In this document: in pieces, positions 1 to 64,000 of the stretch
How positions within the stretch are numbered: position 1 is the stretch's first letter
Layout: every line of letters begins with the position of its first letter
From: an uncultured virus (IMG/VR IMGVR_UViG_3300030202_003277)
Taxonomy: Duplodnaviria; Heunggongvirae; Uroviricota; Caudoviricetes
Length of the DNA stretch: 64,000 nucleotides
Reading direction: 5' to 3' (one strand)
Virus record (IMG/VR): IMGVR_UViG_3300030202_003277
Made by a program: the position numbers and the translations under genes
Notes under the pieces: generated by a model
What the model was told of the DNA's origin: nothing
The model's input: only the letters and a program-made list of their open reading frames with translations
Databases searched by the model: none

Positions 1-2
1 CA

Positions 3-98
3 GGTGTTCCAGCTCCCGGCACAGTAGTAACTTTTTATGTAGATCATGAAGGGTGTTCAAGAAAAAGAAAACAAACTGGAACAGCAATAGTACCTTAA
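3..98 (+). CDS. 3' end of an upstream gene (partial)
   Basis: Open frame GVPAPGTVVTFYVDHEGCSRKRKQTGTAIVP ending TAA at 96-98, just before the ATG at 101. Confidence 0.55.
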   Translation, partial: GVPAPGTVVTFYVDHEGCSRKRKQTGTAIVP

Positions 99-100
99 TT

Positions 101-1201
101 ATGAATAATACATTAAATAACAATCCAAATGATTTCAGAAATTGGAAAGATGCTGTAAATAATATTTATGGTGTTTTACACAATTTAGGTGGTGGCGCTA
201 CACAAAATGTAAATGATAATTTAGTTGTTGAAGGAACAAGTAATTCTACAACTGCAATTGCTATTTATGGTATAAATGTTATAGAAACAAGTACTGCTGT
301 AGATAGAGCGTGTAAATTACCTGAAGCTAAAACAGGTCGCTCTACTACTTTTGTAAATAATTCTTCTTTACCAATATTAATATTTCCTTCTGCATTAGGA
401 GGAAGTATTAATAATGTAATTAATGGAGTTGCTACTATTCCAAATGATGGAAAAGCATATACATTTTATTGTTATGAAAATCCTCTACCTGGAGCTTGGA
501 CTTGGAGCCCTCCAGCTACTACTCAATATGATAGTGGAGAAATAGTTTGTGATACTATAGCTGGTGCTGGTGTTGGTCGTTACAACGTAGCCATTAGTAG
601 TAACTATGCTAAGGAGTCAGATGGTGCGGGTAGTGCAAGTACTTTTTGGGTGTTTGATTGTCAAAATAGAGATTTAATTGGCGAAGATGCACCTGATTTT
701 TTACCTCATTCTTTAGGAGATACTCATGGTGTTTCTGGTACAGCTTTATCAGCAGACATAATGAATATTACTAAAATTAAAGTATACACAAACGCATATG
801 TTCCTGGTGGTTCTCCTATGTATTGTGGTATGGCTTTAGGTTGTGGTTTTTCTGTTTATGATAGCGATCAACCAGGAGGAACTTTTATTACTAACGGTGC
901 TTCAACAGCGACAAGTGGACCAAATAGTAACAGTAGTACTTGGGAAACTGTTCCTGGTGCTACTTTACCAACAAATACATTAGCTCCTAATATTGGAGAT
1001 CCAGGTACACAGTATATAAGTATTGACGTACCTTCTTGGGCGTTAATTGCTAATTATATAAATCTTGGACCAGCTCAATATATTGGACCAGATACTACTC
1101 CAGGACAATTTATATGGTATGCTGGAGGTTGGCAATTTTTTATTCAAAGTCAAAATGATTTTACAGATTTCAAATATCGTTTTATATTTGAATATAATTA
1201 A
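101..1201 (+). CDS. Putative tail/head fibre or virion appendage protein
   Basis: G/T/S/N-rich beta-type sequence; N-terminal NPxxFxNWxxAV module shared with 3948 and 5161; ATG 101 preferred over GTG 53. Confidence 0.55.
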   Translation: MNNTLNNNPNDFRNWKDAVNNIYGVLHNLGGGATQNVNDNLVVEGTSNSTTAIAIYGINVIETSTAVDRACKLPEAKTGRSTTFVNNSSLPILIFPSALGGSINNVINGVATIPNDGKAYTFYCYENPLPGAWTWSPPATTQYDSGEIVCDTIAGAGVGRYNVAISSNYAKESDGAGSASTFWVFDCQNRDLIGEDAPDFLPHSLGDTHGVSGTALSADIMNITKIKVYTNAYVPGGSPMYCGMALGCGFSVYDSDQPGGTFITNGASTATSGPNSNSSTWETVPGATLPTNTLAPNIGDPGTQYISIDVPSWALIANYINLGPAQYIGPDTTPGQFIWYAGGWQFFIQSQNDFTDFKYRFIFEYN

Positions 1202-1219
1202 ATAATAAAAACAAATAAA

Positions 1220-1675
1220 ATGGAAATAGTAATGGAAAAAGAAAATGGAGTTGTTGTAAATAATGTTTACACTAACAAAGAATTAATTGAGTTAAATATT
1301 TGTTTTACGCAAATATTAGATACTTGTACTGAAATGAATGGTAAGTTTATTTATGCTATGCATAAAAATGTAACTAAGCTTGAACCATTTTTAGATAAAT
1401 TAAATGCTAAAAGATCTGAAATTGTACAAGAATTATCTGAAAAAGATAAAGATGGAAAACCAGTCTTAAAACAAGATGAAAATGGAAATCCTAAATTATC
1501 TTATAAAGGTAAAAATGAAGAAAAAGCTAAAGATACTTTTAACAAAGTATTAACTGAAAATATGACAATTGATTTTCATTTCATTAATTTAAAAGATTGG
1601 GAAAGTGTAAATGGGGTTAATCTAAATAAAATAACAGGTTTAGGTTTGTTTATGGATAGGATGATTGTAGAATGA
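1220..1675 (+). CDS. Hypothetical protein (possible fibre assembly chaperone)
   Basis: Charged helical protein among fibre genes. Confidence 0.35.
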   Translation: MEIVMEKENGVVVNNVYTNKELIELNICFTQILDTCTEMNGKFIYAMHKNVTKLEPFLDKLNAKRSEIVQELSEKDKDGKPVLKQDENGNPKLSYKGKNEEKAKDTFNKVLTENMTIDFHFINLKDWESVNGVNLNKITGLGLFMDRMIVE

Positions 1676-2277
1676 GAAAAGATATTACAATATCAAAATT
1701 AGCTAAAGCTATGAATAGGCTTGGTTATTCTGTTTTTGAAACTGATACAAAAGCATACAATTTAAATATTGTAGGTGTTAGGTCTTCTAATCCTATAGTA
1801 AATGAATTTAATGATTTAATGTGTGTCTTTTGGAAATATGAAGGAAATTGGAATATTTATAAAATGCAAATGACAAGTTTACCTGGAGTTTATTGGTTAG
1901 CTAATCCTTCTAATCCTTTAGGTTGTGCTATTTTAAAAGAAGGTCAATATAAAGGAGTTTATAAAATTGATAAACATTCTGGAAAATATGATGCTTTGTG
2001 TCAGAGATTAGGAAATGTTACAGTATATCGAGATGATAATCGAGATAGAAATTATGATGAAATTTCTGGTACTGAAGATACAGGTATGTTTGGTATAAAT
2101 ATTCATAAAGCACATGCAGATTATGAATTAGAAACAGTAGATAAATGGTCTGCTGGTTGTCAAGTAATACAAGATCCTGATGAATATGAAATACATATGG
2201 ATGTTGTAAAAAAATCTGCAGAAATATGGGGAAATAAATTTACCTATACATTAATTAACGAAAACGATTTAAATTAA
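1672..2277 (+). CDS. Putative endolysin, L,D-transpeptidase (YkuD)-like Cys peptidase
   Basis: GINIH...WSAGCQV matches the His...SxGC catalytic signature; late-gene context. Confidence 0.6.
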   Translation: MRKDITISKLAKAMNRLGYSVFETDTKAYNLNIVGVRSSNPIVNEFNDLMCVFWKYEGNWNIYKMQMTSLPGVYWLANPSNPLGCAILKEGQYKGVYKIDKHSGKYDALCQRLGNVTVYRDDNRDRNYDEISGTEDTGMFGINIHKAHADYELETVDKWSAGCQVIQDPDEYEIHMDVVKKSAEIWGNKFTYTLINENDLN

Positions 2278-2282
2278 ATATT

Positions 2283-2555
2283 ATGGCAAGTAGTTCAGAT
2301 ATATCATTAGATTTAATACAAAAAGGTGTTACAAGAACTCCACAATTTACAAGAGCTGCTGGTGCGGGTACTGTAGAAAAAGGAGCTCGTTCAGTAACTT
2401 TTTTTAATGCTGGAGCAGCAAATGCTACTGTATTAGGAACAAATTTATTACCACAAGAAAAAGTAACTATTGATGGTGGTGGTCAATCTGATCATTTAGA
2501 TGAAATAGCATTTGATGGTACAGGAACTGATTTAGTAATCGTAACAATTATATAA
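2283..2555 (+). CDS. Small beta-rich virion protein
   Basis: G/A/T-rich 90 aa ORF among fibre genes. Confidence 0.4.
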   Translation: MASSSDISLDLIQKGVTRTPQFTRAAGAGTVEKGARSVTFFNAGAANATVLGTNLLPQEKVTIDGGGQSDHLDEIAFDGTGTDLVIVTII

Positions 2556-2557
2556 TT

Positions 2558-3418
2558 ATGGCAATTACAGATTTTGAAAAACAAAGCTCAGGTGGTGGTA
2601 GTGGCGTTACTGATGTAACAGCAACAGCTCCTATTACTTCAACAGGTGGTGCTACTCCAGATATTGGAATTTCAGCAGCAACTCCACTTACGGATGGTTC
2701 TATGAGTGGTTCAGATAAAAATAAATTAAATGGTATAGCTGCTGGAGCTCAACCAGGTACAGTAACAGGTGTTAGTGCTGTTGCTCCTATTACAGTTATT
2801 GCTTCTCCAACTTCTCCATCTGTAGGAATAAATCAAGCTGGAGCAGGCTCTGATGGTTATTTAGATTCTACAGATTGGAATACTTTTAATAATAAAGGAG
2901 ATGGTGTTGTAACAACACTAACAACTTCTGGTTCGGGTGCTGCAACTTTAGTAGGTAGTACTTTAAATGTACCAACTCCAACAGGAACTGGTGATATGTT
3001 AGCAGCTACTTATGACCCTACAGGTGTTGCTGCTGATGTTTATGATTATAGTAATCAATTAGGTATTACACAAATGCCTGCTGCTCAAATTACTACATAT
3101 ACTGAATCTGGTGGTGGTTCTGTTGAAATTGATAATTACGACCTTTCAACTTATAATGTACATTACATTGATCCTGGTGCTCATGATAGAGATTTTACAG
3201 GAATGGTAGCTCCAAGTGCTGGTGTACAAAGAATTGTAGTAATAATAAATGTAGGAACTAATAAAAAATTAAAATTTAAAGATAATGATGGAGATAGTGA
3301 TGCTGCAAATAGATTGCTATTATCAGATACTGATGATTTTGATTTATATGAGGGTGGTTCTGTGCAGTTTATTTATAATCATACAACAAGTAGGTGGCAT
3401 ACATATACTTATTATTAA
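2558..3418 (+). CDS. Tail fibre-like protein with internal repeats
   Basis: Two related repeats, VTDVTATAPIT..DGSMSGSDKNKLNG and VTGVSAVAPIT..DGYLDSTDWNTFNNK, typical of fibre shafts. Confidence 0.65.
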   Translation: MAITDFEKQSSGGGSGVTDVTATAPITSTGGATPDIGISAATPLTDGSMSGSDKNKLNGIAAGAQPGTVTGVSAVAPITVIASPTSPSVGINQAGAGSDGYLDSTDWNTFNNKGDGVVTTLTTSGSGAATLVGSTLNVPTPTGTGDMLAATYDPTGVAADVYDYSNQLGITQMPAAQITTYTESGGGSVEIDNYDLSTYNVHYIDPGAHDRDFTGMVAPSAGVQRIVVIINVGTNKKLKFKDNDGDSDAANRLLLSDTDDFDLYEGGSVQFIYNHTTSRWHTYTYY

Positions 3419-3457
3419 AATAAATATCTTTAGGTTATGAAAAATTAACCTTTAGAT

Positions 3458-3928
3458 ATGATGAATGTTAAAAGAAGAAGAAAAAGAAAAAGAAGATTAA
3501 GAAAAAACAGAAGAAAAAAAAGAAAATTTAGAAAAATGGCAAGAAAATTTTATAAAGAAGATAACGAAGCTATACCAGCTATAAAGTTTGAATTAACTCA
3601 GCCAACAGGATATACAGAAATAACTGACTCTATAGAAATTAAGAGATTATATATAAGACAATATGGATATAGGATTAAAGATGGTAAAAATTATGTATTA
3701 AATTATACAGCTGATAGATATTTAGATGTATTAAATGGTACTTATACGGAAGCAGAAGTGTTTGCTTTAGAAAATCACATTAAAGATTTGTATGATCAAT
3801 TAAATAATGGTTGGTGGTTAACTGCACAAAATACTAATAATGTATTAATTTTGGATGGTATTTATAACCAAACAATGAAAGACAGTATTCAAGCTGTTAT
3901 AAATGAATATGTAACTAATAATTATTAA
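3458..3928 (+). CDS. Hypothetical protein; start may be 3536 (MARKFY)
   Basis: ORF with an Arg/Lys-only N-terminus encoded by a purine tract. Confidence 0.5.
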   Translation: MMNVKRRRKRKRRLRKNRRKKRKFRKMARKFYKEDNEAIPAIKFELTQPTGYTEITDSIEIKRLYIRQYGYRIKDGKNYVLNYTADRYLDVLNGTYTEAEVFALENHIKDLYDQLNNGWWLTAQNTNNVLILDGIYNQTMKDSIQAVINEYVTNNY

Positions 3929-3947
3929 TAAATAAAAACAAAAAACA

Positions 3948-4547
3948 ATGAGAATTAATGAAGACCCAAGACAATTTAATAATTGGATAGACGCTGTAGT
4001 ACGAATTTTTAGATATTTAAATTCTGCTTTTTTTAGTATTGATTTATTAGCAGATAAAATTTCTACAGAAAGTTCATCTGGTTCAGTTCCAGCTCCTTTT
4101 TTACAAAAAACAGCTACACAAATTTCTTATCCTGATGGAACAGTGTTACAAGGATGGAAATTAACTGGTGGTATGTTATTAACTGGTTCTAATATATATT
4201 CTGAAGTTCAAGGAACATTAACAGTAGGTTCTTTTGATGCAAACCCTGCTAATGCTGGTTTTTATATTGCTTATGATTTAAGAGGTTCTGTAAAAGCTAT
4301 TGAAACAGCAGCTCCAAATACTTTTGATGTTATTAATTCATTTGGTTCAGGAGCAGATATGCAAGATACTACTACAGGTGCTCTTGTTAAATCTGATTAC
4401 ATGGGTGTATCATTAGATGATGACGGTAATGGTGAATACATTATTTCATTAAAAGCAGCTGGTGGAAATGCTAATCCATGCGAAGCTGAAGTTTTTTACC
4501 AATTTGAATTTTTATGTTACTCAGAAGTAACTCCACAATTAAGTTAA
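3948..4547 (+). CDS. Virion appendage protein with shared N-terminal module
   Basis: MRINEDPRQFNNWIDAVVRIFRYL N-terminus. Confidence 0.5.
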   Translation: MRINEDPRQFNNWIDAVVRIFRYLNSAFFSIDLLADKISTESSSGSVPAPFLQKTATQISYPDGTVLQGWKLTGGMLLTGSNIYSEVQGTLTVGSFDANPANAGFYIAYDLRGSVKAIETAAPNTFDVINSFGSGADMQDTTTGALVKSDYMGVSLDDDGNGEYIISLKAAGGNANPCEAEVFYQFEFLCYSEVTPQLS

Positions 4548-4564
4548 TATTTAAAATATAAATT

Positions 4565-5158
4565 ATGCCAATAGAAGAAAAATTTGCAGCAGATGCAACA
4601 GTAAAAGATAAAAGAGTTCAAGAAATGGCTTATACTGACGTAAGAATGTCTGTTAAAACCATAACTGAAACAGTAGCTATACAACCTAAAACAGCTGTAA
4701 GCACTGCAACTGAAGATGTTCCAGTAGCAGTAGAATATAAATTTAGAGAACCATCATTAGAAGAATTAGAAATTATAAAAGAAAATGCTAAAGCTATTAA
4801 AGAAGATGGTGCTTCAAGTGCTGATGATAAAGGTGCTGCTGAAATCTTAGAAGATGTAGCTGAAAATCAAAGAGAAATTAAAGATAAAGGAGAAAAGAAA
4901 ATATCAATTAGATATAGATCTTCTCGTGAAATGTTTAGCTCTATTAAATTGTTAATTGCTCCAGAACCAGGTTCAGATCAATTAGCAAAAATTTTGAAAT
5001 ATTCTCAAAAGAAAATTGAATTTCAAACTTATTTAAGTAGTAGAGGTTTTGCTGGCGGTGCTGTAATTAATTCACAAAATTTATTAAAAGGTAGAGCAAG
5101 TTCTATAAATGCAATGACAGCTCCAGTTCAACCTGAAGTTAAATATGCTGATTTATAA
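4565..5158 (+). CDS. Hypothetical protein
   Basis: 197 aa ORF, tightly packed in the operon. Confidence 0.5.
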   Translation: MPIEEKFAADATVKDKRVQEMAYTDVRMSVKTITETVAIQPKTAVSTATEDVPVAVEYKFREPSLEELEIIKENAKAIKEDGASSADDKGAAEILEDVAENQREIKDKGEKKISIRYRSSREMFSSIKLLIAPEPGSDQLAKILKYSQKKIEFQTYLSSRGFAGGAVINSQNLLKGRASSINAMTAPVQPEVKYADL

Positions 5159-5160
5159 AA

Positions 5161-6768
5161 ATGGCTCTTATAATAAACGAAAATCCAAAAGCATTTAGAA
5201 ATTGGGATGCTGCAGTTGTTAGAATTTATGAGATTTTAAGACAATTAAATTCTGGCAGTGGAGGTACTGGTCTTTTTGGTTCTACATATTTTGTAGCTCC
5301 TGAAGGTGATGATTCTACTGGTACTGTTGGTAGTTTAAGTAATCCTTGGAAAACAATTTCAGCAGCAAGAAATCAAGCTGTTGCAGATGGATTAAGTTCT
5401 TCTTTAATATACGTTTGGCCTGGTGTATATGATGAAACAGAATTACAATATCAAGATGGTAAAATGTATTTATCAGCAGGGGTTTTATTACAACCTTCTG
5501 CTAAAATAAATGGTTCTACTGGATTAAGTAATGTTGTATCTATAAATCAAGTTGAAAAAGAATTTAGATTTTTAGGGAATTGGCAATCATATTTAGAAGT
5601 TGGAAAAAAGTTTGAAATATTAGGCGGTGGTGCTAAAGATGGTAAATACACAATTGTATCTGCTTTAAATACTGGACCAAATACAAGTGTTGTTGTTGAA
5701 GAAGCAATTCCTGATGCAATAGTTTCTGGATATTTAAGAAATACTGAAGCTATATTTATATTAGGAGCAGACCCTTTAAATGCTCCAGCAACTTCTTATT
5801 CTACTAAGTTTGATTTATATGGTGAAGGAGATATTAATATTGTAGAATCTGCTGATGGAGATTGGTCAAAAGGAGTAGCTACAGCATTTGGAGATTCTGA
5901 ATTTTATGGTGAAGCTGTAGAATGGAGAATGCAACAAGGTGTTATGTTAGGAGCATATGATAATGCTATAATGAACTTTAATGGAAGTTTAATAGAACAT
6001 TATGGGCCTAATAATGGTGGTTATGTATGTACTGCAAGAGATGCTTCTAAAACTACATTTAATTTTGATGAAGTAAAATGTTCAGCAAGTTGGGCTTTTT
6101 ATGTTAGAAGAGGAAGTACAGCTAATTTTTCTGGTACATGTATTATTACTGCTAATAAAGTTACTCAAACAGGTGGTTTTCAAAATATTGCATGCTCTGA
6201 TATGAATGATTCTGGAAGGTTTATATTAAATGTTCCTATTATTGATTCTGAAAATTATGTTTTAAATTTTAGTGATATCTCTGGTGGACAACTTATTTTT
6301 AATGGAAATATGTATTCTACAGGTGCTTCAGGTAATGGTTTAGTTGGACAAAATATGTCTGGAGGTGAAATTATTGTTAATGGAAATATTATAACTGAAA
6401 CTGGAACTACTTGTTTAACAATAGGTGGAATGACTGGTGGGGAAATTTATATAAATGGAGATCAAGCTTGTACAAATGGTAATGATAGTTATTTATTAAA
6501 CGTACCATCAGGAAGTGGTCATAGATTAAGATTAAATGGTTCAGTTAAAAATACTAATGGTGGTGTTTTATGTACAGGAATTAGTAAAGGAGGTAATGAT
6601 TTAGTTATTGAAAATTTAAAAATTATTTCAGACGGAGATAGTATTACTTCAGGAGCAGCGCAAGATATTAATGTAATACATTCTTTAGCTTGTGATAAAG
6701 CTTTAAATGCTAATGTAACTAATGTTGTTGTTGGAAGTAATGTAATAATAGATGCTAATGTTATTTAA
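5161..6768 (+). CDS. Tail spike / putative beta-helix polysaccharide-binding or depolymerase protein
   Basis: YFVAPEGDDSTG..SNPWKTISAA..IYVWPGVY is the cap motif of pectate-lyase-like beta-helices; C-terminal GGxIxxNGN repeats. Confidence 0.65.
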   Translation: MALIINENPKAFRNWDAAVVRIYEILRQLNSGSGGTGLFGSTYFVAPEGDDSTGTVGSLSNPWKTISAARNQAVADGLSSSLIYVWPGVYDETELQYQDGKMYLSAGVLLQPSAKINGSTGLSNVVSINQVEKEFRFLGNWQSYLEVGKKFEILGGGAKDGKYTIVSALNTGPNTSVVVEEAIPDAIVSGYLRNTEAIFILGADPLNAPATSYSTKFDLYGEGDINIVESADGDWSKGVATAFGDSEFYGEAVEWRMQQGVMLGAYDNAIMNFNGSLIEHYGPNNGGYVCTARDASKTTFNFDEVKCSASWAFYVRRGSTANFSGTCIITANKVTQTGGFQNIACSDMNDSGRFILNVPIIDSENYVLNFSDISGGQLIFNGNMYSTGASGNGLVGQNMSGGEIIVNGNIITETGTTCLTIGGMTGGEIYINGDQACTNGNDSYLLNVPSGSGHRLRLNGSVKNTNGGVLCTGISKGGNDLVIENLKIISDGDSITSGAAQDINVIHSLACDKALNANVTNVVVGSNVIIDANVI

Positions 6769-6779
6769 ATTTAAAAATT

Positions 6780-6899
6780 ATGCCACATACTGAAGAAAGT
6801 TCAAGTGAAGAAGTAAAAGAAATATATTTTGAAATGTTTGGTTATTATCCGGATAATGTTCCACCTAATCCAAATGTTCCAAGCCCCCCTGGAGAATAG
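6780..6899 (+). CDS. Small acidic/Pro-rich peptide (39 aa)
   Basis: MPHTEESSSEEVKEIYFEMFGYYPDNVPPNPNVPSPPGE, fills the intergenic gap. Confidence 0.45.
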   Translation: MPHTEESSSEEVKEIYFEMFGYYPDNVPPNPNVPSPPGE

Positions 6900-6923
6900 T
6901 TATTAATTTAATAAAAGTGAAGA

Positions 6924-7319
6924 ATGATTTTTTTGGAAGTTACTCCTACAAATGTTAATGATATGCATATTAATATTAAAGATGTTATATATTTTGTAGG
7001 ATTTGTTGTAACTTTATTAACAGCGTGGTTTAAATTAAAGCATGATAATGATAAACAAACTGATCAAATTAAGCATTTAAAAGAAATGGCTGAGGGCTAT
7101 AAAAAAGATTGTGATGTAGCGTTTATGAATGCTAAACATAGCAGAACTGCTATTAGAAAAGATTATGATGATAAAATTGAAAAAGTAAGAGTAGAAAATA
7201 AAGAAACTAAAGATTCTTTAAACACTGAAATTCAAAATTTAAATACAAGCTTAACTGCTGTTAAAACAGATACAGCAGAAATTAAGGGAATGATAAGTAC
7301 ATTGTTAAATAAAAAATAA
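6924..7319 (+). CDS. Single-TM coiled-coil membrane protein (lysis-associated?)
   Basis: TM VIYFVGFVVTLLTAWF followed by a coiled coil. Confidence 0.5.
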   Translation: MIFLEVTPTNVNDMHINIKDVIYFVGFVVTLLTAWFKLKHDNDKQTDQIKHLKEMAEGYKKDCDVAFMNAKHSRTAIRKDYDDKIEKVRVENKETKDSLNTEIQNLNTSLTAVKTDTAEIKGMISTLLNKK

Positions 7320-7330
7320 AAAATAAAATC

Positions 7331-7462
7331 ATGGGAAAAGGTAAATCACACGATGGATGGTCTGGATTAAGACATGGGAAACCAGTTGTTAAACCAGCTC
7401 CACAAGCTAAAACTTACGGTGGGTTAAAAAATTCAACTGATATAAGACAACAATCTAAATAA
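7331..7462 (+). CDS. Small basic peptide (43 aa)
   Basis: MGKGKSHDGWSGLRHGKPVVKPAPQAKTYGGLKNSTDIRQQSK; TAATG overlap with the next ORF. Confidence 0.55.
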   Translation: MGKGKSHDGWSGLRHGKPVVKPAPQAKTYGGLKNSTDIRQQSK

Positions 7463-7560
7463 TGGCTAAAAAGAAAAAGGTTACAAAACCTAAATCTAAA
7501 AAATCTAAGTCTCCAAAAAGACCAAAGAAATCAAAGTCTTCAAGTTCTTATAGGTATTAA
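7462..7560 (+). CDS. Tiny Lys/Ser-rich histone-tail-like peptide (32 aa)
   Basis: MAKKKKVTKPKSKKSKSPKRPKKSKSSSSYRY, translationally coupled. Confidence 0.55.
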   Translation: MAKKKKVTKPKSKKSKSPKRPKKSKSSSSYRY

Positions 7561-7576
7561 TAAAAAGGTTATTAAA

Positions 7577-7756
7577 ATGAAAAATCGTTTATTTTCAAAT
7601 TATGTTACAACTGTTTTAGGAGTATTAATTATAATATTCTGTGCTGTAATGATGTTTATGGAAAAAGCTAACTCTACTGAACTTTCAGGATGGTTAGCTC
7701 TTGGAATAATGTTTCTAAGATCTAAAGATTCATTAATTGCACTTCCTAAAGAGTAG
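7577..7756 (+). CDS. Putative holin (59 aa, 2 TM)
   Basis: MKNRLFSNYVTTVLGVLIIIFCAVMMFMEKANSTELSGWLALGIMFLRSKDSLIALPKE; absent from the ORF track; adjacent to the spanin. Confidence 0.6.
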   Translation: MKNRLFSNYVTTVLGVLIIIFCAVMMFMEKANSTELSGWLALGIMFLRSKDSLIALPKE

Positions 7757-8177
7757 CATATTAATACTATTATTAGTAGCATGTTCACCTCAAAAAAAGT
7801 TGAATAGGCTTATTAATAAACATCCTGAACTACTTACTCAAGATACTCTTAACTTAGTAATTCATGATACTATAGTTGTAGAAAAGTATAATTATGATAC
7901 TATTACACAGCTGTCTTATCATGATTCTACTATTGTGGTAAACAATGAAAAAGTATATCTAAAATATTTTTATGATACTTTGACAAAAGAAATTTACCAC
8001 GAAGTAACTTGTTATGGAGATACTGTTTATTTTATTAAAGAAGTACAGGTTCTTGTAGATAAAGTAATTGTAGAAGAACTTACCTGGTGGGAAAAATGGA
8101 GAGATACTATTATTATAATTTCAATAATAATTTTATTGTTATTTCTTTTTAAAAAGTTTAGTAAAGTATTGCTTTAA
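7737..8177 (+). CDS. Putative unimolecular spanin
   Basis: N-terminal lipobox LLLVAC plus C-terminal TM (TIIIISIIILLLFLF) and basic tail. Confidence 0.65.
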   Translation: MHFLKSSILILLLVACSPQKKLNRLINKHPELLTQDTLNLVIHDTIVVEKYNYDTITQLSYHDSTIVVNNEKVYLKYFYDTLTKEIYHEVTCYGDTVYFIKEVQVLVDKVIVEELTWWEKWRDTIIIISIIILLLFLFKKFSKVLL

Positions 8178-8191
8178 AATAATTATATTTG
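8169..8191 (+). promoter_or_regulatory. Bacteroidota-type sigma promoter
   Basis: TTG at 8169 followed by TATATTTG (TAnnTTTG) at 8184-8191. Confidence 0.45.
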
Positions 8192-8425
8192 ATAATGAGT
8201 TATAGAGAAGTAGAAGTAGAAGTAAAAGTTGGCAATAAAGTAGAGCCATATACTTTTAATGTAGAAAACATAAATTACTATAGAACTTATACTGATAATT
8301 CTGGAGAATTAAAAACAATGATATATTTAAGAGGCTCATTAAAGGGTATTGTATTAAATATTGGTTATGATACTTTAAAAAGCAAACTACAACAAAGTGT
8401 TAAAGAGATTGAACACGTTTCTTGA
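8189..8425 (+). CDS. Hypothetical protein
   Basis: 78 aa ORF. Confidence 0.5.
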   Translation: MIMSYREVEVEVKVGNKVEPYTFNVENINYYRTYTDNSGELKTMIYLRGSLKGIVLNIGYDTLKSKLQQSVKEIEHVS

Positions 8426-8447
8426 TTCCTGTTAATTTTGGATTCGT

Positions 8448-8483
8448 AAAAAAAAAAGAGAGCGCTTATTTGCTCTCTTTTTT
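8448..8483. terminator. Bidirectional intrinsic terminator at the convergence of late and early/middle transcription
   Basis: A-tract, GAGAGC-loop-GCTCTC, T-tract. Confidence 0.75.
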
Positions 8484-8882
8484 AGTTTGTATAAATAACT
8501 TTCTTGTTATTCTAACTTCTTCAGATAATTTACTTATTTGCTTAAATAAGACTTTATCTGTATCCATATAATCTTGTATAGATTTTTTAGCGTGTAATAC
8601 AGTTGCGTGATCATACCCACCATAATAATCTCCTATTTTGATTAATATTTCATTTTTTAAATGTGTTTGTGCTAAAAACATCATAAGATGTCTTGCAAAA
8701 ACATGTTTACGTTTTCTTGATCTTGCGAAAACTTCTTCTTTACTCATTTCGAGTTCAGAACAAACTAAATTTCTAATAAATTTATAACCATCAAGTTTTA
8801 ATCCAGGAATGGTCATATAAGATAAATCTAATTTATTTTTCACAATTGTTTCTTGATGTATTTCTTCATTAATAATTGGCAT
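8466..8882 (-). CDS. DnaA C-terminal (domain IV) HTH protein
   Basis: SRKRKHVFARHLMMFL..IGDYYGGYDHATVLHA matches the DnaA domain IV DHxTVxHA signature. Confidence 0.8.
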   Translation of the reverse strand: MPIINEEIHQETIVKNKLDLSYMTIPGLKLDGYKFIRNLVCSELEMSKEEVFARSRKRKHVFARHLMMFLAQTHLKNEILIKIGDYYGGYDHATVLHAKKSIQDYMDTDKVLFKQISKLSEEVRITRKLFIQTKKESK

Positions 8883-9061
8883 AATTCTTCAGGTTTAATT
8901 TGCATGTGATTTGCAATGTTAATAATATAAGAAAAAGGTATATCTCCTTTATTGAAATGATGTTGCAATAATTGTGGAGATATACCAATAGAGCGAGCTA
9001 ATTCGCTTTTATTGATTTTACATTTTTTGCAAAATTTATGTAAATCAAATGTTATAATCAT
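8840..9061 (-). CDS. XRE/Cro-type HTH protein
   Basis: INKSELARSIGISPQLLQH. Confidence 0.7.
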   Translation of the reverse strand: MIITFDLHKFCKKCKINKSELARSIGISPQLLQHHFNKGDIPFSYIINIANHMQIKPEELCQLLMKKYIKKQL

Positions 9062-9063
9062 AA

Positions 9064-9924
9064 TTAAATTGTTCCGAAGTAACAAAAATTATTTACGTAT
9101 TCTTTATCGTAATTATTTAAATTATTTTTATGTACTTCTAATAAATACTCATATTTTTCTCTTCCAGCTTGTAGTGTTTCAGCTGAAACTTCATAAATAC
9201 CTACAGTGTATGGATATGTTTTTTCTACACATATAAACCAAAACTGGTCTAATCCTAAAATATCACAATATAAAGCTGCTTGTCTATCTAAATTGTATTT
9301 TTTTAAATTTCTTAGAAAATTATAAGGATTAGGAGTTTCTTTAAATCCTTTTAAATCAACTATATAATTTCCAATATTAATTGCGTCAACTTTACATTTA
9401 CAATTTATACCATTTAGTTTTTTAAAATATGCTTTTTCTTTTTTTGTGTTGTGTAATAATTGTTTTACTTGAGTAATAGCTTCAAGTTTTTCTTTAATTA
9501 ATGTTAGATGTAAATATAATTCATGACTAATTTCTTGTTTGTTAAGATTTTCGTTTTGAATTTCAATTTTCCATTCTTTATATTTTTTAGTAGCTCTTGG
9601 TTTTGCTCCACCAATTTCTTCTATAATTTCTGTATCATTAATGTACCAAAATCTATTATCAAATTCTTCTGGTTCTAAAATATAACAATGTAAAGCTCTT
9701 CCGTCTATATATGCTTGTTTAACGCTTCTCCAGGCTGGGTATTTTAAATATGCGTCTAAATGTTCAGGTGAATCATTTAAATGCTTTAGCATAGAGTTTG
9801 TAATATAATCTACATCACTAAAATATTTAGTATCATTCCATTCTAATAATCTTTCTTGATTTGGATCATATTTCTTGACTTCATTAATAAAGTCTTTTGC
9901 TTGAGTACTTGGTATTAATCCCAT
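9064..9924 (-). CDS. RecE/exonuclease VIII-like PD-(D/E)XK nuclease
   Basis: ITNSMLK, GRALHCYILEPEEF, CKCKVD, IVDLK, QAALY, VEKTYPY motifs. Confidence 0.8.
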   Translation of the reverse strand: MGLIPSTQAKDFINEVKKYDPNQERLLEWNDTKYFSDVDYITNSMLKHLNDSPEHLDAYLKYPAWRSVKQAYIDGRALHCYILEPEEFDNRFWYINDTEIIEEIGGAKPRATKKYKEWKIEIQNENLNKQEISHELYLHLTLIKEKLEAITQVKQLLHNTKKEKAYFKKLNGINCKCKVDAINIGNYIVDLKGFKETPNPYNFLRNLKKYNLDRQAALYCDILGLDQFWFICVEKTYPYTVGIYEVSAETLQAGREKYEYLLEVHKNNLNNYDKEYVNNFCYFGTI

Positions 9925-10358
9925 TTTCTTTTTTTAATTTTAAAAGGTTTTTCTCTTTGTGGAGGTAATTCCTTTTCATATTCATCTCTTGTCAAAAAGA
10001 AAAAATCTTTATTTCTTTTATTTAAATACTTTACAAATAAATCTATATTAAATTTTCTTTCATTTTTAACTGTAACATATTCTGGAAAAAACGTTAATCT
10101 TTTTTTATCTTCTTCAGATATGTCTACATCTTTTAAAAGGTTCTTAACTGCTACATCTTTACCTTTATAGTCTATTAAAACTTTTTTAGGTGGATTGTGA
10201 GTTATTGTACAATATTTAGAAGATCTAAATAATGCTAACCATTTTTTGATTACAGAGACTTTGTAATTTGTCCAAATTACTCCTTCTTTATCGTAATCAT
10301 CTAATAGAAAAACTTTATTAAGATACTTCGTATTTAAATTGTTTAATAGTTTTGACAT
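9915..10358 (-). CDS. Hypothetical protein
   Basis: 147 aa ORF coupled to its neighbours. Confidence 0.5.
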   Translation of the reverse strand: MSKLLNNLNTKYLNKVFLLDDYDKEGVIWTNYKVSVIKKWLALFRSSKYCTITHNPPKKVLIDYKGKDVAVKNLLKDVDISEEDKKRLTFFPEYVTVKNERKFNIDLFVKYLNKRNKDFFFLTRDEYEKELPPQREKPFKIKKRKWD

Positions 10359-10866
10359 TTTTATATTTCAATTTTCTGGGAGTAAATGATTTATCAGTTA
10401 ATAAATATCTTTCAGGAGTAAATGTTGCGTTAAATACTTTATTAGGTGTTACAATTTGTATGTATTCTTTATACACATTATATACCCATTTTATATTTAA
10501 TGTTGCTAACCTGGTCATATTTTTAAAATCAAAATCTCCTTTAATTTCCCATATTGAACAATTATTAAAAGCAAGAAACAGCGAAGTAATTTTATTTCCT
10601 TCATCAATATTTTGATAAAATAGATTTTTAGCACTTTCATTCCACCAAACATGAACATCAGGAGTATATGAATGAGGATGTAAAACTGTGCTTTCCATTT
10701 TTTTATCTTCTACACGTTTCATTGGTTTAATCCAAGTATATGTTACTTTATTAGATAAACTATAAGATTTGTAATGAAATTCATATTTATCTACATATCC
10801 ATTATTAACTAATGTTTGTAAATACCAATCCATATATTTTTCTTCGTTACTATCGAAATTGTTCAT
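10318..10866 (-). CDS. PD-(D/E)XK endonuclease (resolvase-like)
   Basis: FDSNEE, YTPD, WEIKG motifs. Confidence 0.65.
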   Translation of the reverse strand: MNNFDSNEEKYMDWYLQTLVNNGYVDKYEFHYKSYSLSNKVTYTWIKPMKRVEDKKMESTVLHPHSYTPDVHVWWNESAKNLFYQNIDEGNKITSLFLAFNNCSIWEIKGDFDFKNMTRLATLNIKWVYNVYKEYIQIVTPNKVFNATFTPERYLLTDKSFTPRKLKYKNVKTIKQFKYEVS

Positions 10867-10953
10867 ATAACTTGTTTATTTTTTCTTCAAAATCTATGAA
10901 GAGCCAGTCTAATTTAAGCTCCAGCTCTTCATATAATCCTTCTAACATTTCAT

Positions 10954-11223
10954 TCATTTATTATAACTTTTATAAAATTCAACTAATGCTAAATGTTTCT
11001 TTTTAACTTGATTATTAAATTCTTTTGATTTTTCAGCTTTATTATGACAATTGCGACATAATCCAGCTAAATTTTCAATATAATCTTTAGTCTTACTTCC
11101 ACCCATTCCTCGAGCTTCAATATGATGTACATCTACAGCTTTAGAACCACACATTTCACAAGGGTGAAAATCTTGTTCTCCTATGCTGAAAAATTTAGTA
11201 TATATTTTAGTGTGTTTCTTCAT
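10954..11223 (-). CDS. HNH endonuclease
   Basis: CEMCG..DVHHI..GG..ENLAGLCRNCH. Confidence 0.85.
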   Translation of the reverse strand: MKKHTKIYTKFFSIGEQDFHPCEMCGSKAVDVHHIEARGMGGSKTKDYIENLAGLCRNCHNKAEKSKEFNNQVKKKHLALVEFYKSYNK

Positions 11224-11578
11224 CGTCTTCAATAGATTTTTTAATAGCAATAATTATTAATGATACCATAATAATAGTAAAACCCATATATATTATTGCT
11301 TCAACTAATTCAATCATTTTTCTTCTGTAGAAAACATATTTATTAATGTGTTTTTAATAAAAAACAATAAAATTCTTAATCCCCATCCTATTACTAAATA
11401 AATGGAAATAAATAATGCTGTTATAAATCCTAAAAATTTATATATCATGATTAAGTGCTAAATATTTTAAAACCATTAGTTCTGTTACTTGATTTGGTTT
11501 TATATTATAAAATCTTGATGTTTCATGGAACCATCTGTTTATTTTGTTTTGTAAGTTTATTATTTTACTTGCCGCCAT
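11207..11578 (-). CDS. Three coupled tiny ORFs (11207-11317, 11314-11448, 11438-11578), two of them hydrophobic
   Basis: MIELVEAIIYMGFTIIMV.., MIYKFLGFITALLFPF.., MAASKIINLQNK..; overlapping start/stop codons. Confidence 0.45.
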
Positions 11579-11590
11579 CTTTTTTTAGTT

Positions 11591-12427
11591 TTAAAAAATG
11601 TATCTAATTGTATCTAATGAAAAAAACTTTTCATATTCATATTTAAATTGTTTAATCCAAACGTTTTTCCATTTTATAGGATATCTCATAACACCAGATT
11701 TATTTTTTATTTCAGAAGAATATTTCATTAATTCTTTTGCTTCTGGTAATGCTTTATCCATTTGGAATTTATGATTAGTTAAAGCTATAATTTCACATTT
11801 TATAGTGCCTACTATTTCTTTAATTGATTTAAATAAATTAACATATTCTTCTCTCCATCCTTCTACAAAAATTAAAGGACTATAATTTATATGTACTTCC
11901 CAACCTAAATCTTTTAATCTATTTATGTCATGTATTCTGCTTTCAATACTTTGCATTTTAGGTTCAAGTATATTAGAAAACTTTTGAGGCATTAAACTTA
12001 CTCTTACTCTTGGAGCTTTATAAAAATGCGTAACATCTAAATTTAATAAACCTGGGTATTTTGTAGCCATAGTTGTATTAAGATTAGTGTGGTTATCATA
12101 TCTTTTAAGATAATCTATTAATGGTTCTGGAGTATGTTTTTGCATTAATACTAAATCTGTATTGCAAGCTATATCTACCATAGTATATATAGGGTCTTGT
12201 TGATCAGGTTTTTTATTATATGTTTTTTCCCATTCAACAACAGATTGAAATATATCTTCTACATTTTCATTTACAAATACTCTATGACCATTATATCTTG
12301 ACATATAACAATATGTATCTATGCAATTTCCAAAACATCCATATATTAAATTTGGAGCTATACAATTTGCACTATTATTATTAGGTTTAGTTTCTAATGT
12401 TTTAGTTTTTTGTTTTTTTAAATTCAT
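11591..12427 (-). CDS. Spore photoproduct lyase-like radical SAM protein
   Basis: YGCFGNCIDTYCYM Cys cluster; ATK, RVRVSLMPQ, LEP..SIESRIHDIN..GWEVHINYSP, GVMRY motifs. Confidence 0.75.
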   Translation of the reverse strand: MNLKKQKTKTLETKPNNNSANCIAPNLIYGCFGNCIDTYCYMSRYNGHRVFVNENVEDIFQSVVEWEKTYNKKPDQQDPIYTMVDIACNTDLVLMQKHTPEPLIDYLKRYDNHTNLNTTMATKYPGLLNLDVTHFYKAPRVRVSLMPQKFSNILEPKMQSIESRIHDINRLKDLGWEVHINYSPLIFVEGWREEYVNLFKSIKEIVGTIKCEIIALTNHKFQMDKALPEAKELMKYSSEIKNKSGVMRYPIKWKNVWIKQFKYEYEKFFSLDTIRYIF

Positions 12428-12428
12428 T

Positions 12429-12872
12429 TTAAATTCCAATTTGATTAATAAAATTTTCTTCATTGGGATCTGGAATGTCAATTCCTCTAACAGCCCAATG
12501 ATTTTGAATTGTTTGTTTAAAATCATTAAATTGTATAGTGTTCATAGATTTTGTAGATACATCATTAAAAATTAAAATTTCTTTACCTAACACATTTAAA
12601 GTGTTAAACTTAGAAGCAATAACGACAGATTTATGATATGAGTGAATTTCTTCTTTAGTAAATAATTCACCTTGTATATTGTATAAATCTTCAGTAATTT
12701 TTTTTAAAGCAACTCCCCAATACCATCTGTTTTGAGCATTAGAACGATTTTTTTTATGTTTCTTAATGTTTATAACAACATCTTTACCTTCTATTGATGA
12801 AATAAAAGATTTTACTTTTTCTTCATTTAAGAAAGTCAATTTTCCTTTTTCTATTTTAGATATAAATTCCAT
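12429..12872 (-). CDS. NinB-like recombination protein
   Basis: RSNAQNRWYWG and STKSMNTIQFNDF motifs. Confidence 0.7.
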   Translation of the reverse strand: MEFISKIEKGKLTFLNEEKVKSFISSIEGKDVVINIKKHKKNRSNAQNRWYWGVALKKITEDLYNIQGELFTKEEIHSYHKSVVIASKFNTLNVLGKEILIFNDVSTKSMNTIQFNDFKQTIQNHWAVRGIDIPDPNEENFINQIGI

Positions 12873-12885
12873 AATATTAAATAAC

Positions 12886-12907
12886 AAAGGACACCGAAGT
12901 GCCCTTT
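12886..12907 (-). repeat. Early-gene hairpin element
   Basis: AAAGGGCAC-TTCG-GTGTCCTTT upstream of ATG 12872. Confidence 0.7.
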
Positions 12908-12914
12908 ATTAATC

Positions 12915-13550
12915 TTAAAATGGTAAATCATCGCCTTTTTCATCACCTAAAGAATCATCAGACATACCCTTATCAACAACTGGCTCTGCCTTGGGGGCAG
13001 CCGTTGTTGATTGTTTATGTTCTGATTCCCATTCTGCTAATCGAAGATTAAATTTCTCCATATCAGTAGGTCTTAAAGGAGTGTGAAAATATGATTGTAC
13101 ACCTTTTATTGTTTCTTCTGGCTTAGAAGAAAAACTATATTCAATTATTTCTTTTATAACAGGTTTGTTAAAATTGTTTTTGTCTTTACCTATATATTCA
13201 GATTTTTTAAATAAAGCTTTTATTTTACTTCCAATAATAGAATTTAAATACTCACCACCTTTTAAATTATCATCAGCATTAGCATTTGACAAAAACTCTT
13301 TAAGTCTTTTTAATTTAAATTCTCTGGCTTTTTCAGATTCTTTTCCTGTTAATAAATAAAAAGTAACATTACTTGTTTTTTGATCTTCAGTTTCTACTGC
13401 AAATTCAATATAAGGATTACCCTTATAATCTTTTCTACTTTCAGAAAGAAGATATGATTTAATCTTAACTATAAATACTCCAGGCTCATTTATAAATTTG
13501 CTTGAATTATCAAAGTCTTTTACGAGCTCTAACTCTGCGTTTATATCCAT
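12915..13550 (-). CDS. Single-stranded DNA-binding protein (DUF669-like)
   Basis: Follows the Sak4-like ATPase; acidic tail ending DDLPF. Confidence 0.7.
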   Translation of the reverse strand: MDINAELELVKDFDNSSKFINEPGVFIVKIKSYLLSESRKDYKGNPYIEFAVETEDQKTSNVTFYLLTGKESEKAREFKLKRLKEFLSNANADDNLKGGEYLNSIIGSKIKALFKKSEYIGKDKNNFNKPVIKEIIEYSFSSKPEETIKGVQSYFHTPLRPTDMEKFNLRLAEWESEHKQSTTAAPKAEPVVDKGMSDDSLGDEKGDDLPF

Positions 13551-14227
13551 TATTTATCGGTTTTTTTGATTTCTGTTTTTTTATCCCAACCATAATATTT
13601 ATCAACTTCATCTAATATTACTTTAATGTCATTATCCATAATTGGAGGTAACATTTCCATTGGTGATTTAGCTGATATTCTATTATATCCAGGTTGTTTA
13701 TTTGTTATAAATCTATATTCTTGCTTATCGTTTATTTCTTTAGCTTCAGAATAAATTACTATTACAAATTCTTTTTCAACTTTTTTCTTCCAACTACCAT
13801 CTACAGCTATAAATCTTTCTTCGACTCCAGAATCTCCTTCAACGAATTGATCTATACCTATAAAAATTATGTATTTATCTGTATTCTTAGACATTTCCAT
13901 AATTTTCTTGATTTCATTCTTATAATAATCCCATACATCAAAACCATCGTATAATGATTTTGCTTTCATGTATATTGTTTCTATTAAAGAAGTAAAACTT
14001 TCAATTACTATTATATCTACATTAGGATTTTCAATTGCTTTAGATAAAGCTGTTTTAAATAATTGAAGAGAATTAATTGGTACATTAAGTTTAAATTCTA
14101 TTCCTTTTCTAAAAGGAAGAGCTTTTTGTTCAGTATTTAATATTACTGTTCTTTCAGGTGGTAAGTTACGCATTGACGTACTTTTACCTGTCCCTGATGG
14201 GCCACATATAAAAATATTCGGTTTCAT
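13550..14227 (-). CDS. Sak4-like AAA ATPase recombinase
   Basis: Walker A GPSGTGKST, IIVIES, SAKSPMEM. Confidence 0.8.
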   Translation of the reverse strand: MKPNIFICGPSGTGKSTSMRNLPPERTVILNTEQKALPFRKGIEFKLNVPINSLQLFKTALSKAIENPNVDIIVIESFTSLIETIYMKAKSLYDGFDVWDYYKNEIKKIMEMSKNTDKYIIFIGIDQFVEGDSGVEERFIAVDGSWKKKVEKEFVIVIYSEAKEINDKQEYRFITNKQPGYNRISAKSPMEMLPPIMDNDIKVILDEVDKYYGWDKKTEIKKTDK

Positions 14228-14488
14228 TTAGTTTTTAAAAATTAGAATTACTAATTCATTTTCTAATACATTTTCGTATTCTTTTTCTATCTTAGGGACT
14301 GGTTGAATTTCTTTTTTCCCTATGTTAATCAATTCGCCAAATTTAGATTTGCATCTATGCATAGTTGTTACTTCAACTAATCTTTGTATTAATAAAAAAT
14401 CTTGCATTTTAGCATTTTCATTTAAGCGAACATTAACTTCTTTCAAGTATTCATCTTGATTAATTTTATATTTTAATACTTTTTTCAA
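14228..14488 (-). CDS. Hypothetical protein
   Basis: 86 aa ORF. Confidence 0.4.
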   Translation of the reverse strand: MKKVLKYKINQDEYLKEVNVRLNENAKMQDFLLIQRLVEVTTMHRCKSKFGELINIGKKEIQPVPKIEKEYENVLENELVILIFKN

Positions 14489-14537
14489 AGTTGATATTTA
14501 CTGATTAAATTTAAAGATATACTTTAAGAAAAGCAAA

Positions 14538-14786
14538 TTATTTGTATCTTTTTTGATGTTTTCTTTTTCTTAAATTTATATCATTTCCTTCTTTCTGAAT
14601 TTTGTTTTTATAGCGTTTAAGCATTTTAATTTTGAAATATCCCTTAAGATTAATTTCTTCATTTTTTTGCAAAGCTTGTCTTACGCTATTAAAAAAATGA
14701 ATAACTACAATATTTACCACAGCACCGTCAATCCCTAATTTTTTAGAAATCTCGGTTATAATTTTCGAATGCTTGTAATTTTTCAT
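14538..14786 (-). CDS. HU/IHF-like DNA-binding protein
   Basis: IITEISKKLGI..FFNSVRQALQKNEEINLKGYFKIK. Confidence 0.7.
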   Translation of the reverse strand: MKNYKHSKIITEISKKLGIDGAVVNIVVIHFFNSVRQALQKNEEINLKGYFKIKMLKRYKNKIQKEGNDINLRKRKHQKRYK

Positions 14787-16140
14787 TTTCTAAAAATTCT
14801 ACTTCAGAAGCAAATTTGGCAAATTTTCCTATATATTTTAAGTTTTCACTTCCAATACCGGTTGATCTACCTTTTGCTATTATTATTTCTACGTTTTCAA
14901 TTTCAGGTATTCTTTCTTCAATATCATAATAAGCTGGTCTATAAACAAACATTACCATATCAGCATCTTGCTCAATAGCACCTGATTCTCTTAAATCAGA
15001 TAATATTGGTTTTTTACTTGCTCTCTGTGATACAGCTCTGCTAATTTGAGACAAAGCTATAATAACTAATTTTAGTTCTCTACATAGCTGTTTAAATGCT
15101 CTTGATATTTTAGATATTTCCTGTTCTCTTGTTCCAGATTTACTTTTTAAATTAATAGTTACTAATTGTAAATAATCTACAACAAAAAATTTACAATTAT
15201 TTTTAATATTTAATTTTCTGATTTTATTACATATGTGATTTAAATCGCCAGATTTATCGTCAATAAAATAATTTTCATTTTCAAAATATTTGGCAGAATC
15301 ATAAAATGCATTCCAATCTGTTGAGGTTAATTGTTTTTTTCTAATCTTTCCTAAATCTATACAACCATGAGATGCAATCATTCTTGTTAACATTTGCTCT
15401 TTAGACATTTCTAAAGAAAAAACAGCTACAGGTAAGTTTCTAATAATGTGATTTTTAACAATTTCTAATACAAATGCTGTTTTACCCATAGAGGCAGCTC
15501 CAGCTATTATAATTAAATCTGATAATTCCCATCCAAATATAAAATTGTCAATTTCTTGAATAAATGTTTTAATATAATTTTTGCCCTCTTTATCTGACAT
15601 ATTATCAATAACTCCTTGTAAAGTTTTGATAGGATTATATTCTTCAACATCTGCATATTCTTGTAATTCAACAATTTTATCTGTTATTTTAGCTATTATA
15701 TCATCTGGACTAACCATATCATTAGAATCTTTATTAATCTCATTTGATAGAGTTAATAATTCTCTTCTGGTTGAATAAGCCATTAATAATTTAATATGCT
15801 GTTTTATATGAGCATCAGATGAAACTCTATCTGCTATATCGTTAATGTAATCTATTAATGTATAACCTGTTTTTTCAATAATTCTTGCATTATAACCTTT
15901 TGAAGTTACTTTATCTGTTACAGTTATAATATCTATTTTGGAATCTTCTGCACATTCTTTGATTGCTGTAAATACGTATCTTGATGATTCTGTAGAAAAA
16001 CCTTTAATATTAACCTGGTCTGCAAATTCATAATATCTGTCAGGATAGTTAATAAAAGTTCCTAATACAACTTCTTCTAAATCGCTATTATTTTGTCCAA
16101 AAAATGTACCTTCTTGTAAAAATGTTAGTTGGTCTGTCAT
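14743..16140 (-). CDS. dnaB: Replicative DNA helicase
   Basis: GAASMGKT, FSLEMS, VDYLQL, ALSQISR, DLRESGAIEQDAD. Confidence 0.95.
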   Translation of the reverse strand: MTDQLTFLQEGTFFGQNNSDLEEVVLGTFINYPDRYYEFADQVNIKGFSTESSRYVFTAIKECAEDSKIDIITVTDKVTSKGYNARIIEKTGYTLIDYINDIADRVSSDAHIKQHIKLLMAYSTRRELLTLSNEINKDSNDMVSPDDIIAKITDKIVELQEYADVEEYNPIKTLQGVIDNMSDKEGKNYIKTFIQEIDNFIFGWELSDLIIIAGAASMGKTAFVLEIVKNHIIRNLPVAVFSLEMSKEQMLTRMIASHGCIDLGKIRKKQLTSTDWNAFYDSAKYFENENYFIDDKSGDLNHICNKIRKLNIKNNCKFFVVDYLQLVTINLKSKSGTREQEISKISRAFKQLCRELKLVIIALSQISRAVSQRASKKPILSDLRESGAIEQDADMVMFVYRPAYYDIEERIPEIENVEIIIAKGRSTGIGSENLKYIGKFAKFASEVEFLENEKLQAFENYNRDF

Positions 16141-16153
16141 ATAATTTATAATT

Positions 16154-16183
16154 TCAAGGCACACCAAAGAAGGTGTACCTTGA
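16154..16183 (-). repeat. Early-gene hairpin element
   Basis: TCAAGGTACACC-TTCTTT-GGTGTGCCTTGA before dnaB. Confidence 0.7.
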
Positions 16184-16188
16184 TTAAT

Positions 16189-16623
16189 TTAGAAATCTTT
16201 AAAAATTTCATTTAATTTTTCATCAGTAAAAAATCCTTGATCTTCTGCTAATTCAGATACTTTTAAATTATCATAAAAGTCTTTAAGAACAAAAGTGTCA
16301 AGTTTTTGAGTTATAGCTTGATAACAAGATAAATGCAAAGCTTTAATAGGAAATTTCCTATCATAGTATTCAGTTACTGCTTGTTGTCTTTCTATATCTA
16401 TATTACTTGGTGAATCTTTGTATATCTTAGATATAATCTTAGGATCTCCTTTATATTTTGCTAAAATAAAAATATCTTTTCCTTTGATATTTCCATAACC
16501 ATCATAAGAAGGGTCTATTATTATATCATTTTCTGTAACTAATACAATTCCATTATCATATTGAGTATACGCATTTTTAATGCTCTCATTACAACAAGAG
16601 CAATCCCAACTAAAGAATCCCAT
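16189..16623 (-). CDS. Hypothetical phage protein
   Basis: MGFFSWDCSCC..YDGYG. Confidence 0.5.
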   Translation of the reverse strand: MGFFSWDCSCCNESIKNAYTQYDNGIVLVTENDIIIDPSYDGYGNIKGKDIFILAKYKGDPKIISKIYKDSPSNIDIERQQAVTEYYDRKFPIKALHLSCYQAITQKLDTFVLKDFYDNLKVSELAEDQGFFTDEKLNEIFKDF

Positions 16624-16952
16624 TATTCATCTTCTTTAAAAAAACTTTCAACTTTAGATAGTAAAGATTTTGCTATTCTTTCTTTACCTTTTTGCTCAAC
16701 TCTATGAGAAATCATTGCTTTAATAAACAATTTTAAACTTACTGTATTTGGACTACCATATTGTTTTTCAGTTGCATATTTTTCAAATATTTCAATAACG
16801 TCTGATTTATTAAAATTAACACAAGAAGCATCATATCCTTGAAATTTTGTTTTTTTCTTTTCTATTTTATCTTTGATTAATAGAGCAAGTTCTTCAACTT
16901 CTACATCATAAAGGTTATTTACTTTTTTTTCTAAAACTTTTTCAATTTTCAT
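16623..16952 (-). CDS. Hypothetical protein
   Basis: 109 aa coupled ORF. Confidence 0.5.
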   Translation of the reverse strand: MKIEKVLEKKVNNLYDVEVEELALLIKDKIEKKKTKFQGYDASCVNFNKSDVIEIFEKYATEKQYGSPNTVSLKLFIKAMISHRVEQKGKERIAKSLLSKVESFFKEDE

Positions 16953-18055
16953 ATTTTAGTTATTAATTTACCTGCGATATCTTCTATATCTCTTTTTCTT
17001 CGTGTATTTCCAGTTTGAACACCTACTTGAGTCATTGCTTGAGTAAGTTTCCAAATAGTATTTCTACCTTGTACACCATGTTCTGGGTTATTATCAGATA
17101 AGATATCAGTTAATGATTTAACTTCTTCTTTTCTCATACCTAATTTTGGAAGTAATTTAACTTCGTGATCTAAATTAATTAGCTTAGAACCGGCTTTCTC
17201 AATGTTTTGAATTTCATTAAATAAATAACTACTATCAAAAGCACTTTTTACAATATCTCTAACTAAAGAAGCTTGAGTTTCGGTATCTAATTTATATGTT
17301 TCATTACTTAAAATTAAATTATCTGGTAACTTTTTACCTAAATGAACTTGTCTAATTAAATTTTCTCTTGTCATTCCATTTAAACAAACTACTTGCATAG
17401 AATATGATTGAACTCTTAATGCTCCATCTCCATAATCAGAGTTAGAAATTCTAAGTCCAAATACCATATATGTTGTACCATTGTATTGTGTTTGTACAGG
17501 CACTACTTGAGGTAATATAAATTCTATATAAGTTCTTGTAGGGTCATAACAACAATCTAATAATTTTGCTCCTTGATCTACACAGGCGTTAAAAAATTCA
17601 GCATAAATTTCAGCTGTATTTAATCTTCTATATTTATCAGACAAAACACCTTTAACTTCTCCATTTAGTTCTCTTAAAAGATATCTTTTGCTTTCATTAT
17701 TAGTTGAGTGTTCATTTAATAATTTACTTGCTAAATCTCTTTCCCATTGCTCTTTACCAGTAGCTAAATTTTTCAAATAGGTTGTAGGTATTCCAAATTT
17801 ATCTGCAAATTGTCCAATTGCATGTCTATGAATATTCTTTTCAGCATTTTCAAATTGCATTTTTACTACACCATTTGAATTAAAATTAATTATAGGTGAA
17901 TCTTTACCAATAGGAACAACATAATCTATAATGTTATTACTTTCGTCTTGAATTTTTTGAATAATTGGCATTTTATCAGATGCATTACTCAATTTTCTTG
18001 TTATTTTTTCTTGAAGTATAGACTTCTCTGTTGGGTCAATTGTTTGTATTTCCAT
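16949..18055 (-). CDS. DUF932 family protein
   Basis: VLSDKYRRLN, ISNSDYGDGALRV, VVCLNGM motifs. Confidence 0.75.
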   Translation of the reverse strand: MEIQTIDPTEKSILQEKITRKLSNASDKMPIIQKIQDESNNIIDYVVPIGKDSPIINFNSNGVVKMQFENAEKNIHRHAIGQFADKFGIPTTYLKNLATGKEQWERDLASKLLNEHSTNNESKRYLLRELNGEVKGVLSDKYRRLNTAEIYAEFFNACVDQGAKLLDCCYDPTRTYIEFILPQVVPVQTQYNGTTYMVFGLRISNSDYGDGALRVQSYSMQVVCLNGMTRENLIRQVHLGKKLPDNLILSNETYKLDTETQASLVRDIVKSAFDSSYLFNEIQNIEKAGSKLINLDHEVKLLPKLGMRKEEVKSLTDILSDNNPEHGVQGRNTIWKLTQAMTQVGVQTGNTRRKRDIEDIAGKLITKI

Positions 18056-18073
18056 ATATATATATTTTAAAAC

Positions 18074-18101
18074 AAAGGACACCAAAGATTTGGTGCCCTT
18101 T
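18074..18101 (-). repeat. Early-gene hairpin element
   Basis: AAAGGGCACCAAA-TC-TTTGGTGTCCTTT. Confidence 0.7.
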
Positions 18102-18104
18102 TAT

Positions 18105-18869
18105 TTATAATTTAATTGGATTTACTATCATTTTATCTAAATTCATAAAAATTCCATTTTGTGAAGTTCTATATTGTCTAAATAATTTCCATAGTAAATT
18201 CATACCAAATTCTGCTAATGTTGAATTAACTAATAAATCTTGTCGATTTAAAGCTTCTAATGTACTACAGCTGGGTGTATCATCATTTTCAATTAATTTA
18301 CCTAACGTTTTTTCCATTTCAATAATAGTTGGCATTGTAATACATTTAGCACCTTTAGGTTGATTAATATGACCCATTGTACCTAATATTGCTTGACCGT
18401 AATTATTTCCATTTCCAAAATCTAACCAATAATAACAAGTATTATATGGTTGTTCTGTTCTTAATTTAGTTTTAACTTTTTGAATGTCTCTTCTAATTTG
18501 AACATTATCAACACAAGTAATAATTATATTATATTGTATTCGTGGGTTTTCAAAATCAATTTCAAATTTCTCACTATAACTATCCCAATTTGTACTATAG
18601 AATCTGTTAATTCTTTCTATTGTTACGTCTGATTTATTTCTCCCTAAATCCACTTCTGAAAATAATTGTCTGCCAATATTTGCTTGTGAAACTTCTTCAG
18701 GATCATAACATCTTACAAAAAAACCTGGATGTCCTAAACCTATTAATCCAGCATTCATTCTTCCTAATATAGCTAAAACTGAACTTCCTGTACCTCCAGC
18801 TCCTATTACTGCAATAGTTACTTTATGTACTGGTGCTATCAGAGATTGCTCCATATAATGATACTTCAT
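18105..18869 (-). CDS. PRTRC system ThiF-family (E1-like) protein
   Basis: GAGGTGS, DPEEVSQANIGRQ, CVDN, YWLDFGN, PSCSTLEAL..QDLLVN. Confidence 0.9.
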   Translation of the reverse strand: MKYHYMEQSLIAPVHKVTIAVIGAGGTGSSVLAILGRMNAGLIGLGHPGFFVRCYDPEEVSQANIGRQLFSEVDLGRNKSDVTIERINRFYSTNWDSYSEKFEIDFENPRIQYNIIITCVDNVQIRRDIQKVKTKLRTEQPYNTCYYWLDFGNGNNYGQAILGTMGHINQPKGAKCITMPTIIEMEKTLGKLIENDDTPSCSTLEALNRQDLLVNSTLAEFGMNLLWKLFRQYRTSQNGIFMNLDKMIVNPIKL

Positions 18870-19537
18870 ATTAAATCTTTTAAAAATTTATTATAACTTG
18901 TAAGATTTGCATTGTCATTAAAACCATTTCTATCCCAAATAACATTAATATTGTTTTTAAAATTAGAATGATTTAAATGAGTAAATTTTGAATTAAAAAA
19001 CATTCTTTCTATATGTATTATTAATTCTTCTAAATCAGATATATTCCAATCTATTTTAGCATTACCCATACATACCTTACCATCATTATAAATGTTATGA
19101 AAAGGAGCATAATAAATTTTAGTTTTTAAACCTCTATCTAATTTATATGCATAAACATATAATTCTCCGTTTTTAACTTGAAATATTAAATTAGGTATTA
19201 TTTTACGTTTATTTTGTATTTGATTAGTTTCGCTAAAAGTTAATTCTCTTACACTTTTCTTAAATAACCACATCAAATTTAAACTTTGATCTTTTAAATT
19301 AAAACGTACAACATTAGATGGAATAAAGTTTTTAAACTCATATTTACTTTTGTCTATACCTTTAATTTCTTCAAGTAATTTACCTAAAAGTTTAACTCTT
19401 GCTGGTTTACCAGGTCCAAATGTAAATTTATTGTCTTGTAATTCTTTAATTGTATGTTCTTCAACATAAGATGAAGATTCACTATGATATACAATTAAGC
19501 TCATTACGGGTTTTAGTGTTTCTGGAACATTGTTCAT
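18866..19537 (-). CDS. PRTRC system protein B (prokaryotic E2-like)
   Basis: PNLIF..LYVYAYK..YYAPFHNIYNDGKVCMG..FFNSKFTH. Confidence 0.85.
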   Translation of the reverse strand: MNNVPETLKPVMSLIVYHSESSSYVEEHTIKELQDNKFTFGPGKPARVKLLGKLLEEIKGIDKSKYEFKNFIPSNVVRFNLKDQSLNLMWLFKKSVRELTFSETNQIQNKRKIIPNLIFQVKNGELYVYAYKLDRGLKTKIYYAPFHNIYNDGKVCMGNAKIDWNISDLEELIIHIERMFFNSKFTHLNHSNFKNNINVIWDRNGFNDNANLTSYNKFLKDLI

Positions 19538-20160
19538 ATTTTAATTTTACCTTCTTCAGTAAAGCTTAGTTCTATTTGTTGTCCTATAGATTTTCTTATA
19601 TTTCTATTTGTTGGATAAATAAACATATGTTTAGAAAAATTACCTTTAAAAATGTAACCTTTATCTAACATTTCTTGTTTATTGTAAGTCTTAGCACCTG
19701 ATTTTCTGCTAACCATTTCTCCTTTATCATTTACATAATAAGGGTTCTTTTTAGTTATTCCATTATAATCCCAATTAGAAGCTCTATATAAGCCACCATT
19801 GTGATTATGAGCAGTATCAGCATATGTTAATAACGTTTGCCATCTTTTAGTATTTAGCATTTTAATACTTTTGCTAATTAAAAATGAACCTGCATTTTCA
19901 GGTCTATTTTCAACTAAACAAAATCTACTTAATCCTAAAACTGATTGATGATTATTACTAACATATTTAGCTGCTCCTAAAGCTGGTGTATTCCAAATTG
20001 CAACTCCATGTAATGTTGAAGGATCTCCTTTATAAAAAAGACCATAACATCTATGAGCTAAATATCCAGCTTTATGTGCATAATGCCATTGTTCAACAAA
20101 ATTATCTGCTTCAGATTTTCCTATTCTTTGAACTTCCCATTCATTTTTAATTAACTTCAT
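19534..20160 (-). CDS. Mom-like (GNAT-fold) DNA adenine modification enzyme
   Basis: FVEQWHY, LSRFCL..NAGSFLISKSIK, TYADTAHNHNGGLYRASNW. Confidence 0.75.
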   Translation of the reverse strand: MKLIKNEWEVQRIGKSEADNFVEQWHYAHKAGYLAHRCYGLFYKGDPSTLHGVAIWNTPALGAAKYVSNNHQSVLGLSRFCLVENRPENAGSFLISKSIKMLNTKRWQTLLTYADTAHNHNGGLYRASNWDYNGITKKNPYYVNDKGEMVSRKSGAKTYNKQEMLDKGYIFKGNFSKHMFIYPTNRNIRKSIGQQIELSFTEEGKIKI

Positions 20161-21191
20161 TATTCATAAATTAAGTAACTATTTTCTAACCATTTTTTAT
20201 ATTTTTCTGGAAAATCATTATTATAATCTTTTAAAAAAGGATTATTTTCTGTTAATTGTTGTTCTTTATAAAATGGTAAGATTTCACAGTTATTATAATA
20301 ATACTGACCTTGTTCTTCATATCGTTGAAAAACAAAATCTGTTTCTTCAATAGACCATAAAAAATTAGCATAATATTCTGGACCAAATAAATAATCATCT
20401 ACATCATTATTTTTCATCAGACTTTTAAATGGAATAAAATCGTTAAAATTAACATTTACAATTTCAAAACCTTCTTCAATCCATGCAACTAACTTTTGAT
20501 CTTTATAATTATTTATTTTTATTTTACTCAATTTATCTTTTAAAGTAAATTCAGTATCTATAGATTTTTCAAAATTAACTTTTTGATATAATGGTAAAAC
20601 TTTATTTCTATAAACTTTTAAAGTTTGTTTCATTTCGTCCATTTGGTCAATATCATCTATATCTTCTAAATTTTCAGTAAAATAATCATCTGAAATATCT
20701 ACCATATAATCTATATTATGTAAGAATGGTATATTAAATTTTTGAACTAAATAAGAAAAATAATCCCACATAAAAGTTTGAAATTCTTCTTTTAAATTAA
20801 AAATCCATTCTAATTCAGCACAAAATCCATTATCAAAACCATTTCCTTGTCCAGTCCATAGTTCTAATTCCATTTTATCATTTTGATATATATTCCAATT
20901 ATTTAAATCTTTAGTTATTTTTTTAATTAAATAATTATTAAACTCATATATATCCATGTTAGGTATATCATCATTTATATAATGTTTTCCAATTGGATAT
21001 AACAATTTTAATAGCTGTTTAGGATTTTTGTAAAAAATTAAATCAGATTTAGATTTTAAAATAGGGGTCTTAATAGACAAGAAGGAGTTTTTAGTCTTTC
21101 TTCTTGTACTACATTTCGTTTGTCTTCGCTTTCGTGCAATATTATTCTTGCAATCGCCACGTTTGGATTGATGTATTTCTTGGGTTTGCAT
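20160..21191 (-). CDS. Probable PRTRC system protein F-like
   Basis: Occupies the slot between C and B in the PRTRC order; basic N-terminus, acidic body; exact start uncertain. Confidence 0.5.
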   Translation of the reverse strand: MQTQEIHQSKRGDCKNNIARKRRQTKCSTRRKTKNSFLSIKTPILKSKSDLIFYKNPKQLLKLLYPIGKHYINDDIPNMDIYEFNNYLIKKITKDLNNWNIYQNDKMELELWTGQGNGFDNGFCAELEWIFNLKEEFQTFMWDYFSYLVQKFNIPFLHNIDYMVDISDDYFTENLEDIDDIDQMDEMKQTLKVYRNKVLPLYQKVNFEKSIDTEFTLKDKLSKIKINNYKDQKLVAWIEEGFEIVNVNFNDFIPFKSLMKNNDVDDYLFGPEYYANFLWSIEETDFVFQRYEEQGQYYYNNCEILPFYKEQQLTENNPFLKDYNNDFPEKYKKWLENSYLIYE

Positions 21192-21226
21192 TCTAATAGT
21201 TTTATGTATAAGTTTTCTTTTTTCAT
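21056..21226 (-). CDS. Overlapping 56-aa ORF
   Basis: ATG immediately after the hairpin element; MKKENLYIKLLECKPKK..LRPLF. Confidence 0.3.
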   Translation of the reverse strand: MKKENLYIKLLECKPKKYINPNVAIARIILHESEDKRNVVQEERLKTPSCLLRPLF

Positions 21227-21260
21227 AATCAAGGAACAACAAAGTGTTGCTCCCTGATTA
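21226..21260 (-). repeat. Early-gene hairpin element
   Basis: TAATCAGGGAGCAAC-ACTTT-GTTGTTCCTTGATTA. Confidence 0.7.
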
Positions 21261-21263
21261 TTC

Positions 21264-21482
21264 TTATTCATAAAACCATTCCTTTTTAAGCATATTATGG
21301 TGCAAATTATTTGCTTTTAATGTTACGTTTTCACTACACATATAACTTGTGCTACTTCCGTATTTTTCATTTACAAAACTGTCAAAATCAAATCTATTCT
21401 TTTGATTTTCAGATTTAAAATTGATAGTTTCAACTATAACACTTGCAGAACTATATTCAAAAATTATAACATAATAGTTCAC
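21264..21482 (-). CDS. Hypothetical protein
   Basis: 72 aa, GTG start overlapping the upstream TGA. Confidence 0.45.
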   Translation of the reverse strand: MNYYVIIFEYSSASVIVETINFKSENQKNRFDFDSFVNEKYGSSTSYMCSENVTLKANNLHHNMLKKEWFYE

Positions 21483-21652
21483 TTTTTTTTAGTATTTAAA
21501 TACTTTAAAAAATATCCCTTATTAAAATTTGAACAAGTTTTTTCTATGTGTTTAGTAATTGTAAAAGATATATCATTAAAATCTTGAACAGATGTATGTT
21601 TCTTGACCTCTAATAGAGCGTCTGCTACAATAATAAAATCTTTTCTTGTCAT
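21479..21652 (-). CDS. Small hypothetical phage protein (57 aa)
   Basis: MTRKDFIIVADAL..SNFNKGYFLKY; absent from the ORF track. Confidence 0.55.
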   Translation of the reverse strand: MTRKDFIIVADALLEVKKHTSVQDFNDISFTITKHIEKTCSNFNKGYFLKYLNTKKK

Positions 21653-21654
21653 AG

Positions 21655-21858
21655 TTATCCTTTAGTTCCAACGTTATTTTGGAATTTATAAACAACTTTG
21701 TCATTTTTAATTTCTGGTCCTACTACAGAAGCTGTAGTTAATTCAGGATATTGTCCAGAATAAAAATCTAATACATCATTAACAGTCATATTGTTAGATG
21801 GGTCTGTTAATTCTGTATCTCCATGCATAAAGATTCTTTCTATTTGTTTTATTTCCAT
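21655..21858 (-). CDS. PRTRC system protein C (prokaryotic ubiquitin-like)
   Basis: LTDPS..VLDFYSGQYPELTTASVVGP..VGTKG with a terminal Gly. Confidence 0.9.
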   Translation of the reverse strand: MEIKQIERIFMHGDTELTDPSNNMTVNDVLDFYSGQYPELTTASVVGPEIKNDKVVYKFQNNVGTKG

Positions 21859-22628
21859 TAGTAATAAGTATAATTAGAAGGGTTATTATTTAGTTTTTCG
21901 TTTCTTTGATCAATAATCATTTGAGTTTGCTCATCAGTTATTGTAGTTCCTAAAGAATTATTTTCTTGTGTAGGTGGAGTTTTATATTCTTCAATATTAG
22001 CTTCATCTATTCTTGCTTCAAATTCTTTATCTTCATTTACAATCTTTGGTGTTCCATCAGGATATGTAGGTTGAGCTGGTTCAACTTGAACTGGTTCAGC
22101 TCTTGGTACATCAGGTAATGGTTGACTAAACATATCTGGTTGAGAGTTATTTGCATCACATTCTTTAACAAGCTGTGTAGCTTTACTAAATTTAGGATCA
22201 TCTTTAAGAATTTCATTACAGATAAATTTACATTTATCATATTCTTTTTCATCCCAATATTTTTGAGCTTTTTCAAGTTGTTTAACTGAATTTTCTCTAA
22301 CTTTCTTTTGTTTGTCTTTTTCTGCTTTTGCTATTGCTGATTCTTCTTTAGCTTTTTCTACTGATTGTTCGTGTTGATGTATATTTCTTAATAATCCACT
22401 TGTTTGTTGTAGAGGTTTAGCTAATAATTGAAAAAATTGAGCATCAAATTCTTCTACAGTACCAGTAAATAATATTGGTTGTAGTAAATCTTTTGCTTTG
22501 TCTTGAACTTTTATTAATGGGTTTACACTTACAGTTAATTCATGTTCATTATTCTTTCGAATAGTAATATTAACTGTTTCGCTTATTAATAATAAGTTGT
22601 TAATTTGTTGGAAAAATTTATCATTCAT
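21858..22628 (-). CDS. PRTRC system protein E
   Basis: FFQQI..PILFTGTVEEFDAQFFQLLAKPLQQTSGL; TPR-like helix pair and low-complexity tail. Confidence 0.85.
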   Translation of the reverse strand: MNDKFFQQINNLLLISETVNITIRKNNEHELTVSVNPLIKVQDKAKDLLQPILFTGTVEEFDAQFFQLLAKPLQQTSGLLRNIHQHEQSVEKAKEESAIAKAEKDKQKKVRENSVKQLEKAQKYWDEKEYDKCKFICNEILKDDPKFSKATQLVKECDANNSQPDMFSQPLPDVPRAEPVQVEPAQPTYPDGTPKIVNEDKEFEARIDEANIEEYKTPPTQENNSLGTTITDEQTQMIIDQRNEKLNNNPSNYTYY

Positions 22629-22643
22629 ATATATAGTTTTAAA

Positions 22644-22678
22644 TTATCAAGCCACACCAAAGTGATGCGACTTGATAA
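22644..22678 (-). repeat. Early-gene hairpin element
   Basis: TTATCAAGTCGCATC-ACTTT-GGTGTGGCTTGATAA, 15 bp with 3 G-U pairs. Confidence 0.7.
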
Positions 22679-22684
22679 AATTTC

Positions 22685-23083
22685 TTAATCAAATAGATTA
22701 GGATTTAAGTTATTTCTTTGAGTAGTTAAAGCATGTGCTACAGAAAATATAGCTTTTGCTCTTTTACTTAAAGATTCAATATAAATATTTAGCTCATCTA
22801 AATCTTTAGATACATAATATCCTTTAGAACTACTTACTAAACAACTAACTTTATCATATAATCTAATATGATTTATAATCTTCCTTATTCGAGCTCCAGT
22901 TATTTTTTTATAAGATGGAGAGTTAAGGTAAAAATGATTATTTAATTTTCTACACATTTCAGCATTTGTAATAGCATTACTTTTGCCTATTCTTTTTTGT
23001 AATCCTTTAATAATTACCGGCATTAGTGTATTTTTTTCATAATCATTTAATGGTGCTGTTTGATTTTCGAATCCTGGTATCAT
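22685..23083 (-). CDS. Winged-HTH-like DNA-binding protein
   Basis: AITNAEMC..GARIRKIINHIR..VSSSKGYY. Confidence 0.55.
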   Translation of the reverse strand: MIPGFENQTAPLNDYEKNTLMPVIIKGLQKRIGKSNAITNAEMCRKLNNHFYLNSPSYKKITGARIRKIINHIRLYDKVSCLVSSSKGYYVSKDLDELNIYIESLSKRAKAIFSVAHALTTQRNNLNPNLFD

Positions 23084-23352
23084 TCTAAATGATTTAATTC
23101 AGATAAATCACTTAATAGTTCCCAGTCTTCACTTACATGAAATGGTGAATTTTCTGCATAATAATATTTAATTCCATCTTCTTCAATGAAATCATTTTTA
23201 TTTTGTCTAATAAACGATTCTCCATACCTACCTTCTAATTCTTCTTTAGTAAAGTATCTTGTACAATCTACAGCAGCATATTCTCCTGTAAAATTTGGTT
23301 TTACAATTGTATCTTCATCTACTCTGTATAGAGCTCCTGAAATTACTAACAT
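23080..23352 (-). CDS. Hypothetical acidic protein
   Basis: 90 aa. Confidence 0.5.
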   Translation of the reverse strand: MLVISGALYRVDEDTIVKPNFTGEYAAVDCTRYFTKEELEGRYGESFIRQNKNDFIEEDGIKYYYAENSPFHVSEDWELLSDLSELNHLE

Positions 23353-23354
23353 AG

Positions 23355-23600
23355 CTATGATATTACAGGAAATGTTAAAGATTTATTATCTGGAGATTGA
23401 CCAAATAATGCACCAGCATCGTTACCTTCATCATCTTTTGATGGAAATAATAATGAGCCATCACTTAATTCTAATACAATAGATTTTCTGTGCCAACCCA
23501 TTCCTTTCATTTCAATAGTAGTTAAATATCTTACATCTACAATAGTTCTTCCTTTTAGATGTTTATTTCCGTATTCTTCCCAATATTTATTATTTGCCAT
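23355..23600 (-). CDS. Hypothetical phage protein
   Basis: PSKDDEGNDAGALF motif. Confidence 0.55.
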   Translation of the reverse strand: MANNKYWEEYGNKHLKGRTIVDVRYLTTIEMKGMGWHRKSIVLELSDGSLLFPSKDDEGNDAGALFGQSPDNKSLTFPVIS

Positions 23601-23787
23601 TTTTTATATTTAAAAGTTTAATTAAATCTGTTTTTCTTAACTTATTATAGATATAAAATAAATTTCTTCTATAACCTATAGGTTCTTTTACATATTTACC
23701 AGTTTCTGATAAACCTATACACCTATAAGCAGAAGTATCTAATAAAGTTAGTTGTGCTATTATTTCTTCTTTACTCATAATTTCCAT
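23590..23787 (-). CDS. Hypothetical protein
   Basis: 65 aa. Confidence 0.45.
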   Translation of the reverse strand: MEIMSKEEIIAQLTLLDTSAYRCIGLSETGKYVKEPIGYRRNLFYIYNKLRKTDLIKLLNIKNGK

Positions 23788-23799
23788 ATAATAAGAATA

Positions 23800-23841
23800 T
23801 AAAGAAAAAGAATAAGCATAGTGTTTACTATACTTATTCTT
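23800..23841 (-). terminator. Intrinsic terminator
   Basis: AAGAATAAGTATAGT..ACTATGCTTATTCTT followed by TTTCTTT. Confidence 0.55.
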
Positions 23842-23886
23842 AATGCTTTTTTAGCTGTTATGCTACTTCTATATTTCATAGAATGA

Positions 23887-24102
23887 TTATCTGTTCGAAA
23901 ACCCATTAGAATTTGCTTGAAATTTAATTTCTTTTACATCATAATCATGTACTATAGGTGCTACTTGTCTACCCATTCCAGAATAAGTTGTTTGACAACT
24001 GGAAAGTGTAATAGCCATACATAAAATAATTGCTAATGTAGTTAGTCCAGCTACAATTGTAGCTAATGTTTCGTGTGCGAAATATGTTTTTGTTTTTTTC
24101 AT
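23887..24102 (-). CDS. Small lipoprotein
   Basis: Hydrophobic signal ending LSSC. Confidence 0.55.
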   Translation of the reverse strand: MKKTKTYFAHETLATIVAGLTTLAIILCMAITLSSCQTTYSGMGRQVAPIVHDYDVKEIKFQANSNGFSNR

Positions 24103-24139
24103 CTGTGTAGTTTTTAAATGTAAACTACACCAAAGCAAA

Positions 24140-24373
24140 TTATCTGCTTTTTAATGATGGTTTTTTGTAATAAGGACTTGGAATAATATTAATTTGATTT
24201 AATCTATAGAATTTACCAATTTCTAATGTGTCTTTAGTTAATATAACTTCAGCGTTTTTTGTTTTAGGATTATGCAGATGATATAAATTAAGTCTTACTT
24301 CACTAACTACCTGGTATTTAGAACAGCTTAATAATATTATGTTAAATAGAAATGCTATAAATATTTTGTACAT
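24140..24373 (-). CDS. Small lipoprotein
   Basis: MYKIFIAFLFNIILLSC lipobox. Confidence 0.6.
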   Translation of the reverse strand: MYKIFIAFLFNIILLSCSKYQVVSEVRLNLYHLHNPKTKNAEVILTKDTLEIGKFYRLNQINIIPSPYYKKPSLKSR

Positions 24374-24384
24374 TATCTAAAGAT

Positions 24385-24420
24385 AAAAAAAAAGGGAAAC
24401 AATGTAAAACACTGTTCCCC
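24385..24420 (-). terminator. Intrinsic terminator
   Basis: GGGGAACAGTG-TTTTA-CATTGTTTCCC followed by T9. Confidence 0.8.
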
Positions 24421-24529
24421 AATTTTTATGTTGACATTAATCAACGCACATAATATTGGCTGAATGCTTGGCTGACATACTCATTCTGCATTTAATTAAA
24501 GACAATATACGCCACTGTCTACCAATTTT

Positions 24530-24847
24530 TTAATCTTTTGGTCTTATATCAAGATCATCTAACTTTTTAACGTCAAATCCTATTAATTTAGATAATCCAG
24601 TATCAAAATCTACATGATTACCTGAATATTTTTTTACAATATCAGTTTTTAATATTGTAATTTTATCAGGTACTTGTTCTGATGGATTAACTAAGCTATC
24701 ATACCATTTATCAGCTTCTTCTAAACTGTCACATAATGTATGAGATAGTAAATCTCCATTTTCTTCTACAAAGTATCTAAAATGGTCTACACCATCTAAA
24801 TCTCTGTATTTAAATTCTTTAATTAATTGATAAGTATTTTCTTGCAT
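24530..24847 (-). CDS. Hypothetical acidic protein
   Basis: 105 aa. Confidence 0.55.
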   Translation of the reverse strand: MQENTYQLIKEFKYRDLDGVDHFRYFVEENGDLLSHTLCDSLEEADKWYDSLVNPSEQVPDKITILKTDIVKKYSGNHVDFDTGLSKLIGFDVKKLDDLDIRPKD

Positions 24848-24874
24848 AAATTTAAAATTATATTGTAAAACTAA

Positions 24875-24909
24875 AGAACAACAACGTACATTAAGTACGT
24901 TATTGTTCT
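24875..24909 (-). repeat. Early-gene hairpin element (variant)
   Basis: AGAACAATAACGTAC-TTAAT-GTACGTTGTTGTTCT. Confidence 0.6.
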
Positions 24910-25001
24910 AATTATCCTATGACTATCTCAATGGTATCATAGTTTTTACAATTTTGTGTTTAAGGTTTCCCCAGGGCTTTAAATAAGCTATGTCTTTATT
25001 G

Positions 25002-25325
25002 TTATTTCTTCATTTCACAAGTGTATTCAATTTTTTGGTTAATAGCTTCTAATGAGCTGTAATACTTTTTTTTGTAAAAGAATACTAATTTATTATTCTG
25101 GATAATAGGTTTAGCTAATACAAGATTACCTTCTACATTAATCAGAACTTTTTTTATTCTTCCTTTAGGATCTAATTTCATTTGTATTTTTCGAGTAATA
25201 CAATATGTTTTTAGAGCTGAATATAGCTTTCCAGCTATCTTAAAGTCATTTTTTTTAAGATTAATACTTAGTTTTTCCAGACTTTTAAGTTCAGTTTCTT
25301 TTAAAATGTGCGCAATTTTTGTCAT
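25002..25325 (-). CDS. Hypothetical basic protein
   Basis: 107 aa. Confidence 0.5.
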   Translation of the reverse strand: MTKIAHILKETELKSLEKLSINLKKNDFKIAGKLYSALKTYCITRKIQMKLDPKGRIKKVLINVEGNLVLAKPIIQNNKLVFFYKKKYYSSLEAINQKIEYTCEMKK

Positions 25326-25387
25326 AATCAGTTAAATTTAGATTGATTTATATATAGTTAAAAAATGCAGATTATTATATAAATAAA

Positions 25388-25420
25388 ATGCAAGCCACAA
25401 CAAAGAGCTGTGGCAAGCAC
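25388..25420 (-). repeat. Early-gene hairpin element
   Basis: GTGCTTGCCACAGC-TCTTT-GTTGTGGCTTGCAT. Confidence 0.65.
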
Positions 25421-25438
25421 TAAAACGCACAATTTTAT

Positions 25439-25753
25439 TTACTCTAAAATTCGGTGATTTTTGATAAATCTTTTAACTTCAAATAGCAATAGTTTATCTT
25501 CTACTATTTGTTTTAAGCTCCATTTTCTTATATCTATATATAGCTTAAGCGTTATATCTAATTCACTTCTGTCAAAATAATGTTCTGTTTTAATATCTAA
25601 GCGTTTCATCTTTAATAACTCAAGTTTCATATGACGCAAATACATATTATAATCTTCTATAATTGTTAGTAGGTAGTAAAACCTAAATAACAAAAGTAGA
25701 AATGTTGGTATAAGACAAATTACTAATATTCCTGGGATCTCAATTGTTTCCAT
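25439..25753 (-). CDS. Membrane-anchored hypothetical protein
   Basis: N-terminal TM segment. Confidence 0.5.
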   Translation of the reverse strand: METIEIPGILVICLIPTFLLLLFRFYYLLTIIEDYNMYLRHMKLELLKMKRLDIKTEHYFDRSELDITLKLYIDIRKWSLKQIVEDKLLLFEVKRFIKNHRILE

Positions 25754-25904
25754 GTTAGTTTTAATTAGGGGTTTTAAAAAATTAATTTCTATTCTACAAT
25801 TTACAAATAACATTTTACTTGAACAGCCCGATGTTACTCTAAAAGGTTTCCGGCCCTATTGGGAGTTCAATCAAAAAAATATAATCAGTAAAGTATCAAG
25901 CAAT

Positions 25905-25935
25905 AAAAAAGGGAACAACTTTTATGTTGTTCCCT
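25905..25935 (-). terminator. Intrinsic terminator
   Basis: AGGGAACAAC-ATAAAA-GTTGTTCCCT followed by TTTTT. Confidence 0.75.
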
Positions 25936-25957
25936 ATATTTGAATTTAAATTATCTA

Positions 25958-26737
25958 CTATGAAAGTAAATGATTTTTCTCGTAAGAGCTTACTTTGGTT
26001 ACTCCATTTTTAGCTACAAACGTTTTTAGAATTATAAACTTATTTAAATGCTCTTGCATTAAACCTACTAAATTATTAGCAAATTGTTGAACTTTAGTTT
26101 CATCAATTCTAATAGCAGTATAAGTTCTTTCAATTGCTACAGTCTTTTTAGTTCCATCTGCTTTTAAAACTTCTTCAGTTTTAGTATATGCAGTTGCCTC
26201 TACTAAATCAAATCTTTCATCTCCTAAAGACGCTCTAATTTCTTTCATTTTTTTAGAAAGTAAATCTTTATATGCATCTCCAACATTTTCTGGATTGATT
26301 GCAGTAGCTTGTACCCACATACCTTTTAAATCTAAAGTAAAAGTTTGTATTACATTCTGATGAATTTCTCCTGTAGCTGTATTAGTAAAATCAATTCTTT
26401 TTGGAATTGCTAAGTTTGGTAATTTACCATTCTTTTCATTCTCAATAAGAAATTCTTTACTAATTAAATTTTGAAATAAATATCTCAATTTATTCATTGA
26501 GCTATCAAAATTTCCATAACTACTAAATCTTAAATAATCATCTACTCCCATTTCGGAGTTAAGATTATTTACTAAATCAAATTTAATTGATGTAGAGTTG
26601 GTTTTAGGAGATATATGTACGTTACACGCATTTAATCTATGCAAACCATCTTTAGTAGTTCTTCTTTCAGTTACACTCTTAGCTGTATGCTCAAGAGTTA
26701 AATCATTCAAATACTGTTCTTCATTAATTATAATCAT
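25958..26737 (-). CDS. Hypothetical protein
   Basis: 259 aa with its own hairpin leader and terminator. Confidence 0.6.
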   Translation of the reverse strand: MIIINEEQYLNDLTLEHTAKSVTERRTTKDGLHRLNACNVHISPKTNSTSIKFDLVNNLNSEMGVDDYLRFSSYGNFDSSMNKLRYLFQNLISKEFLIENEKNGKLPNLAIPKRIDFTNTATGEIHQNVIQTFTLDLKGMWVQATAINPENVGDAYKDLLSKKMKEIRASLGDERFDLVEATAYTKTEEVLKADGTKKTVAIERTYTAIRIDETKVQQFANNLVGLMQEHLNKFIILKTFVAKNGVTKVSSYEKNHLLS

Positions 26738-26759
26738 AATTTTAAGTTTTATTTATTAA

Positions 26760-26798
26760 ACAAAGAACAACAAAGCTTTTGGCTCTGTTATTCTTTGT
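26760..26798 (-). repeat. Early-gene hairpin element
   Basis: ACAAAGAATAACAGAGC-CAAAA-GCTTTGTTGTTCTTTGT. Confidence 0.65.
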
Positions 26799-26803
26799 AA
26801 AAC

Positions 26804-27019
26804 TTAATTTAAACTGATATTAAGAAGTTTAGGATATTTTTGATTGAATGTTATCCAATTCTTCATATCGTTAAGTAAATCAAAATATAATTTGTATTTA
26901 ATCCATTCTTCTAATGGCATAAATACTTTTCTATCTGAAATACTTAATGGTGGAACATTATACAATATATCTATTGTATTTATATGTTCATACATATTTT
27001 GGAGTTTATTAATATCCAT
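26804..27019 (-). CDS. Hypothetical protein
   Basis: 71 aa. Confidence 0.5.
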   Translation of the reverse strand: MDINKLQNMYEHINTIDILYNVPPLSISDRKVFMPLEEWIKYKLYFDLLNDMKNWITFNQKYPKLLNISLN

Positions 27020-27022
27020 AAT

Positions 27023-27124
27023 TTATTGTGTTAAATATGCTGTTAACACAACAGAAATTATAGTTATTAAAAATATTAGCATTGCTTCTACCCCTGCTGT
27101 ATTCTCTGAAGTTTTTTTTTTCAT
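27023..27124 (-). CDS. Tiny membrane peptide (33 aa)
   Basis: MKKKTSENTAGVEAMLIFLITIISVVLTAYLTQ directly after the hairpin and AT-rich leader. Confidence 0.55.
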   Translation of the reverse strand: MKKKTSENTAGVEAMLIFLITIISVVLTAYLTQ

Positions 27125-27141
27125 TGTATATAATTTTATAA

Positions 27142-27171
27142 ATTCAACCAACAACAAAGTGCTGGTTGAAT
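27142..27171 (-). repeat. Early-gene hairpin element
   Basis: ATTCAACCAGCA-CTTTGT-TGTTGGTTGAAT. Confidence 0.7.
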
Positions 27172-27174
27172 AAT

Positions 27175-27447
27175 TTATATGAGAATAAATCTTTCTCTTT
27201 TAGCAATGCAGTCAAATATGCATAATATTTTTTTTACTATAACCTCTGTTTTTATATCATCAGGCTCTAAGATTAGTAGAATACAATCTACATTATTGCT
27301 TTCATCTAAATATTTAATTTTATGTTTTTTAAACATATCTATAACAATAATGTAAACTTCTTCTGCATAATTCATTGCAGTAAATTTGTCTTCATTACCT
27401 CTTACCATTAACAAATGTGGGTAAATTTTCAAGTCATACGTTTTCAT
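27175..27447 (-). CDS. Hypothetical protein
   Basis: 90 aa. Confidence 0.5.
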   Translation of the reverse strand: MKTYDLKIYPHLLMVRGNEDKFTAMNYAEEVYIIVIDMFKKHKIKYLDESNNVDCILLILEPDDIKTEVIVKKILCIFDCIAKRERFILI

Positions 27448-27464
27448 AGTATATAATTTATAAA

Positions 27465-27492
27465 TTCAACAGGCACCAAAGTACCTGTTGAA
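27465..27492 (-). repeat. Early-gene hairpin element
   Basis: TTCAACAGGTAC-TTTG-GTGCCTGTTGAA. Confidence 0.7.
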
Positions 27493-27501
27493 ATGTAGAG
27501 A

Positions 27502-27594
27502 AGTTATTCGTTTTAATGTTAAGTGTTCGGCGATCAGCCGACAAGCGTAGCTTGAACGCCAGAGCTTGCTCTGTAACATTAAATAAGAATTACT
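27502..27594. other. Multi-branched palindromic non-coding element
   Basis: Outer stem TTTAATGTTA/TAACATTAAA enclosing three GC-rich hairpins. Confidence 0.6.
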
Positions 27595-27602
27595 GAACGG
27601 AA

Positions 27603-28058
27603 TTATACACCATTTTGAGTAATGTATTCTTTATTGCAACAAGAACATTTTAATTTCTCAAGAAATAATATACCTTCCATTTCTTCTGGTGCAACTAAAT
27701 TTGTACCACAAATATGTTCATTTTGAATAAATTCAAGTTCACAATGAGGACACGAATAAGAAGTTGAAATTTCAGTATCTCCATTCATACCTAACCATTT
27801 TTTATCTTCTTCAAAAGATAAATGTTGATTAAGAAATAAATAATCTTCAATCTTTTCTTTATCTTCTTTTATAGAAGATTTAACATCATTTATTATTGAT
27901 TTTAATTCAATGTCTAAATGTTCTGTCATTTCTGATGCATTTAGATAACCCATACATATTAAATCTCTAATAACTTTATTAGCATTTTCAATTTGTACTA
28001 TATCTTTTTCCATTGAATTAATATCGTTTACGATATTTTTGAAAGTTTTGTAATTCAT
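27603..28058 (-). CDS. Coiled-coil protein with C-terminal Zn ribbon
   Basis: CPHC...CSCC. Confidence 0.55.
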   Translation of the reverse strand: MNYKTFKNIVNDINSMEKDIVQIENANKVIRDLICMGYLNASEMTEHLDIELKSIINDVKSSIKEDKEKIEDYLFLNQHLSFEEDKKWLGMNGDTEISTSYSCPHCELEFIQNEHICGTNLVAPEEMEGILFLEKLKCSCCNKEYITQNGV

Positions 28059-28076
28059 AATATATAATTTTAAAAT

Positions 28077-28102
28077 TCGAGTAACACCTAAGTGTTACCC
28101 GA
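28077..28102 (-). repeat. Early-gene hairpin element
   Basis: TCGGGTAACAC-TTAG-GTGTTACTCGA. Confidence 0.7.
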
Positions 28103-28109
28103 TTTACAA

Positions 28110-28421
28110 TTACATATTAAATTCTTTATGCATTGCGCCAAAGACTTCTATTCCTACATTATATTTTGTTATAAGTAGTACTAAGTCTGGACTATTCTTT
28201 TCAGCCCATTTATTAACTATATCCATATTATCAATTGCGTTTAGAAATTGAAATACTAATACGTTAGCTAAATCTTTATCTTTCATAAATTGAACGATAT
28301 CTTCATTAGTCATAAATGGATGCATTTCTGAATGCTCTTTCCATAATATGTTTACGATATTAGATTTACATTCAGAAGCTTTTTTGTACTGATTAAAAAA
28401 AGTTGTTACATAATTTTCCAT
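28110..28421 (-). CDS. Hypothetical protein
   Basis: ATG 28421 after the conserved leader. Confidence 0.55.
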   Translation of the reverse strand: MENYVTTFFNQYKKASECKSNIVNILWKEHSEMHPFMTNEDIVQFMKDKDLANVLVFQFLNAIDNMDIVNKWAEKNSPDLVLLITKYNVGIEVFGAMHKEFNM

Positions 28422-28438
28422 GATAGTATAATTTTTAA

Positions 28439-28466
28439 ATTCAAGGCACAATTAAGTGCCCTGAAT
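28439..28466 (-). repeat. Early-gene hairpin element
   Basis: ATTCAGGGCAC-TTAATT-GTGCCTTGAAT. Confidence 0.7.
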
Positions 28467-28569
28467 AAAAATGGTTTTCTCATTATATGCTTACCAATAG
28501 CATATAAGATGTTATAACTTGTTGTAGCTATAATTACAGACTTCCACAATAAGGATTACTTATCTAAAA

Positions 28570-28595
28570 TCAGATAGCACCTAAGTACTATCTGA
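28570..28595 (-). repeat. Early-gene hairpin element (no gene directly downstream)
   Basis: TCAGATAGTAC-TTAG-GTGCTATCTGA. Confidence 0.7.
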
Positions 28596-28601
28596 ATCTT
28601 A

Positions 28602-28874
28602 CTAAAATGGTAAATCATCTTCTTTGTTATTTACACAAAGCTCTGAAGCATTACCATTCCAAATTATGTCCATTGGTTCAGATTCTTCTGCAAGGTCAAA
28701 ACAAAACTTGCACATATGTCCTGGTTCCCATTGATTTTCATCAGGTAAAAACTCAGGTTCAGTACATTCACAACCTTCCCATTCTAAATCTGCTTTAGCA
28801 GCTTCAATATCTTCTAAATCCATTTGAAGTTGATTCAATTGCTGTATTACAGCGTCTGTTAACATATTTTTCAT
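28602..28874 (-). CDS. Acidic Cys-containing early protein with SSB-like DDLPF tail
   Basis: CEC..CKFC, very D/E-rich, ends KEDDLPF. Confidence 0.6.
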   Translation of the reverse strand: MKNMLTDAVIQQLNQLQMDLEDIEAAKADLEWEGCECTEPEFLPDENQWEPGHMCKFCFDLAEESEPMDIIWNGNASELCVNNKEDDLPF

Positions 28875-28939
28875 AGTTATAAATTTTAAATTCAGATAAC
28901 ACCATAGCAATGTTAACAACTTACTTGCTCTACTTAACA

Positions 28940-29290
28940 TAATAACTTGACTATCTTAGATATTTCTTATAACTTCGCTAACGCATTCGCACAAGCAATT
29001 GAGGTACACAACCCTAACAGCTTTCTTATAGCTACTCAAGTCCGTAAGGACACTCATCAGCTACTGCTCAGATTGACTGAAGTTGTTGATTGATATCAGA
29101 ATGAGGAACGATATTCAATATCAATTTACAACAAAGTACCCGAAACGTTTACGTTTCGAATGGAACACACGTCAGTGTGGTGCCGGATAGGGGGGGTGCC
29201 TTGATTGAACGAACCGATAGGGGAGTGAAATAAGTATGTCCTCAGCCCCTTGTCTCACAAATACAAAAAAGGTACTTATGGTATGGGTAT
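28940..29290. other. Structured non-coding control region (candidate origin, terminus or early promoter)
   Basis: Largest non-coding gap; GC-richer, with palindromes, a G7 run and a GATAGGGG direct repeat. Confidence 0.5.
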
Positions 29291-29297
29291 ATAGTGT

Positions 29298-29627
29298 TTA
29301 GTTGAGAGAGTAGTCTATAGTGTATGAGATAGATCCTACTATTTTAATAACTTCAATAGAGTGAATCCAGAAGAACAGTTTATTTTTCTTATGAGTGATT
29401 AGGTTTTTAGATAGTCTATTAAGGGTATTCATATATAAGAAGGGGGTGGGGAATCTAAAATCATCATCAAGGGTAAGGGTAGTTACGTCTGGAACGAATA
29501 TGTTCACTTGTTTCTTGTTGTCGTTATTATAATACTTTAGTGTAACTATAGCTATAACTACATTAGGTTTATAACCAGGGGGGTAAGCTTTTTGAGAGAT
29601 AAGGTTATTAGGGTCTGTTAATTCCAT
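29298..29627 (-). CDS. Hypothetical protein
   Basis: 109 aa. Confidence 0.45.
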   Translation of the reverse strand: MELTDPNNLISQKAYPPGYKPNVVIAIVTLKYYNNDNKKQVNIFVPDVTTLTLDDDFRFPTPFLYMNTLNRLSKNLITHKKNKLFFWIHSIEVIKIVGSISYTIDYSLN

Positions 29628-29674
29628 GTTGAAAACGTTGATAAAGTTTAAAGTAAGACTTTAAAAATAATTAA

Positions 29675-29682
29675 TAAATTTG
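29675..29682 (+). promoter_or_regulatory. Bacteroidota -7 promoter element for the packaging/late operon
   Basis: TAAATTTG just upstream of ATG 29691. Confidence 0.45.
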
Positions 29683-29690
29683 ATATGTAG

Positions 29691-30011
29691 ATGATTCAAA
29701 CAATTGAAATACCAATTTATAAAGCAAAGTTATTAGTATTTAATAATGAAGAGACATTAAGAACAAGATTTCCAAAAACAAGATTTGACATAAGAGAAGA
29801 TACAGAAGGTTATAGTTGTACCGTTGACGGTATACATATTTTATTTTTCAGAATACAGAGCATACCAGTTATAGTACATGAATCATTACATGTCTGTTGG
29901 TACATATTAGCCCAAAGGGGAATTAAGTGTACGCCAGACAATCACGAAGCTCAGGCATATCTGCTTGAGTTAATTGTATTTAACCTTTTAAAATTAAAAT
30001 GGAATGACTAA
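29691..30011 (+). CDS. Small zincin-like metallopeptidase
   Basis: VHESLH plus downstream HEAQAY. Confidence 0.6.
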   Translation: MIQTIEIPIYKAKLLVFNNEETLRTRFPKTRFDIREDTEGYSCTVDGIHILFFRIQSIPVIVHESLHVCWYILAQRGIKCTPDNHEAQAYLLELIVFNLLKLKWND

Positions 30012-30252
30012 TTATGTTAAAGTTGTAAGATTAAATTCTTATACATTATTTGTAGATGGAACATATTGTTACAATACAAATGGGGTGTATTGCCCTAATG
30101 AGCAAATAGCATTAACTGAAGAAAAGATTGATGCTATATATGAATTTCTTAAATTAGAGAAAAGAAATAGTGAAGAGCGACATAAAAAAGAATCTGAAGT
30201 TGCTGTTCATAATTTATTAATAGAATTAAATTTTAAACATAAATTAAATTAA
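30004..30252 (+). CDS. Hypothetical protein
   Basis: 82 aa. Confidence 0.5.
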   Translation: MTNYVKVVRLNSYTLFVDGTYCYNTNGVYCPNEQIALTEEKIDAIYEFLKLEKRNSEERHKKESEVAVHNLLIELNFKHKLN

Positions 30253-30253
30253 T

Positions 30254-30397
30254 ATGGGATCTAATATAAATAAAAAAGCATTTGGCATGAGATTAGCTGA
30301 AGCTACTGATGCATACATTAAACAACAACAAAAAGATAAAAAATCGGATAAGGTTACTCCAGCATATAAGAGTAATAGAGGATGGTGGAAAAAATAG
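30254..30397 (+). CDS. Small basic protein (47 aa)
   Basis: MGSNINKKAFGMRLAEATDAY..RGWWKK. Confidence 0.45.
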   Translation: MGSNINKKAFGMRLAEATDAYIKQQQKDKKSDKVTPAYKSNRGWWKK

Positions 30398-30672
30398 TTT
30401 CATACGTTGAGGGCAATTTAAAAATGCTTGCCGATAAATTTCAATTGTTAGATTGGTATAAAAAAGAACAAGTACTTTATCGTATGAATGTATGCAAGCA
30501 TACATGTTTACCTAAAGGAAAGTGTGAAGTATGTGGGTGTACAGTGCCAAACAAAATGTATTCTATGTATTCTTGTAATACTAAAAAGTTTCCGGATATG
30601 ATGGGAAAAGAGCAATGGGAAAAGTATAAGAAAGAAAACAATATTCATGTACAACGAATTGATAGAGATTGA
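30382..30672 (+). CDS. Cys-rich Zn-binding protein
   Basis: CKHTC..CEVCGC..SC. Confidence 0.55.
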   Translation: MVEKIVSYVEGNLKMLADKFQLLDWYKKEQVLYRMNVCKHTCLPKGKCEVCGCTVPNKMYSMYSCNTKKFPDMMGKEQWEKYKKENNIHVQRIDRD

Positions 30673-31192
30673 TAGAGAGGGTAATGTATTTATGCAAGAT
30701 AATTCAATTGCATTAATGCCTAAGCTGTGGGAAGTATATAAGCATAAGCGAATGGGAAGTAATATGGTTCGGTGGATAGTTTCTATGTCAGATTATAAAT
30801 CTCCTTATCGTAGGTTGCCAGAAAAAGAAAGAGTAAGGACTGTAACTTATAGTATTTTTGAGAGTTACAAGAATAAACTGTGTGATGAAGAATTAGTATT
30901 GTCAGCATTAGAAGAATATAAAAAATTACAATATGATCCTTTAGTTGACCAATATAATGCTATGAGTGAGCAGATGTATTTAATAACAGAAGTTTATAGG
31001 GCGATGGTTCCAACACAAAGTAACTTAGAGGATTTAAATGACATAGCTATTAAAATGGAAAAGGCAGCTGTAGCAAGAGATAAAATAAAAGCATTGATTT
31101 TAAAGGATAGAGAGAGTGATTCTAAAATTCAAGGTACAAGTAGTGAAAACTTTAGTATGTTAGAAAATAAATTAAGATTAGAAGAAAGTTGA
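30647..31192 (+). CDS. Putative terminase small subunit / TerL-adjacent protein
   Basis: Helical protein overlapping the TerL start. Confidence 0.45.
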   Translation: MYNELIEIDREGNVFMQDNSIALMPKLWEVYKHKRMGSNMVRWIVSMSDYKSPYRRLPEKERVRTVTYSIFESYKNKLCDEELVLSALEEYKKLQYDPLVDQYNAMSEQMYLITEVYRAMVPTQSNLEDLNDIAIKMEKAAVARDKIKALILKDRESDSKIQGTSSENFSMLENKLRLEES

Positions 31193-33084
31193 TTAGTGGT
31201 GATAAATATAGACCAGTGCTTTTTGATAAGACTTCTAAGAAATTAAGAAGGGGTTCTATTGACCATAGCAACTATTGGAACGAACAAATAAGAAGATGTA
31301 GGGAAGGGTGGAAACCTAATGGTGGTACGTTTATGCCGGGGCCATATTATTTCTATTTAAATTTTTCTAAGATACATGCTTACGATGAAAAGACTGGTAG
31401 AAAAAGAATGATGCCGCCAAGCTATCGAGATCAAGACCATGAATACTATACTGAAATACATAATGCTAAAGAAGGTGGTTATGGTATTATAGTTGGAAAA
31501 GCAAGACGAAAAGGATTTTCATTTATGAATGCTAATATACTTTTAGCAGAATGGAGTTTATATCCAGACAGTGAAAATGGTATAGGGGCTCAAATGGAAC
31601 ACTATGTACAAGATTTCCGAAAAAAGATGATGATGTCTTATTATGCATTACCTACTGAAATGCGTAGTCAAACATTACATAATAACGAATTAATATTACA
31701 GTCAGGTTATAAAGAAAAAGAAGAAGGGCAATGGGTAGAGAAGGGTATGAAGAGTATGATTCATTTTAGAGTAATGGATAAGCCAGATGCTTTTCGTGGA
31801 ACTACAATGACATATTGGGTGCTTGAAGAAGCTGGTGAGTTTAAGAAATTAAAAAAAGCTTACTATGCTAATGAAGAATGTTTTAGAGAAGGTTCTTTAC
31901 AATTTGGTGTACCTATAATTGGTGGTACTTCAAATCAGATAAGTAATGAGAGTGAAGACTTTATGGAGATGTATTATAATCCAGAAGAATATAATTTAAG
32001 AAAAATATTTATAAGTGCTGCTAAAGTGTATCATGGATTTTTTCATTATAAAACTGGAGTTAGTGATGTTGAAGGAGCCACTAAACATATAGAACACAGA
32101 GCTGCTGAAAAAAAGAAAGCAAGAGACAAAGCTTTATATTATGCATTTAGACAGGAGATGCCACTTAAAGAAGAGCATATGTTTCTTCAAGTAGGCACAA
32201 CTCCTTTTGATTTAGATAAAATTAATATACAGACAACTAATATACTTACTAATAAAAAATTAAATATTGTTAGAAAAGCAAATTTACATTGGCAAAAAAA
32301 TAGTAAAGGTAAATACATATTAGGTTCTAAGCTTGATGTAGAATATAGTTCTGATGGTAAGTTTGAAATATTACACGAAAATTTAGAAAGTTTTAAAAAT
32401 GTACATGTATCAGCTGTCGATCCATACCACGTTGATGATTCATTAGAAAATTCTATAAGTGATAAAGAGTCAGATGGTTGTATGTGTGTGTATCGTAGAT
32501 TTATTAATATGGATATTCCTGGAGAATTGCCAGTTGCTATGTATACAGATAGACCTTATTCAAAAGAAGAATTTTATGAGAACTGTTTAAAATTAGCAGT
32601 TTATTATCAATGTCAAATTTTGGTTGAGTATAATGATGATGGTTTTTTAAAGTATTTTATTAAACACAATATGACCAGGTACTTAAAAGAAAGACCACGC
32701 TCTGCAGATTCACCGTATAGTCAAGTTTCTAATAAGTATGGTATTCATATGAAGAGTTACCAAAAATCTTTATTGGTAGAATTAGTAGATGAATATATTA
32801 AAAAGCATTATGAAGATATTTATTTTATGAGATTGTTAGAAGAAATGGCAGTTTTCGGTAAAAGAAATACAGATAGAGTAATGGCTTTTGGATTAGCTTT
32901 GATACACGATATGGACACAACAAGACATATTGTTAATAAAGAAGAAGAAGAAGATGCTGTAAAAGATTTTTATCCACATTTTAAAAGAAAAAGTGATGGA
33001 ACAATAGTTTCAGTAAATAATAATAATAATAATAACTTTCAAAAGAGGTCAAAAAATCCTACTTTTGATTATAACTTTGATTAG
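31189..33084 (+). CDS. terL: Terminase large subunit
   Basis: GKARRKGFS Walker A, VLEEAG Walker B, GGT motif, AVDPY and DRVMA nuclease Asp residues. Confidence 0.92.
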   Translation: MISGDKYRPVLFDKTSKKLRRGSIDHSNYWNEQIRRCREGWKPNGGTFMPGPYYFYLNFSKIHAYDEKTGRKRMMPPSYRDQDHEYYTEIHNAKEGGYGIIVGKARRKGFSFMNANILLAEWSLYPDSENGIGAQMEHYVQDFRKKMMMSYYALPTEMRSQTLHNNELILQSGYKEKEEGQWVEKGMKSMIHFRVMDKPDAFRGTTMTYWVLEEAGEFKKLKKAYYANEECFREGSLQFGVPIIGGTSNQISNESEDFMEMYYNPEEYNLRKIFISAAKVYHGFFHYKTGVSDVEGATKHIEHRAAEKKKARDKALYYAFRQEMPLKEEHMFLQVGTTPFDLDKINIQTTNILTNKKLNIVRKANLHWQKNSKGKYILGSKLDVEYSSDGKFEILHENLESFKNVHVSAVDPYHVDDSLENSISDKESDGCMCVYRRFINMDIPGELPVAMYTDRPYSKEEFYENCLKLAVYYQCQILVEYNDDGFLKYFIKHNMTRYLKERPRSADSPYSQVSNKYGIHMKSYQKSLLVELVDEYIKKHYEDIYFMRLLEEMAVFGKRNTDRVMAFGLALIHDMDTTRHIVNKEEEEDAVKDFYPHFKRKSDGTIVSVNNNNNNNFQKRSKNPTFDYNFD

Positions 33085-33086
33085 GA

Positions 33087-35348
33087 ATGAGCGATAGTGT
33101 AAATTTTCCAAGACAAAATATTCCTGCTGATAAGAAAAACGAAGAATGGGTATTAGACTGTGTAAATGCAATCTTAGGATATCAAGACACAGGAGATAGA
33201 TATCGGAATGAAAAAGTAAAAGATCACGAAAATTATCTAATAGCAGAAGGTTATTTTGATATTAAACAATTTGAGTATGTTACCGATATGTATGGTATTA
33301 CTGCTCCAGCTCGTTTAGTAAATTATCCAATTATAATGCCTAAGCTTGATTTATTAATTGGTGAATTAATATCTCAACCTTTATCTTTTACAGCTTTTGT
33401 AGTTAATAGAAGTGCTATAAGACGTAAGAATGAAAAGAAAATTCAAGTTGCAGCAGAATTTATCTTAAGACCTTTAAGAGCTAAAATTTCAGAAGCTACT
33501 GGTGTTGAGTTTCAAGATGAAGATTTAGGAATGGAACTTCCTGAAGATGTAAAAGCATTTCAAGAATATAAATTTAGAGATGCAATTGAAGATCAAATTC
33601 ATGTAGGTTTAGAATATCTTATTCAAAAATATGATTTAAAGAATATCTTTAAAAGAGGATTCTTTGATATGGGAGTAACTTCTAAAGAGTTCTATAGAGT
33701 AGAAACAAAAAATGGAGACCCAGTACCATCAAGGTTAGACCCAAGAACAGTTATATACGATCCAGATTCTGACAAAGAAACATTACAAGATTCATTATAT
33801 GCTGGAGTAGATAAATATTTTACTATTAATGAAATTATTGATAGGTGGGGGCATATGCTTACTAAAAAAGATATTGACTATTTAGAAGAGTTACAAAATC
33901 AAGAATCTGCTTGGTATGCTGATAATAATGTACCATTTAGTTCATATATATATACACAAGATTCTTCATTAAAAATTAGAGTTGTTGATGTTCAATGGCG
34001 TTCTATTAGAATGATGAAGTTTAAAGAATCGCCTAATAAGTTTGATCCAGAAGTACCTTATTATAAAATGCTTCCAGATGATTATAAAGAAAAGAAAGGT
34101 GAGAAGATTGTAAAAAGACCTATGGTTGAGGTTTGGGAAGCTATTAAAGTTGGACATAAAAAATTAATTAAATGGGGTCCAAAACCTAATCAATATAGAT
34201 TTGAAGAAAATTATGCTGAAGCTAAATTAGATTTCTTTGGTGTTATTAAGACTAATTTAAATGGTAGAACATTATCTATTGTTGATGCGCTTAAAAACAT
34301 TCAAATACTATATAATGTGGTTATGTATCACATTGAGTTATGTATGGCAAGAGCTGGTGGTAAATCTATTGTTTATGATGTTTCACAAAAACCTAAGAAT
34401 ACACCATTAGAAGATGTATTGTATCATGCTAAAAACTCAGGATTAATATTAATTAATTCAAAACAAGAAGGTCAACAAATTTCTACATTTAATCAATTTC
34501 AACAAATTGACTTTACATTAAGTAATTCAGTTCAGCAATTAGTTAATTTAAAAATGATGTTAGAAGAAACTGCTGATAAACTTACTGGTATTTCTGCTGC
34601 AAGAAGTGGAATACAAAAATCAGGAGATTTGGTAGGAGTTACAGAACGTAATGTATTACAATCTACTACTATTACTGCACCAATTTTTGAATTACATTAT
34701 AAAATAGTTGGAGAAGTATTACAAGACATGGCTAATAAAATGCGTTTGTGTTGGGCTAATGAAGGGCGTATGGCTAATATCTTTGGAGATATGGGTATGC
34801 AAACCTTTAAAATTGATAAAGCTATTAGTAAAGATGAATATGGAATCTTTATAAAGAATAGTAGTAAAGAGGTTCAAGAAAAACAATTAATGTTACAGTT
34901 ATTAGAAAGATACTCTTCTACTGGAGCTGTAGAGCCATTAGCTGCAATTAAAGCTGTTAGAGGTGATAGTGCTACTGAAGTTGAAAATATATTAGTAGGT
35001 GCATTAAAAGAAATGAAAGCTCAACAAGTAGAGTTACAAGAAAGAGAGCTTGCAGCACAAGAAGCTAAAAATGAAATAGACGCTAAGAAAATTCAAGTAC
35101 CATTAGATGTTGCTCAAATTAAAGCACAGTCTGATATTCAAGTTGCACAACTTAATAATCAAACTAAATTAGAAATTCACGATAGTGATATTGTACAAGA
35201 GCAAGACATGCAACAAGCAAATAGAAATCAAAATTTAGATGAAATGATGCTTGGGGCTGCTAATGATGAAACTGTTCCAGACATTCTTCCACCAACACAA
35301 GAAGCGCCTGTAACAGAAAGAATTGAAGTTGTAAAAAAGAATGAATAA
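33087..35348 (+). CDS. Portal protein
   Basis: FPRQ N-terminus, NYPIIMPKLDLLIGE, NQFQQIDFT, LTGISAARSG..VGVTER; position after TerL. Confidence 0.88.
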   Translation: MSDSVNFPRQNIPADKKNEEWVLDCVNAILGYQDTGDRYRNEKVKDHENYLIAEGYFDIKQFEYVTDMYGITAPARLVNYPIIMPKLDLLIGELISQPLSFTAFVVNRSAIRRKNEKKIQVAAEFILRPLRAKISEATGVEFQDEDLGMELPEDVKAFQEYKFRDAIEDQIHVGLEYLIQKYDLKNIFKRGFFDMGVTSKEFYRVETKNGDPVPSRLDPRTVIYDPDSDKETLQDSLYAGVDKYFTINEIIDRWGHMLTKKDIDYLEELQNQESAWYADNNVPFSSYIYTQDSSLKIRVVDVQWRSIRMMKFKESPNKFDPEVPYYKMLPDDYKEKKGEKIVKRPMVEVWEAIKVGHKKLIKWGPKPNQYRFEENYAEAKLDFFGVIKTNLNGRTLSIVDALKNIQILYNVVMYHIELCMARAGGKSIVYDVSQKPKNTPLEDVLYHAKNSGLILINSKQEGQQISTFNQFQQIDFTLSNSVQQLVNLKMMLEETADKLTGISAARSGIQKSGDLVGVTERNVLQSTTITAPIFELHYKIVGEVLQDMANKMRLCWANEGRMANIFGDMGMQTFKIDKAISKDEYGIFIKNSSKEVQEKQLMLQLLERYSSTGAVEPLAAIKAVRGDSATEVENILVGALKEMKAQQVELQERELAAQEAKNEIDAKKIQVPLDVAQIKAQSDIQVAQLNNQTKLEIHDSDIVQEQDMQQANRNQNLDEMMLGAANDETVPDILPPTQEAPVTERIEVVKKNE

Positions 35349-35351
35349 ATG

Positions 35352-35359
35352 TATATTTG
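35352..35359 (+). promoter_or_regulatory. Bacteroidota -7 promoter element before the capsid genes
   Basis: TATATTTG. Confidence 0.45.
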
Positions 35360-35378
35360 TTAAAACAATACTTTAATT

Positions 35379-36443
35379 ATGGAAGAAAATGTAAATGAAA
35401 AAGAAGAGGTAGTTGTTGATAATTCAACACCTACAATAGAAAATAATGAAGATACGTCAGTAGTAGAAAGTAATACAGAAACAAAAGAAGATAATTCTTT
35501 TGACGCTTCTTTATTTGTTGAAGCATCTTCAATGGCTGATAGTCCAGAAGTTGCTAAAAAGCCAGAAGTAGAAAAAGCTGAAGATACAGTCAAAGAAGAT
35601 ACATCTGATGATTTTGTTTGGGATTACCCTACAGAAGCAAAAGACAACAAAGAAATTGTTACTGATACAACAAAAGAAGAACTTCAAGAACAACCTACAA
35701 CTATTGAAAATAGTTTTAAATGGGAAGATACAGGAATTGAAGGAGTAACTACAAAAGAAGAATTTGATAATAAGATTGCAGAATATAAAGCTTTAGAAGA
35801 AAAATTAACTGAGTATAAAACTCAAAATGTAAAGTCTGATAAAATAACAAAATTGAGAAATTTTGTATCAATGGAAGATAAAGAGCTTGTAAAGAAAGAT
35901 TTAGAAATGCAAGGCTTTAAAGAAGAAAAATTAGACGAAGCTTTAGATATTTATGATGCTAATGGTACTATGGATATTGAAGCACAAAAAATTAGAAATA
36001 CGCTTAACAAAGCAATACGCAATGAAGAGCATAATGAATTAAATCGTGAGCGTGATAATGAAGCAAAGCTTCAAAAAGAACGTGAAGATTCAATGGCAGA
36101 ATTAAAAAATCATTTAGAAAAAACTGAAACAATGTTTGGTTTTAAAATGGCTAAAGATTCTGATAGTTTAAATAAAGTGAGAGGTGATCATTATGAATAC
36201 ATAACATCAGGATCTTTTTTAAAAAGTGTTACAGAAAGTAATCAAAATGTTTCAGAAGCAGCATGGCTGTGGAAAAACAAAGATACTATCTTAAAAGCAA
36301 TGAAAAACCAAGGATATCAAAAAGGCAAGAAGGAAATTTTGGATAACATTCAAAGACCTGAAATTCCTGGAACTACAAGAATATTAGATCCGACTGGAAA
36401 ATCAGATGAATTTAATCCTAATTCTTTTATGTTTGGAGGTTAA
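35379..36443 (+). CDS. Putative scaffolding protein
   Basis: Acidic low-complexity N-terminus and coiled coil, between portal and capsid genes. Confidence 0.6.
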   Translation: MEENVNEKEEVVVDNSTPTIENNEDTSVVESNTETKEDNSFDASLFVEASSMADSPEVAKKPEVEKAEDTVKEDTSDDFVWDYPTEAKDNKEIVTDTTKEELQEQPTTIENSFKWEDTGIEGVTTKEEFDNKIAEYKALEEKLTEYKTQNVKSDKITKLRNFVSMEDKELVKKDLEMQGFKEEKLDEALDIYDANGTMDIEAQKIRNTLNKAIRNEEHNELNRERDNEAKLQKEREDSMAELKNHLEKTETMFGFKMAKDSDSLNKVRGDHYEYITSGSFLKSVTESNQNVSEAAWLWKNKDTILKAMKNQGYQKGKKEILDNIQRPEIPGTTRILDPTGKSDEFNPNSFMFGG

Positions 36444-36485
36444 GAAACAGAAACATTCGATAATTATTAATATAAAAATGAAAAG

Positions 36486-37859
36486 ATGAAATTTCATAGT
36501 GGAACTTATGGGAAGGAAACGATTGAAAGTAATGCTTTGGTAACAAACTTACTAAAGTATCCTGAAATCGCACGAAACTTAATTCGTCAATACCCACAAT
36601 ACTCATTAACATATTTTGTTGATGGAACTTCAAGGTTTGCTAAAGAAGAACTTATTGGTGAAAATGCATTTAGATGGTCTATTTTAGGTAGAACTAACAG
36701 ACCTTCAACTTGTACTGGAACTAACGTAGGTAACGGACTTGGTTTAACTCAATTCGAAGTAGAATTTGAAGAAAATTATTTAAACCCTAACGATGTAATC
36801 AGATTTGCTGATAAAGCTCAAGCTGTAGTTGTTGGAGAGCCTTCTGCAACTGCAGGTGGATATACTTTCCAATTAAAGCTTATGACTACTGATGTTGCTT
36901 TAGCTGTTAGTGCTGCTGCATTACTTGCTGGTGTTACAGTTGGTAAAGTTGGTACTGCATTTACAGAAAGCTCTGAAAGAGGTTACGAAAATCACGTTTA
37001 CCCAGATTGGTATATCAATCACTTAGGTATCAACAGAAAAGCTAAATCAATTAGTGGTTCAGCTCTTACTGATGTTACTTGGATTGAAGCTGGTGGACAA
37101 AGATTGTGGTATTTTGCTGATCAAGAGATTGCAATGGATGAATATCTTTATGAGCTTGAATTAGACTCATGGTATTCTACTTCTACAATGGATGCTAACA
37201 ACAACTCTTCTGTTTTTGATTTAAATGGCAAGCCACTTGTAAAAGGTGATGGTATCTTAAGACAAATTGATGCTGCTAACGTTGATACTTATTCTGGTCC
37301 TTTGACTGAAAAAAGATTAACTGATTTCTTAGCTCAATTGAAATTAAATACTGGTGAGAAAAATGCTCATTGGATGGTATTTACTGGTACTGCCGGTATG
37401 GTTGCTTTCCATGAAGCAATGAAAGATTTAGTATACCCAAGTGGTAACTTAATCTATGATGCATTGATAGGTAAGGATATGGAAATTGGTGTTAACTTTA
37501 CAAGTTATAACGCTATTGGTCAGAGAATGACTCTTGTTCATAATCCTCTATTTGATGATCCAAACTTGCATGGCAATGATATTGACCCAGCAACTGGATA
37601 TCCTAAAGAAAGCTTCAGAATGGTATTCTTAAATATGGGAACAACTAATGGTGTTTCTAACATTGAGAAGAAAGTTAAGGGAGCTGGTGGCATTAACCGT
37701 TCTATGATTATTAAATATATTCCTGGTATGGTTGATCCTTTTGATCAAGGTTCAATGAGAGCTGCAAATTCAAGAGATGCTTTCACATGTGAGATTCTTT
37801 CAGAATCTGGTATTGTGGTAAGAAATCCTCTTTCTTGTGGTCAACTTATTTTTGCATAA
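36486..37859 (+). CDS. Major capsid protein
   Basis: Position, size, highly biased codons; GDGILRQI, VFTGTAGM, VHNPLFDD crAss-type motifs. Confidence 0.88.
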   Translation: MKFHSGTYGKETIESNALVTNLLKYPEIARNLIRQYPQYSLTYFVDGTSRFAKEELIGENAFRWSILGRTNRPSTCTGTNVGNGLGLTQFEVEFEENYLNPNDVIRFADKAQAVVVGEPSATAGGYTFQLKLMTTDVALAVSAAALLAGVTVGKVGTAFTESSERGYENHVYPDWYINHLGINRKAKSISGSALTDVTWIEAGGQRLWYFADQEIAMDEYLYELELDSWYSTSTMDANNNSSVFDLNGKPLVKGDGILRQIDAANVDTYSGPLTEKRLTDFLAQLKLNTGEKNAHWMVFTGTAGMVAFHEAMKDLVYPSGNLIYDALIGKDMEIGVNFTSYNAIGQRMTLVHNPLFDDPNLHGNDIDPATGYPKESFRMVFLNMGTTNGVSNIEKKVKGAGGINRSMIIKYIPGMVDPFDQGSMRAANSRDAFTCEILSESGIVVRNPLSCGQLIFA

Positions 37860-37882
37860 ATTAATATTATTAACTGAAAGTA

Positions 37883-38620
37883 ATGGAAAAAGTAAAAGAA
37901 ACTGATGAAGTACAAGAAATGCTAAGTTTGTGTATAACAACTGGCAGTGCTGAAATTAGATTAAAAGATCATAAAAGAACAGGTTCAATAACAGTTAGAG
38001 ATTATACAGATGTTGAAACAGGTGAATTAATGCGTTTTATAGATAAATATGGTAATACTAAAGTAACTCGTTTTACTAAAAATAGAACCTATAATTTAAC
38101 AGACTCTAATCAAGCATTAGAGTATCATCACGTAAAAAATCATCCATTATATTGTAATGGACCGACACCAGTTTTAGAAGCTATTAATCTTGAAAAACAA
38201 GCAGCTGAAGATGTTTATCAAAAAGATTTAGAAGCAGAAGCTAATTACATAGTTCGAAAACTATCAGGAGAAAAACTTAGAGATTTTGCTCGTGTTTTAC
38301 TTGTAGGTAAGAGAATTAAAATTGGCGAAAAAACTTCTGATAACGTTCTGAAGCGTGAAATATATATGTTAGCTGAAGAGTCAGACCCAACGGGTAAGAC
38401 TGGAGCTCAAAAAATTGTAGAAGCATGGGAAAATCCTGAAAGAAGTTTGAGAGAACTTTTACAAAAAGGAGTTTCTAATAATACTTTTATGATTAGAGAT
38501 GGTGTATATTTTTACGGAAAACAGAAAATGGGTACAACATTAGAGTATGCTATTGAATGGTTTAATGAGAATAAAGACATATTACCTCAAATAAGAAAAG
38601 AAGTAAACTCTAAGAAATGA
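37883..38620 (+). CDS. Conserved post-capsid virion protein
   Basis: Synteny with the crAss-like head-tail block. Confidence 0.5.
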   Translation: MEKVKETDEVQEMLSLCITTGSAEIRLKDHKRTGSITVRDYTDVETGELMRFIDKYGNTKVTRFTKNRTYNLTDSNQALEYHHVKNHPLYCNGPTPVLEAINLEKQAAEDVYQKDLEAEANYIVRKLSGEKLRDFARVLLVGKRIKIGEKTSDNVLKREIYMLAEESDPTGKTGAQKIVEAWENPERSLRELLQKGVSNNTFMIRDGVYFYGKQKMGTTLEYAIEWFNENKDILPQIRKEVNSKK

Positions 38621-39249
38621 CAATAGCCGAAATGCATAGTACAATTGATTTGCTTTTAGATAAAGCAGATGCTCCATGGTTTAATCCGACAGAAAAAGAT
38701 AATTATCTTAATCTTGCTCAGATTGAATTTGTGGAAACAAGGTACACGCAATTTGAAGCTATTGAAAAACGAAGAGAAGAACTTTTACCTCTTGTTAAAA
38801 AGGTAACTTATACTGGAGTTAATATAATTAATTTAACATCGATTAGTGAATTTCTTTATGTGTTAAGCTTACAAGCATATATAACCGACAGCTGTGTTCC
38901 TACTGGTACACGAATAGAACCAATTCATCCTATACAGTTAGATGATTTCGCTGGTGCCGAAAGGGATCCTTGGAATAAAACAACTGATGAAAATATAGGA
39001 TATACACAATATAATGATGGAGCTGGTAATAACACCCTTGAGGTGCATAGTACTAATGTTCCATCAAGTGTAGATATGTTTTATTTAAAAAGACCTGTAG
39101 ATGTAAGTATTACTGTTCCTACAAATAGTGAACTACCCGTTAGTACACATGAAGAGATAGTAAATATTGCAGTTAGAAAGATGATGATGACAATTCAAGA
39201 TCAAAATTATCAAGTACAAATGAATGAAATACAGCAACAAGGTCAATAA
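38617..39249 (+). CDS. Tail ring / head-tail adaptor protein
   Basis: EKDNYLNLAQ..YLKRP..ELPVSTHEEIVNIAV. Confidence 0.7.
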   Translation: MTIAEMHSTIDLLLDKADAPWFNPTEKDNYLNLAQIEFVETRYTQFEAIEKRREELLPLVKKVTYTGVNIINLTSISEFLYVLSLQAYITDSCVPTGTRIEPIHPIQLDDFAGAERDPWNKTTDENIGYTQYNDGAGNNTLEVHSTNVPSSVDMFYLKRPVDVSITVPTNSELPVSTHEEIVNIAVRKMMMTIQDQNYQVQMNEIQQQGQ

Positions 39250-39261
39250 AAATTATAAGTT

Positions 39262-39564
39262 ATGGCAAAAAAGAAAACATATGAGATAGCAGAATTAAGT
39301 ACAAAAAAAGTAGTAGAATTACATAAGATTGCTTCTTCTGTAGGAATTAAGAATGTCAAAAAACATTCAAAAGCTGAATTACTAAAATTAATAGTTGGTA
39401 AAGAAGTTGTTTCTATAGAAAGTAAACCAAAGCCAAAAGCTAAAAAGGTTGTTAAAAAATCAAAACCTAAAGCTAAAAAGGTAGAAGTTAAAGTAGAAGA
39501 TAAATCTGGATTAGTTAAGTTTCATAGAAAGTTACCTAAGCGTAGTTCAATGACTTGGAGATAA
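39262..39564 (+). CDS. Rho-N-like (HeH) nucleic-acid-binding protein with Lys-rich tail
   Basis: ELSTKKVVELHKIASSVGIKNVKKHSKAELLKLI. Confidence 0.65.
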   Translation: MAKKKTYEIAELSTKKVVELHKIASSVGIKNVKKHSKAELLKLIVGKEVVSIESKPKPKAKKVVKKSKPKAKKVEVKVEDKSGLVKFHRKLPKRSSMTWR

Positions 39565-39589
39565 AGTTTAATAGTTAATACAAATAAAA

Positions 39590-40294
39590 ATGGAAATAGG
39601 TAGATCCTACATAGCGTTTAACGCTGAAGCTCATAGTCCGTCTTTAACAGCGGGCATGATAGACATAACACCTTCTTTCGTAGTTCCAACAAATTCACTT
39701 GCTGGTCAAGCAACATCAATGGCAGTTATTGCAACTGCTACTGGAGTGCCTGCTCAGAATGTAATTACATTTGGTGGAACTTTTGTAGCTGGAGATGATA
39801 TTACTGTAACAGTAGTTAGCAGTGCAACATCTCGTCAGTTATGGAGAAAGAGTTATTATTACACAGTACAACCTGGTGACGCATTAAATGATGTCGCTAC
39901 GGCAATTGGTAACCAAATAGAAGCAGATGGACTTCAAAGTGAAACTCCATATACTGGAGCTGTTGCTGCACCGGCTGTAACTATAGCATTAAAAAGTGAT
40001 GATACTGATTCACTAAATGTTACAGTTTACACTAATTCGGCTGCTGGTACTTTGACTCCTGTAGCTACTGCAGCTACTATTTCAGAAGGGCAACCATCTG
40101 ATTTATTAGACAAAGGGGTTCCAGCTGAAGATATTCTTTCTGCTACGTATGATACGTACAGATTTGAATACAGACCAACTGTTGCACAACCATTCATTGA
40201 TATGGAAGGAAAGAAATCAATTGAGATTTATTTCTTTAGTGCTACTGGTGGTGGTGGAGCTGCTGCTTTAAAAGCGTTAATTGACGCTCTTTAA
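39590..40294 (+). CDS. Putative auxiliary capsid/decoration protein
   Basis: A/T/G-rich, biased codons, followed by a terminator. Confidence 0.5.
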   Translation: MEIGRSYIAFNAEAHSPSLTAGMIDITPSFVVPTNSLAGQATSMAVIATATGVPAQNVITFGGTFVAGDDITVTVVSSATSRQLWRKSYYYTVQPGDALNDVATAIGNQIEADGLQSETPYTGAVAAPAVTIALKSDDTDSLNVTVYTNSAAGTLTPVATAATISEGQPSDLLDKGVPAEDILSATYDTYRFEYRPTVAQPFIDMEGKKSIEIYFFSATGGGGAAALKALIDAL

Positions 40295-40318
40295 GAAGTA
40301 AGAATAGTTATAAATTAT

Positions 40319-40347
40319 AGGGAGTAATCTTAGTGTTACTCCCTTTT
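40319..40347 (+). terminator. Intrinsic terminator
   Basis: AGGGAGTAAT-loop-GTTACTCCCT-TTT. Confidence 0.7.
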
Positions 40348-40360
40348 ATAAAGAATTGGT

Positions 40361-41062
40361 ATGCCAACTTTAAATGAATTTGCTTATAATATTCGTAACA
40401 TTGGTAGAGCTGGAAATAGTGATGCAGATGATGAAAACATCAAAATCAGTATGGTTAAGTTCTGGATTAATGGTTACAGAGCTAAATTAATATTTGAGTT
40501 TACTAATGCTGGTAAATTAATTGACCCTCAATTAGTACAAGATTTAGGTGTTGTTCCTTTAGAAGAAGTTGATAAAGCTGATTCTGATTGCCCTGAATGT
40601 GTCAAATGGGGTTGTAATATTTATAAAGTAGATATTCCTAAATTAGTTGATTTACCAAACAATAGAGGTTTATTATTTGTCGGATTAATTGACAAACAAA
40701 CTCCTATTGCTTTAGATTATCCAGATACTTCTAAATTTAAAAGAGCTACACGATTTGGTAATAAATTTGATCGTTCATATTTGATTGGTAATACTTTATA
40801 TGTTACCACTACAAATGAAAATCTTGATTTAAAGTATATTAATATTAGAGGTGTGTTTGAAGACCCAAGAGAGGCTTTCAATTATGTTGCACCTGGTTGT
40901 GATAAAAAATGTTATAGTGATGATGATCCTTATCCAATACCAATGCGTATGTATGAGCCAATTACTAAAAACATATTACAATCTGAATTAAACATGGCAA
41001 TTAATGCAGTCAATGACGAGTTAAACGATGGAAGACAAAACTATCAAGAGCAAGGACAATGA
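40361..41062 (+). CDS. Tail ring protein
   Basis: TLNEFAYNI..INIRGVFEDP..YPIP pattern of crAss-like ring proteins. Confidence 0.7.
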   Translation: MPTLNEFAYNIRNIGRAGNSDADDENIKISMVKFWINGYRAKLIFEFTNAGKLIDPQLVQDLGVVPLEEVDKADSDCPECVKWGCNIYKVDIPKLVDLPNNRGLLFVGLIDKQTPIALDYPDTSKFKRATRFGNKFDRSYLIGNTLYVTTTNENLDLKYINIRGVFEDPREAFNYVAPGCDKKCYSDDDPYPIPMRMYEPITKNILQSELNMAINAVNDELNDGRQNYQEQGQ

Positions 41063-41564
41063 TGGTGCTTTAACATTATATGGTATATATTTAAGGTCAA
41101 AGGAAGATGTAAATATAGATATATCTAAATTAAACAAAGGTCGCACTAATGTTAAAAATATAGGTTACAGACTATATGGTGACATCATACGCTCATATTT
41201 TAGCATTGTTTTTAGACAAATCATAAAAGGATATACCTATCCTCTGCTAAATAAATTCGGTTGGCTTAAAGTAGTAAAAACGTTGTGTACACGTTATAAT
41301 CCAAGTACATATAGTTTTAAAAAGATTGATGGTAAAATCATTCGTAAAAAAATTGAATTAAATGTCAATAAAACGGATGGTTTTTTTTATTTTGTATTTT
41401 GGGATTGTCCAAAAAAATATAGACATTATAGATTGAAGGTTTCTCCAAAATGGAAAAGATTATTATTTAAAGGTGTAATAGAAGATGAAATGGATTATCC
41501 AGATTATAGCTTATTAAGATATGGTAGAAATGCATCAAATAGTTACATACAAAAAATAAAATAA
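41028..41564 (+). CDS. IHF-like protein of the tail block
   Basis: IIKGYTYPLLNKFGWLKV; synteny before the tail tubular protein. Confidence 0.55.
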   Translation: MEDKTIKSKDNDGALTLYGIYLRSKEDVNIDISKLNKGRTNVKNIGYRLYGDIIRSYFSIVFRQIIKGYTYPLLNKFGWLKVVKTLCTRYNPSTYSFKKIDGKIIRKKIELNVNKTDGFFYFVFWDCPKKYRHYRLKVSPKWKRLLFKGVIEDEMDYPDYSLLRYGRNASNSYIQKIK

Positions 41565-41565
41565 A

Positions 41566-42744
41566 ATGAGTAACAATAAAGTTTCAATACATACAATAAT
41601 AGGTAATGTTATTGGCAATTTAGGAATTAGAAATGTTAATAATGTTATAGATGATTTTGCTCGTTGGGCTGTAGATGCTGAAATGAAAATTGGAAGTGAA
41701 GGAGCTTATAGAAGATTTGAATGTGAATTAGATATAAAAGAAAGAAGAGCATGTTTACCAGATAATTTTATTACACTTATAGCTGTAAAAAAAGGAGCTA
41801 ATATTTTAGATATGTCAACACAAAGTTTTAAGCTTATGAATAAAGGAGCTGAAACAGGTGTTGCTAATTCTAACAGTAATTTTGTTAGCGGCAACTATCA
41901 ACCATTTGATCCAGGAGCACCTAATGTTTTATCTACAGAATTTTTTGGAACATATATAGGTGGAGAAATAATTAATTTAACAGTATCTGCTAATAGAAAT
42001 GGAACTATTTCAGTAAATACATTTTCTTATGTTGTAGTTGGTGGAGATACTTTAAATGATATAGCTTTAGCTTTTGAATCTCAATTTATGGCTGTATCTA
42101 ATTTAGGATATTCCGTTGTAGCTTCTGGAGGTGTTTTAAATTTAACTGCTAATGATAATTTAACAACAATGCAAATTACACCATTTACTGACAGTTTAGG
42201 AGGAACTATTGAGGTTAAGGTTTTGCAAAACAGAAGATTACCTTCTTCTTGTAACATTGAACAAGGAGATAATAATACAATAAAATTTCAATCTAATAAT
42301 TTATCTGAATTACAATTAAACAATTTAAATACTGGTAGTAGTGCATCAGGTGATAATGGAGTTAATTTTTGGGGGAGAGCTGGTGCATTTACTTCATTTG
42401 CAAGTAAATTTACTATGGAAAATGGTTATTTATATTTTAATCAATTAGATGATACTAAAGTAGGAATTGCATATTGGGGAGTAGATTTAGATGAAGAAGG
42501 GTGGCCGCTAATTAATGAATTACATGAAGATGCAGTTACGCATTATTTAATGTATATGTATAAAGCAAGAGATTATTATGCAGGTAAATTACCTCAAAAT
42601 GTATATAAAGAAATGCAAGCAAGATGGTTTTGGCTTTGTGGTCAAGCTCGTGGAGATGATGAAATGCCTGGAGAAACTGAATTAAGACAGCTATCTAATA
42701 TGTGGGCTCAAGTATTACCATTACGAAATAAAAACTTCTTTTAA
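41566..42744 (+). CDS. Tail tubular (ring) protein with inserted domain
   Basis: ACLPDNF, ENGYLYFN, AYWGVDLDEEGWPLI motifs. Confidence 0.7.
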   Translation: MSNNKVSIHTIIGNVIGNLGIRNVNNVIDDFARWAVDAEMKIGSEGAYRRFECELDIKERRACLPDNFITLIAVKKGANILDMSTQSFKLMNKGAETGVANSNSNFVSGNYQPFDPGAPNVLSTEFFGTYIGGEIINLTVSANRNGTISVNTFSYVVVGGDTLNDIALAFESQFMAVSNLGYSVVASGGVLNLTANDNLTTMQITPFTDSLGGTIEVKVLQNRRLPSSCNIEQGDNNTIKFQSNNLSELQLNNLNTGSSASGDNGVNFWGRAGAFTSFASKFTMENGYLYFNQLDDTKVGIAYWGVDLDEEGWPLINELHEDAVTHYLMYMYKARDYYAGKLPQNVYKEMQARWFWLCGQARGDDEMPGETELRQLSNMWAQVLPLRNKNFF

Positions 42745-45700
42745 TGGCTCAATCTGGCAAAAATAGAACCATGAATACCTTTCAAGATGGTATGCGTATG
42801 GATGTTGATAAATTAAATCAACCTAATTCTTCATTTAGATATGGATTAAATGGTAGGTTAATATACAATAGAGATGGAACATATGCGTGGGAAACTGAAA
42901 GAGGTAATAAATTAAGTATAAATTATAAACCAGATAATGATAGTGGTTTAGCTGGAAATAATTATAAACCTATAGGGTGGACAGGTAAGAGTAATTTAAT
43001 AGTAATTTTTTCTACAGATGAAGTTTCTGGTTATAGTGAAATCGGTTTATTAATAATAAATGAAAATGGTGTTTCTCAATACAGAACAATGTTTAATGAC
43101 ATTAATGACCCTAATGGCGAGTTGTTAAATTTTAATGTTAAAAATCAAATAGAAGCACGTTTTATTTATGAAACAGATAAATTACTTAGGGCTTATTGGG
43201 TAGATGGAGTTAAAAATAATAGTAATCAACCCAGATCATATACTTTTTCTTATGATAATACATTACCTGAAAATGATTTAAATGCTTATACACCTTTATC
43301 TAATTCTACTCATGACATTAATTTACAGAGTAGTTTTAATATGGGATTAATCAAATACAATAAAACTATTTCTGGTGGTGGTAATAAATTATCAGGTTCT
43401 TATCAATACACATATAGGTTAGTTACAAATGTAGGATATAGAACTCCTTGGAAACCTTTAACTAATCCAGTTATTTTAACAACAGATCAAGTTACAGGTT
43501 CTAATCCATGGGAATATGAAATGGAAGGAAGTGGAATTGATACTGGTAAAGCTATTGAAATAGAAATTAAAGGAATTGACCAAAGATATGATGAAATAGA
43601 GGTTTGTTATGTTTATTTAGAAACTGATTCAATACCTACACAAGCTGCAATATTTGAAATTACTCCTATAGATGGTACTACAATGACATTTGTAGATAGT
43701 ACAATGGACGGAGAACCTATTACAATAGATGAATTGCCAGTTTTTTTTCAAGGTATTAGAGCTGCTAAAACAATCAATATAAAAGATGAAAGTCTTTATT
43801 TAGGAAATACTATTGAATCATCATTTGAATTAAATGATTTAGAAGCTATTTTAGAAAACATAACAGTTACTCCTTATTTTAAAAACATTAGATCGGATGA
43901 ATATTCTATTGGTGCATTTCAAGATGGTCGAGATGTAATTGGCATAGGTTCAAAACCACCTATACACAGACAAAGTGTAGTAGCAAATAGTACTGCTACA
44001 ATGATGTTACATGACCAACCTGGAGGTACTGAAGATTATAGTGTAATTGATGAATATTCTAATTATAAAGGAACTCAAATTTCACATTTAAATAAAGGGT
44101 ATTTTAGAGGGGAAACATATCGTTATGGTATTGTATTTTTTGATTTATTAGGTTATCAAAGTTTTGTATATCATTTATTTGATTTAGAAACACCAGAGCA
44201 ATATAGTAATACTTATAATGCAACAAGATTAAAATCTGATGGATCTACAGTAGCTGTTCCAGTAGTTACTTTAGCAGAAAGAGCTTGGACAACATGTAAT
44301 TTTGGAGATTATTTTGATGATGATGCTATTAATGGTTTAAGTGGTAGTAATACAGCTGTATCTTATTTAAGAATAATGGGAGTTAAAGTAGGTGGTATTG
44401 ATATATCTACAGTTAAAAGTCAAATTAGTGGCTTTATGATTGTAAGGGCAAAATGCGAACCTCAAATATTAATGCAAGGATTAGTTATGCCTTGTGTAAA
44501 AGAAAATAATACTACAAGACCGGCACCTTATGGTCATGATAGATGGTATGATATAACTAACGGTGCTAATCCTTCTACTATTACTAATGTAGGAGATATG
44601 CAATTAAACGCAGCTGTTAGTATAGTTACTGGAAGTGAATATGAATTAAGACCAAATACTTCTGTTTTTTATCCTACTGATTTAGATTTTGGATATTCAC
44701 AATTACCAAATGTACAAACAGCTGATAGAATAAAATTAGTAAGTACTTGTTATCAGATAGGACATGATTGTGTTGGAGATGAAGATGATGGTTCAGGGTG
44801 TTGGGATTATTTAAATCAATATTTTACATGGGAAGATGATACTGCTTCTCTTTTTCCACCTTATACAAGTTTTGCAGATAGAGGAAGAGAAGGTGTAAGA
44901 AAATTATATAGAACAAAAAATGATTATCAAGGTTATGCAGATTTACCAGCAACAATAAACGATCCATATCCAGCTCATGGAGTTGAAGCAGATGTAAGTT
45001 TTCTAATTAATTTGGGATTAGGAGATACTGTTGATAATTATGAACCAGGATTAGATTTAGATAATACTACTGAATTTGATAATGGTTTTCACATGGGTTA
45101 TGAAAAATTTAAACAACATAAAGCATGGGGAAAAGGAAATTCTGTATTTATTAAACATGGTGATTTTACACCATTTGATGGTAGTGGGGTTGCTAAACCT
45201 TGGAATCCATTTTTTCAAACTCCAAGTTCTGATTTGCCAGACCCTACATATATGGGTAGTTGGATAATGAATTATTTAAGACCAAATAATAATCCTTATG
45301 GCGGAGTATCAAGATCATCTTTAGAACGAACTGTATTTTTTAGTGTAGGACATTTTCAACCTGTTAATAATCCAACATTTGATGCTCAGGGAATGCCAGC
45401 AACAGATATATTCAATGGTATAGAAATTTGGGGTGGTGATTGTATATTAGATTATATGGGGTTTGCAAGATTATATCCAAGAATGAGAGATCCTTTTAAT
45501 TGGAATAATACACCTTTTGAATACGGTATTGGAGAACTTTACCCATTAGAAAGTAGAGTACATCATCCATTAAGAAATGCTCCATCTCAACAAGACCCAA
45601 TATTTAGTAATGTAGGTTTAAGACCACAAAAAGAATTACAAGTAGGTGGAACAGATTGGCCAGATGGAATTTATTATGCTGCTGAATCTGAATTAAGAGA

Positions 45701-47180
45701 AGAGTTTGATATTAATTCTGTATTATTTTATGAAGAAACAGTAATGTTATATGCTCCAAAACCATTAAGATTTAATGCTATAGATCATTTTCCTGTAAGA
45801 TGGAGGTATACACCAAGTAAATTTTATGGAGATGAAATAGATAGTTGGAGAATATTTCAAGTAAATGATTTTGATGATTTAAATGGTGAGTATGGAGAAA
45901 TAACAAGTAGTATATTTATTTTTAATCAAATATATTCATTTCAAGAAAGTGCATTTGGAAGATTAAGAGCTTCTGACAGAGCTTTAATTGAATCTGCTAA
46001 TCAAGGTTCACTTACAACTGGAATAGGTGAAAAATTAGATGGTATTGATTATATTAATACTGAATTTGGAAATCAACATCAATGGAGTTTATTTAGTTCA
46101 GGAAAAGCTGCGTACTGGATTGAGGTAAATCAAAGAAAAATTTGTCGTTTTGCTCAAGATGGATATATATCTTTAAGTGATGTTAGAGGTCTACATCAAT
46201 GGTCAGAAAATGAATTAAGAAATTTTGAAAATCAAGATACTCCTGTTGATGGTTTTGGAATTAGTGGAGTATTCGATTATCAAAATAATGTTGCAATTTG
46301 GTCATTTATAAGAGACAAAAAATTAAAAATTAGTGATGTAAATAGTCTTTATATAGTTTCAACTGAAACAAGAGTTAATAATTATGTATATACTATTATA
46401 AATAATTTAGATTTAGTAGAAATTGATCCTACAAGTGCTATAGTAGATGTAATAATTCCAAAAAATACTTCTATTAATGGTAATAATTATTTATTTGTTT
46501 TTTATATAACTAATATATCTATTGGAAATGTTTTACAAGTTAAACAAATAGATGGAGCTGCTTTTACAGGAATTGTAAATATTAATCCAGCAGAAACTTT
46601 TAAGTTTTATAGAAATAATATAAATGATGATTGGTCAACTGTATTAGTTAATAAAGCAGAAATAACAGAAAAATATTATTCAACATTATCATTTAATGAA
46701 ATATCAAATGCATTTGTTGGGTTTCATTCTTATAGTGCTAATATTTTTATAACAGCTAAGAATTTTACATTAGCACATTCTGAAAATCATACTAATGATT
46801 TATGGGCTTTAAATATTGGAAGAGTAACAGAATATTACAATGAAAAATATAATTCTATACTTGAACCAATTGTAGCAGACCAAGCAATGTATGCAAAAGT
46901 TTTTGATACGTTTAAAGGAAACGCTAACTTTAACCTTGTAAATACTTTAGAAGAAATACATATGATTACAGATACAACATATAATTTGTTATCATTAACT
47001 GCAGATACAAGAAAGGCTTTTAAAGAAAATGTATTAAGATTACCATTAAGAACTACAGATCAATTATATAGAACAAGAGGAAAACAATTAACTGAAATAT
47101 TAATAATTAATAATTCTGATTTAAAGTTAACTCAAGTATCAAGTATAACTACTGATTTTAGAATTTCAAATAGAATATAA
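42744..47180 (+). CDS. Tail stabilization / muzzle protein
   Basis: NTFQDGMRMD start, KGYFRGETYRYGIVFFD, YGEIT, FGNQHQWS. Confidence 0.8.
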   Translation: MAQSGKNRTMNTFQDGMRMDVDKLNQPNSSFRYGLNGRLIYNRDGTYAWETERGNKLSINYKPDNDSGLAGNNYKPIGWTGKSNLIVIFSTDEVSGYSEIGLLIINENGVSQYRTMFNDINDPNGELLNFNVKNQIEARFIYETDKLLRAYWVDGVKNNSNQPRSYTFSYDNTLPENDLNAYTPLSNSTHDINLQSSFNMGLIKYNKTISGGGNKLSGSYQYTYRLVTNVGYRTPWKPLTNPVILTTDQVTGSNPWEYEMEGSGIDTGKAIEIEIKGIDQRYDEIEVCYVYLETDSIPTQAAIFEITPIDGTTMTFVDSTMDGEPITIDELPVFFQGIRAAKTINIKDESLYLGNTIESSFELNDLEAILENITVTPYFKNIRSDEYSIGAFQDGRDVIGIGSKPPIHRQSVVANSTATMMLHDQPGGTEDYSVIDEYSNYKGTQISHLNKGYFRGETYRYGIVFFDLLGYQSFVYHLFDLETPEQYSNTYNATRLKSDGSTVAVPVVTLAERAWTTCNFGDYFDDDAINGLSGSNTAVSYLRIMGVKVGGIDISTVKSQISGFMIVRAKCEPQILMQGLVMPCVKENNTTRPAPYGHDRWYDITNGANPSTITNVGDMQLNAAVSIVTGSEYELRPNTSVFYPTDLDFGYSQLPNVQTADRIKLVSTCYQIGHDCVGDEDDGSGCWDYLNQYFTWEDDTASLFPPYTSFADRGREGVRKLYRTKNDYQGYADLPATINDPYPAHGVEADVSFLINLGLGDTVDNYEPGLDLDNTTEFDNGFHMGYEKFKQHKAWGKGNSVFIKHGDFTPFDGSGVAKPWNPFFQTPSSDLPDPTYMGSWIMNYLRPNNNPYGGVSRSSLERTVFFSVGHFQPVNNPTFDAQGMPATDIFNGIEIWGGDCILDYMGFARLYPRMRDPFNWNNTPFEYGIGELYPLESRVHHPLRNAPSQQDPIFSNVGLRPQKELQVGGTDWPDGIYYAAESELREEFDINSVLFYEETVMLYAPKPLRFNAIDHFPVRWRYTPSKFYGDEIDSWRIFQVNDFDDLNGEYGEITSSIFIFNQIYSFQESAFGRLRASDRALIESANQGSLTTGIGEKLDGIDYINTEFGNQHQWSLFSSGKAAYWIEVNQRKICRFAQDGYISLSDVRGLHQWSENELRNFENQDTPVDGFGISGVFDYQNNVAIWSFIRDKKLKISDVNSLYIVSTETRVNNYVYTIINNLDLVEIDPTSAIVDVIIPKNTSINGNNYLFVFYITNISIGNVLQVKQIDGAAFTGIVNINPAETFKFYRNNINDDWSTVLVNKAEITEKYYSTLSFNEISNAFVGFHSYSANIFITAKNFTLAHSENHTNDLWALNIGRVTEYYNEKYNSILEPIVADQAMYAKVFDTFKGNANFNLVNTLEEIHMITDTTYNLLSLTADTRKAFKENVLRLPLRTTDQLYRTRGKQLTEILIINNSDLKLTQVSSITTDFRISNRI

Positions 47181-47181
47181 T

Positions 47182-48417
47182 ATGGCATTATTTACAGACA
47201 AAAAAGAATTACCAAGACAAGCAGAGTATGTTCCAATGGAAACTGCTACAGGCTTAAGAAAAGTTGGATTAGCTGCATTAGGATATAAAGCAGATGGTAG
47301 TTTAAATACTATTGGCAAAATACAAGAATATAACCCATCACCTACACATGGTTTAAGAAATTTAGGGGCACAAGCATTTGCAAAAAAAGGTTCTGATTAT
47401 TCTAAAGTTATAAAAGAAGGAAGTGGAGATGCATGGACTCAAGATTTAAATTCTGTAGATTTTGCATGGCAAGCATTTAAAGTTTATTTATCTATGGGAG
47501 GTTCTGTAGGTGGAGGGGCTTCAGCTGCAACTGCTGGTGCAACTTCTACTCCAACTACAGGGGCTGCTGTTACAAGTGGTGCAAGTTCTGCGCCTGCGGG
47601 AGCCGGTACTGCTGTTCAAGGTCTTGATACATCAACAAGTGCTTTTAGTGGAATGGGTAGTGGAGCTGAAATAGCTTCTGGTCTTAGTACTGATATGACT
47701 ACTACTGCTGCTGCTTCAGCTATACCAACATATGATGTTGCTTCATGGACAACTGGAACTGCTATGGATGGAGCTGGTAATATAGTTGATAAAAATATAT
47801 TAGATGAAATTAATTCTGGAACATATGATGAAATTTATGATACAGAAGAAACTAATATGATGGATAGATTTTTAGAATATATGGGTCAAAAAGATGATGG
47901 TAAAACATCAGGCATTACTCCAGGTGGAGAAGAATATGATATTATTTCTCCTGATGTAATGGGAAGAAAAGGTAGTGGTACAGGTGAAGGAACTGGTGTA
48001 GATTTAGATAGCAAAAGGCCGGGAAGTACTTTTGTAGATAAATTAGATCCTAATCAAAAACAAATGTTAAATAAAAATCTTGACCAAGCTAAAAAAGAAA
48101 TGTCTAAAAAAGATAAAAAAAATGCAGACGCAGATTATGCAAATTGGAAAGCAGCTGCTGAACAACAAGGATTAAAAGTAATAGGAACAGACGCTGTTGA
48201 TAATACAGGTCAAGTTCAAGCAACTTTTAATGCAACAGATGATTCAGCAGAAAATAAAAAACGTTCTGGAGATGCTCTTAAAAATATGGCAATGGGTGGT
48301 ATAGTATCATCAGGGGCTAATTTAATTAATACAGCAACATCAAACATTAATGATGCTGAAGATAGAGTAAAAGAATATCAAAATCAAGGATCAATGACAA
48401 CAAGTTATTTATTATAA
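47182..48417 (+). CDS. Putative ejection/cargo protein
   Basis: G/A/S/T-rich, follows the muzzle gene. Confidence 0.5.
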   Translation: MALFTDKKELPRQAEYVPMETATGLRKVGLAALGYKADGSLNTIGKIQEYNPSPTHGLRNLGAQAFAKKGSDYSKVIKEGSGDAWTQDLNSVDFAWQAFKVYLSMGGSVGGGASAATAGATSTPTTGAAVTSGASSAPAGAGTAVQGLDTSTSAFSGMGSGAEIASGLSTDMTTTAAASAIPTYDVASWTTGTAMDGAGNIVDKNILDEINSGTYDEIYDTEETNMMDRFLEYMGQKDDGKTSGITPGGEEYDIISPDVMGRKGSGTGEGTGVDLDSKRPGSTFVDKLDPNQKQMLNKNLDQAKKEMSKKDKKNADADYANWKAAAEQQGLKVIGTDAVDNTGQVQATFNATDDSAENKKRSGDALKNMAMGGIVSSGANLINTATSNINDAEDRVKEYQNQGSMTTSYLL

Positions 48418-48419
48418 TT

Positions 48420-51400
48420 ATGGCAGAAAATAGTAACAATCCTACATGGACAGAAGCAGACCAAAAGGAATATGACAAGTATAAAAAATTTGAAACAAAA
48501 GATGGTCTTTTAGGTAGATATTGGTGGAGACAAATAAAAGAAAAAAAACGAAAGTATGATCAATTTGTTGCAAATTCTCAAAGTAAGTATGATAATTTTT
48601 CAACTGATGTTGCCCGTAATATTGAAACTGAATTTATACAACCTCAAGCGTTTATAGAAAAAAATCCTGATGGTACAGCAACATATTATACTAAAGCTCC
48701 AGAATCAGCATTAGAACCTAATAAAGAAGGAAATTTTAAATATGATGCATGGAATCAAGAAGGAGCAAAAAACATTGGATATTATCGAGCACCTTTTGCT
48801 TTACCAAAAAATTCTGAATTAATAAATTTAAGTGGTATTCAATATATAATAACTCCAGACAGAACAAATAATTTACCAACATTAAATAGAGTTGAAGAAA
48901 ATTCAGCAGTAGCTGAAACTTGGACAAGTGCACAAGAAGCATTTAATTTAGTAAATAAAGCTGGAACAACAAATTTAACAGATGCATATTCTGATGAAAA
49001 TATTTCAACTGCATTATTGAATGAAGCAAAATATTATGCTGATACTCAAGGTGTTGACATGGAAAATGGAAAATGGACTAAAGAACAGTATAATAATATA
49101 AATAAATTTAAAAAATTAGCTGACTCTTACTCTTTAAATATGTCTGAAGCTGGAGAAGAAAAATATAAAGACGCTCAATATAGTTTTCAAAAAAACATAA
49201 TGAGTCCTTATTATATTAGACAATTAGAAGATACTAAAGAGTGGCAAATTGATCAAGCTGAAATTGCAGATGCAGCATTAACAAACGCTATTGCAAGTGG
49301 TGCTGATGAACAAACTATAAACAGATTAGCAATTGCTAAAGAACAAAAAGATAAAGATTTAAAAGATAGAACTGCAGCTTCAAATGAAGCTATAAGTCAA
49401 ATTAGAGATGCGTTAGCTCCAGAAAAAAGAACTCCAAAAACTTATGGAGTATTTGATGATTTTTTTGCAGCTGTAGATAATGCATTATCTCCTGGTGCAG
49501 TAGGTAATATGTACTCTATTGACCAAGAAGGAAATAAACTTATTGGAACATCTACAGAAGAAAAACAAAATTTATTAAATGTTTTTAATAAAAATCTTCT
49601 TCCAGCTTTTGATGGTGTTAGTGAAAGAAATCAAAGTTTAAATAATACTAATGTTGTAACTCAAGATAATCTACCTACAGACGAAACTGATTATACTAAT
49701 AATCAATTAGGGCCTCAAACTGGAACTGGTATGGGTACAGGTGGTGGTACAAGTCAAAAACAACGTACTGGTGTAGGTGGAGGATATAGTAAAAGTGGTT
49801 TTGGATATAATATTAAAGATCCTAATAATGAAAAAGGTTTTGTTCCTACTACTGAGTTTATTAATGATTTAGGAAATACAGCAGCAAAAGGGCCTGATGG
49901 TACTGTTGTTATGACTGAAAGAACAATGAAAGATGTTCAAAGAGATATAGCAGATATAGATTCAGCAATAGGAAAAATAAATCAACCTATAGAAGAAGTT
50001 GGTGCTTATGCTCCAGATTTAGAACCTGGTTCAAATATTGGTGGTTTTATTGGAGATGCTGGTAGAGCATTAATAGGAATAAGGGGTGCGATGGAAGAAG
50101 TTCCAGAATATCAAACAGGAGAAATGTATAATCTTGCTATGGATGAAATGACAGCTCGTAGAGATTTAGGTATGAGTGATGAAGAAATTGCATTTTCAAG
50201 AAATTTAGCAGAAAGAGGTTATGGATATGATGTTAAAAATGTAAGAAGATTAGCTGGTGGTAGTGCTGGAGTTGCTTTAGGTAACTTAGGAAGAGCGCAA
50301 GGGCAATTGTATGACCAATATGCTAATATAGCTGCTGCAGACCAGCGAGTTAGAAGAGCTAATAGAGATCAGTTTTATAGGGGAGCTATGGCAGATGAAA
50401 ACATCAATAGACAAAAATTTCAAGATGAATTTCAACAAGCTGTTATGAATAAACAATCTGGAGCTATGTTAGTTAATGATGCATTAACTAATATGGATGA
50501 AAGAATGCAATTTAATAAAGCATATGGAAAAGGTTCTCCTTATTATGAAATGATGAAATCTACATGGCAAAGTTCAGAACAAGAAAGAATTAATAAAGAA
50601 GAAGCATTAAAAAATACACGTCAATCTAATATTGATAACTTAAATAAACGAAAAGAAGATTATCAATCAGAATTAGATAAAATGCAAACTTTAGGTACTG
50701 GAAATCAAGTTGTTTTACCTGACCCTAAAGATAATACACCTCGAACAATTGCAGAACAAACATTACAAACTGTACCAACTGGTGGAGTTGATGTAACTAA
50801 TGTTGAAAATACTGCTGGAGATGCTACAGAAATTGCAGAATATAAAAGAAGAGTAGATGATGGAGAAAATGAAATGGATGTTTTAATGGATCTTCGTAAA
50901 AAAAGAAAAGCTGGACAAGGGATTCTTAATAATGTTAATGATGTTGAAGAACCTGTAGTAGATGAAACTTTCGTTGAACAAACACCTATAACTGGAGATA
51001 CAGATAATTTAGGTGATCCTATGGCTACTGATAATAAACCTGTTGCTGGTGAATTAGAAAAGGTTTCTCCTGAAAATCAAACTTGGGAAGATAAATTAGC
51101 TGATTATAAATCTGAGTTTAAAGATGAAGAAACATTAGCAAAATATGAAGAAAATCCAATTGCATTTTTAGAAGAAGATATAAGAGGGTGGGAAAGTGAA
51201 CCAGATAGTGAACAAAAAACTCAAAGTCTTAAAAATCTTAATGAAAATCTTGAGATATTAAAGAATGAACAACCAGGTACATCATTAGTTAAAACTACAG
51301 AAGATTCAGAAGCTATAGATGAAAGTATACCAGAATATAGTAATATTTATGGATTAGATAATGTTAGTAGTGCTGTAGGAGAATATGAAGGAGATTTAGC

Positions 51401-51974
51401 TGTAACAGATAATGGAGAATTAGTTGAATGGAATATTTTTGATGAAAAATGGGATAAATCTCCAGAAAGTAGACAACCAAAATTTGTTTATGAAGGACCA
51501 GAGAATTATGAATTATATAAATCTAATTCACCAAGGTCAGCTACAGATTATAATATAACTCCTTTTATTAATAAAGTTAAATCGGGTTCATCTAAAGATG
51601 AAGTTTTAAAAGATATAAAAGATTTATCTAAAATACAGATAGATAAAACATGGGGTAATAATAATTTAAGTTTTGCAAGTGCTACATCAAATCAAATTAT
51701 GTTTAATAAATCAGAACAAAAAGATTTTGAAAAATTATTAGATTCAGATGAATTTAAAAAACTTGTTGGTGGAAGAGATAGTCAAATACCTGATTTATTA
51801 ATGGAAGTTGAAAGACAACTTGAAAATGGTTCAACACAAGGATTGTCAAATAATTTTTTACAGAAAACTAAAAAATCATTAATTAGATTTAATGAAGCAA
51901 GAGATAAATATATTACTCAAAAATCTAATGAATTAAATGATGAATTATCTAAACAATTTTTACAGAACTTATAA
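48420..51974 (+). CDS. Large putative ejection/cargo protein
   Basis: Helical Q/A/E-rich with AGGSAGVALGNLG segment. Confidence 0.55.
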   Translation: MAENSNNPTWTEADQKEYDKYKKFETKDGLLGRYWWRQIKEKKRKYDQFVANSQSKYDNFSTDVARNIETEFIQPQAFIEKNPDGTATYYTKAPESALEPNKEGNFKYDAWNQEGAKNIGYYRAPFALPKNSELINLSGIQYIITPDRTNNLPTLNRVEENSAVAETWTSAQEAFNLVNKAGTTNLTDAYSDENISTALLNEAKYYADTQGVDMENGKWTKEQYNNINKFKKLADSYSLNMSEAGEEKYKDAQYSFQKNIMSPYYIRQLEDTKEWQIDQAEIADAALTNAIASGADEQTINRLAIAKEQKDKDLKDRTAASNEAISQIRDALAPEKRTPKTYGVFDDFFAAVDNALSPGAVGNMYSIDQEGNKLIGTSTEEKQNLLNVFNKNLLPAFDGVSERNQSLNNTNVVTQDNLPTDETDYTNNQLGPQTGTGMGTGGGTSQKQRTGVGGGYSKSGFGYNIKDPNNEKGFVPTTEFINDLGNTAAKGPDGTVVMTERTMKDVQRDIADIDSAIGKINQPIEEVGAYAPDLEPGSNIGGFIGDAGRALIGIRGAMEEVPEYQTGEMYNLAMDEMTARRDLGMSDEEIAFSRNLAERGYGYDVKNVRRLAGGSAGVALGNLGRAQGQLYDQYANIAAADQRVRRANRDQFYRGAMADENINRQKFQDEFQQAVMNKQSGAMLVNDALTNMDERMQFNKAYGKGSPYYEMMKSTWQSSEQERINKEEALKNTRQSNIDNLNKRKEDYQSELDKMQTLGTGNQVVLPDPKDNTPRTIAEQTLQTVPTGGVDVTNVENTAGDATEIAEYKRRVDDGENEMDVLMDLRKKRKAGQGILNNVNDVEEPVVDETFVEQTPITGDTDNLGDPMATDNKPVAGELEKVSPENQTWEDKLADYKSEFKDEETLAKYEENPIAFLEEDIRGWESEPDSEQKTQSLKNLNENLEILKNEQPGTSLVKTTEDSEAIDESIPEYSNIYGLDNVSSAVGEYEGDLAVTDNGELVEWNIFDEKWDKSPESRQPKFVYEGPENYELYKSNSPRSATDYNITPFINKVKSGSSKDEVLKDIKDLSKIQIDKTWGNNNLSFASATSNQIMFNKSEQKDFEKLLDSDEFKKLVGGRDSQIPDLLMEVERQLENGSTQGLSNNFLQKTKKSLIRFNEARDKYITQKSNELNDELSKQFLQNL

Positions 51975-51996
51975 AATAATACTTTAAATTTATATT

Positions 51997-53658
51997 ATGG
52001 CAGATTGGGGTTTATATTCAGCATTAAGGGGTAAAAACAATTGGCAACAAAGACGTGCTGATAAGATGATGAATTTTCAAATGACTGAAGCTCTTAGGGC
52101 TAAAAGGGAAAGAGAAAATCAACAGAGAATGCAAATGGAAGCTAAATTTTTAGAATACCAAAATGCTATTCAAAATTTAGATGTTTTAAAACAAGACCAA
52201 GAAAGAGTTAGGGGTGTAGAAGGTAAGGCTCGACAAAATGTTATAGCTGGTATTGCTAAGTATGATGGTGATATTAACAAATATATGAACAGTGGTGGTT
52301 TGCAACAAATGAATGCATATCAGCAAGAAGTAATGCAATCTGAAGAGTTAGCAAATGCTGTTCAAAATAAAAAAAATATGGCTTTATATCTTGCAGATAG
52401 AGCTAAAGGAGATAGATGGATGAAATCAGTTATGGTAGATAAAGAATTTATAGACCCACAAACTGGAAAAAAAACTACAAGAAAAGTAGCTACAAATATG
52501 GAAGATCAAATGGCAATGTTTGATTCTGGTCAATTATCTAATTTTCAATTTAATGGTTCTGAAAAAAAGGTAGCGATAAATCCTGCATTATTTAAAAAAT
52601 CTGTTAAAGACGCTACTAATCCATATAGTAAAGATAATTATGTAACACAATCTAATGTATTTGATGCTGCATTAATGCAAGGAGCAAGTAAAGAACAAGC
52701 TATGCAATTAGCAGAAGAATATGGACAAGGAGTACAAGCTGGCGGTGTTGAAAGTGCTTGGAGATGGGGAGCTGGTAATCCATTAGACATTGAAAAACTT
52801 AAAATGCAAGCAAGTCAGTTTAGAGAAAGTATGAATTATAAACGAGACTATTTAAAACAACAAAAAGAACTTTCTCAATATAGGGCTAAATATGGTAATA
52901 AAGCAACTAATACTTTAGCTGCACATGCTGTTGCTGTTAATAGAAAATTATTAGCTGGTGGAGATGGTGCTACTTCTACTGATGGTTTGTTATTAAATGA
53001 CATAGCAAAATTAACTCCAGAAAACTTTATTAAAATGCCACAAAATAAAGATAATCCAAATGGTATGCAATATATGTATTCTGGACCAATGCGTACAGCT
53101 ACAACAAATTATATTGATGGTAGAGCACAAAGTCAATTAACTGGTGGAATAATAAATTCAACAGGCAATCCAGTTCCAATAATGTTAGGAGATCCAAATA
53201 GTCGAAATTCATTTGTAAGATTAAGACAAGAAAATGGAGATATGGAAACATTTGCTATAGCTTACGCACAAGGAAATGCTGATAATCCGATTTTTGGAGC
53301 AGCAGCTGCTAATGGTCAAGCTGGTAGTTGGGTGGTTGGAGATATTGATAATGCTATTACTGGACAATCACAGAAAAAGTTTGTTGGTTTAATACCTGTA
53401 GGTGGTTTATTAGATAATCCAGCATATACTCAAGCATTAGATATGGAAGCTGGTTATAAAGTACAAGGTCAAGGGCCTTATGAAAATTGGCAATCTTTGG
53501 GTACAGCTGGTTACAATGAAATTAATCAACAAAATATTAATGCTATGGGTGGTTTTGATCAATATAATCAAATGGTTAATAATCAACTTGGAACATTTTA
53601 TACCGGAAGTACATCGGCTGGACAAACAAATTATAGTTTAGAAAATTACGATCAATAA
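51997..53658 (+). CDS. Putative ejection/cargo protein
   Basis: Q/M-rich helical protein upstream of the virion RNAP. Confidence 0.5.
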   Translation: MADWGLYSALRGKNNWQQRRADKMMNFQMTEALRAKRERENQQRMQMEAKFLEYQNAIQNLDVLKQDQERVRGVEGKARQNVIAGIAKYDGDINKYMNSGGLQQMNAYQQEVMQSEELANAVQNKKNMALYLADRAKGDRWMKSVMVDKEFIDPQTGKKTTRKVATNMEDQMAMFDSGQLSNFQFNGSEKKVAINPALFKKSVKDATNPYSKDNYVTQSNVFDAALMQGASKEQAMQLAEEYGQGVQAGGVESAWRWGAGNPLDIEKLKMQASQFRESMNYKRDYLKQQKELSQYRAKYGNKATNTLAAHAVAVNRKLLAGGDGATSTDGLLLNDIAKLTPENFIKMPQNKDNPNGMQYMYSGPMRTATTNYIDGRAQSQLTGGIINSTGNPVPIMLGDPNSRNSFVRLRQENGDMETFAIAYAQGNADNPIFGAAAANGQAGSWVVGDIDNAITGQSQKKFVGLIPVGGLLDNPAYTQALDMEAGYKVQGQGPYENWQSLGTAGYNEINQQNINAMGGFDQYNQMVNNQLGTFYTGSTSAGQTNYSLENYDQ

Positions 53659-56600
53659 TGGGAGAATACGTAAAAAAACCGTTACAAACATCAGGTGGCA
53701 ATCCAAATCAAGGGGCACAAGGATTTACTGAAGATTTTAGAGATAGAACTCCAGCTTTAATAGATGCTGATGGTAAAATAAATCTTGATAGAGAGTTTCT
53801 TTCTGGTAGGTCTGAAATGGAACAACAAATGACTTCAATGGGGTTTGATGTTGGAAGATTAGATTTACAAGAATATGATTATGCTAATTTATATAGAGAT
53901 TGGAACTCAGTTGATGCAAGAGAAGTGCCTGATTTTTACGATCCATTTGAAGCAGAATCATATGAATTTGAAAGATGGGCTATAACTGACATGGCTGCTG
54001 GACTTTGGAATAGAGGTGTTGCTGGAATGGTTAGTGGTTTAGCACAAGCTCCAGCTATTGTTGGTGCGGCTATTACTGGTGGAGAAGTAGATGGGTTTTG
54101 GGATAGTTGGATTCAAGGAGCAAATGACATGGGTGAAGCTATGAGTGTTCAGCAAAGTGATAGATCTTTAATTCCTATGACATCTGAAATTAATTCAAGC
54201 AATTTAGCATATGCTATTGGAGATGGATTAGGATTTGTAGCAGATATATTTTTAGGAAGTCATGGTGTTGGTTCATTAGTAAAAGCCGGTTCTGCTGTTA
54301 GTAAAGTACAAAGAGCACAAAGACTTGGAAGTTTTTTGACTGGTACTGTTCAAATGCAAAAAGATTTATATCAAGAAGGAATTAGAAATGGTTTAAATCC
54401 TGGAGATGCAGCAAGAGTTGCTATACCTACAGCTTCAATAGTTTCTTTATCTGAGGGAGCTGCTTTAGAAATGTTAGGTGCTACTATAAGTGGACAAACA
54501 TTAAGGGGAATAGGTACATCTGCTTTAAAGGGAGAATTTCAAGCTATGGGTAAAGCTTTTGCTAAAGGTGGTTCTGGATTAACAATGTCAAATTTTAAAA
54601 AATTAGCTCCAAAATATGCTAAATCATTTGGTCAAAAAATGAAAAGTTTAGGAGCCAGTGCATATAAAGGTGCTACAGTTGAGGCAACACAAGAATTTAC
54701 TCAACAATATATTGAAGATTTTGGAAAGTTTGCTTATGATACATGGTTTGCTGGAGATGATAAAACAAAAGGTAAAGGGAAATTTGGTGTAGAGTGGGAT
54801 AAAACTTTAGAAAAAGCAATGGTAGGTGCTTTAGTAGGTGGTCTTGTTGGTGGTATGGTAAGTGGTGGTGGTTCAGCAATTAGAGGGGTTGAAGGAAATA
54901 CTACGTTTGCATATGTTAAAGATGCAATAGATAATAACAAACCTGGTAAAATTAAAAGAATTATAAATCAAGTTAATAGAATGGGTGCTAATGGAAAGGT
55001 AGAAAACGCTCCAGAAGTAATTCAAGCTATTAAAGATATGACAAGATTTTCTCAATCTATAAAAGGTCTTAATATAGATTCAAGTACTGCTAATTTTCAA
55101 TTATTTCAATTAAATCAAATACAACAAGGGTTTCAAGAAAAATTTGGTAAAGAATTTAAAACTGATCCTAAAACAAATTATTTAATAGCTAATGCTTATA
55201 GAATTAATGAGCAAAAAGCAACTATGCTTACTCAAGCTATGAATAATGAAATGCAAGTTCTTATTCAGGATAAAAAGCCACTAACTAAAGACTTAAATAA
55301 ATTTGAAACTAAATTAAATAATTATCAAAAGTTATTTAAACAAATTCAAAAAGGACAAATTAATGAAGAGCAATTAGTTAAAGAAATTAGAAAAAATGAA
55401 TCCCCTACTGTTACTAAATGGAGACAATCCATTGAAGCAGAAATGGAAAAAATTAAACAATCACAATTAGATAATGATGGTGTTTCTGTTAATGAACAAT
55501 TAGATAATTTAGACGCTGAAAAATTAAAGAAAAAAGAATCTACATTAGAATATGTAGAATTACCTAATAATAAAAAAGCTACTAAAAAAGCAATTACAGA
55601 TTTTGAAAAAATTATTGCAGAGAGAGATAAAATGAATACTGCAGCTGAAAAAGATAGTACTGTTCGTGATGCATTTGCAGATAAAATGAGAGATGAATAT
55701 GGAATGACTTTAGCTGATTTAACAGAGCTTGAAACAAATTGGACTTTTGGCGAAAATATTAAAAGTAAACGTGAAGAGGGTTCATTAAAATATGTACAAC
55801 CAAAAACAAAACAAACTGAAGAATCAAAGACTCCAAAACAAGAAAATAGAATTAAAGAATTAGAACAAGAAATTGAAGATCAAAAAAGAGTTGTTGCTAT
55901 AACTGGACCAGCTAAAGCGGGAGATGTAACTTCTACTGATGCTAATTTAAAATTAAAACAATTAGAAAAATCTTTAGAAATTGAAAAAGCAGCTGTTGCT
56001 GCTTCTGAAAGGAAAGAAGGTACTACACCAGTTTTTGAAAACGAAGAAATAGATGGTAAATTCTATAGAGATAATCAAAAAGAAATTGAAAGTAGAGCTA
56101 AAGAAATTAGAGAAAATAAAGAAGCTAATAAAATAGCAGATGCAATAAAAAAATCTTCTAAAGAAGAATTAGAAGATGCAGCTAAAAAAGCTGAAGAAAT
56201 TAAAGAAGCTAAAAAGAAGCCTGAATCTAAGAAGAAACAAGATAAGAAAGTAGCTCCTAAAAAAGTAAAAGAAGATTCTAAAGCTGAAAGAATTGCTAAA
56301 AGAGATAAAAAACTTTTTGAAGAAACTCAAGAAGCTCCTGGAATACCAGGAAAACCTAAATTAGATAATATAATTAATGATGGAAATGTAACTACAGGTG
56401 TTTATGTAAATGAAAATGGTGATATAGATATAGTTATTAGTAGTACAGGTACAAACCAAAATTATGTAGGATTTTATAGAGTTTATGAAGATGGTAAACC
56501 AACAAATAAATTTACCTCTAAAATGCAAGTTGTTGATGGTAAAGGGTTTGGTAAAATGATAGCAAATGCTCAAAAACAATTACCTGAAGGACATCAATGG

Positions 56601-59600
56601 TTAGAAACTAAAAGTGTTTCTAAAGATGGTTTAAGAGTTTGGAATAAAGCTAAACAAAAAGGATATAAAGAAGTTGTTGATGAAAATGGTAATATAGTAA
56701 CTAATGAGGTAACGTTAAATCAAGCCACAAAAGAAGGTATAACTGGAGAGTCTACAGACTACAAAGATGTTGTAGTTAGTAAAGCTGAGGCTGATAATAT
56801 TGTTAATGAACTTCAAGAGATATACCCAGGAATTGAAACATCTACCATTAAAGGAGGTCCAGGTAAAGTTAAAATAAAAATAAAACTACCTGTATTAGAA
56901 AGCACTACTGAAAAAGTTGATTCTACAAAAACTAAAGATAAAGTACCTACAGAAACTAAAGAAGTTTCAACTGAAATTTCAAGTTCTGAAGAAATTAAAC
57001 AAGAATCAGCTGCAATTTTAAATGAATATTCAAATTCTGAAATTGCTAAAATAATAAGAAGAGAAGATGATGAATATTCTCAAAATGAAGAGTCTTTAGG
57101 TAGATTTATCGAAAGAAATACTGAAAATGTTGAAGGTGGAAAAGCTATAGAAGATATATATGAGTATGGTATTATTCAAAGAATAATTGCAAATGATGGT
57201 TCTAAAATTCAAAGATTAGTTGATTTAAATGGAAAAGTTCATGGTATTCCTTTAATTAATCTTACAATGGATGCAAAAGAATCTGGATTGTTATTTGATG
57301 GAAAAAAAGATTTTAGTTTATCAGAAAAAGAAATTTCAGATTTCTTTAAATCTAAATTTGGTACTAAAGAAGATGTAGATGAAATTACAGATGAAGATAT
57401 AGATGAAGATGATATGCCATTTGGTTATACTCCTATGTCTGAAGAAGATAAAGCTAAATTAGACAATCAAACAAAAGACAAAAAAGAACAAAGGACTGAT
57501 TTAAAAAGAGATTTACAAAAAGAAAAACTTGAAGCAAATAAAATAAAAAACAATCCTGAGTTATATGCTAAAATATTAAATCATTTTCAAAAATTATTTC
57601 CAAATATACCAGTTCAACAACTTAATAATGCACTGTGGAAAAATGGGCCATTTACTGTAGCTTATATAAATGAATTAGGTGTTNNNNNNNNNNTACTGAT
57701 GAAGCTTTTCAAAATACATTATTACATGAAGGAGCTCATATTATAAAAGAAATTTTAGGAGACAATCATCCTTTAATTAAAGCTGGTATGCAGTTTATTA
57801 AAGGCACAGATTACTTTAAAAATGCTCAAGTATTATATTCTGATAAAAGTGTAGCAGAACAAGCTGAAGAAGCTTTAATGGAAGCTATAGCTGATAATTC
57901 ATTAGAAAAATTAAAAACTAAATTAGAAGGAACAAACTTACAAAAATTTGTTTCTTGGTTAAAAAGATTTTGGAATGCAGCTAAAAGAGCTATAGGTCTT
58001 AAAAAAGGTAAGCAATCAGTTGAAATGCTTGCTGATATGTTAGCTTATGAAAAAGCTCCTTATAATGCTGATTTAGGTTTGTTTAATGAATTTAAAGAAC
58101 AGCGTTCAGCATTACATATGCAAACAGTACAAGAGGTTCAATCTACTATTTCTTTAGCAAGATTAAATTATAGATTAAATCCAGAAGATTATTTAAACCC
58201 TACTACTAAACAAAATTTAAAATATTTAGTTTATAATAAACTTGGACTTAAAGTTATTCAAGATTCTATTATAGCAAACCCTAATTCTATAAATGAAACA
58301 TTATCTTCTCAAACAGTAAATCAAATTAAAGAAGAAACAGATAAAGAACTTAGGGCTCAAAAATTGTATTATGCATTAAAAGTTGAAAATAATCAATTAT
58401 GGAAATTGATTGAAACAACTACTAATCAATTATCTAAAAAATCATTACCAACAATAACGGATCTTGAAGAATTAGTAAAGACTGAATTAAAAGGTAATAA
58501 AGATATTTCAGAATCGGTTAGGTCTATTGTAACAGCAATTGTTGATAATGATGGTTATTTATATGATTCAAATGAAGTTTATCAAAATATTGCAAGAATA
58601 GCTGATAAATCTATCGATATAAAGTCATTTGAAAAAAATCTTCAAGAAGATGAAACTAAAGGAAATGATATAGCTAAAAAGATTAATTTAATTTTAAATG
58701 CTTTCCCTACTAATGCAAAAAATGGTATTCTTTCTGAATTAGCTTCATTAACTACAATAGAATATAGGTCTTTAATTAAAACACATAATGTAGTTGATGG
58801 TCAGAAAGTTACACAAGTTTTATGGAAAAGAGTAAATAAAGATAGAACTGTAGATGATTTATTTAATAGGTATGCTGTAAATTATAAAAATGCTAACCTA
58901 AATCAGCTAAGATTATTAAATAGTCAGTTAAAAGATATTAAAAAAGGATTTGCAATTAAAAGATTTGTTGTTGATCAAGATGTAAATAATGCATTTTTTC
59001 AAAATGCTAAAATGTTTGTTGAAGAATTAGTTGGAGATAGTTTTACTAATGAAGAATTTAAACAGTTTTTAAATAAACAAATTAAAACAGCTCCTTCCGT
59101 AGAGAAAAAAGTTCAAAGGTTATCATATTTATTTGCAGCAAGTTCAAAAAGAGATGGAACATTTACACCTGGTTCTTTTAGTAAATTATTAAATGATATA
59201 AAAACACAAAACAAATTTGATAAAAAAGAATTTTCAGGTGTTTTAAGAAATTTAGCGATTGCTAAAAAGGGTGATTCAATTTCATCAAATTTTGTTAATC
59301 AAGCTGGAAATAATGTAACTGCAACTAAATTAGGTTATTGGGTTAATCAATTTGGTAAAATGTTTGCTTATGATAATAAATTTAGAAATGAATTATTAAA
59401 CTCTACATTATATAAAGCTAATCCAGTTTTAAAAGAGTGGGCTAAGTCAAAAGAAATTCCAGAATGGTTTATACATGACGCATTTGAAAACACTGGTTTT
59501 AGTGGAGCTATAGAACACAATAATGCTACAATTAATGATATTGTTTTAAATAACTTTTTTTATTATTCTCAAAATAAATCTAATCAAAAATCATACGCAC

Positions 59601-62600
59601 AATCAATAGGTGTTACTGGAGATAGAGGACATTTAACATATTTTAAAGTACCTAAGTATAGTGAAGAACAATTAATTAACGAATATAAAATAAGAGCAAA
59701 ATTAGATGAGGCTTTGTTAAATAGAAAAATAAGAGATAAAGGTGTTTCGCCAAAATCTTTAGTAAATCAATTTAATAAACTTTCTTTAAATCAAGCTGTT
59801 ATATTTGATGGTAAAGTTGAAGTATTTATAGATGCAGTTGGAGATTATGAGATGTCACTTCCTCGAGTTCGAAAAAGAGTAGAAAATCTATATAAATTAT
59901 TAGAAAACTCAGGAACATTAGAAGCTCTTGCTCAACAAAATCCTTCTGTAATAGTTGATGGTAAAATAAATAAGGATAAAGTAAATGAATTAATAACAAA
60001 TTATATTTACACTGAATCATTAAATAGGTCTTATTTAACTGATATTTATGCTGGTCCAGCTATAGATAGAAAATCAGTTGCTGATGTAATGAAGCGTATG
60101 GCTGGTTTAAATTCAGGCGGTAAGCTTATTCAAATAGATAAACCAGTTCATGTGTTTGTTTTAGATACTTCAGGAGCAGATGGAAAAATTATGTCTGATT
60201 CATTTTCATTTAATGGTTCACATTTAGCAAACCATATTTCAGAACAAAGTGGAAGTACTGATGTAGTTGGTGTAAATATGAAAGATATGCTTTATCAAAT
60301 TAGTAACGATGGTGGTCTTGATTTTTATAAAATGTCAACTTTAAATGTTACTGGTGAAATAGATGATAATTCATTAACTCAATTTACTGATTCTAATAAT
60401 CTAACTGAAGGTTATAATGCAATTGGAAATGCAATTTTAGAATTAGAAAAAGCTTTAGGTGATAATGCATATGTTAAAATAATTGATAAAGATGTTGTTA
60501 AAGGAGATTTGTCTCAATATGATAAAATTCCAATTAATGAATTTCTTGCAGATCCAGCAAAAGTAAAAAATAGAAATACTCTTAAAGAATTTAAAAATTA
60601 CAGAGTAGCATTTAATCTTAACAAAGATTTATCAAAAGTTCCATTAGCTAATCAAAATGTAATAATGTCTACACAATTAGCTAAAATTTTATTAAATCAT
60701 GATGTATCAATTGAAGAAATTGAAAATTTTGAAAATGCATTAGTATCTGTATTAGATGATTCATTAAAAGAAAATCAAACATTTAGTAAGTTAAATAACA
60801 TTAATAGATTATTAAATGAATTAACTAAAGATTCAGAAGAAAATACAAAGTCAGAAATTATTGAAATTCTTTCTGAAATGAAACGATTAAATAGTGGAAC
60901 TTTTGAAACTACTTATAGAATTGGAAATTATAATTACTCTCAATCTCAAGTAGCTAATTTAGGTTCTATAAATGAATCTGCTAAAAAATTTGCTGATAAT
61001 TTAATAACTAAACAAGAGTGGCAAGATATATTAAATAAACATGAAATGTCTGAAGAGATGTTTAATGAAGCCATGACTAATAATGTTATAAATAGATATA
61101 AAGGAAAAGATTTAGGCGAATTTGCAACAACAATTAAAAAAAGTAAAAAAGTTAGTGTATTATTAGATTCTTTTGATCATCCAAATTTAAAACCTATGGT
61201 TGAGCAATTTATATCAAGTAGGTTAACAAAACAGGGTATAAGAACTAATATGTCTGGTATGTATGCACATATGCTTCCAGATTTTACAGATAAACTTAAA
61301 GGTTATAAAGAAAATGGTTTAGAGCCAATGGAAATTGGTGTTCCATGGTCGTTATTTATACAAAAAAGACCAGGGGAATCTGATGAAAGTGCCAAAGGAA
61401 GAGCTGAAGAATTATTAAAAGAAAAACCAGAATTATTTAGAAATGTTGTTGTTCGTGTTCCCGCTTCAGGAGCTGTATCAAGTTTTGCTGGACAAGTTAA
61501 GTTTTTTGTTGATGGACATTCAAATACAGCTATTGTTCCTAAATCATATATGGAGGCAGCAGATGCAGATAATGATGGAGATAAAGTGTTTGTTTATAGA
61601 GCTGATTTAAATAAAGAAAGTGAACTTTTAGAAAGTAATAAAACAAAAGCTTTTAACCAGGTTTATGAAAAAGCAAATTCTAAAGCTCAAAAAGAAGCTG
61701 CAGTAAAAGGAGATTTATCTTTAGATAGAATAAAAGAACTATTAAAAGAATTTGATTTATACAATGAAGATGTTTTTCAATTAAACAGTAATGAGGATTT
61801 TGCTAAGTTAGCAAATAACATGTCTTTTGGAGCAGATGCAATTGGTATATGGGCTGTAGCTTCTAAAATGTTATCTATGCTTTCACAGTCACAAGAACAA
61901 TTAAAAAAACCTATTTCTTTTGGTTTTGAAAATGGAAATTTAGTTGATATAAAAAGACAAAAATTTACTAACAATGCATTAAGTGATGTAGCAGTATTTT
62001 TACAAGCAGCTCTTGATATGGGTAATGATCCAGTTCACATTTCAACAGGAGTTAATGAATATACTATAGGTGTCGCAACAGCATTATCTTTAATGGATGT
62101 TTCTTTTGAAGAAATTATTCCTTTTTTAAATTCAAAACCTATTGCTGATTTAGTAAATGAAATTGATAATGCTAAAACAAATTATATAGATAAATCTTCT
62201 TTTAGTATTAATAAATTCTTGAAAGCAAAATTAAACGAATTTGACGCTAAAAAAGGAAGTAAGTCTAAAGCTGAAATAAAAGCAATTATAGAGAACGGTG
62301 GTCAAGTAATACAAAAAGATCAAGTTGTTCCTGGTATATTTAAAACTGGAGATACATATTATAAAGTAGAAGAAATAGAAGCAAATGTTGCTAAATATTC
62401 TTTTGCTACAGAATCTGATTTAGAATCTTCAGATAATTTAGCAATTATTAAAAAGTTTGCAGAAATTCAAGAATTAGCTTCAGAATTACAAAGACTAATA
62501 CCAGTATTACAATTAGATAATAAACTTCCTAATAATGGTTTTGATACAAAAAAATCATTAGAAGTAATGGCAGATTTAAGAAATGATGGTTTTTCTTTTA

Positions 62601-63817
62601 CTACTGATAATTTAGCAAAAAGACCATTGATTAAACATTACTCTAAAATGCTTGTAAAATTAAATGGTTTTTATAATGCAAGATTTTATATAAATGATAA
62701 TCAATTCTATGATCTTGGTATGCAATTAGCTACTCAAATTTTTGGAAAAAATTCAGCTATTTATAAACATAAAGAAACTTTTGAATCTATAAAAGATACT
62801 ATGTATTTATGGAGAGCACAAAAAGAGTTTAACAATCAAATTGATTCAGCTCCTGTATTTATACAAGATACTGTTAACAAATTTGAAACAATTATAAATT
62901 CATTAAACAATACTAATGAAAGTAATTTGTTTATTTCAAAACCTTATGGTGTTAGTGATCAAGCTTTTAATCAAGTTATGAATCAATTGAAATCAGCAAA
63001 AGAAATGAGTGTTCAAACTCCAGAAGTTTTTACTAATGAATTGAATAGACTAATAACTTCTGAAAATCAAATTGAACGTATAATTGGAGAAGCAGTTGTT
63101 AAAAATCAAGAATATGCTGCAATAGGAAATCAATTAAGTAATAATGCATTTATTAAACATTTAACAATTCAAGAAACTAAAGATGGAACTAAACATATTG
63201 TGCCAGTTAAATTAATTAATGATATTTCTGTTTCTGGATTAAAAGTAATTCAAGATGCATATAATAATTTAGCTAATATTGAAGGTGGAGTAGGTTTAAC
63301 TTTACAAAAAGAGATTAGAGCTTATGCAATGTTAAGATTTGGTATGGCTTCTAAAATGGGAAGTATATCTAAAATGTTTCCAACAGGAATGTCTATTGCA
63401 GTATTAAAAAATTCTCGAGATTTTAAAAATAATGCTATTGACACTCAAAGTGCAACTAATTTCTTTGTTAACCCAAAAAATATTGAAATGTTAAAAGCAA
63501 ATACAGCTATTATGATGAAAGAAAAATTACCATTAGCTGTACCTACAGATAGACAAATTTCAAGTGATTCAGATTTAGCTTATGGCACATATTATGCACA
63601 TTCTGAAGGAGTTACTGTAAATACAAAATCAGATTTTGTTAATATTAATAATGATGTATATAGAAGAGTACCTGAAAGTAATATTTTTCAAAATTTAAAA
63701 GGTCTTGGTGGAATGAAAGAAAAAGGTTATACTGTATTAATTAAAGATAAAAACAGCTTTGATTTAAGCAATAGAGAAGTACAAGATAATGCTAATCAAA
63801 TTAAAAAAGAATGTTAA
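53658..63817 (+). CDS. Giant (~3,390 aa) virion protein containing the RNA polymerase catalytic domain; split in the ORF track by an N gap
   Basis: Both frames are open up to the gap at 57684-57693; HEGAH zincin motif at 57725-57739; VVRVP and DADNDGD (61562-61582) double-psi beta-barrel motifs. Confidence 0.8.
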
Positions 63818-64000
63818 ATGACGTGTCCAAATAAATCAAACCCAGATTGGATAGCATTAGTTGATGCTGTAGGAGAAAAAGCAGCTATTGAGGCTTATGT
63901 TAGAAATAATTATGATATACCTAAATTAAATGGATATGTTAATCCAATTAATGAAGGATTGACTGGTACAAAATTTAATCAAGTTTCTACTCAAACTAAA
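63818..64000 (+). CDS. Next large virion protein (partial)
   Basis: MTCPNKSNPDWIALV start, resembling the CPN..W N-termini of crAss-like giant proteins. Confidence 0.6.
   Translation, partial: MTCPNKSNPDWIALVDAVGEKAAIEAYVRNNYDIPKLNGYVNPINEGLTGTKFNQVSTQTK

Follow-up and report, generated by a model that had tools for sequence, protein, structure and literature searches.

Results

The cassette and its genes

The window, meaning the whole 64,000-nucleotide stretch that was analysed (IMG/VR record IMGVR_UViG_3300030202_003277), belongs to a crAss-like phage. ORF scans showed that the contig encodes crAss capsid, muzzle and ring proteins, in agreement with the first-pass annotation. Positions 18105-22628 of the minus strand carry a co-oriented run of E, C, two small ORFs, an F-position gene (F'), a Mom-like gene, B and ThiF, as had been read from the sequence. 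The features are as follows.

22638-22662, minus strand: intergenic hairpin and AT-rich leader before E (repeat families D1/D2/D6)
21858-22628, minus strand: PRTRC protein E (PF19556, 4.1e-31; TIGR03741, 59.9 bits against a cut-off of 37.95)
21655-21858, minus strand: PRTRC protein C, ubiquitin-like modifier (Ubl) of 67 aa (PF14454, 1.9e-27; TIGR03738, 73.7 bits against 45.95)
21479-21652, minus strand: small ORF of 57 aa between C and F' (68-100% identity in the window's clade, L010-L014)
21264-21482, minus strand: small ORF of 72 aa (45-100% identity in the window's clade)
21221-21248, minus strand: copy of the phage hairpin element before the F-position gene (repeat alignment)
20160-21191, minus strand: F-position protein F', 343 aa from a probable in-frame ATG at 21191
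19534-20160, minus strand: Mom-like DNA-modification gene (PF25680, 4.6e-28; phrog_1384, 2e-38)
18866-19537, minus strand: PRTRC protein B, E2-like carrier (Prok-E2_D; PF14460, 4.1e-22; TIGR03737, 9.3e-28)
18105-18869, minus strand: PRTRC ThiF-family E1-like adenylating enzyme (TIGR03736, 235.7 bits against a cut-off of 144.75; PF00899)
18062-18087, minus strand: copy of the phage hairpin element between ThiF and the DUF932-like gene (stem-loop, then T-run)
16949-18055, minus strand: DUF932-like gene directly downstream of ThiF (phrog_1362, 3.5e-56)

PRTRC stands for ParB-Related, ThiF-Related Cassette, which is covered by the NCBIfam models TIGR03734-TIGR03742 and is annotated, for example, in Ralstonia phage Dina (NC_055026). 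When the PRTRC assignment was checked with these models, it held for E, C and ThiF, which exceeded the curated cut-offs, but was less complete for B, which scored 97.1 bits against a cut-off of 131.45, and for F', which gave no match to TIGR03742 even at E<=10. The core of the cassette, E-C-F'-B-ThiF, is on these sequence grounds taken to be a genuine PRTRC-type E1/E2/Ubl set. E and C (at 21858) and B and ThiF (at 18866-18869) overlap by their start and stop codons, and the ORF of F' is open from a TTG at 21242, which would give 360 aa (20160-21242). Searches of the family libraries, including Pfam and PADLOC, returned no match for either small ORF. The cassette lies in the early/replication arm of the phage, where the first-pass annotation had placed it, and its phage neighbours are DnaB, Sak4, SSB and exonuclease.

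The hairpins reported before E, before F and after ThiF are all real and are members of a family of which 13 copies were aligned in the 8-30 kb arm (core CTTTGKTG...TTG). Misassembly of the phage contig with a piece of an ICE or plasmid would fit the observation that the closest named ThiF proteins come from Bacteroidota genomes, at 45-50% identity. However, identical junctions were found in relatives from 8 contigs, the phage's own repeat occurs before, inside and after the cassette, G+C is uniform (0.24-0.27), and coding strand and gene packing are continuous. The setting of the cassette within the phage's own regulatory repeats thus argues against such a chimera, which can be regarded as practically excluded.

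Catalytic features of ThiF, B and C

The catalytic motifs had been described as intact, and closer inspection bore this out. ThiF contains G23-A-G-G-T-G28, D56, N64, R67-Q68, K79, D121 and P199-S-C201-S, all of which were invariant in 21 of the 21 sequences in the relatives' alignment; its nucleotide-binding stretch aligns with the active adenylation domain of yeast Uba1, and Cys201 is the candidate catalytic cysteine. Protein B carries P145-F-H-N148-IYNDGK-V-C156-M-G158, with His187 downstream. Residues W90, P115, N148, C156 and G158 were present in 66/66 sequences and H187 in 60/66, while a PDB search with B at E<=10 showed no relative. Protein C ends in NNVGTKG-stop (G64-T-K66-G67), and G64 and K66 were found in 65/65 sequences. 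A G-x-K-G-stop terminus was seen in 62 of the 64 distinct C proteins of IMG/VR loci, where no JAB is present. The Ubl is made mature and, in agreement with the earlier remark, already ends in Gly.

The F-position protein and the Mom-like insert

The label 'F-like' had been given by position only. A profile built from 61 F-position proteins of other cassettes matched F' end to end (58.5 bits), which upholds the position, but F' matched nothing in any of the family libraries searched, and neither F' nor the F-position profile showed similarity to PRTRC_F of phage Dina. By sequence, F' is a fast-evolving orthologue of the gene that other Bacteroidota cassettes carry at the F position. Its AF2 model (pLDDT 83, pTM 0.79) is mostly alpha-helical, and comparison with solved structures gave no clear relative (Foldseek best E 0.68; VIA best Z 3.6).

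The Mom-like gene is present here, as had been listed, and in L010 and L014, but it is a variable accessory insert between F' and B and lies outside the core cassette. An unrelated 125-nt filler takes its slot in L011, and in the close relatives L012 and L013 it is absent, with F' and B abutting.

A sulfur-carrier role, in which ThiF and C would work like ThiF/ThiS or MoeB/MoaD and form a thiocarboxylate for nucleic-acid or cofactor modification, was considered in view of the weak matches of ThiF to ThiF/MoeB sulfur-transfer enzymes, the single Gly at the end of the Ubl and the DNA-modification gene inside the cassette. This non-conjugating role is very unlikely: an E2-like protein with the invariant Cys is always present, neither the cassette nor the annotated neighbourhoods showed a rhodanese, cysteine desulfurase or sulfur-acceptor enzyme, and Mom is accessory.

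Distribution among phages and Bacteroidota

The cassette and its flanks are kept in the relatives from the 8 contigs, at 66-100% ThiF identity, and the cassette is also found in a complete 69-kb relative whose TerL is 60% identical. Two more phage clades with the cassette, including the complete 69-kb genome, share a DnaB-Sak4-SSB-exonuclease block. In IMG/VR, 180 stretches encode the cassette's E1. The ThiF tree contains large viral-only clades; the phage clades with the replication block did not form one well-supported clade (SH-aLRT 80-90, long branches). Judged from these sequences, the cassette is common in phages of Bacteroidota and has been inherited across a phage lineage, being neither a one-off nor a recent capture. 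The lineage-wide conservation, the IMG/VR stretches and the viral-only clades therefore speak against the earlier idea that this lytic phage in particular had domesticated the cassette.

The statement that PRTRC cassettes are known mainly from plasmids and ICEs also proved out of date: RefSeq annotates the full set in phage Dina, UniProt names PRTRC_E in an uncultured Caudovirales phage, and the available texts of two reports note the cassette in Burkholderia prophages (PMC13366799) and in a Phocaeicola prophage (preprint 10.64898/2026.10.01.756045).

Neither JAB nor ParB was found among the 60 window ORFs scanned with Pfam, or by tblastn, confirming that both are missing here. Sequence comparison indicates that the whole Bacteroidota/phage branch, and not this phage alone, is without JAB and has the mature Gly end. 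These results bear on a partition or maintenance role, as the name 'ParB/ThiF partitioning cassette' implies. That description is used in the available text of the Burkholderia prophage paper (PMC13366799), where no experiments accompany it; canonical PRTRC includes a ParB homologue, and a ParB-HTH gene lies close by in one phage locus of 92 kb (L037). Such a role is nevertheless highly improbable for the window, which has no ParB: crAss-like phages keep the cassette with no integrase or partition gene among the ORFs scanned, and the enzymology is that of protein tagging.

The DUF932-like gene resembled DUF932 weakly in Pfam (E 0.0057) and against TIGR03299 (E 0.028), and its alignment to an ICE DUF932 by hhalign gave E 0.001 with a probability of 21%. 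Among cellular PRTRC loci, 18 carry a true DUF932 at 1-3.5 kb upstream of C, and the DUF932-like neighbour is possibly linked functionally to the cassette.

Protein E and the sliding clamp

The AF2 model of E (pLDDT 77) shows a small N-terminal alpha/beta domain followed by a helix of ~70 residues with a Lys/Glu-rich stretch. After this helix come a helix pair, the motif S-Q-P-D-M-F167 and a disordered acidic tail. The model matched no solved structure; its best BFVD match was a protein named PRTRC_E from an uncultured Caudovirales phage (E 3.5e-4). The motif [Q/E/V/G]-x-[S/D/N/G/T]-[L/M/I]-F, with its [LMIF]F column, was present in 40 of 43 full-length E proteins, 16 of which have Gln at -4. 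The published beta-clamp-binding consensus is QL(S/D)LF, according to the available text of PMC9690074; the E motif is degenerate, with QPDMF in the window and no Gln in many relatives. Protein E carries a conserved QL[SD]LF-like motif resembling those that bind the beta-clamp. Short motifs of this sort can arise for other reasons.

Of 112 distinct loci, 26 have a three-domain dnaN directly before E, co-oriented with C and <2 kb upstream of it; in one further locus dnaN directly follows ThiF. In 82/112 loci, including those of the window phage's clade, no dnaN was seen within about 10 kb. No dnaN was found in the window or its complete relative, and no polymerase gene in the window. The E motif together with dnaN upstream of E suggests that the cassette acts at the DNA sliding clamp, a proposal that we regard as tentative.

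Discussion

Comparison with the cassette of phage Dina (E-C-F-B-A-ThiF) showed the same order of E, C, F-position gene, B and ThiF and the same catalytic Cys and Gly features. The window cassette, however, lacks protein A (DUF2016 plus Prok-JAB) and the ParB of canonical PRTRC, contains two small ORFs and a Mom gene as insertions, and encodes a mature Ubl, whereas the Ubl of Dina has a 62-aa C-terminal extension. By sequence, the module belongs to a JAB-less, ParB-less branch of the PRTRC family. The system described in 2006 is alike in its Ub-like protein with a conserved C-terminal Gly, its E2-like His C-terminal to the Cys (here His187) and its fast-diverging, mostly helical extra protein (here F'), but differs in having JAB/JAB-N; that description mentions neither such phage genomes nor the motif of protein E nor dnaN.

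The ICE/CTn cassettes of Bacteroidota (L164, Flavobacterium; L105, Phocaeicola vulgatus) have the same JAB-less E-C-F'-B-ThiF core, a ThiF 41-50% identical to that of the window and the same ...[S/D]-[L/M]-F motif in E. Their neighbours are integrase, SSB, DUF932, DUF1281_C or topoisomerase/DUF3945, whereas those in the window are phage replication genes, and the contig also carries crAss-type virion genes. In Crassvirales, crAss001 gp76 is likewise an E1-like (ThiF-like) gene in the replication region, beside gp77 with its metalloprotease domain. Since gp76 (383 aa) aligns with the window ThiF over the first ~115 residues only (32% identity) and its annotated neighbours include no Prok_Ub, Prok-E2_D or PRTRC_E gene, it is a different E1-based system.

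CBASS Cap2/Cap3 and Bil are anti-phage bacterial ubiquitin-like systems that use E1/E2-type chemistry on a Ubl or Ubl-like C-terminus. The adenylation domain of the window E1 weakly matches the PADLOC 'E1-E2' models (E about 1e-6), but E1 and E2 are separate small proteins here, no cGAS-like or effector gene is present, and the cassette is encoded by a phage rather than a host.

A role in host takeover or counter-defence, in which early Ubl tagging would act on host defence or other host proteins or shield phage proteins and so disarm immunity, would suit the early/replication arm, the insertion of a Mom-like gene of anti-restriction type, the adjoining DUF932-like gene and the ICE-type loci that place the cassette with SSB and DUF932 by integrase (L164) or by topoisomerase/DUF3945 (L105). 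A target-recognition arms race would also be in keeping with preprint 10.64898/2026.10.01.756045, whose available text describes protein B of the Phocaeicola prophage as a mutational hotspot that recurs and is said to be diversified by a DGR. We consider this role rather unlikely. The PADLOC matches to CBASS models are weak, partial and confined to E1, with B, C, E and F' matching nothing there; Mom is dispensable in close relatives; and the extra neighbour seen most consistently in phages is dnaN rather than a gene for defence or anti-defence. The neighbourhoods point to the replisome at least as strongly as to host takeover or counter-defence.

The preferred reading is that the cassette is probably a genuine E1-E2-Ubl conjugation module that is active and that the phage lineage has kept over the long term. 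The literature search found no experiment on any PRTRC cassette, so conjugation itself, with thioester transfer, target, clamp docking and timing, is what we infer from the observed gene identities, conserved catalytic residues, conservation across phages and neighbourhoods. ThiF would adenylate the free C-terminal Gly67 of the Ubl and probably take it as a thioester on Cys201; the Ubl would then pass to Cys156 of B and finally onto a target lysine. With the Ubl mature from the start and JAB absent, the tag would need no processing, and the cassette itself probably does not remove it. E and F', neither of which has a recognisable fold relative, may be conserved, fast-evolving accessory subunits serving as specificity factors or substrates, and the Mom-like gene is an unrelated insert.

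The module appears from sequence comparison to be inherited within a ~69-kb crAss-like phage lineage as part of a replication gene block. Its most likely place of action would be the replisome, given the conserved peptide of E that resembles clamp-binding ones and the cassettes that many related phages keep behind a dnaN of their own; since the window contains neither dnaN nor a polymerase gene, the clamp on which E would dock is that of the host. These data suggest the link of PRTRC cassettes to the clamp and dnaN as a new lead.

The cassette is a PRTRC-type E1-E2-Ubl module

The window region at 16.9–22.7 kb is a single, densely packed gene run on the minus strand, in which the following cassette genes were assigned.

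Genes of the cassette and their best family matches
18105–18869, minus strand: ThiF, the E1 (TIGR03736, 235.7 bits against a cut-off of 144.75, E 4.7e-70)
18866–19537, minus strand: protein B, E2-like, Prok-E2_D (PF14460, 4.1e-22, 79.2 bits against a cut-off of 25)
19534–20160, minus strand: Mom-like gene (PF25680, 4.6e-28; phrog_1384)
20160–21191/21242, minus strand: F-position ORF of 343–360 aa, no family match
21655–21858, minus strand: protein C, the Ubl, Prok_Ub (PF14454, 1.9e-27; TIGR03738, 73.7 bits against 45.95; GTKG-stop end)
21858–22628, minus strand: protein E (PF19556, 4.1e-31; TIGR03741, 59.9 bits against a cut-off of 37.95)

The results showed that proteins E, C and ThiF all pass the curated TIGRFAM cut-offs, as expected from their first-pass naming as members of a PRTRC (ParB-Related, ThiF-Related Cassette) set. 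The naming of protein B as the PRTRC E2 held for PF14460, but its score against TIGR03737 (E 9.3e-28, 97.1 bits) was under the curated 131.45. Two small ORFs (57 and 72 aa) and the F-position ORF gave zero matches in the family scans. Genes overlap by 1 base at E/C and by 4 bases at B/ThiF. Every motif quoted in the first-pass annotation was found in the sequence, including the Ubl that already ends in Gly, protein C terminating in GTKG-stop.

Protein A, the JAB peptidase (TIGR03735; DUF2016 plus Prok-JAB), was not found, the interval between B and ThiF containing no gene. No JAB domain was detected by Pfam among 60 window ORFs, and tblastn with protein A of Ralstonia phage Dina was empty. ParB domains were likewise absent from the 60 ORFs by Pfam (TIGR03734 was run on 12 proteins), and tblastn of a phage ParB-HTH protein against the window gave a best E of 0.13. 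The absence of ParB and JAB, proposed earlier, is upheld by both approaches. The window cassette is a real PRTRC-type E1-E2-Ubl module, and it differs from the canonical PRTRC in having neither A nor ParB and in an F that is not recognised.

The cassette lies in the replication arm of a crAss-like phage

Downstream of the cassette, on the plus strand, the window encodes proteins matching Crass_capsid (1.8e-51), CrAss_Ring_1 (2e-29), CrAss_Ring_2 (3.1e-32) and the crassvirus muzzle crAss_MUZ (2.5e-94), together with a TerL and a portal of crAss-type PHROGs, in line with the crAss-like context assigned at first. Judged from these sequences, the contig is a crAss-like phage, and a distant member, since the best matches of its TerL are named Crassvirales at about 25–28% identity. 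After the muzzle gene, plus-strand ORFs of 411, 1184, 553, 1362 and 2009 aa (47182–63817) gave no Pfam or PHROG match.

The arm carrying the cassette also encodes DnaB, a Sak4-like ATPase, an SSB-like protein and a PD-(D/E)XK exonuclease. No DNA polymerase, dnaN, integrase, ParB or JAB was found in the 60 ORFs by Pfam or by tblastn/profile search, and no tRNA was found in the window. The replication arm also contains, on the minus strand, a spore-photoproduct-lyase-like protein (11591–12526; PF20903, 4.4e-16) and a DnaA C-terminal HTH domain standing alone (8466–8882; PF08299, 1.4e-16). A 105-aa minus-strand protein (24530–24847) resembles Tad8, a Thoeris inhibitor, weakly and below threshold (PF25189, E 8.2e-4, 19.5 bits against 27).

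An intergenic element is present in 13 minus-strand copies between 8374 and 29136. It consists of a GC-containing stem-loop with the core CTTTGKTG, then TTG, an AT-rich stretch of ~20 nt (…AAAATTATATA…) and ATG. The hairpin leaders described before E, before F and after ThiF are copies of it, that is, copies precede E, precede the F-position gene and come after ThiF. The element looks like a combined terminator/promoter or leader of the early/replication arm.

Further copies of the intergenic element
12874–12899, minus strand
16145–16169, minus strand
27135–27170, minus strand
27457–27492, minus strand
28432–28456, minus strand

An assembly chimera was considered and ruled out: G+C is even across the arm (0.24–0.27), the intergenic element recurs all through 8–30 kb, and eight IMG/VR contigs with a ThiF 66–100% identical contain the gene region, with cassette order and flanks unchanged in the five that are long enough (L010–L014, the window's own clade).

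Catalytic residues are conserved in a JAB-less branch

The ThiF residues G23xGGxG28, D56, N64, R67-Q68, K79, D121 and P-S-C201-S are invariant in 21/21 sequences, and the nucleotide-binding part aligns with the active adenylation domain of Uba1. In protein B, W90, P115, N148, C156 and G158 are present in 66/66 sequences and H187 in 60/66, and G64 and K66 of protein C are present in 65/65. The conservation of these residues supports activity, and the module is probably enzymatically active. A search of protein B against PDB sequences returned nothing at E ≤ 10.

In nearly all mapped loci (70-odd viral, 80 cellular), B adjoins ThiF without an intervening gene, and of 64 distinct Ubl ends from IMG/VR loci, 62 read G-x-K-G-stop and two K-A. 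In contrast, phage Dina has protein A (TIGR03735), and its Ubl carries a 62-aa extension past the Ub domain. Given this abutment and these Gly ends across loci as compared with Dina, the lack of a JAB together with a Ubl that is made mature is a trait of the whole branch. The window cassette is an ordinary member of this widespread JAB-less branch, which already carries PRTRC names in databases.

Iyer et al. (2006; PMC1779556) describe an operon type 6d with an E2-like protein in which the catalytic Cys is followed, towards the C-terminus, by a conserved His, a rapidly diverging alpha-helical accessory protein, and a JAB with an N-terminal JAB-N domain. The window resembles this type in His187 of protein B, shared by 60/66 relatives, and in its mostly helical, diverging F-position protein, a likeness that does not establish homology to the proteobacterial protein. 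It differs in that a JAB with JAB-N was absent from the window by Pfam and tblastn.

The F-position gene is conserved and the Mom-like gene is an insert

The F-position protein had been called F-like; its position and its size, similar to that of F, agree with this, but neither TIGR03742 nor the F of Dina was matched. TIGR03742 gave nothing even at E ≤ 10, and no similarity to the PRTRC_F of Dina was found by BLASTP, hmmsearch or hhalign (probability 0.1%). A gene of 360–420 aa between C and B had no TIGR03742 or Pfam match in 7/7 Bacteroidota-type loci scanned (L016, L020, L031, L037, L090, L105 and L164). Pairwise BLASTP between the window protein and two further F-position proteins gave at most a marginal match (E 0.006). 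A profile of 61 F-position sequences matched it full-length at 58.5 bits, and its three clade relatives at 54.9–71.8 bits. On the basis of this whole-length match, the window gene can be assigned as the orthologue of the F-position gene of Bacteroidota cassettes, and it was named F'. The AlphaFold model of F' (53 sequences; pLDDT 83, pTM 0.79) is mostly helical, and mean column identity over the 53 sequences is 18%. No clear fold relative was found by Foldseek against the PDB (best E 0.68) or the wide VIA-align search (best Z 3.6), and the ESM Atlas gave no usable match.

In a DNA alignment, the F'/B junction of the window and of its relative L014 contains a clean Mom gene of 0.63 kb, that of L011 (ThiF 96% identical) an unrelated 125-nt filler, and in L012 F' and B abut directly. 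A Mom match was found in no other of 168 loci. The three junction states led us to reject Mom as a core cassette gene; the Mom-like gene is an insert. Assignment of the gene after ThiF to DUF932 was weak (Pfam E 0.0057, hhalign probability 21%).

The cassette is a long-standing part of phage replication modules

The cassette DNA had no match in 50,697 phage records. As identified by tblastn with ThiF against these records, Ralstonia phages Dina and YO105_4 and Burkholderia phage BgVeeders33 each encode a full-length relative; RefSeq names the set of Dina PRTRC E, C, F, B, A and ThiF. In addition, 26 Bacteroides phage records and Kehishuvirus 'tikkala' match the same stretch of ~115 residues of the window ThiF, most of these Bacteroides phage matches being annotated 'thiamine biosynthesis protein'. 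The phage crAss001 (3271–5669) carries a different E1-based pair in the Crassvirales replication region, a 383-aa ThiF-like gp76 beside gp77 with a metalloprotease domain.

In IMG/VR, 180 stretches encode a ThiF relative, and 80 of them were fetched. Two further phage clades (L027/29/31/32/57 and L035/41) have in common with the window a DnaB-Sak4-SSB-exonuclease block at 40–61% identity, with the cassette beside DnaB; one of their members, L031, lies in a record of 69,220 bp that is rated complete and encodes a TerL with 60% identity to that of the window. The neighbours in other carriers are RecT, DnaN, SNF2 helicase, HNH or terminase genes. Cellular ThiF relatives are almost all from Bacteroidota, with ICE-like settings in L164 (integrase-HTH-SSB-DUF932-DUF1281_C) and L105 (DUF3945/topoisomerase), and 18 loci have DUF932 upstream.

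A ThiF tree of 148 sequences separates viral from cellular rows in part; it has large viral-only clades and requires 17 changes between viral and cellular labels, of which starred branches force 9. Next to the window's clade stands another phage clade (SH-aLRT 90), followed by a 'Flavobacteriaceae' contig with its own RecT, DnaN and terminase; the deeper placement is unsure because of long branches. A recent capture from an ICE was rejected, given the tree and the way the cassette is conserved from one phage clade to the next. The earlier view that the phage had domesticated the cassette, in so far as it implies a recent capture, is not supported. The cassette has long belonged to the replication block of a lineage of crAss-like phages, and its JAB-less five-gene form is a stable part of replication modules in crAss-like and other Bacteroidota phages.

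Some loci carry further genes. In L016 a 259-aa ORF ~1.7 kb downstream of ThiF (12473–13252) has a sub-threshold Prok-RING_4 match (E 0.0013, 19 bits against 27). In L037, a 92-kb phage rated complete, a ParB-HTH protein, a RadC-like JAB and a 462-aa divergent DnaN-like protein lie upstream of E (2029–6498), and an AAA_5 ATPase and a DUF2201 metallopeptidase/VWA protein lie downstream of ThiF.

Protein E carries a putative clamp-binding motif and is preceded by dnaN in some loci

Alignment and modelling showed that protein E comprises, in order, a small N-terminal alpha/beta domain, a helix of ~70 residues with a Lys/Glu-rich stretch, a helix pair, and a variable, disordered, acidic tail with one conserved short motif, [Q/E/V/G]-x-[S/D/N/G/T]-[L/M/I]-F (S-Q-P-D-M-F167 in the window). 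The motif column [LMIF]F is present in 40/43 full-length distinct E proteins, with Gln at −4 in 16/43, and the motif is terminal or ≤3 residues from the C-terminus in L016, L026, L037, L061 and L082. Beta-clamp-binding pentapeptides usually sit close to the C-terminus. Their consensus is stated as QL(S/D)LF in PMC9690074; the protein E motif resembles it and is a putative beta-clamp-binding peptide. The proteobacterial-type E of Dina (2404–2994) has a different tip, short and hydrophobic, ending ...T-G-L-D-L-P-I at the extreme C-terminus. Protein E is fused behind an N6-adenine methyltransferase-like N-terminus in L026 (6156–7613) and behind a DksA/TraR-type zinc finger in L045 (5931–7469). 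Foldseek of protein E against the PDB gave no usable fold relative (best E 0.094).

A dnaN gene lies <2 kb upstream of C on the same strand in 26/112 distinct loci (23/57 IMG/VR loci and 3/55 genome contigs, one of which, L090, is annotated and phage-like). In these dnaN-led loci, which are spread over several separate ThiF clades, a three-domain dnaN is directly upstream of E. One further locus has dnaN directly after ThiF and three have it elsewhere, while the fetched flanks of the remaining 82, the window's clade included, contain none. Since neither the window nor the complete relative contains dnaN, a clamp partner, if there is one, would have to come from the host. Complex prediction for the phage DnaN of L016 with its adjacent E scored 0.10 against a mark of 0.32, a mark that short-peptide interfaces seldom reach, and the score is not counted as evidence on binding either way.

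Discussion

The PRTRC-type cassettes belong to the most widespread ubiquitin-like systems of bacteria. It is conceivable, if rather unlikely, that they direct their tag to the sliding clamp, forming a counterpart in prokaryotes and phages to PCNA ubiquitylation/SUMOylation. In such a scheme, protein E would dock on the beta clamp via its QL[SD]LF-like peptide and would bring, or itself be, the substrate of the E1-E2-Ubl cascade, and the phage or conjugative element would mark the clamp or clamp-bound host proteins so as to draw the host replisome onto its own DNA. Where a phage encodes a dnaN of its own, the gene would stand at the operon head, and the window phage, having neither dnaN nor polymerase in the window, would tag the clamp of its host. 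The place of dnaN here is occupied in proteobacterial cassettes by ParB, which is a DNA clamp itself.

The first-pass annotation had proposed a role in host takeover or counter-defence. Counter-defence tagging by the cassette is ranked second here, after tagging directed at the replisome or clamp. In PADLOC (PADLOC-DB 2023; CBASS E1-E2 and others), proteins B, C, E and F' had no match, and ThiF gave partial, weak matches to the E1-E2 models (best E 1e-6, residues 15–139).

The PRTRC-type family is already catalogued and repeatedly found, and what this analysis adds is a concrete test. No experimental study of PRTRC-type cassettes was found among the literature matches listed, as far as their excerpts tell. 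One paper that mentions prophages (PMC13366799) describes PRTRC as a putative partitioning cassette of unstudied function, and in a Phocaeicola prophage protein B is reported to be a hotspot of recurrent mutation (preprint 10.64898/2026.10.01.756045). Literature searches found nothing joining PRTRC with crAss phages or with the clamp, and nothing since 2015 on ubiquitin-like, ThiF, conjugative and JAB together; those on Prok-E2 in phage found only unrelated work, as did those on ThiF, crAss phages and ubiquitin among the matches listed.

The JAB-less cassette offers a clean, compact test system of five small proteins with a pre-matured Ubl, and the dnaN neighbourhood and the E motif replace 'function unknown' by a specific hypothesis that is cheap to examine, namely that E binds the clamp and that the tag is placed on the clamp or on one of its partners. 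In eukaryotes, sliding-clamp tagging is a hallmark of genome maintenance. If the hypothesis is true, such tagging would have a counterpart used by bacterial mobile elements; if it is false, the cassette would still be a candidate phage tool for the modification of host proteins.
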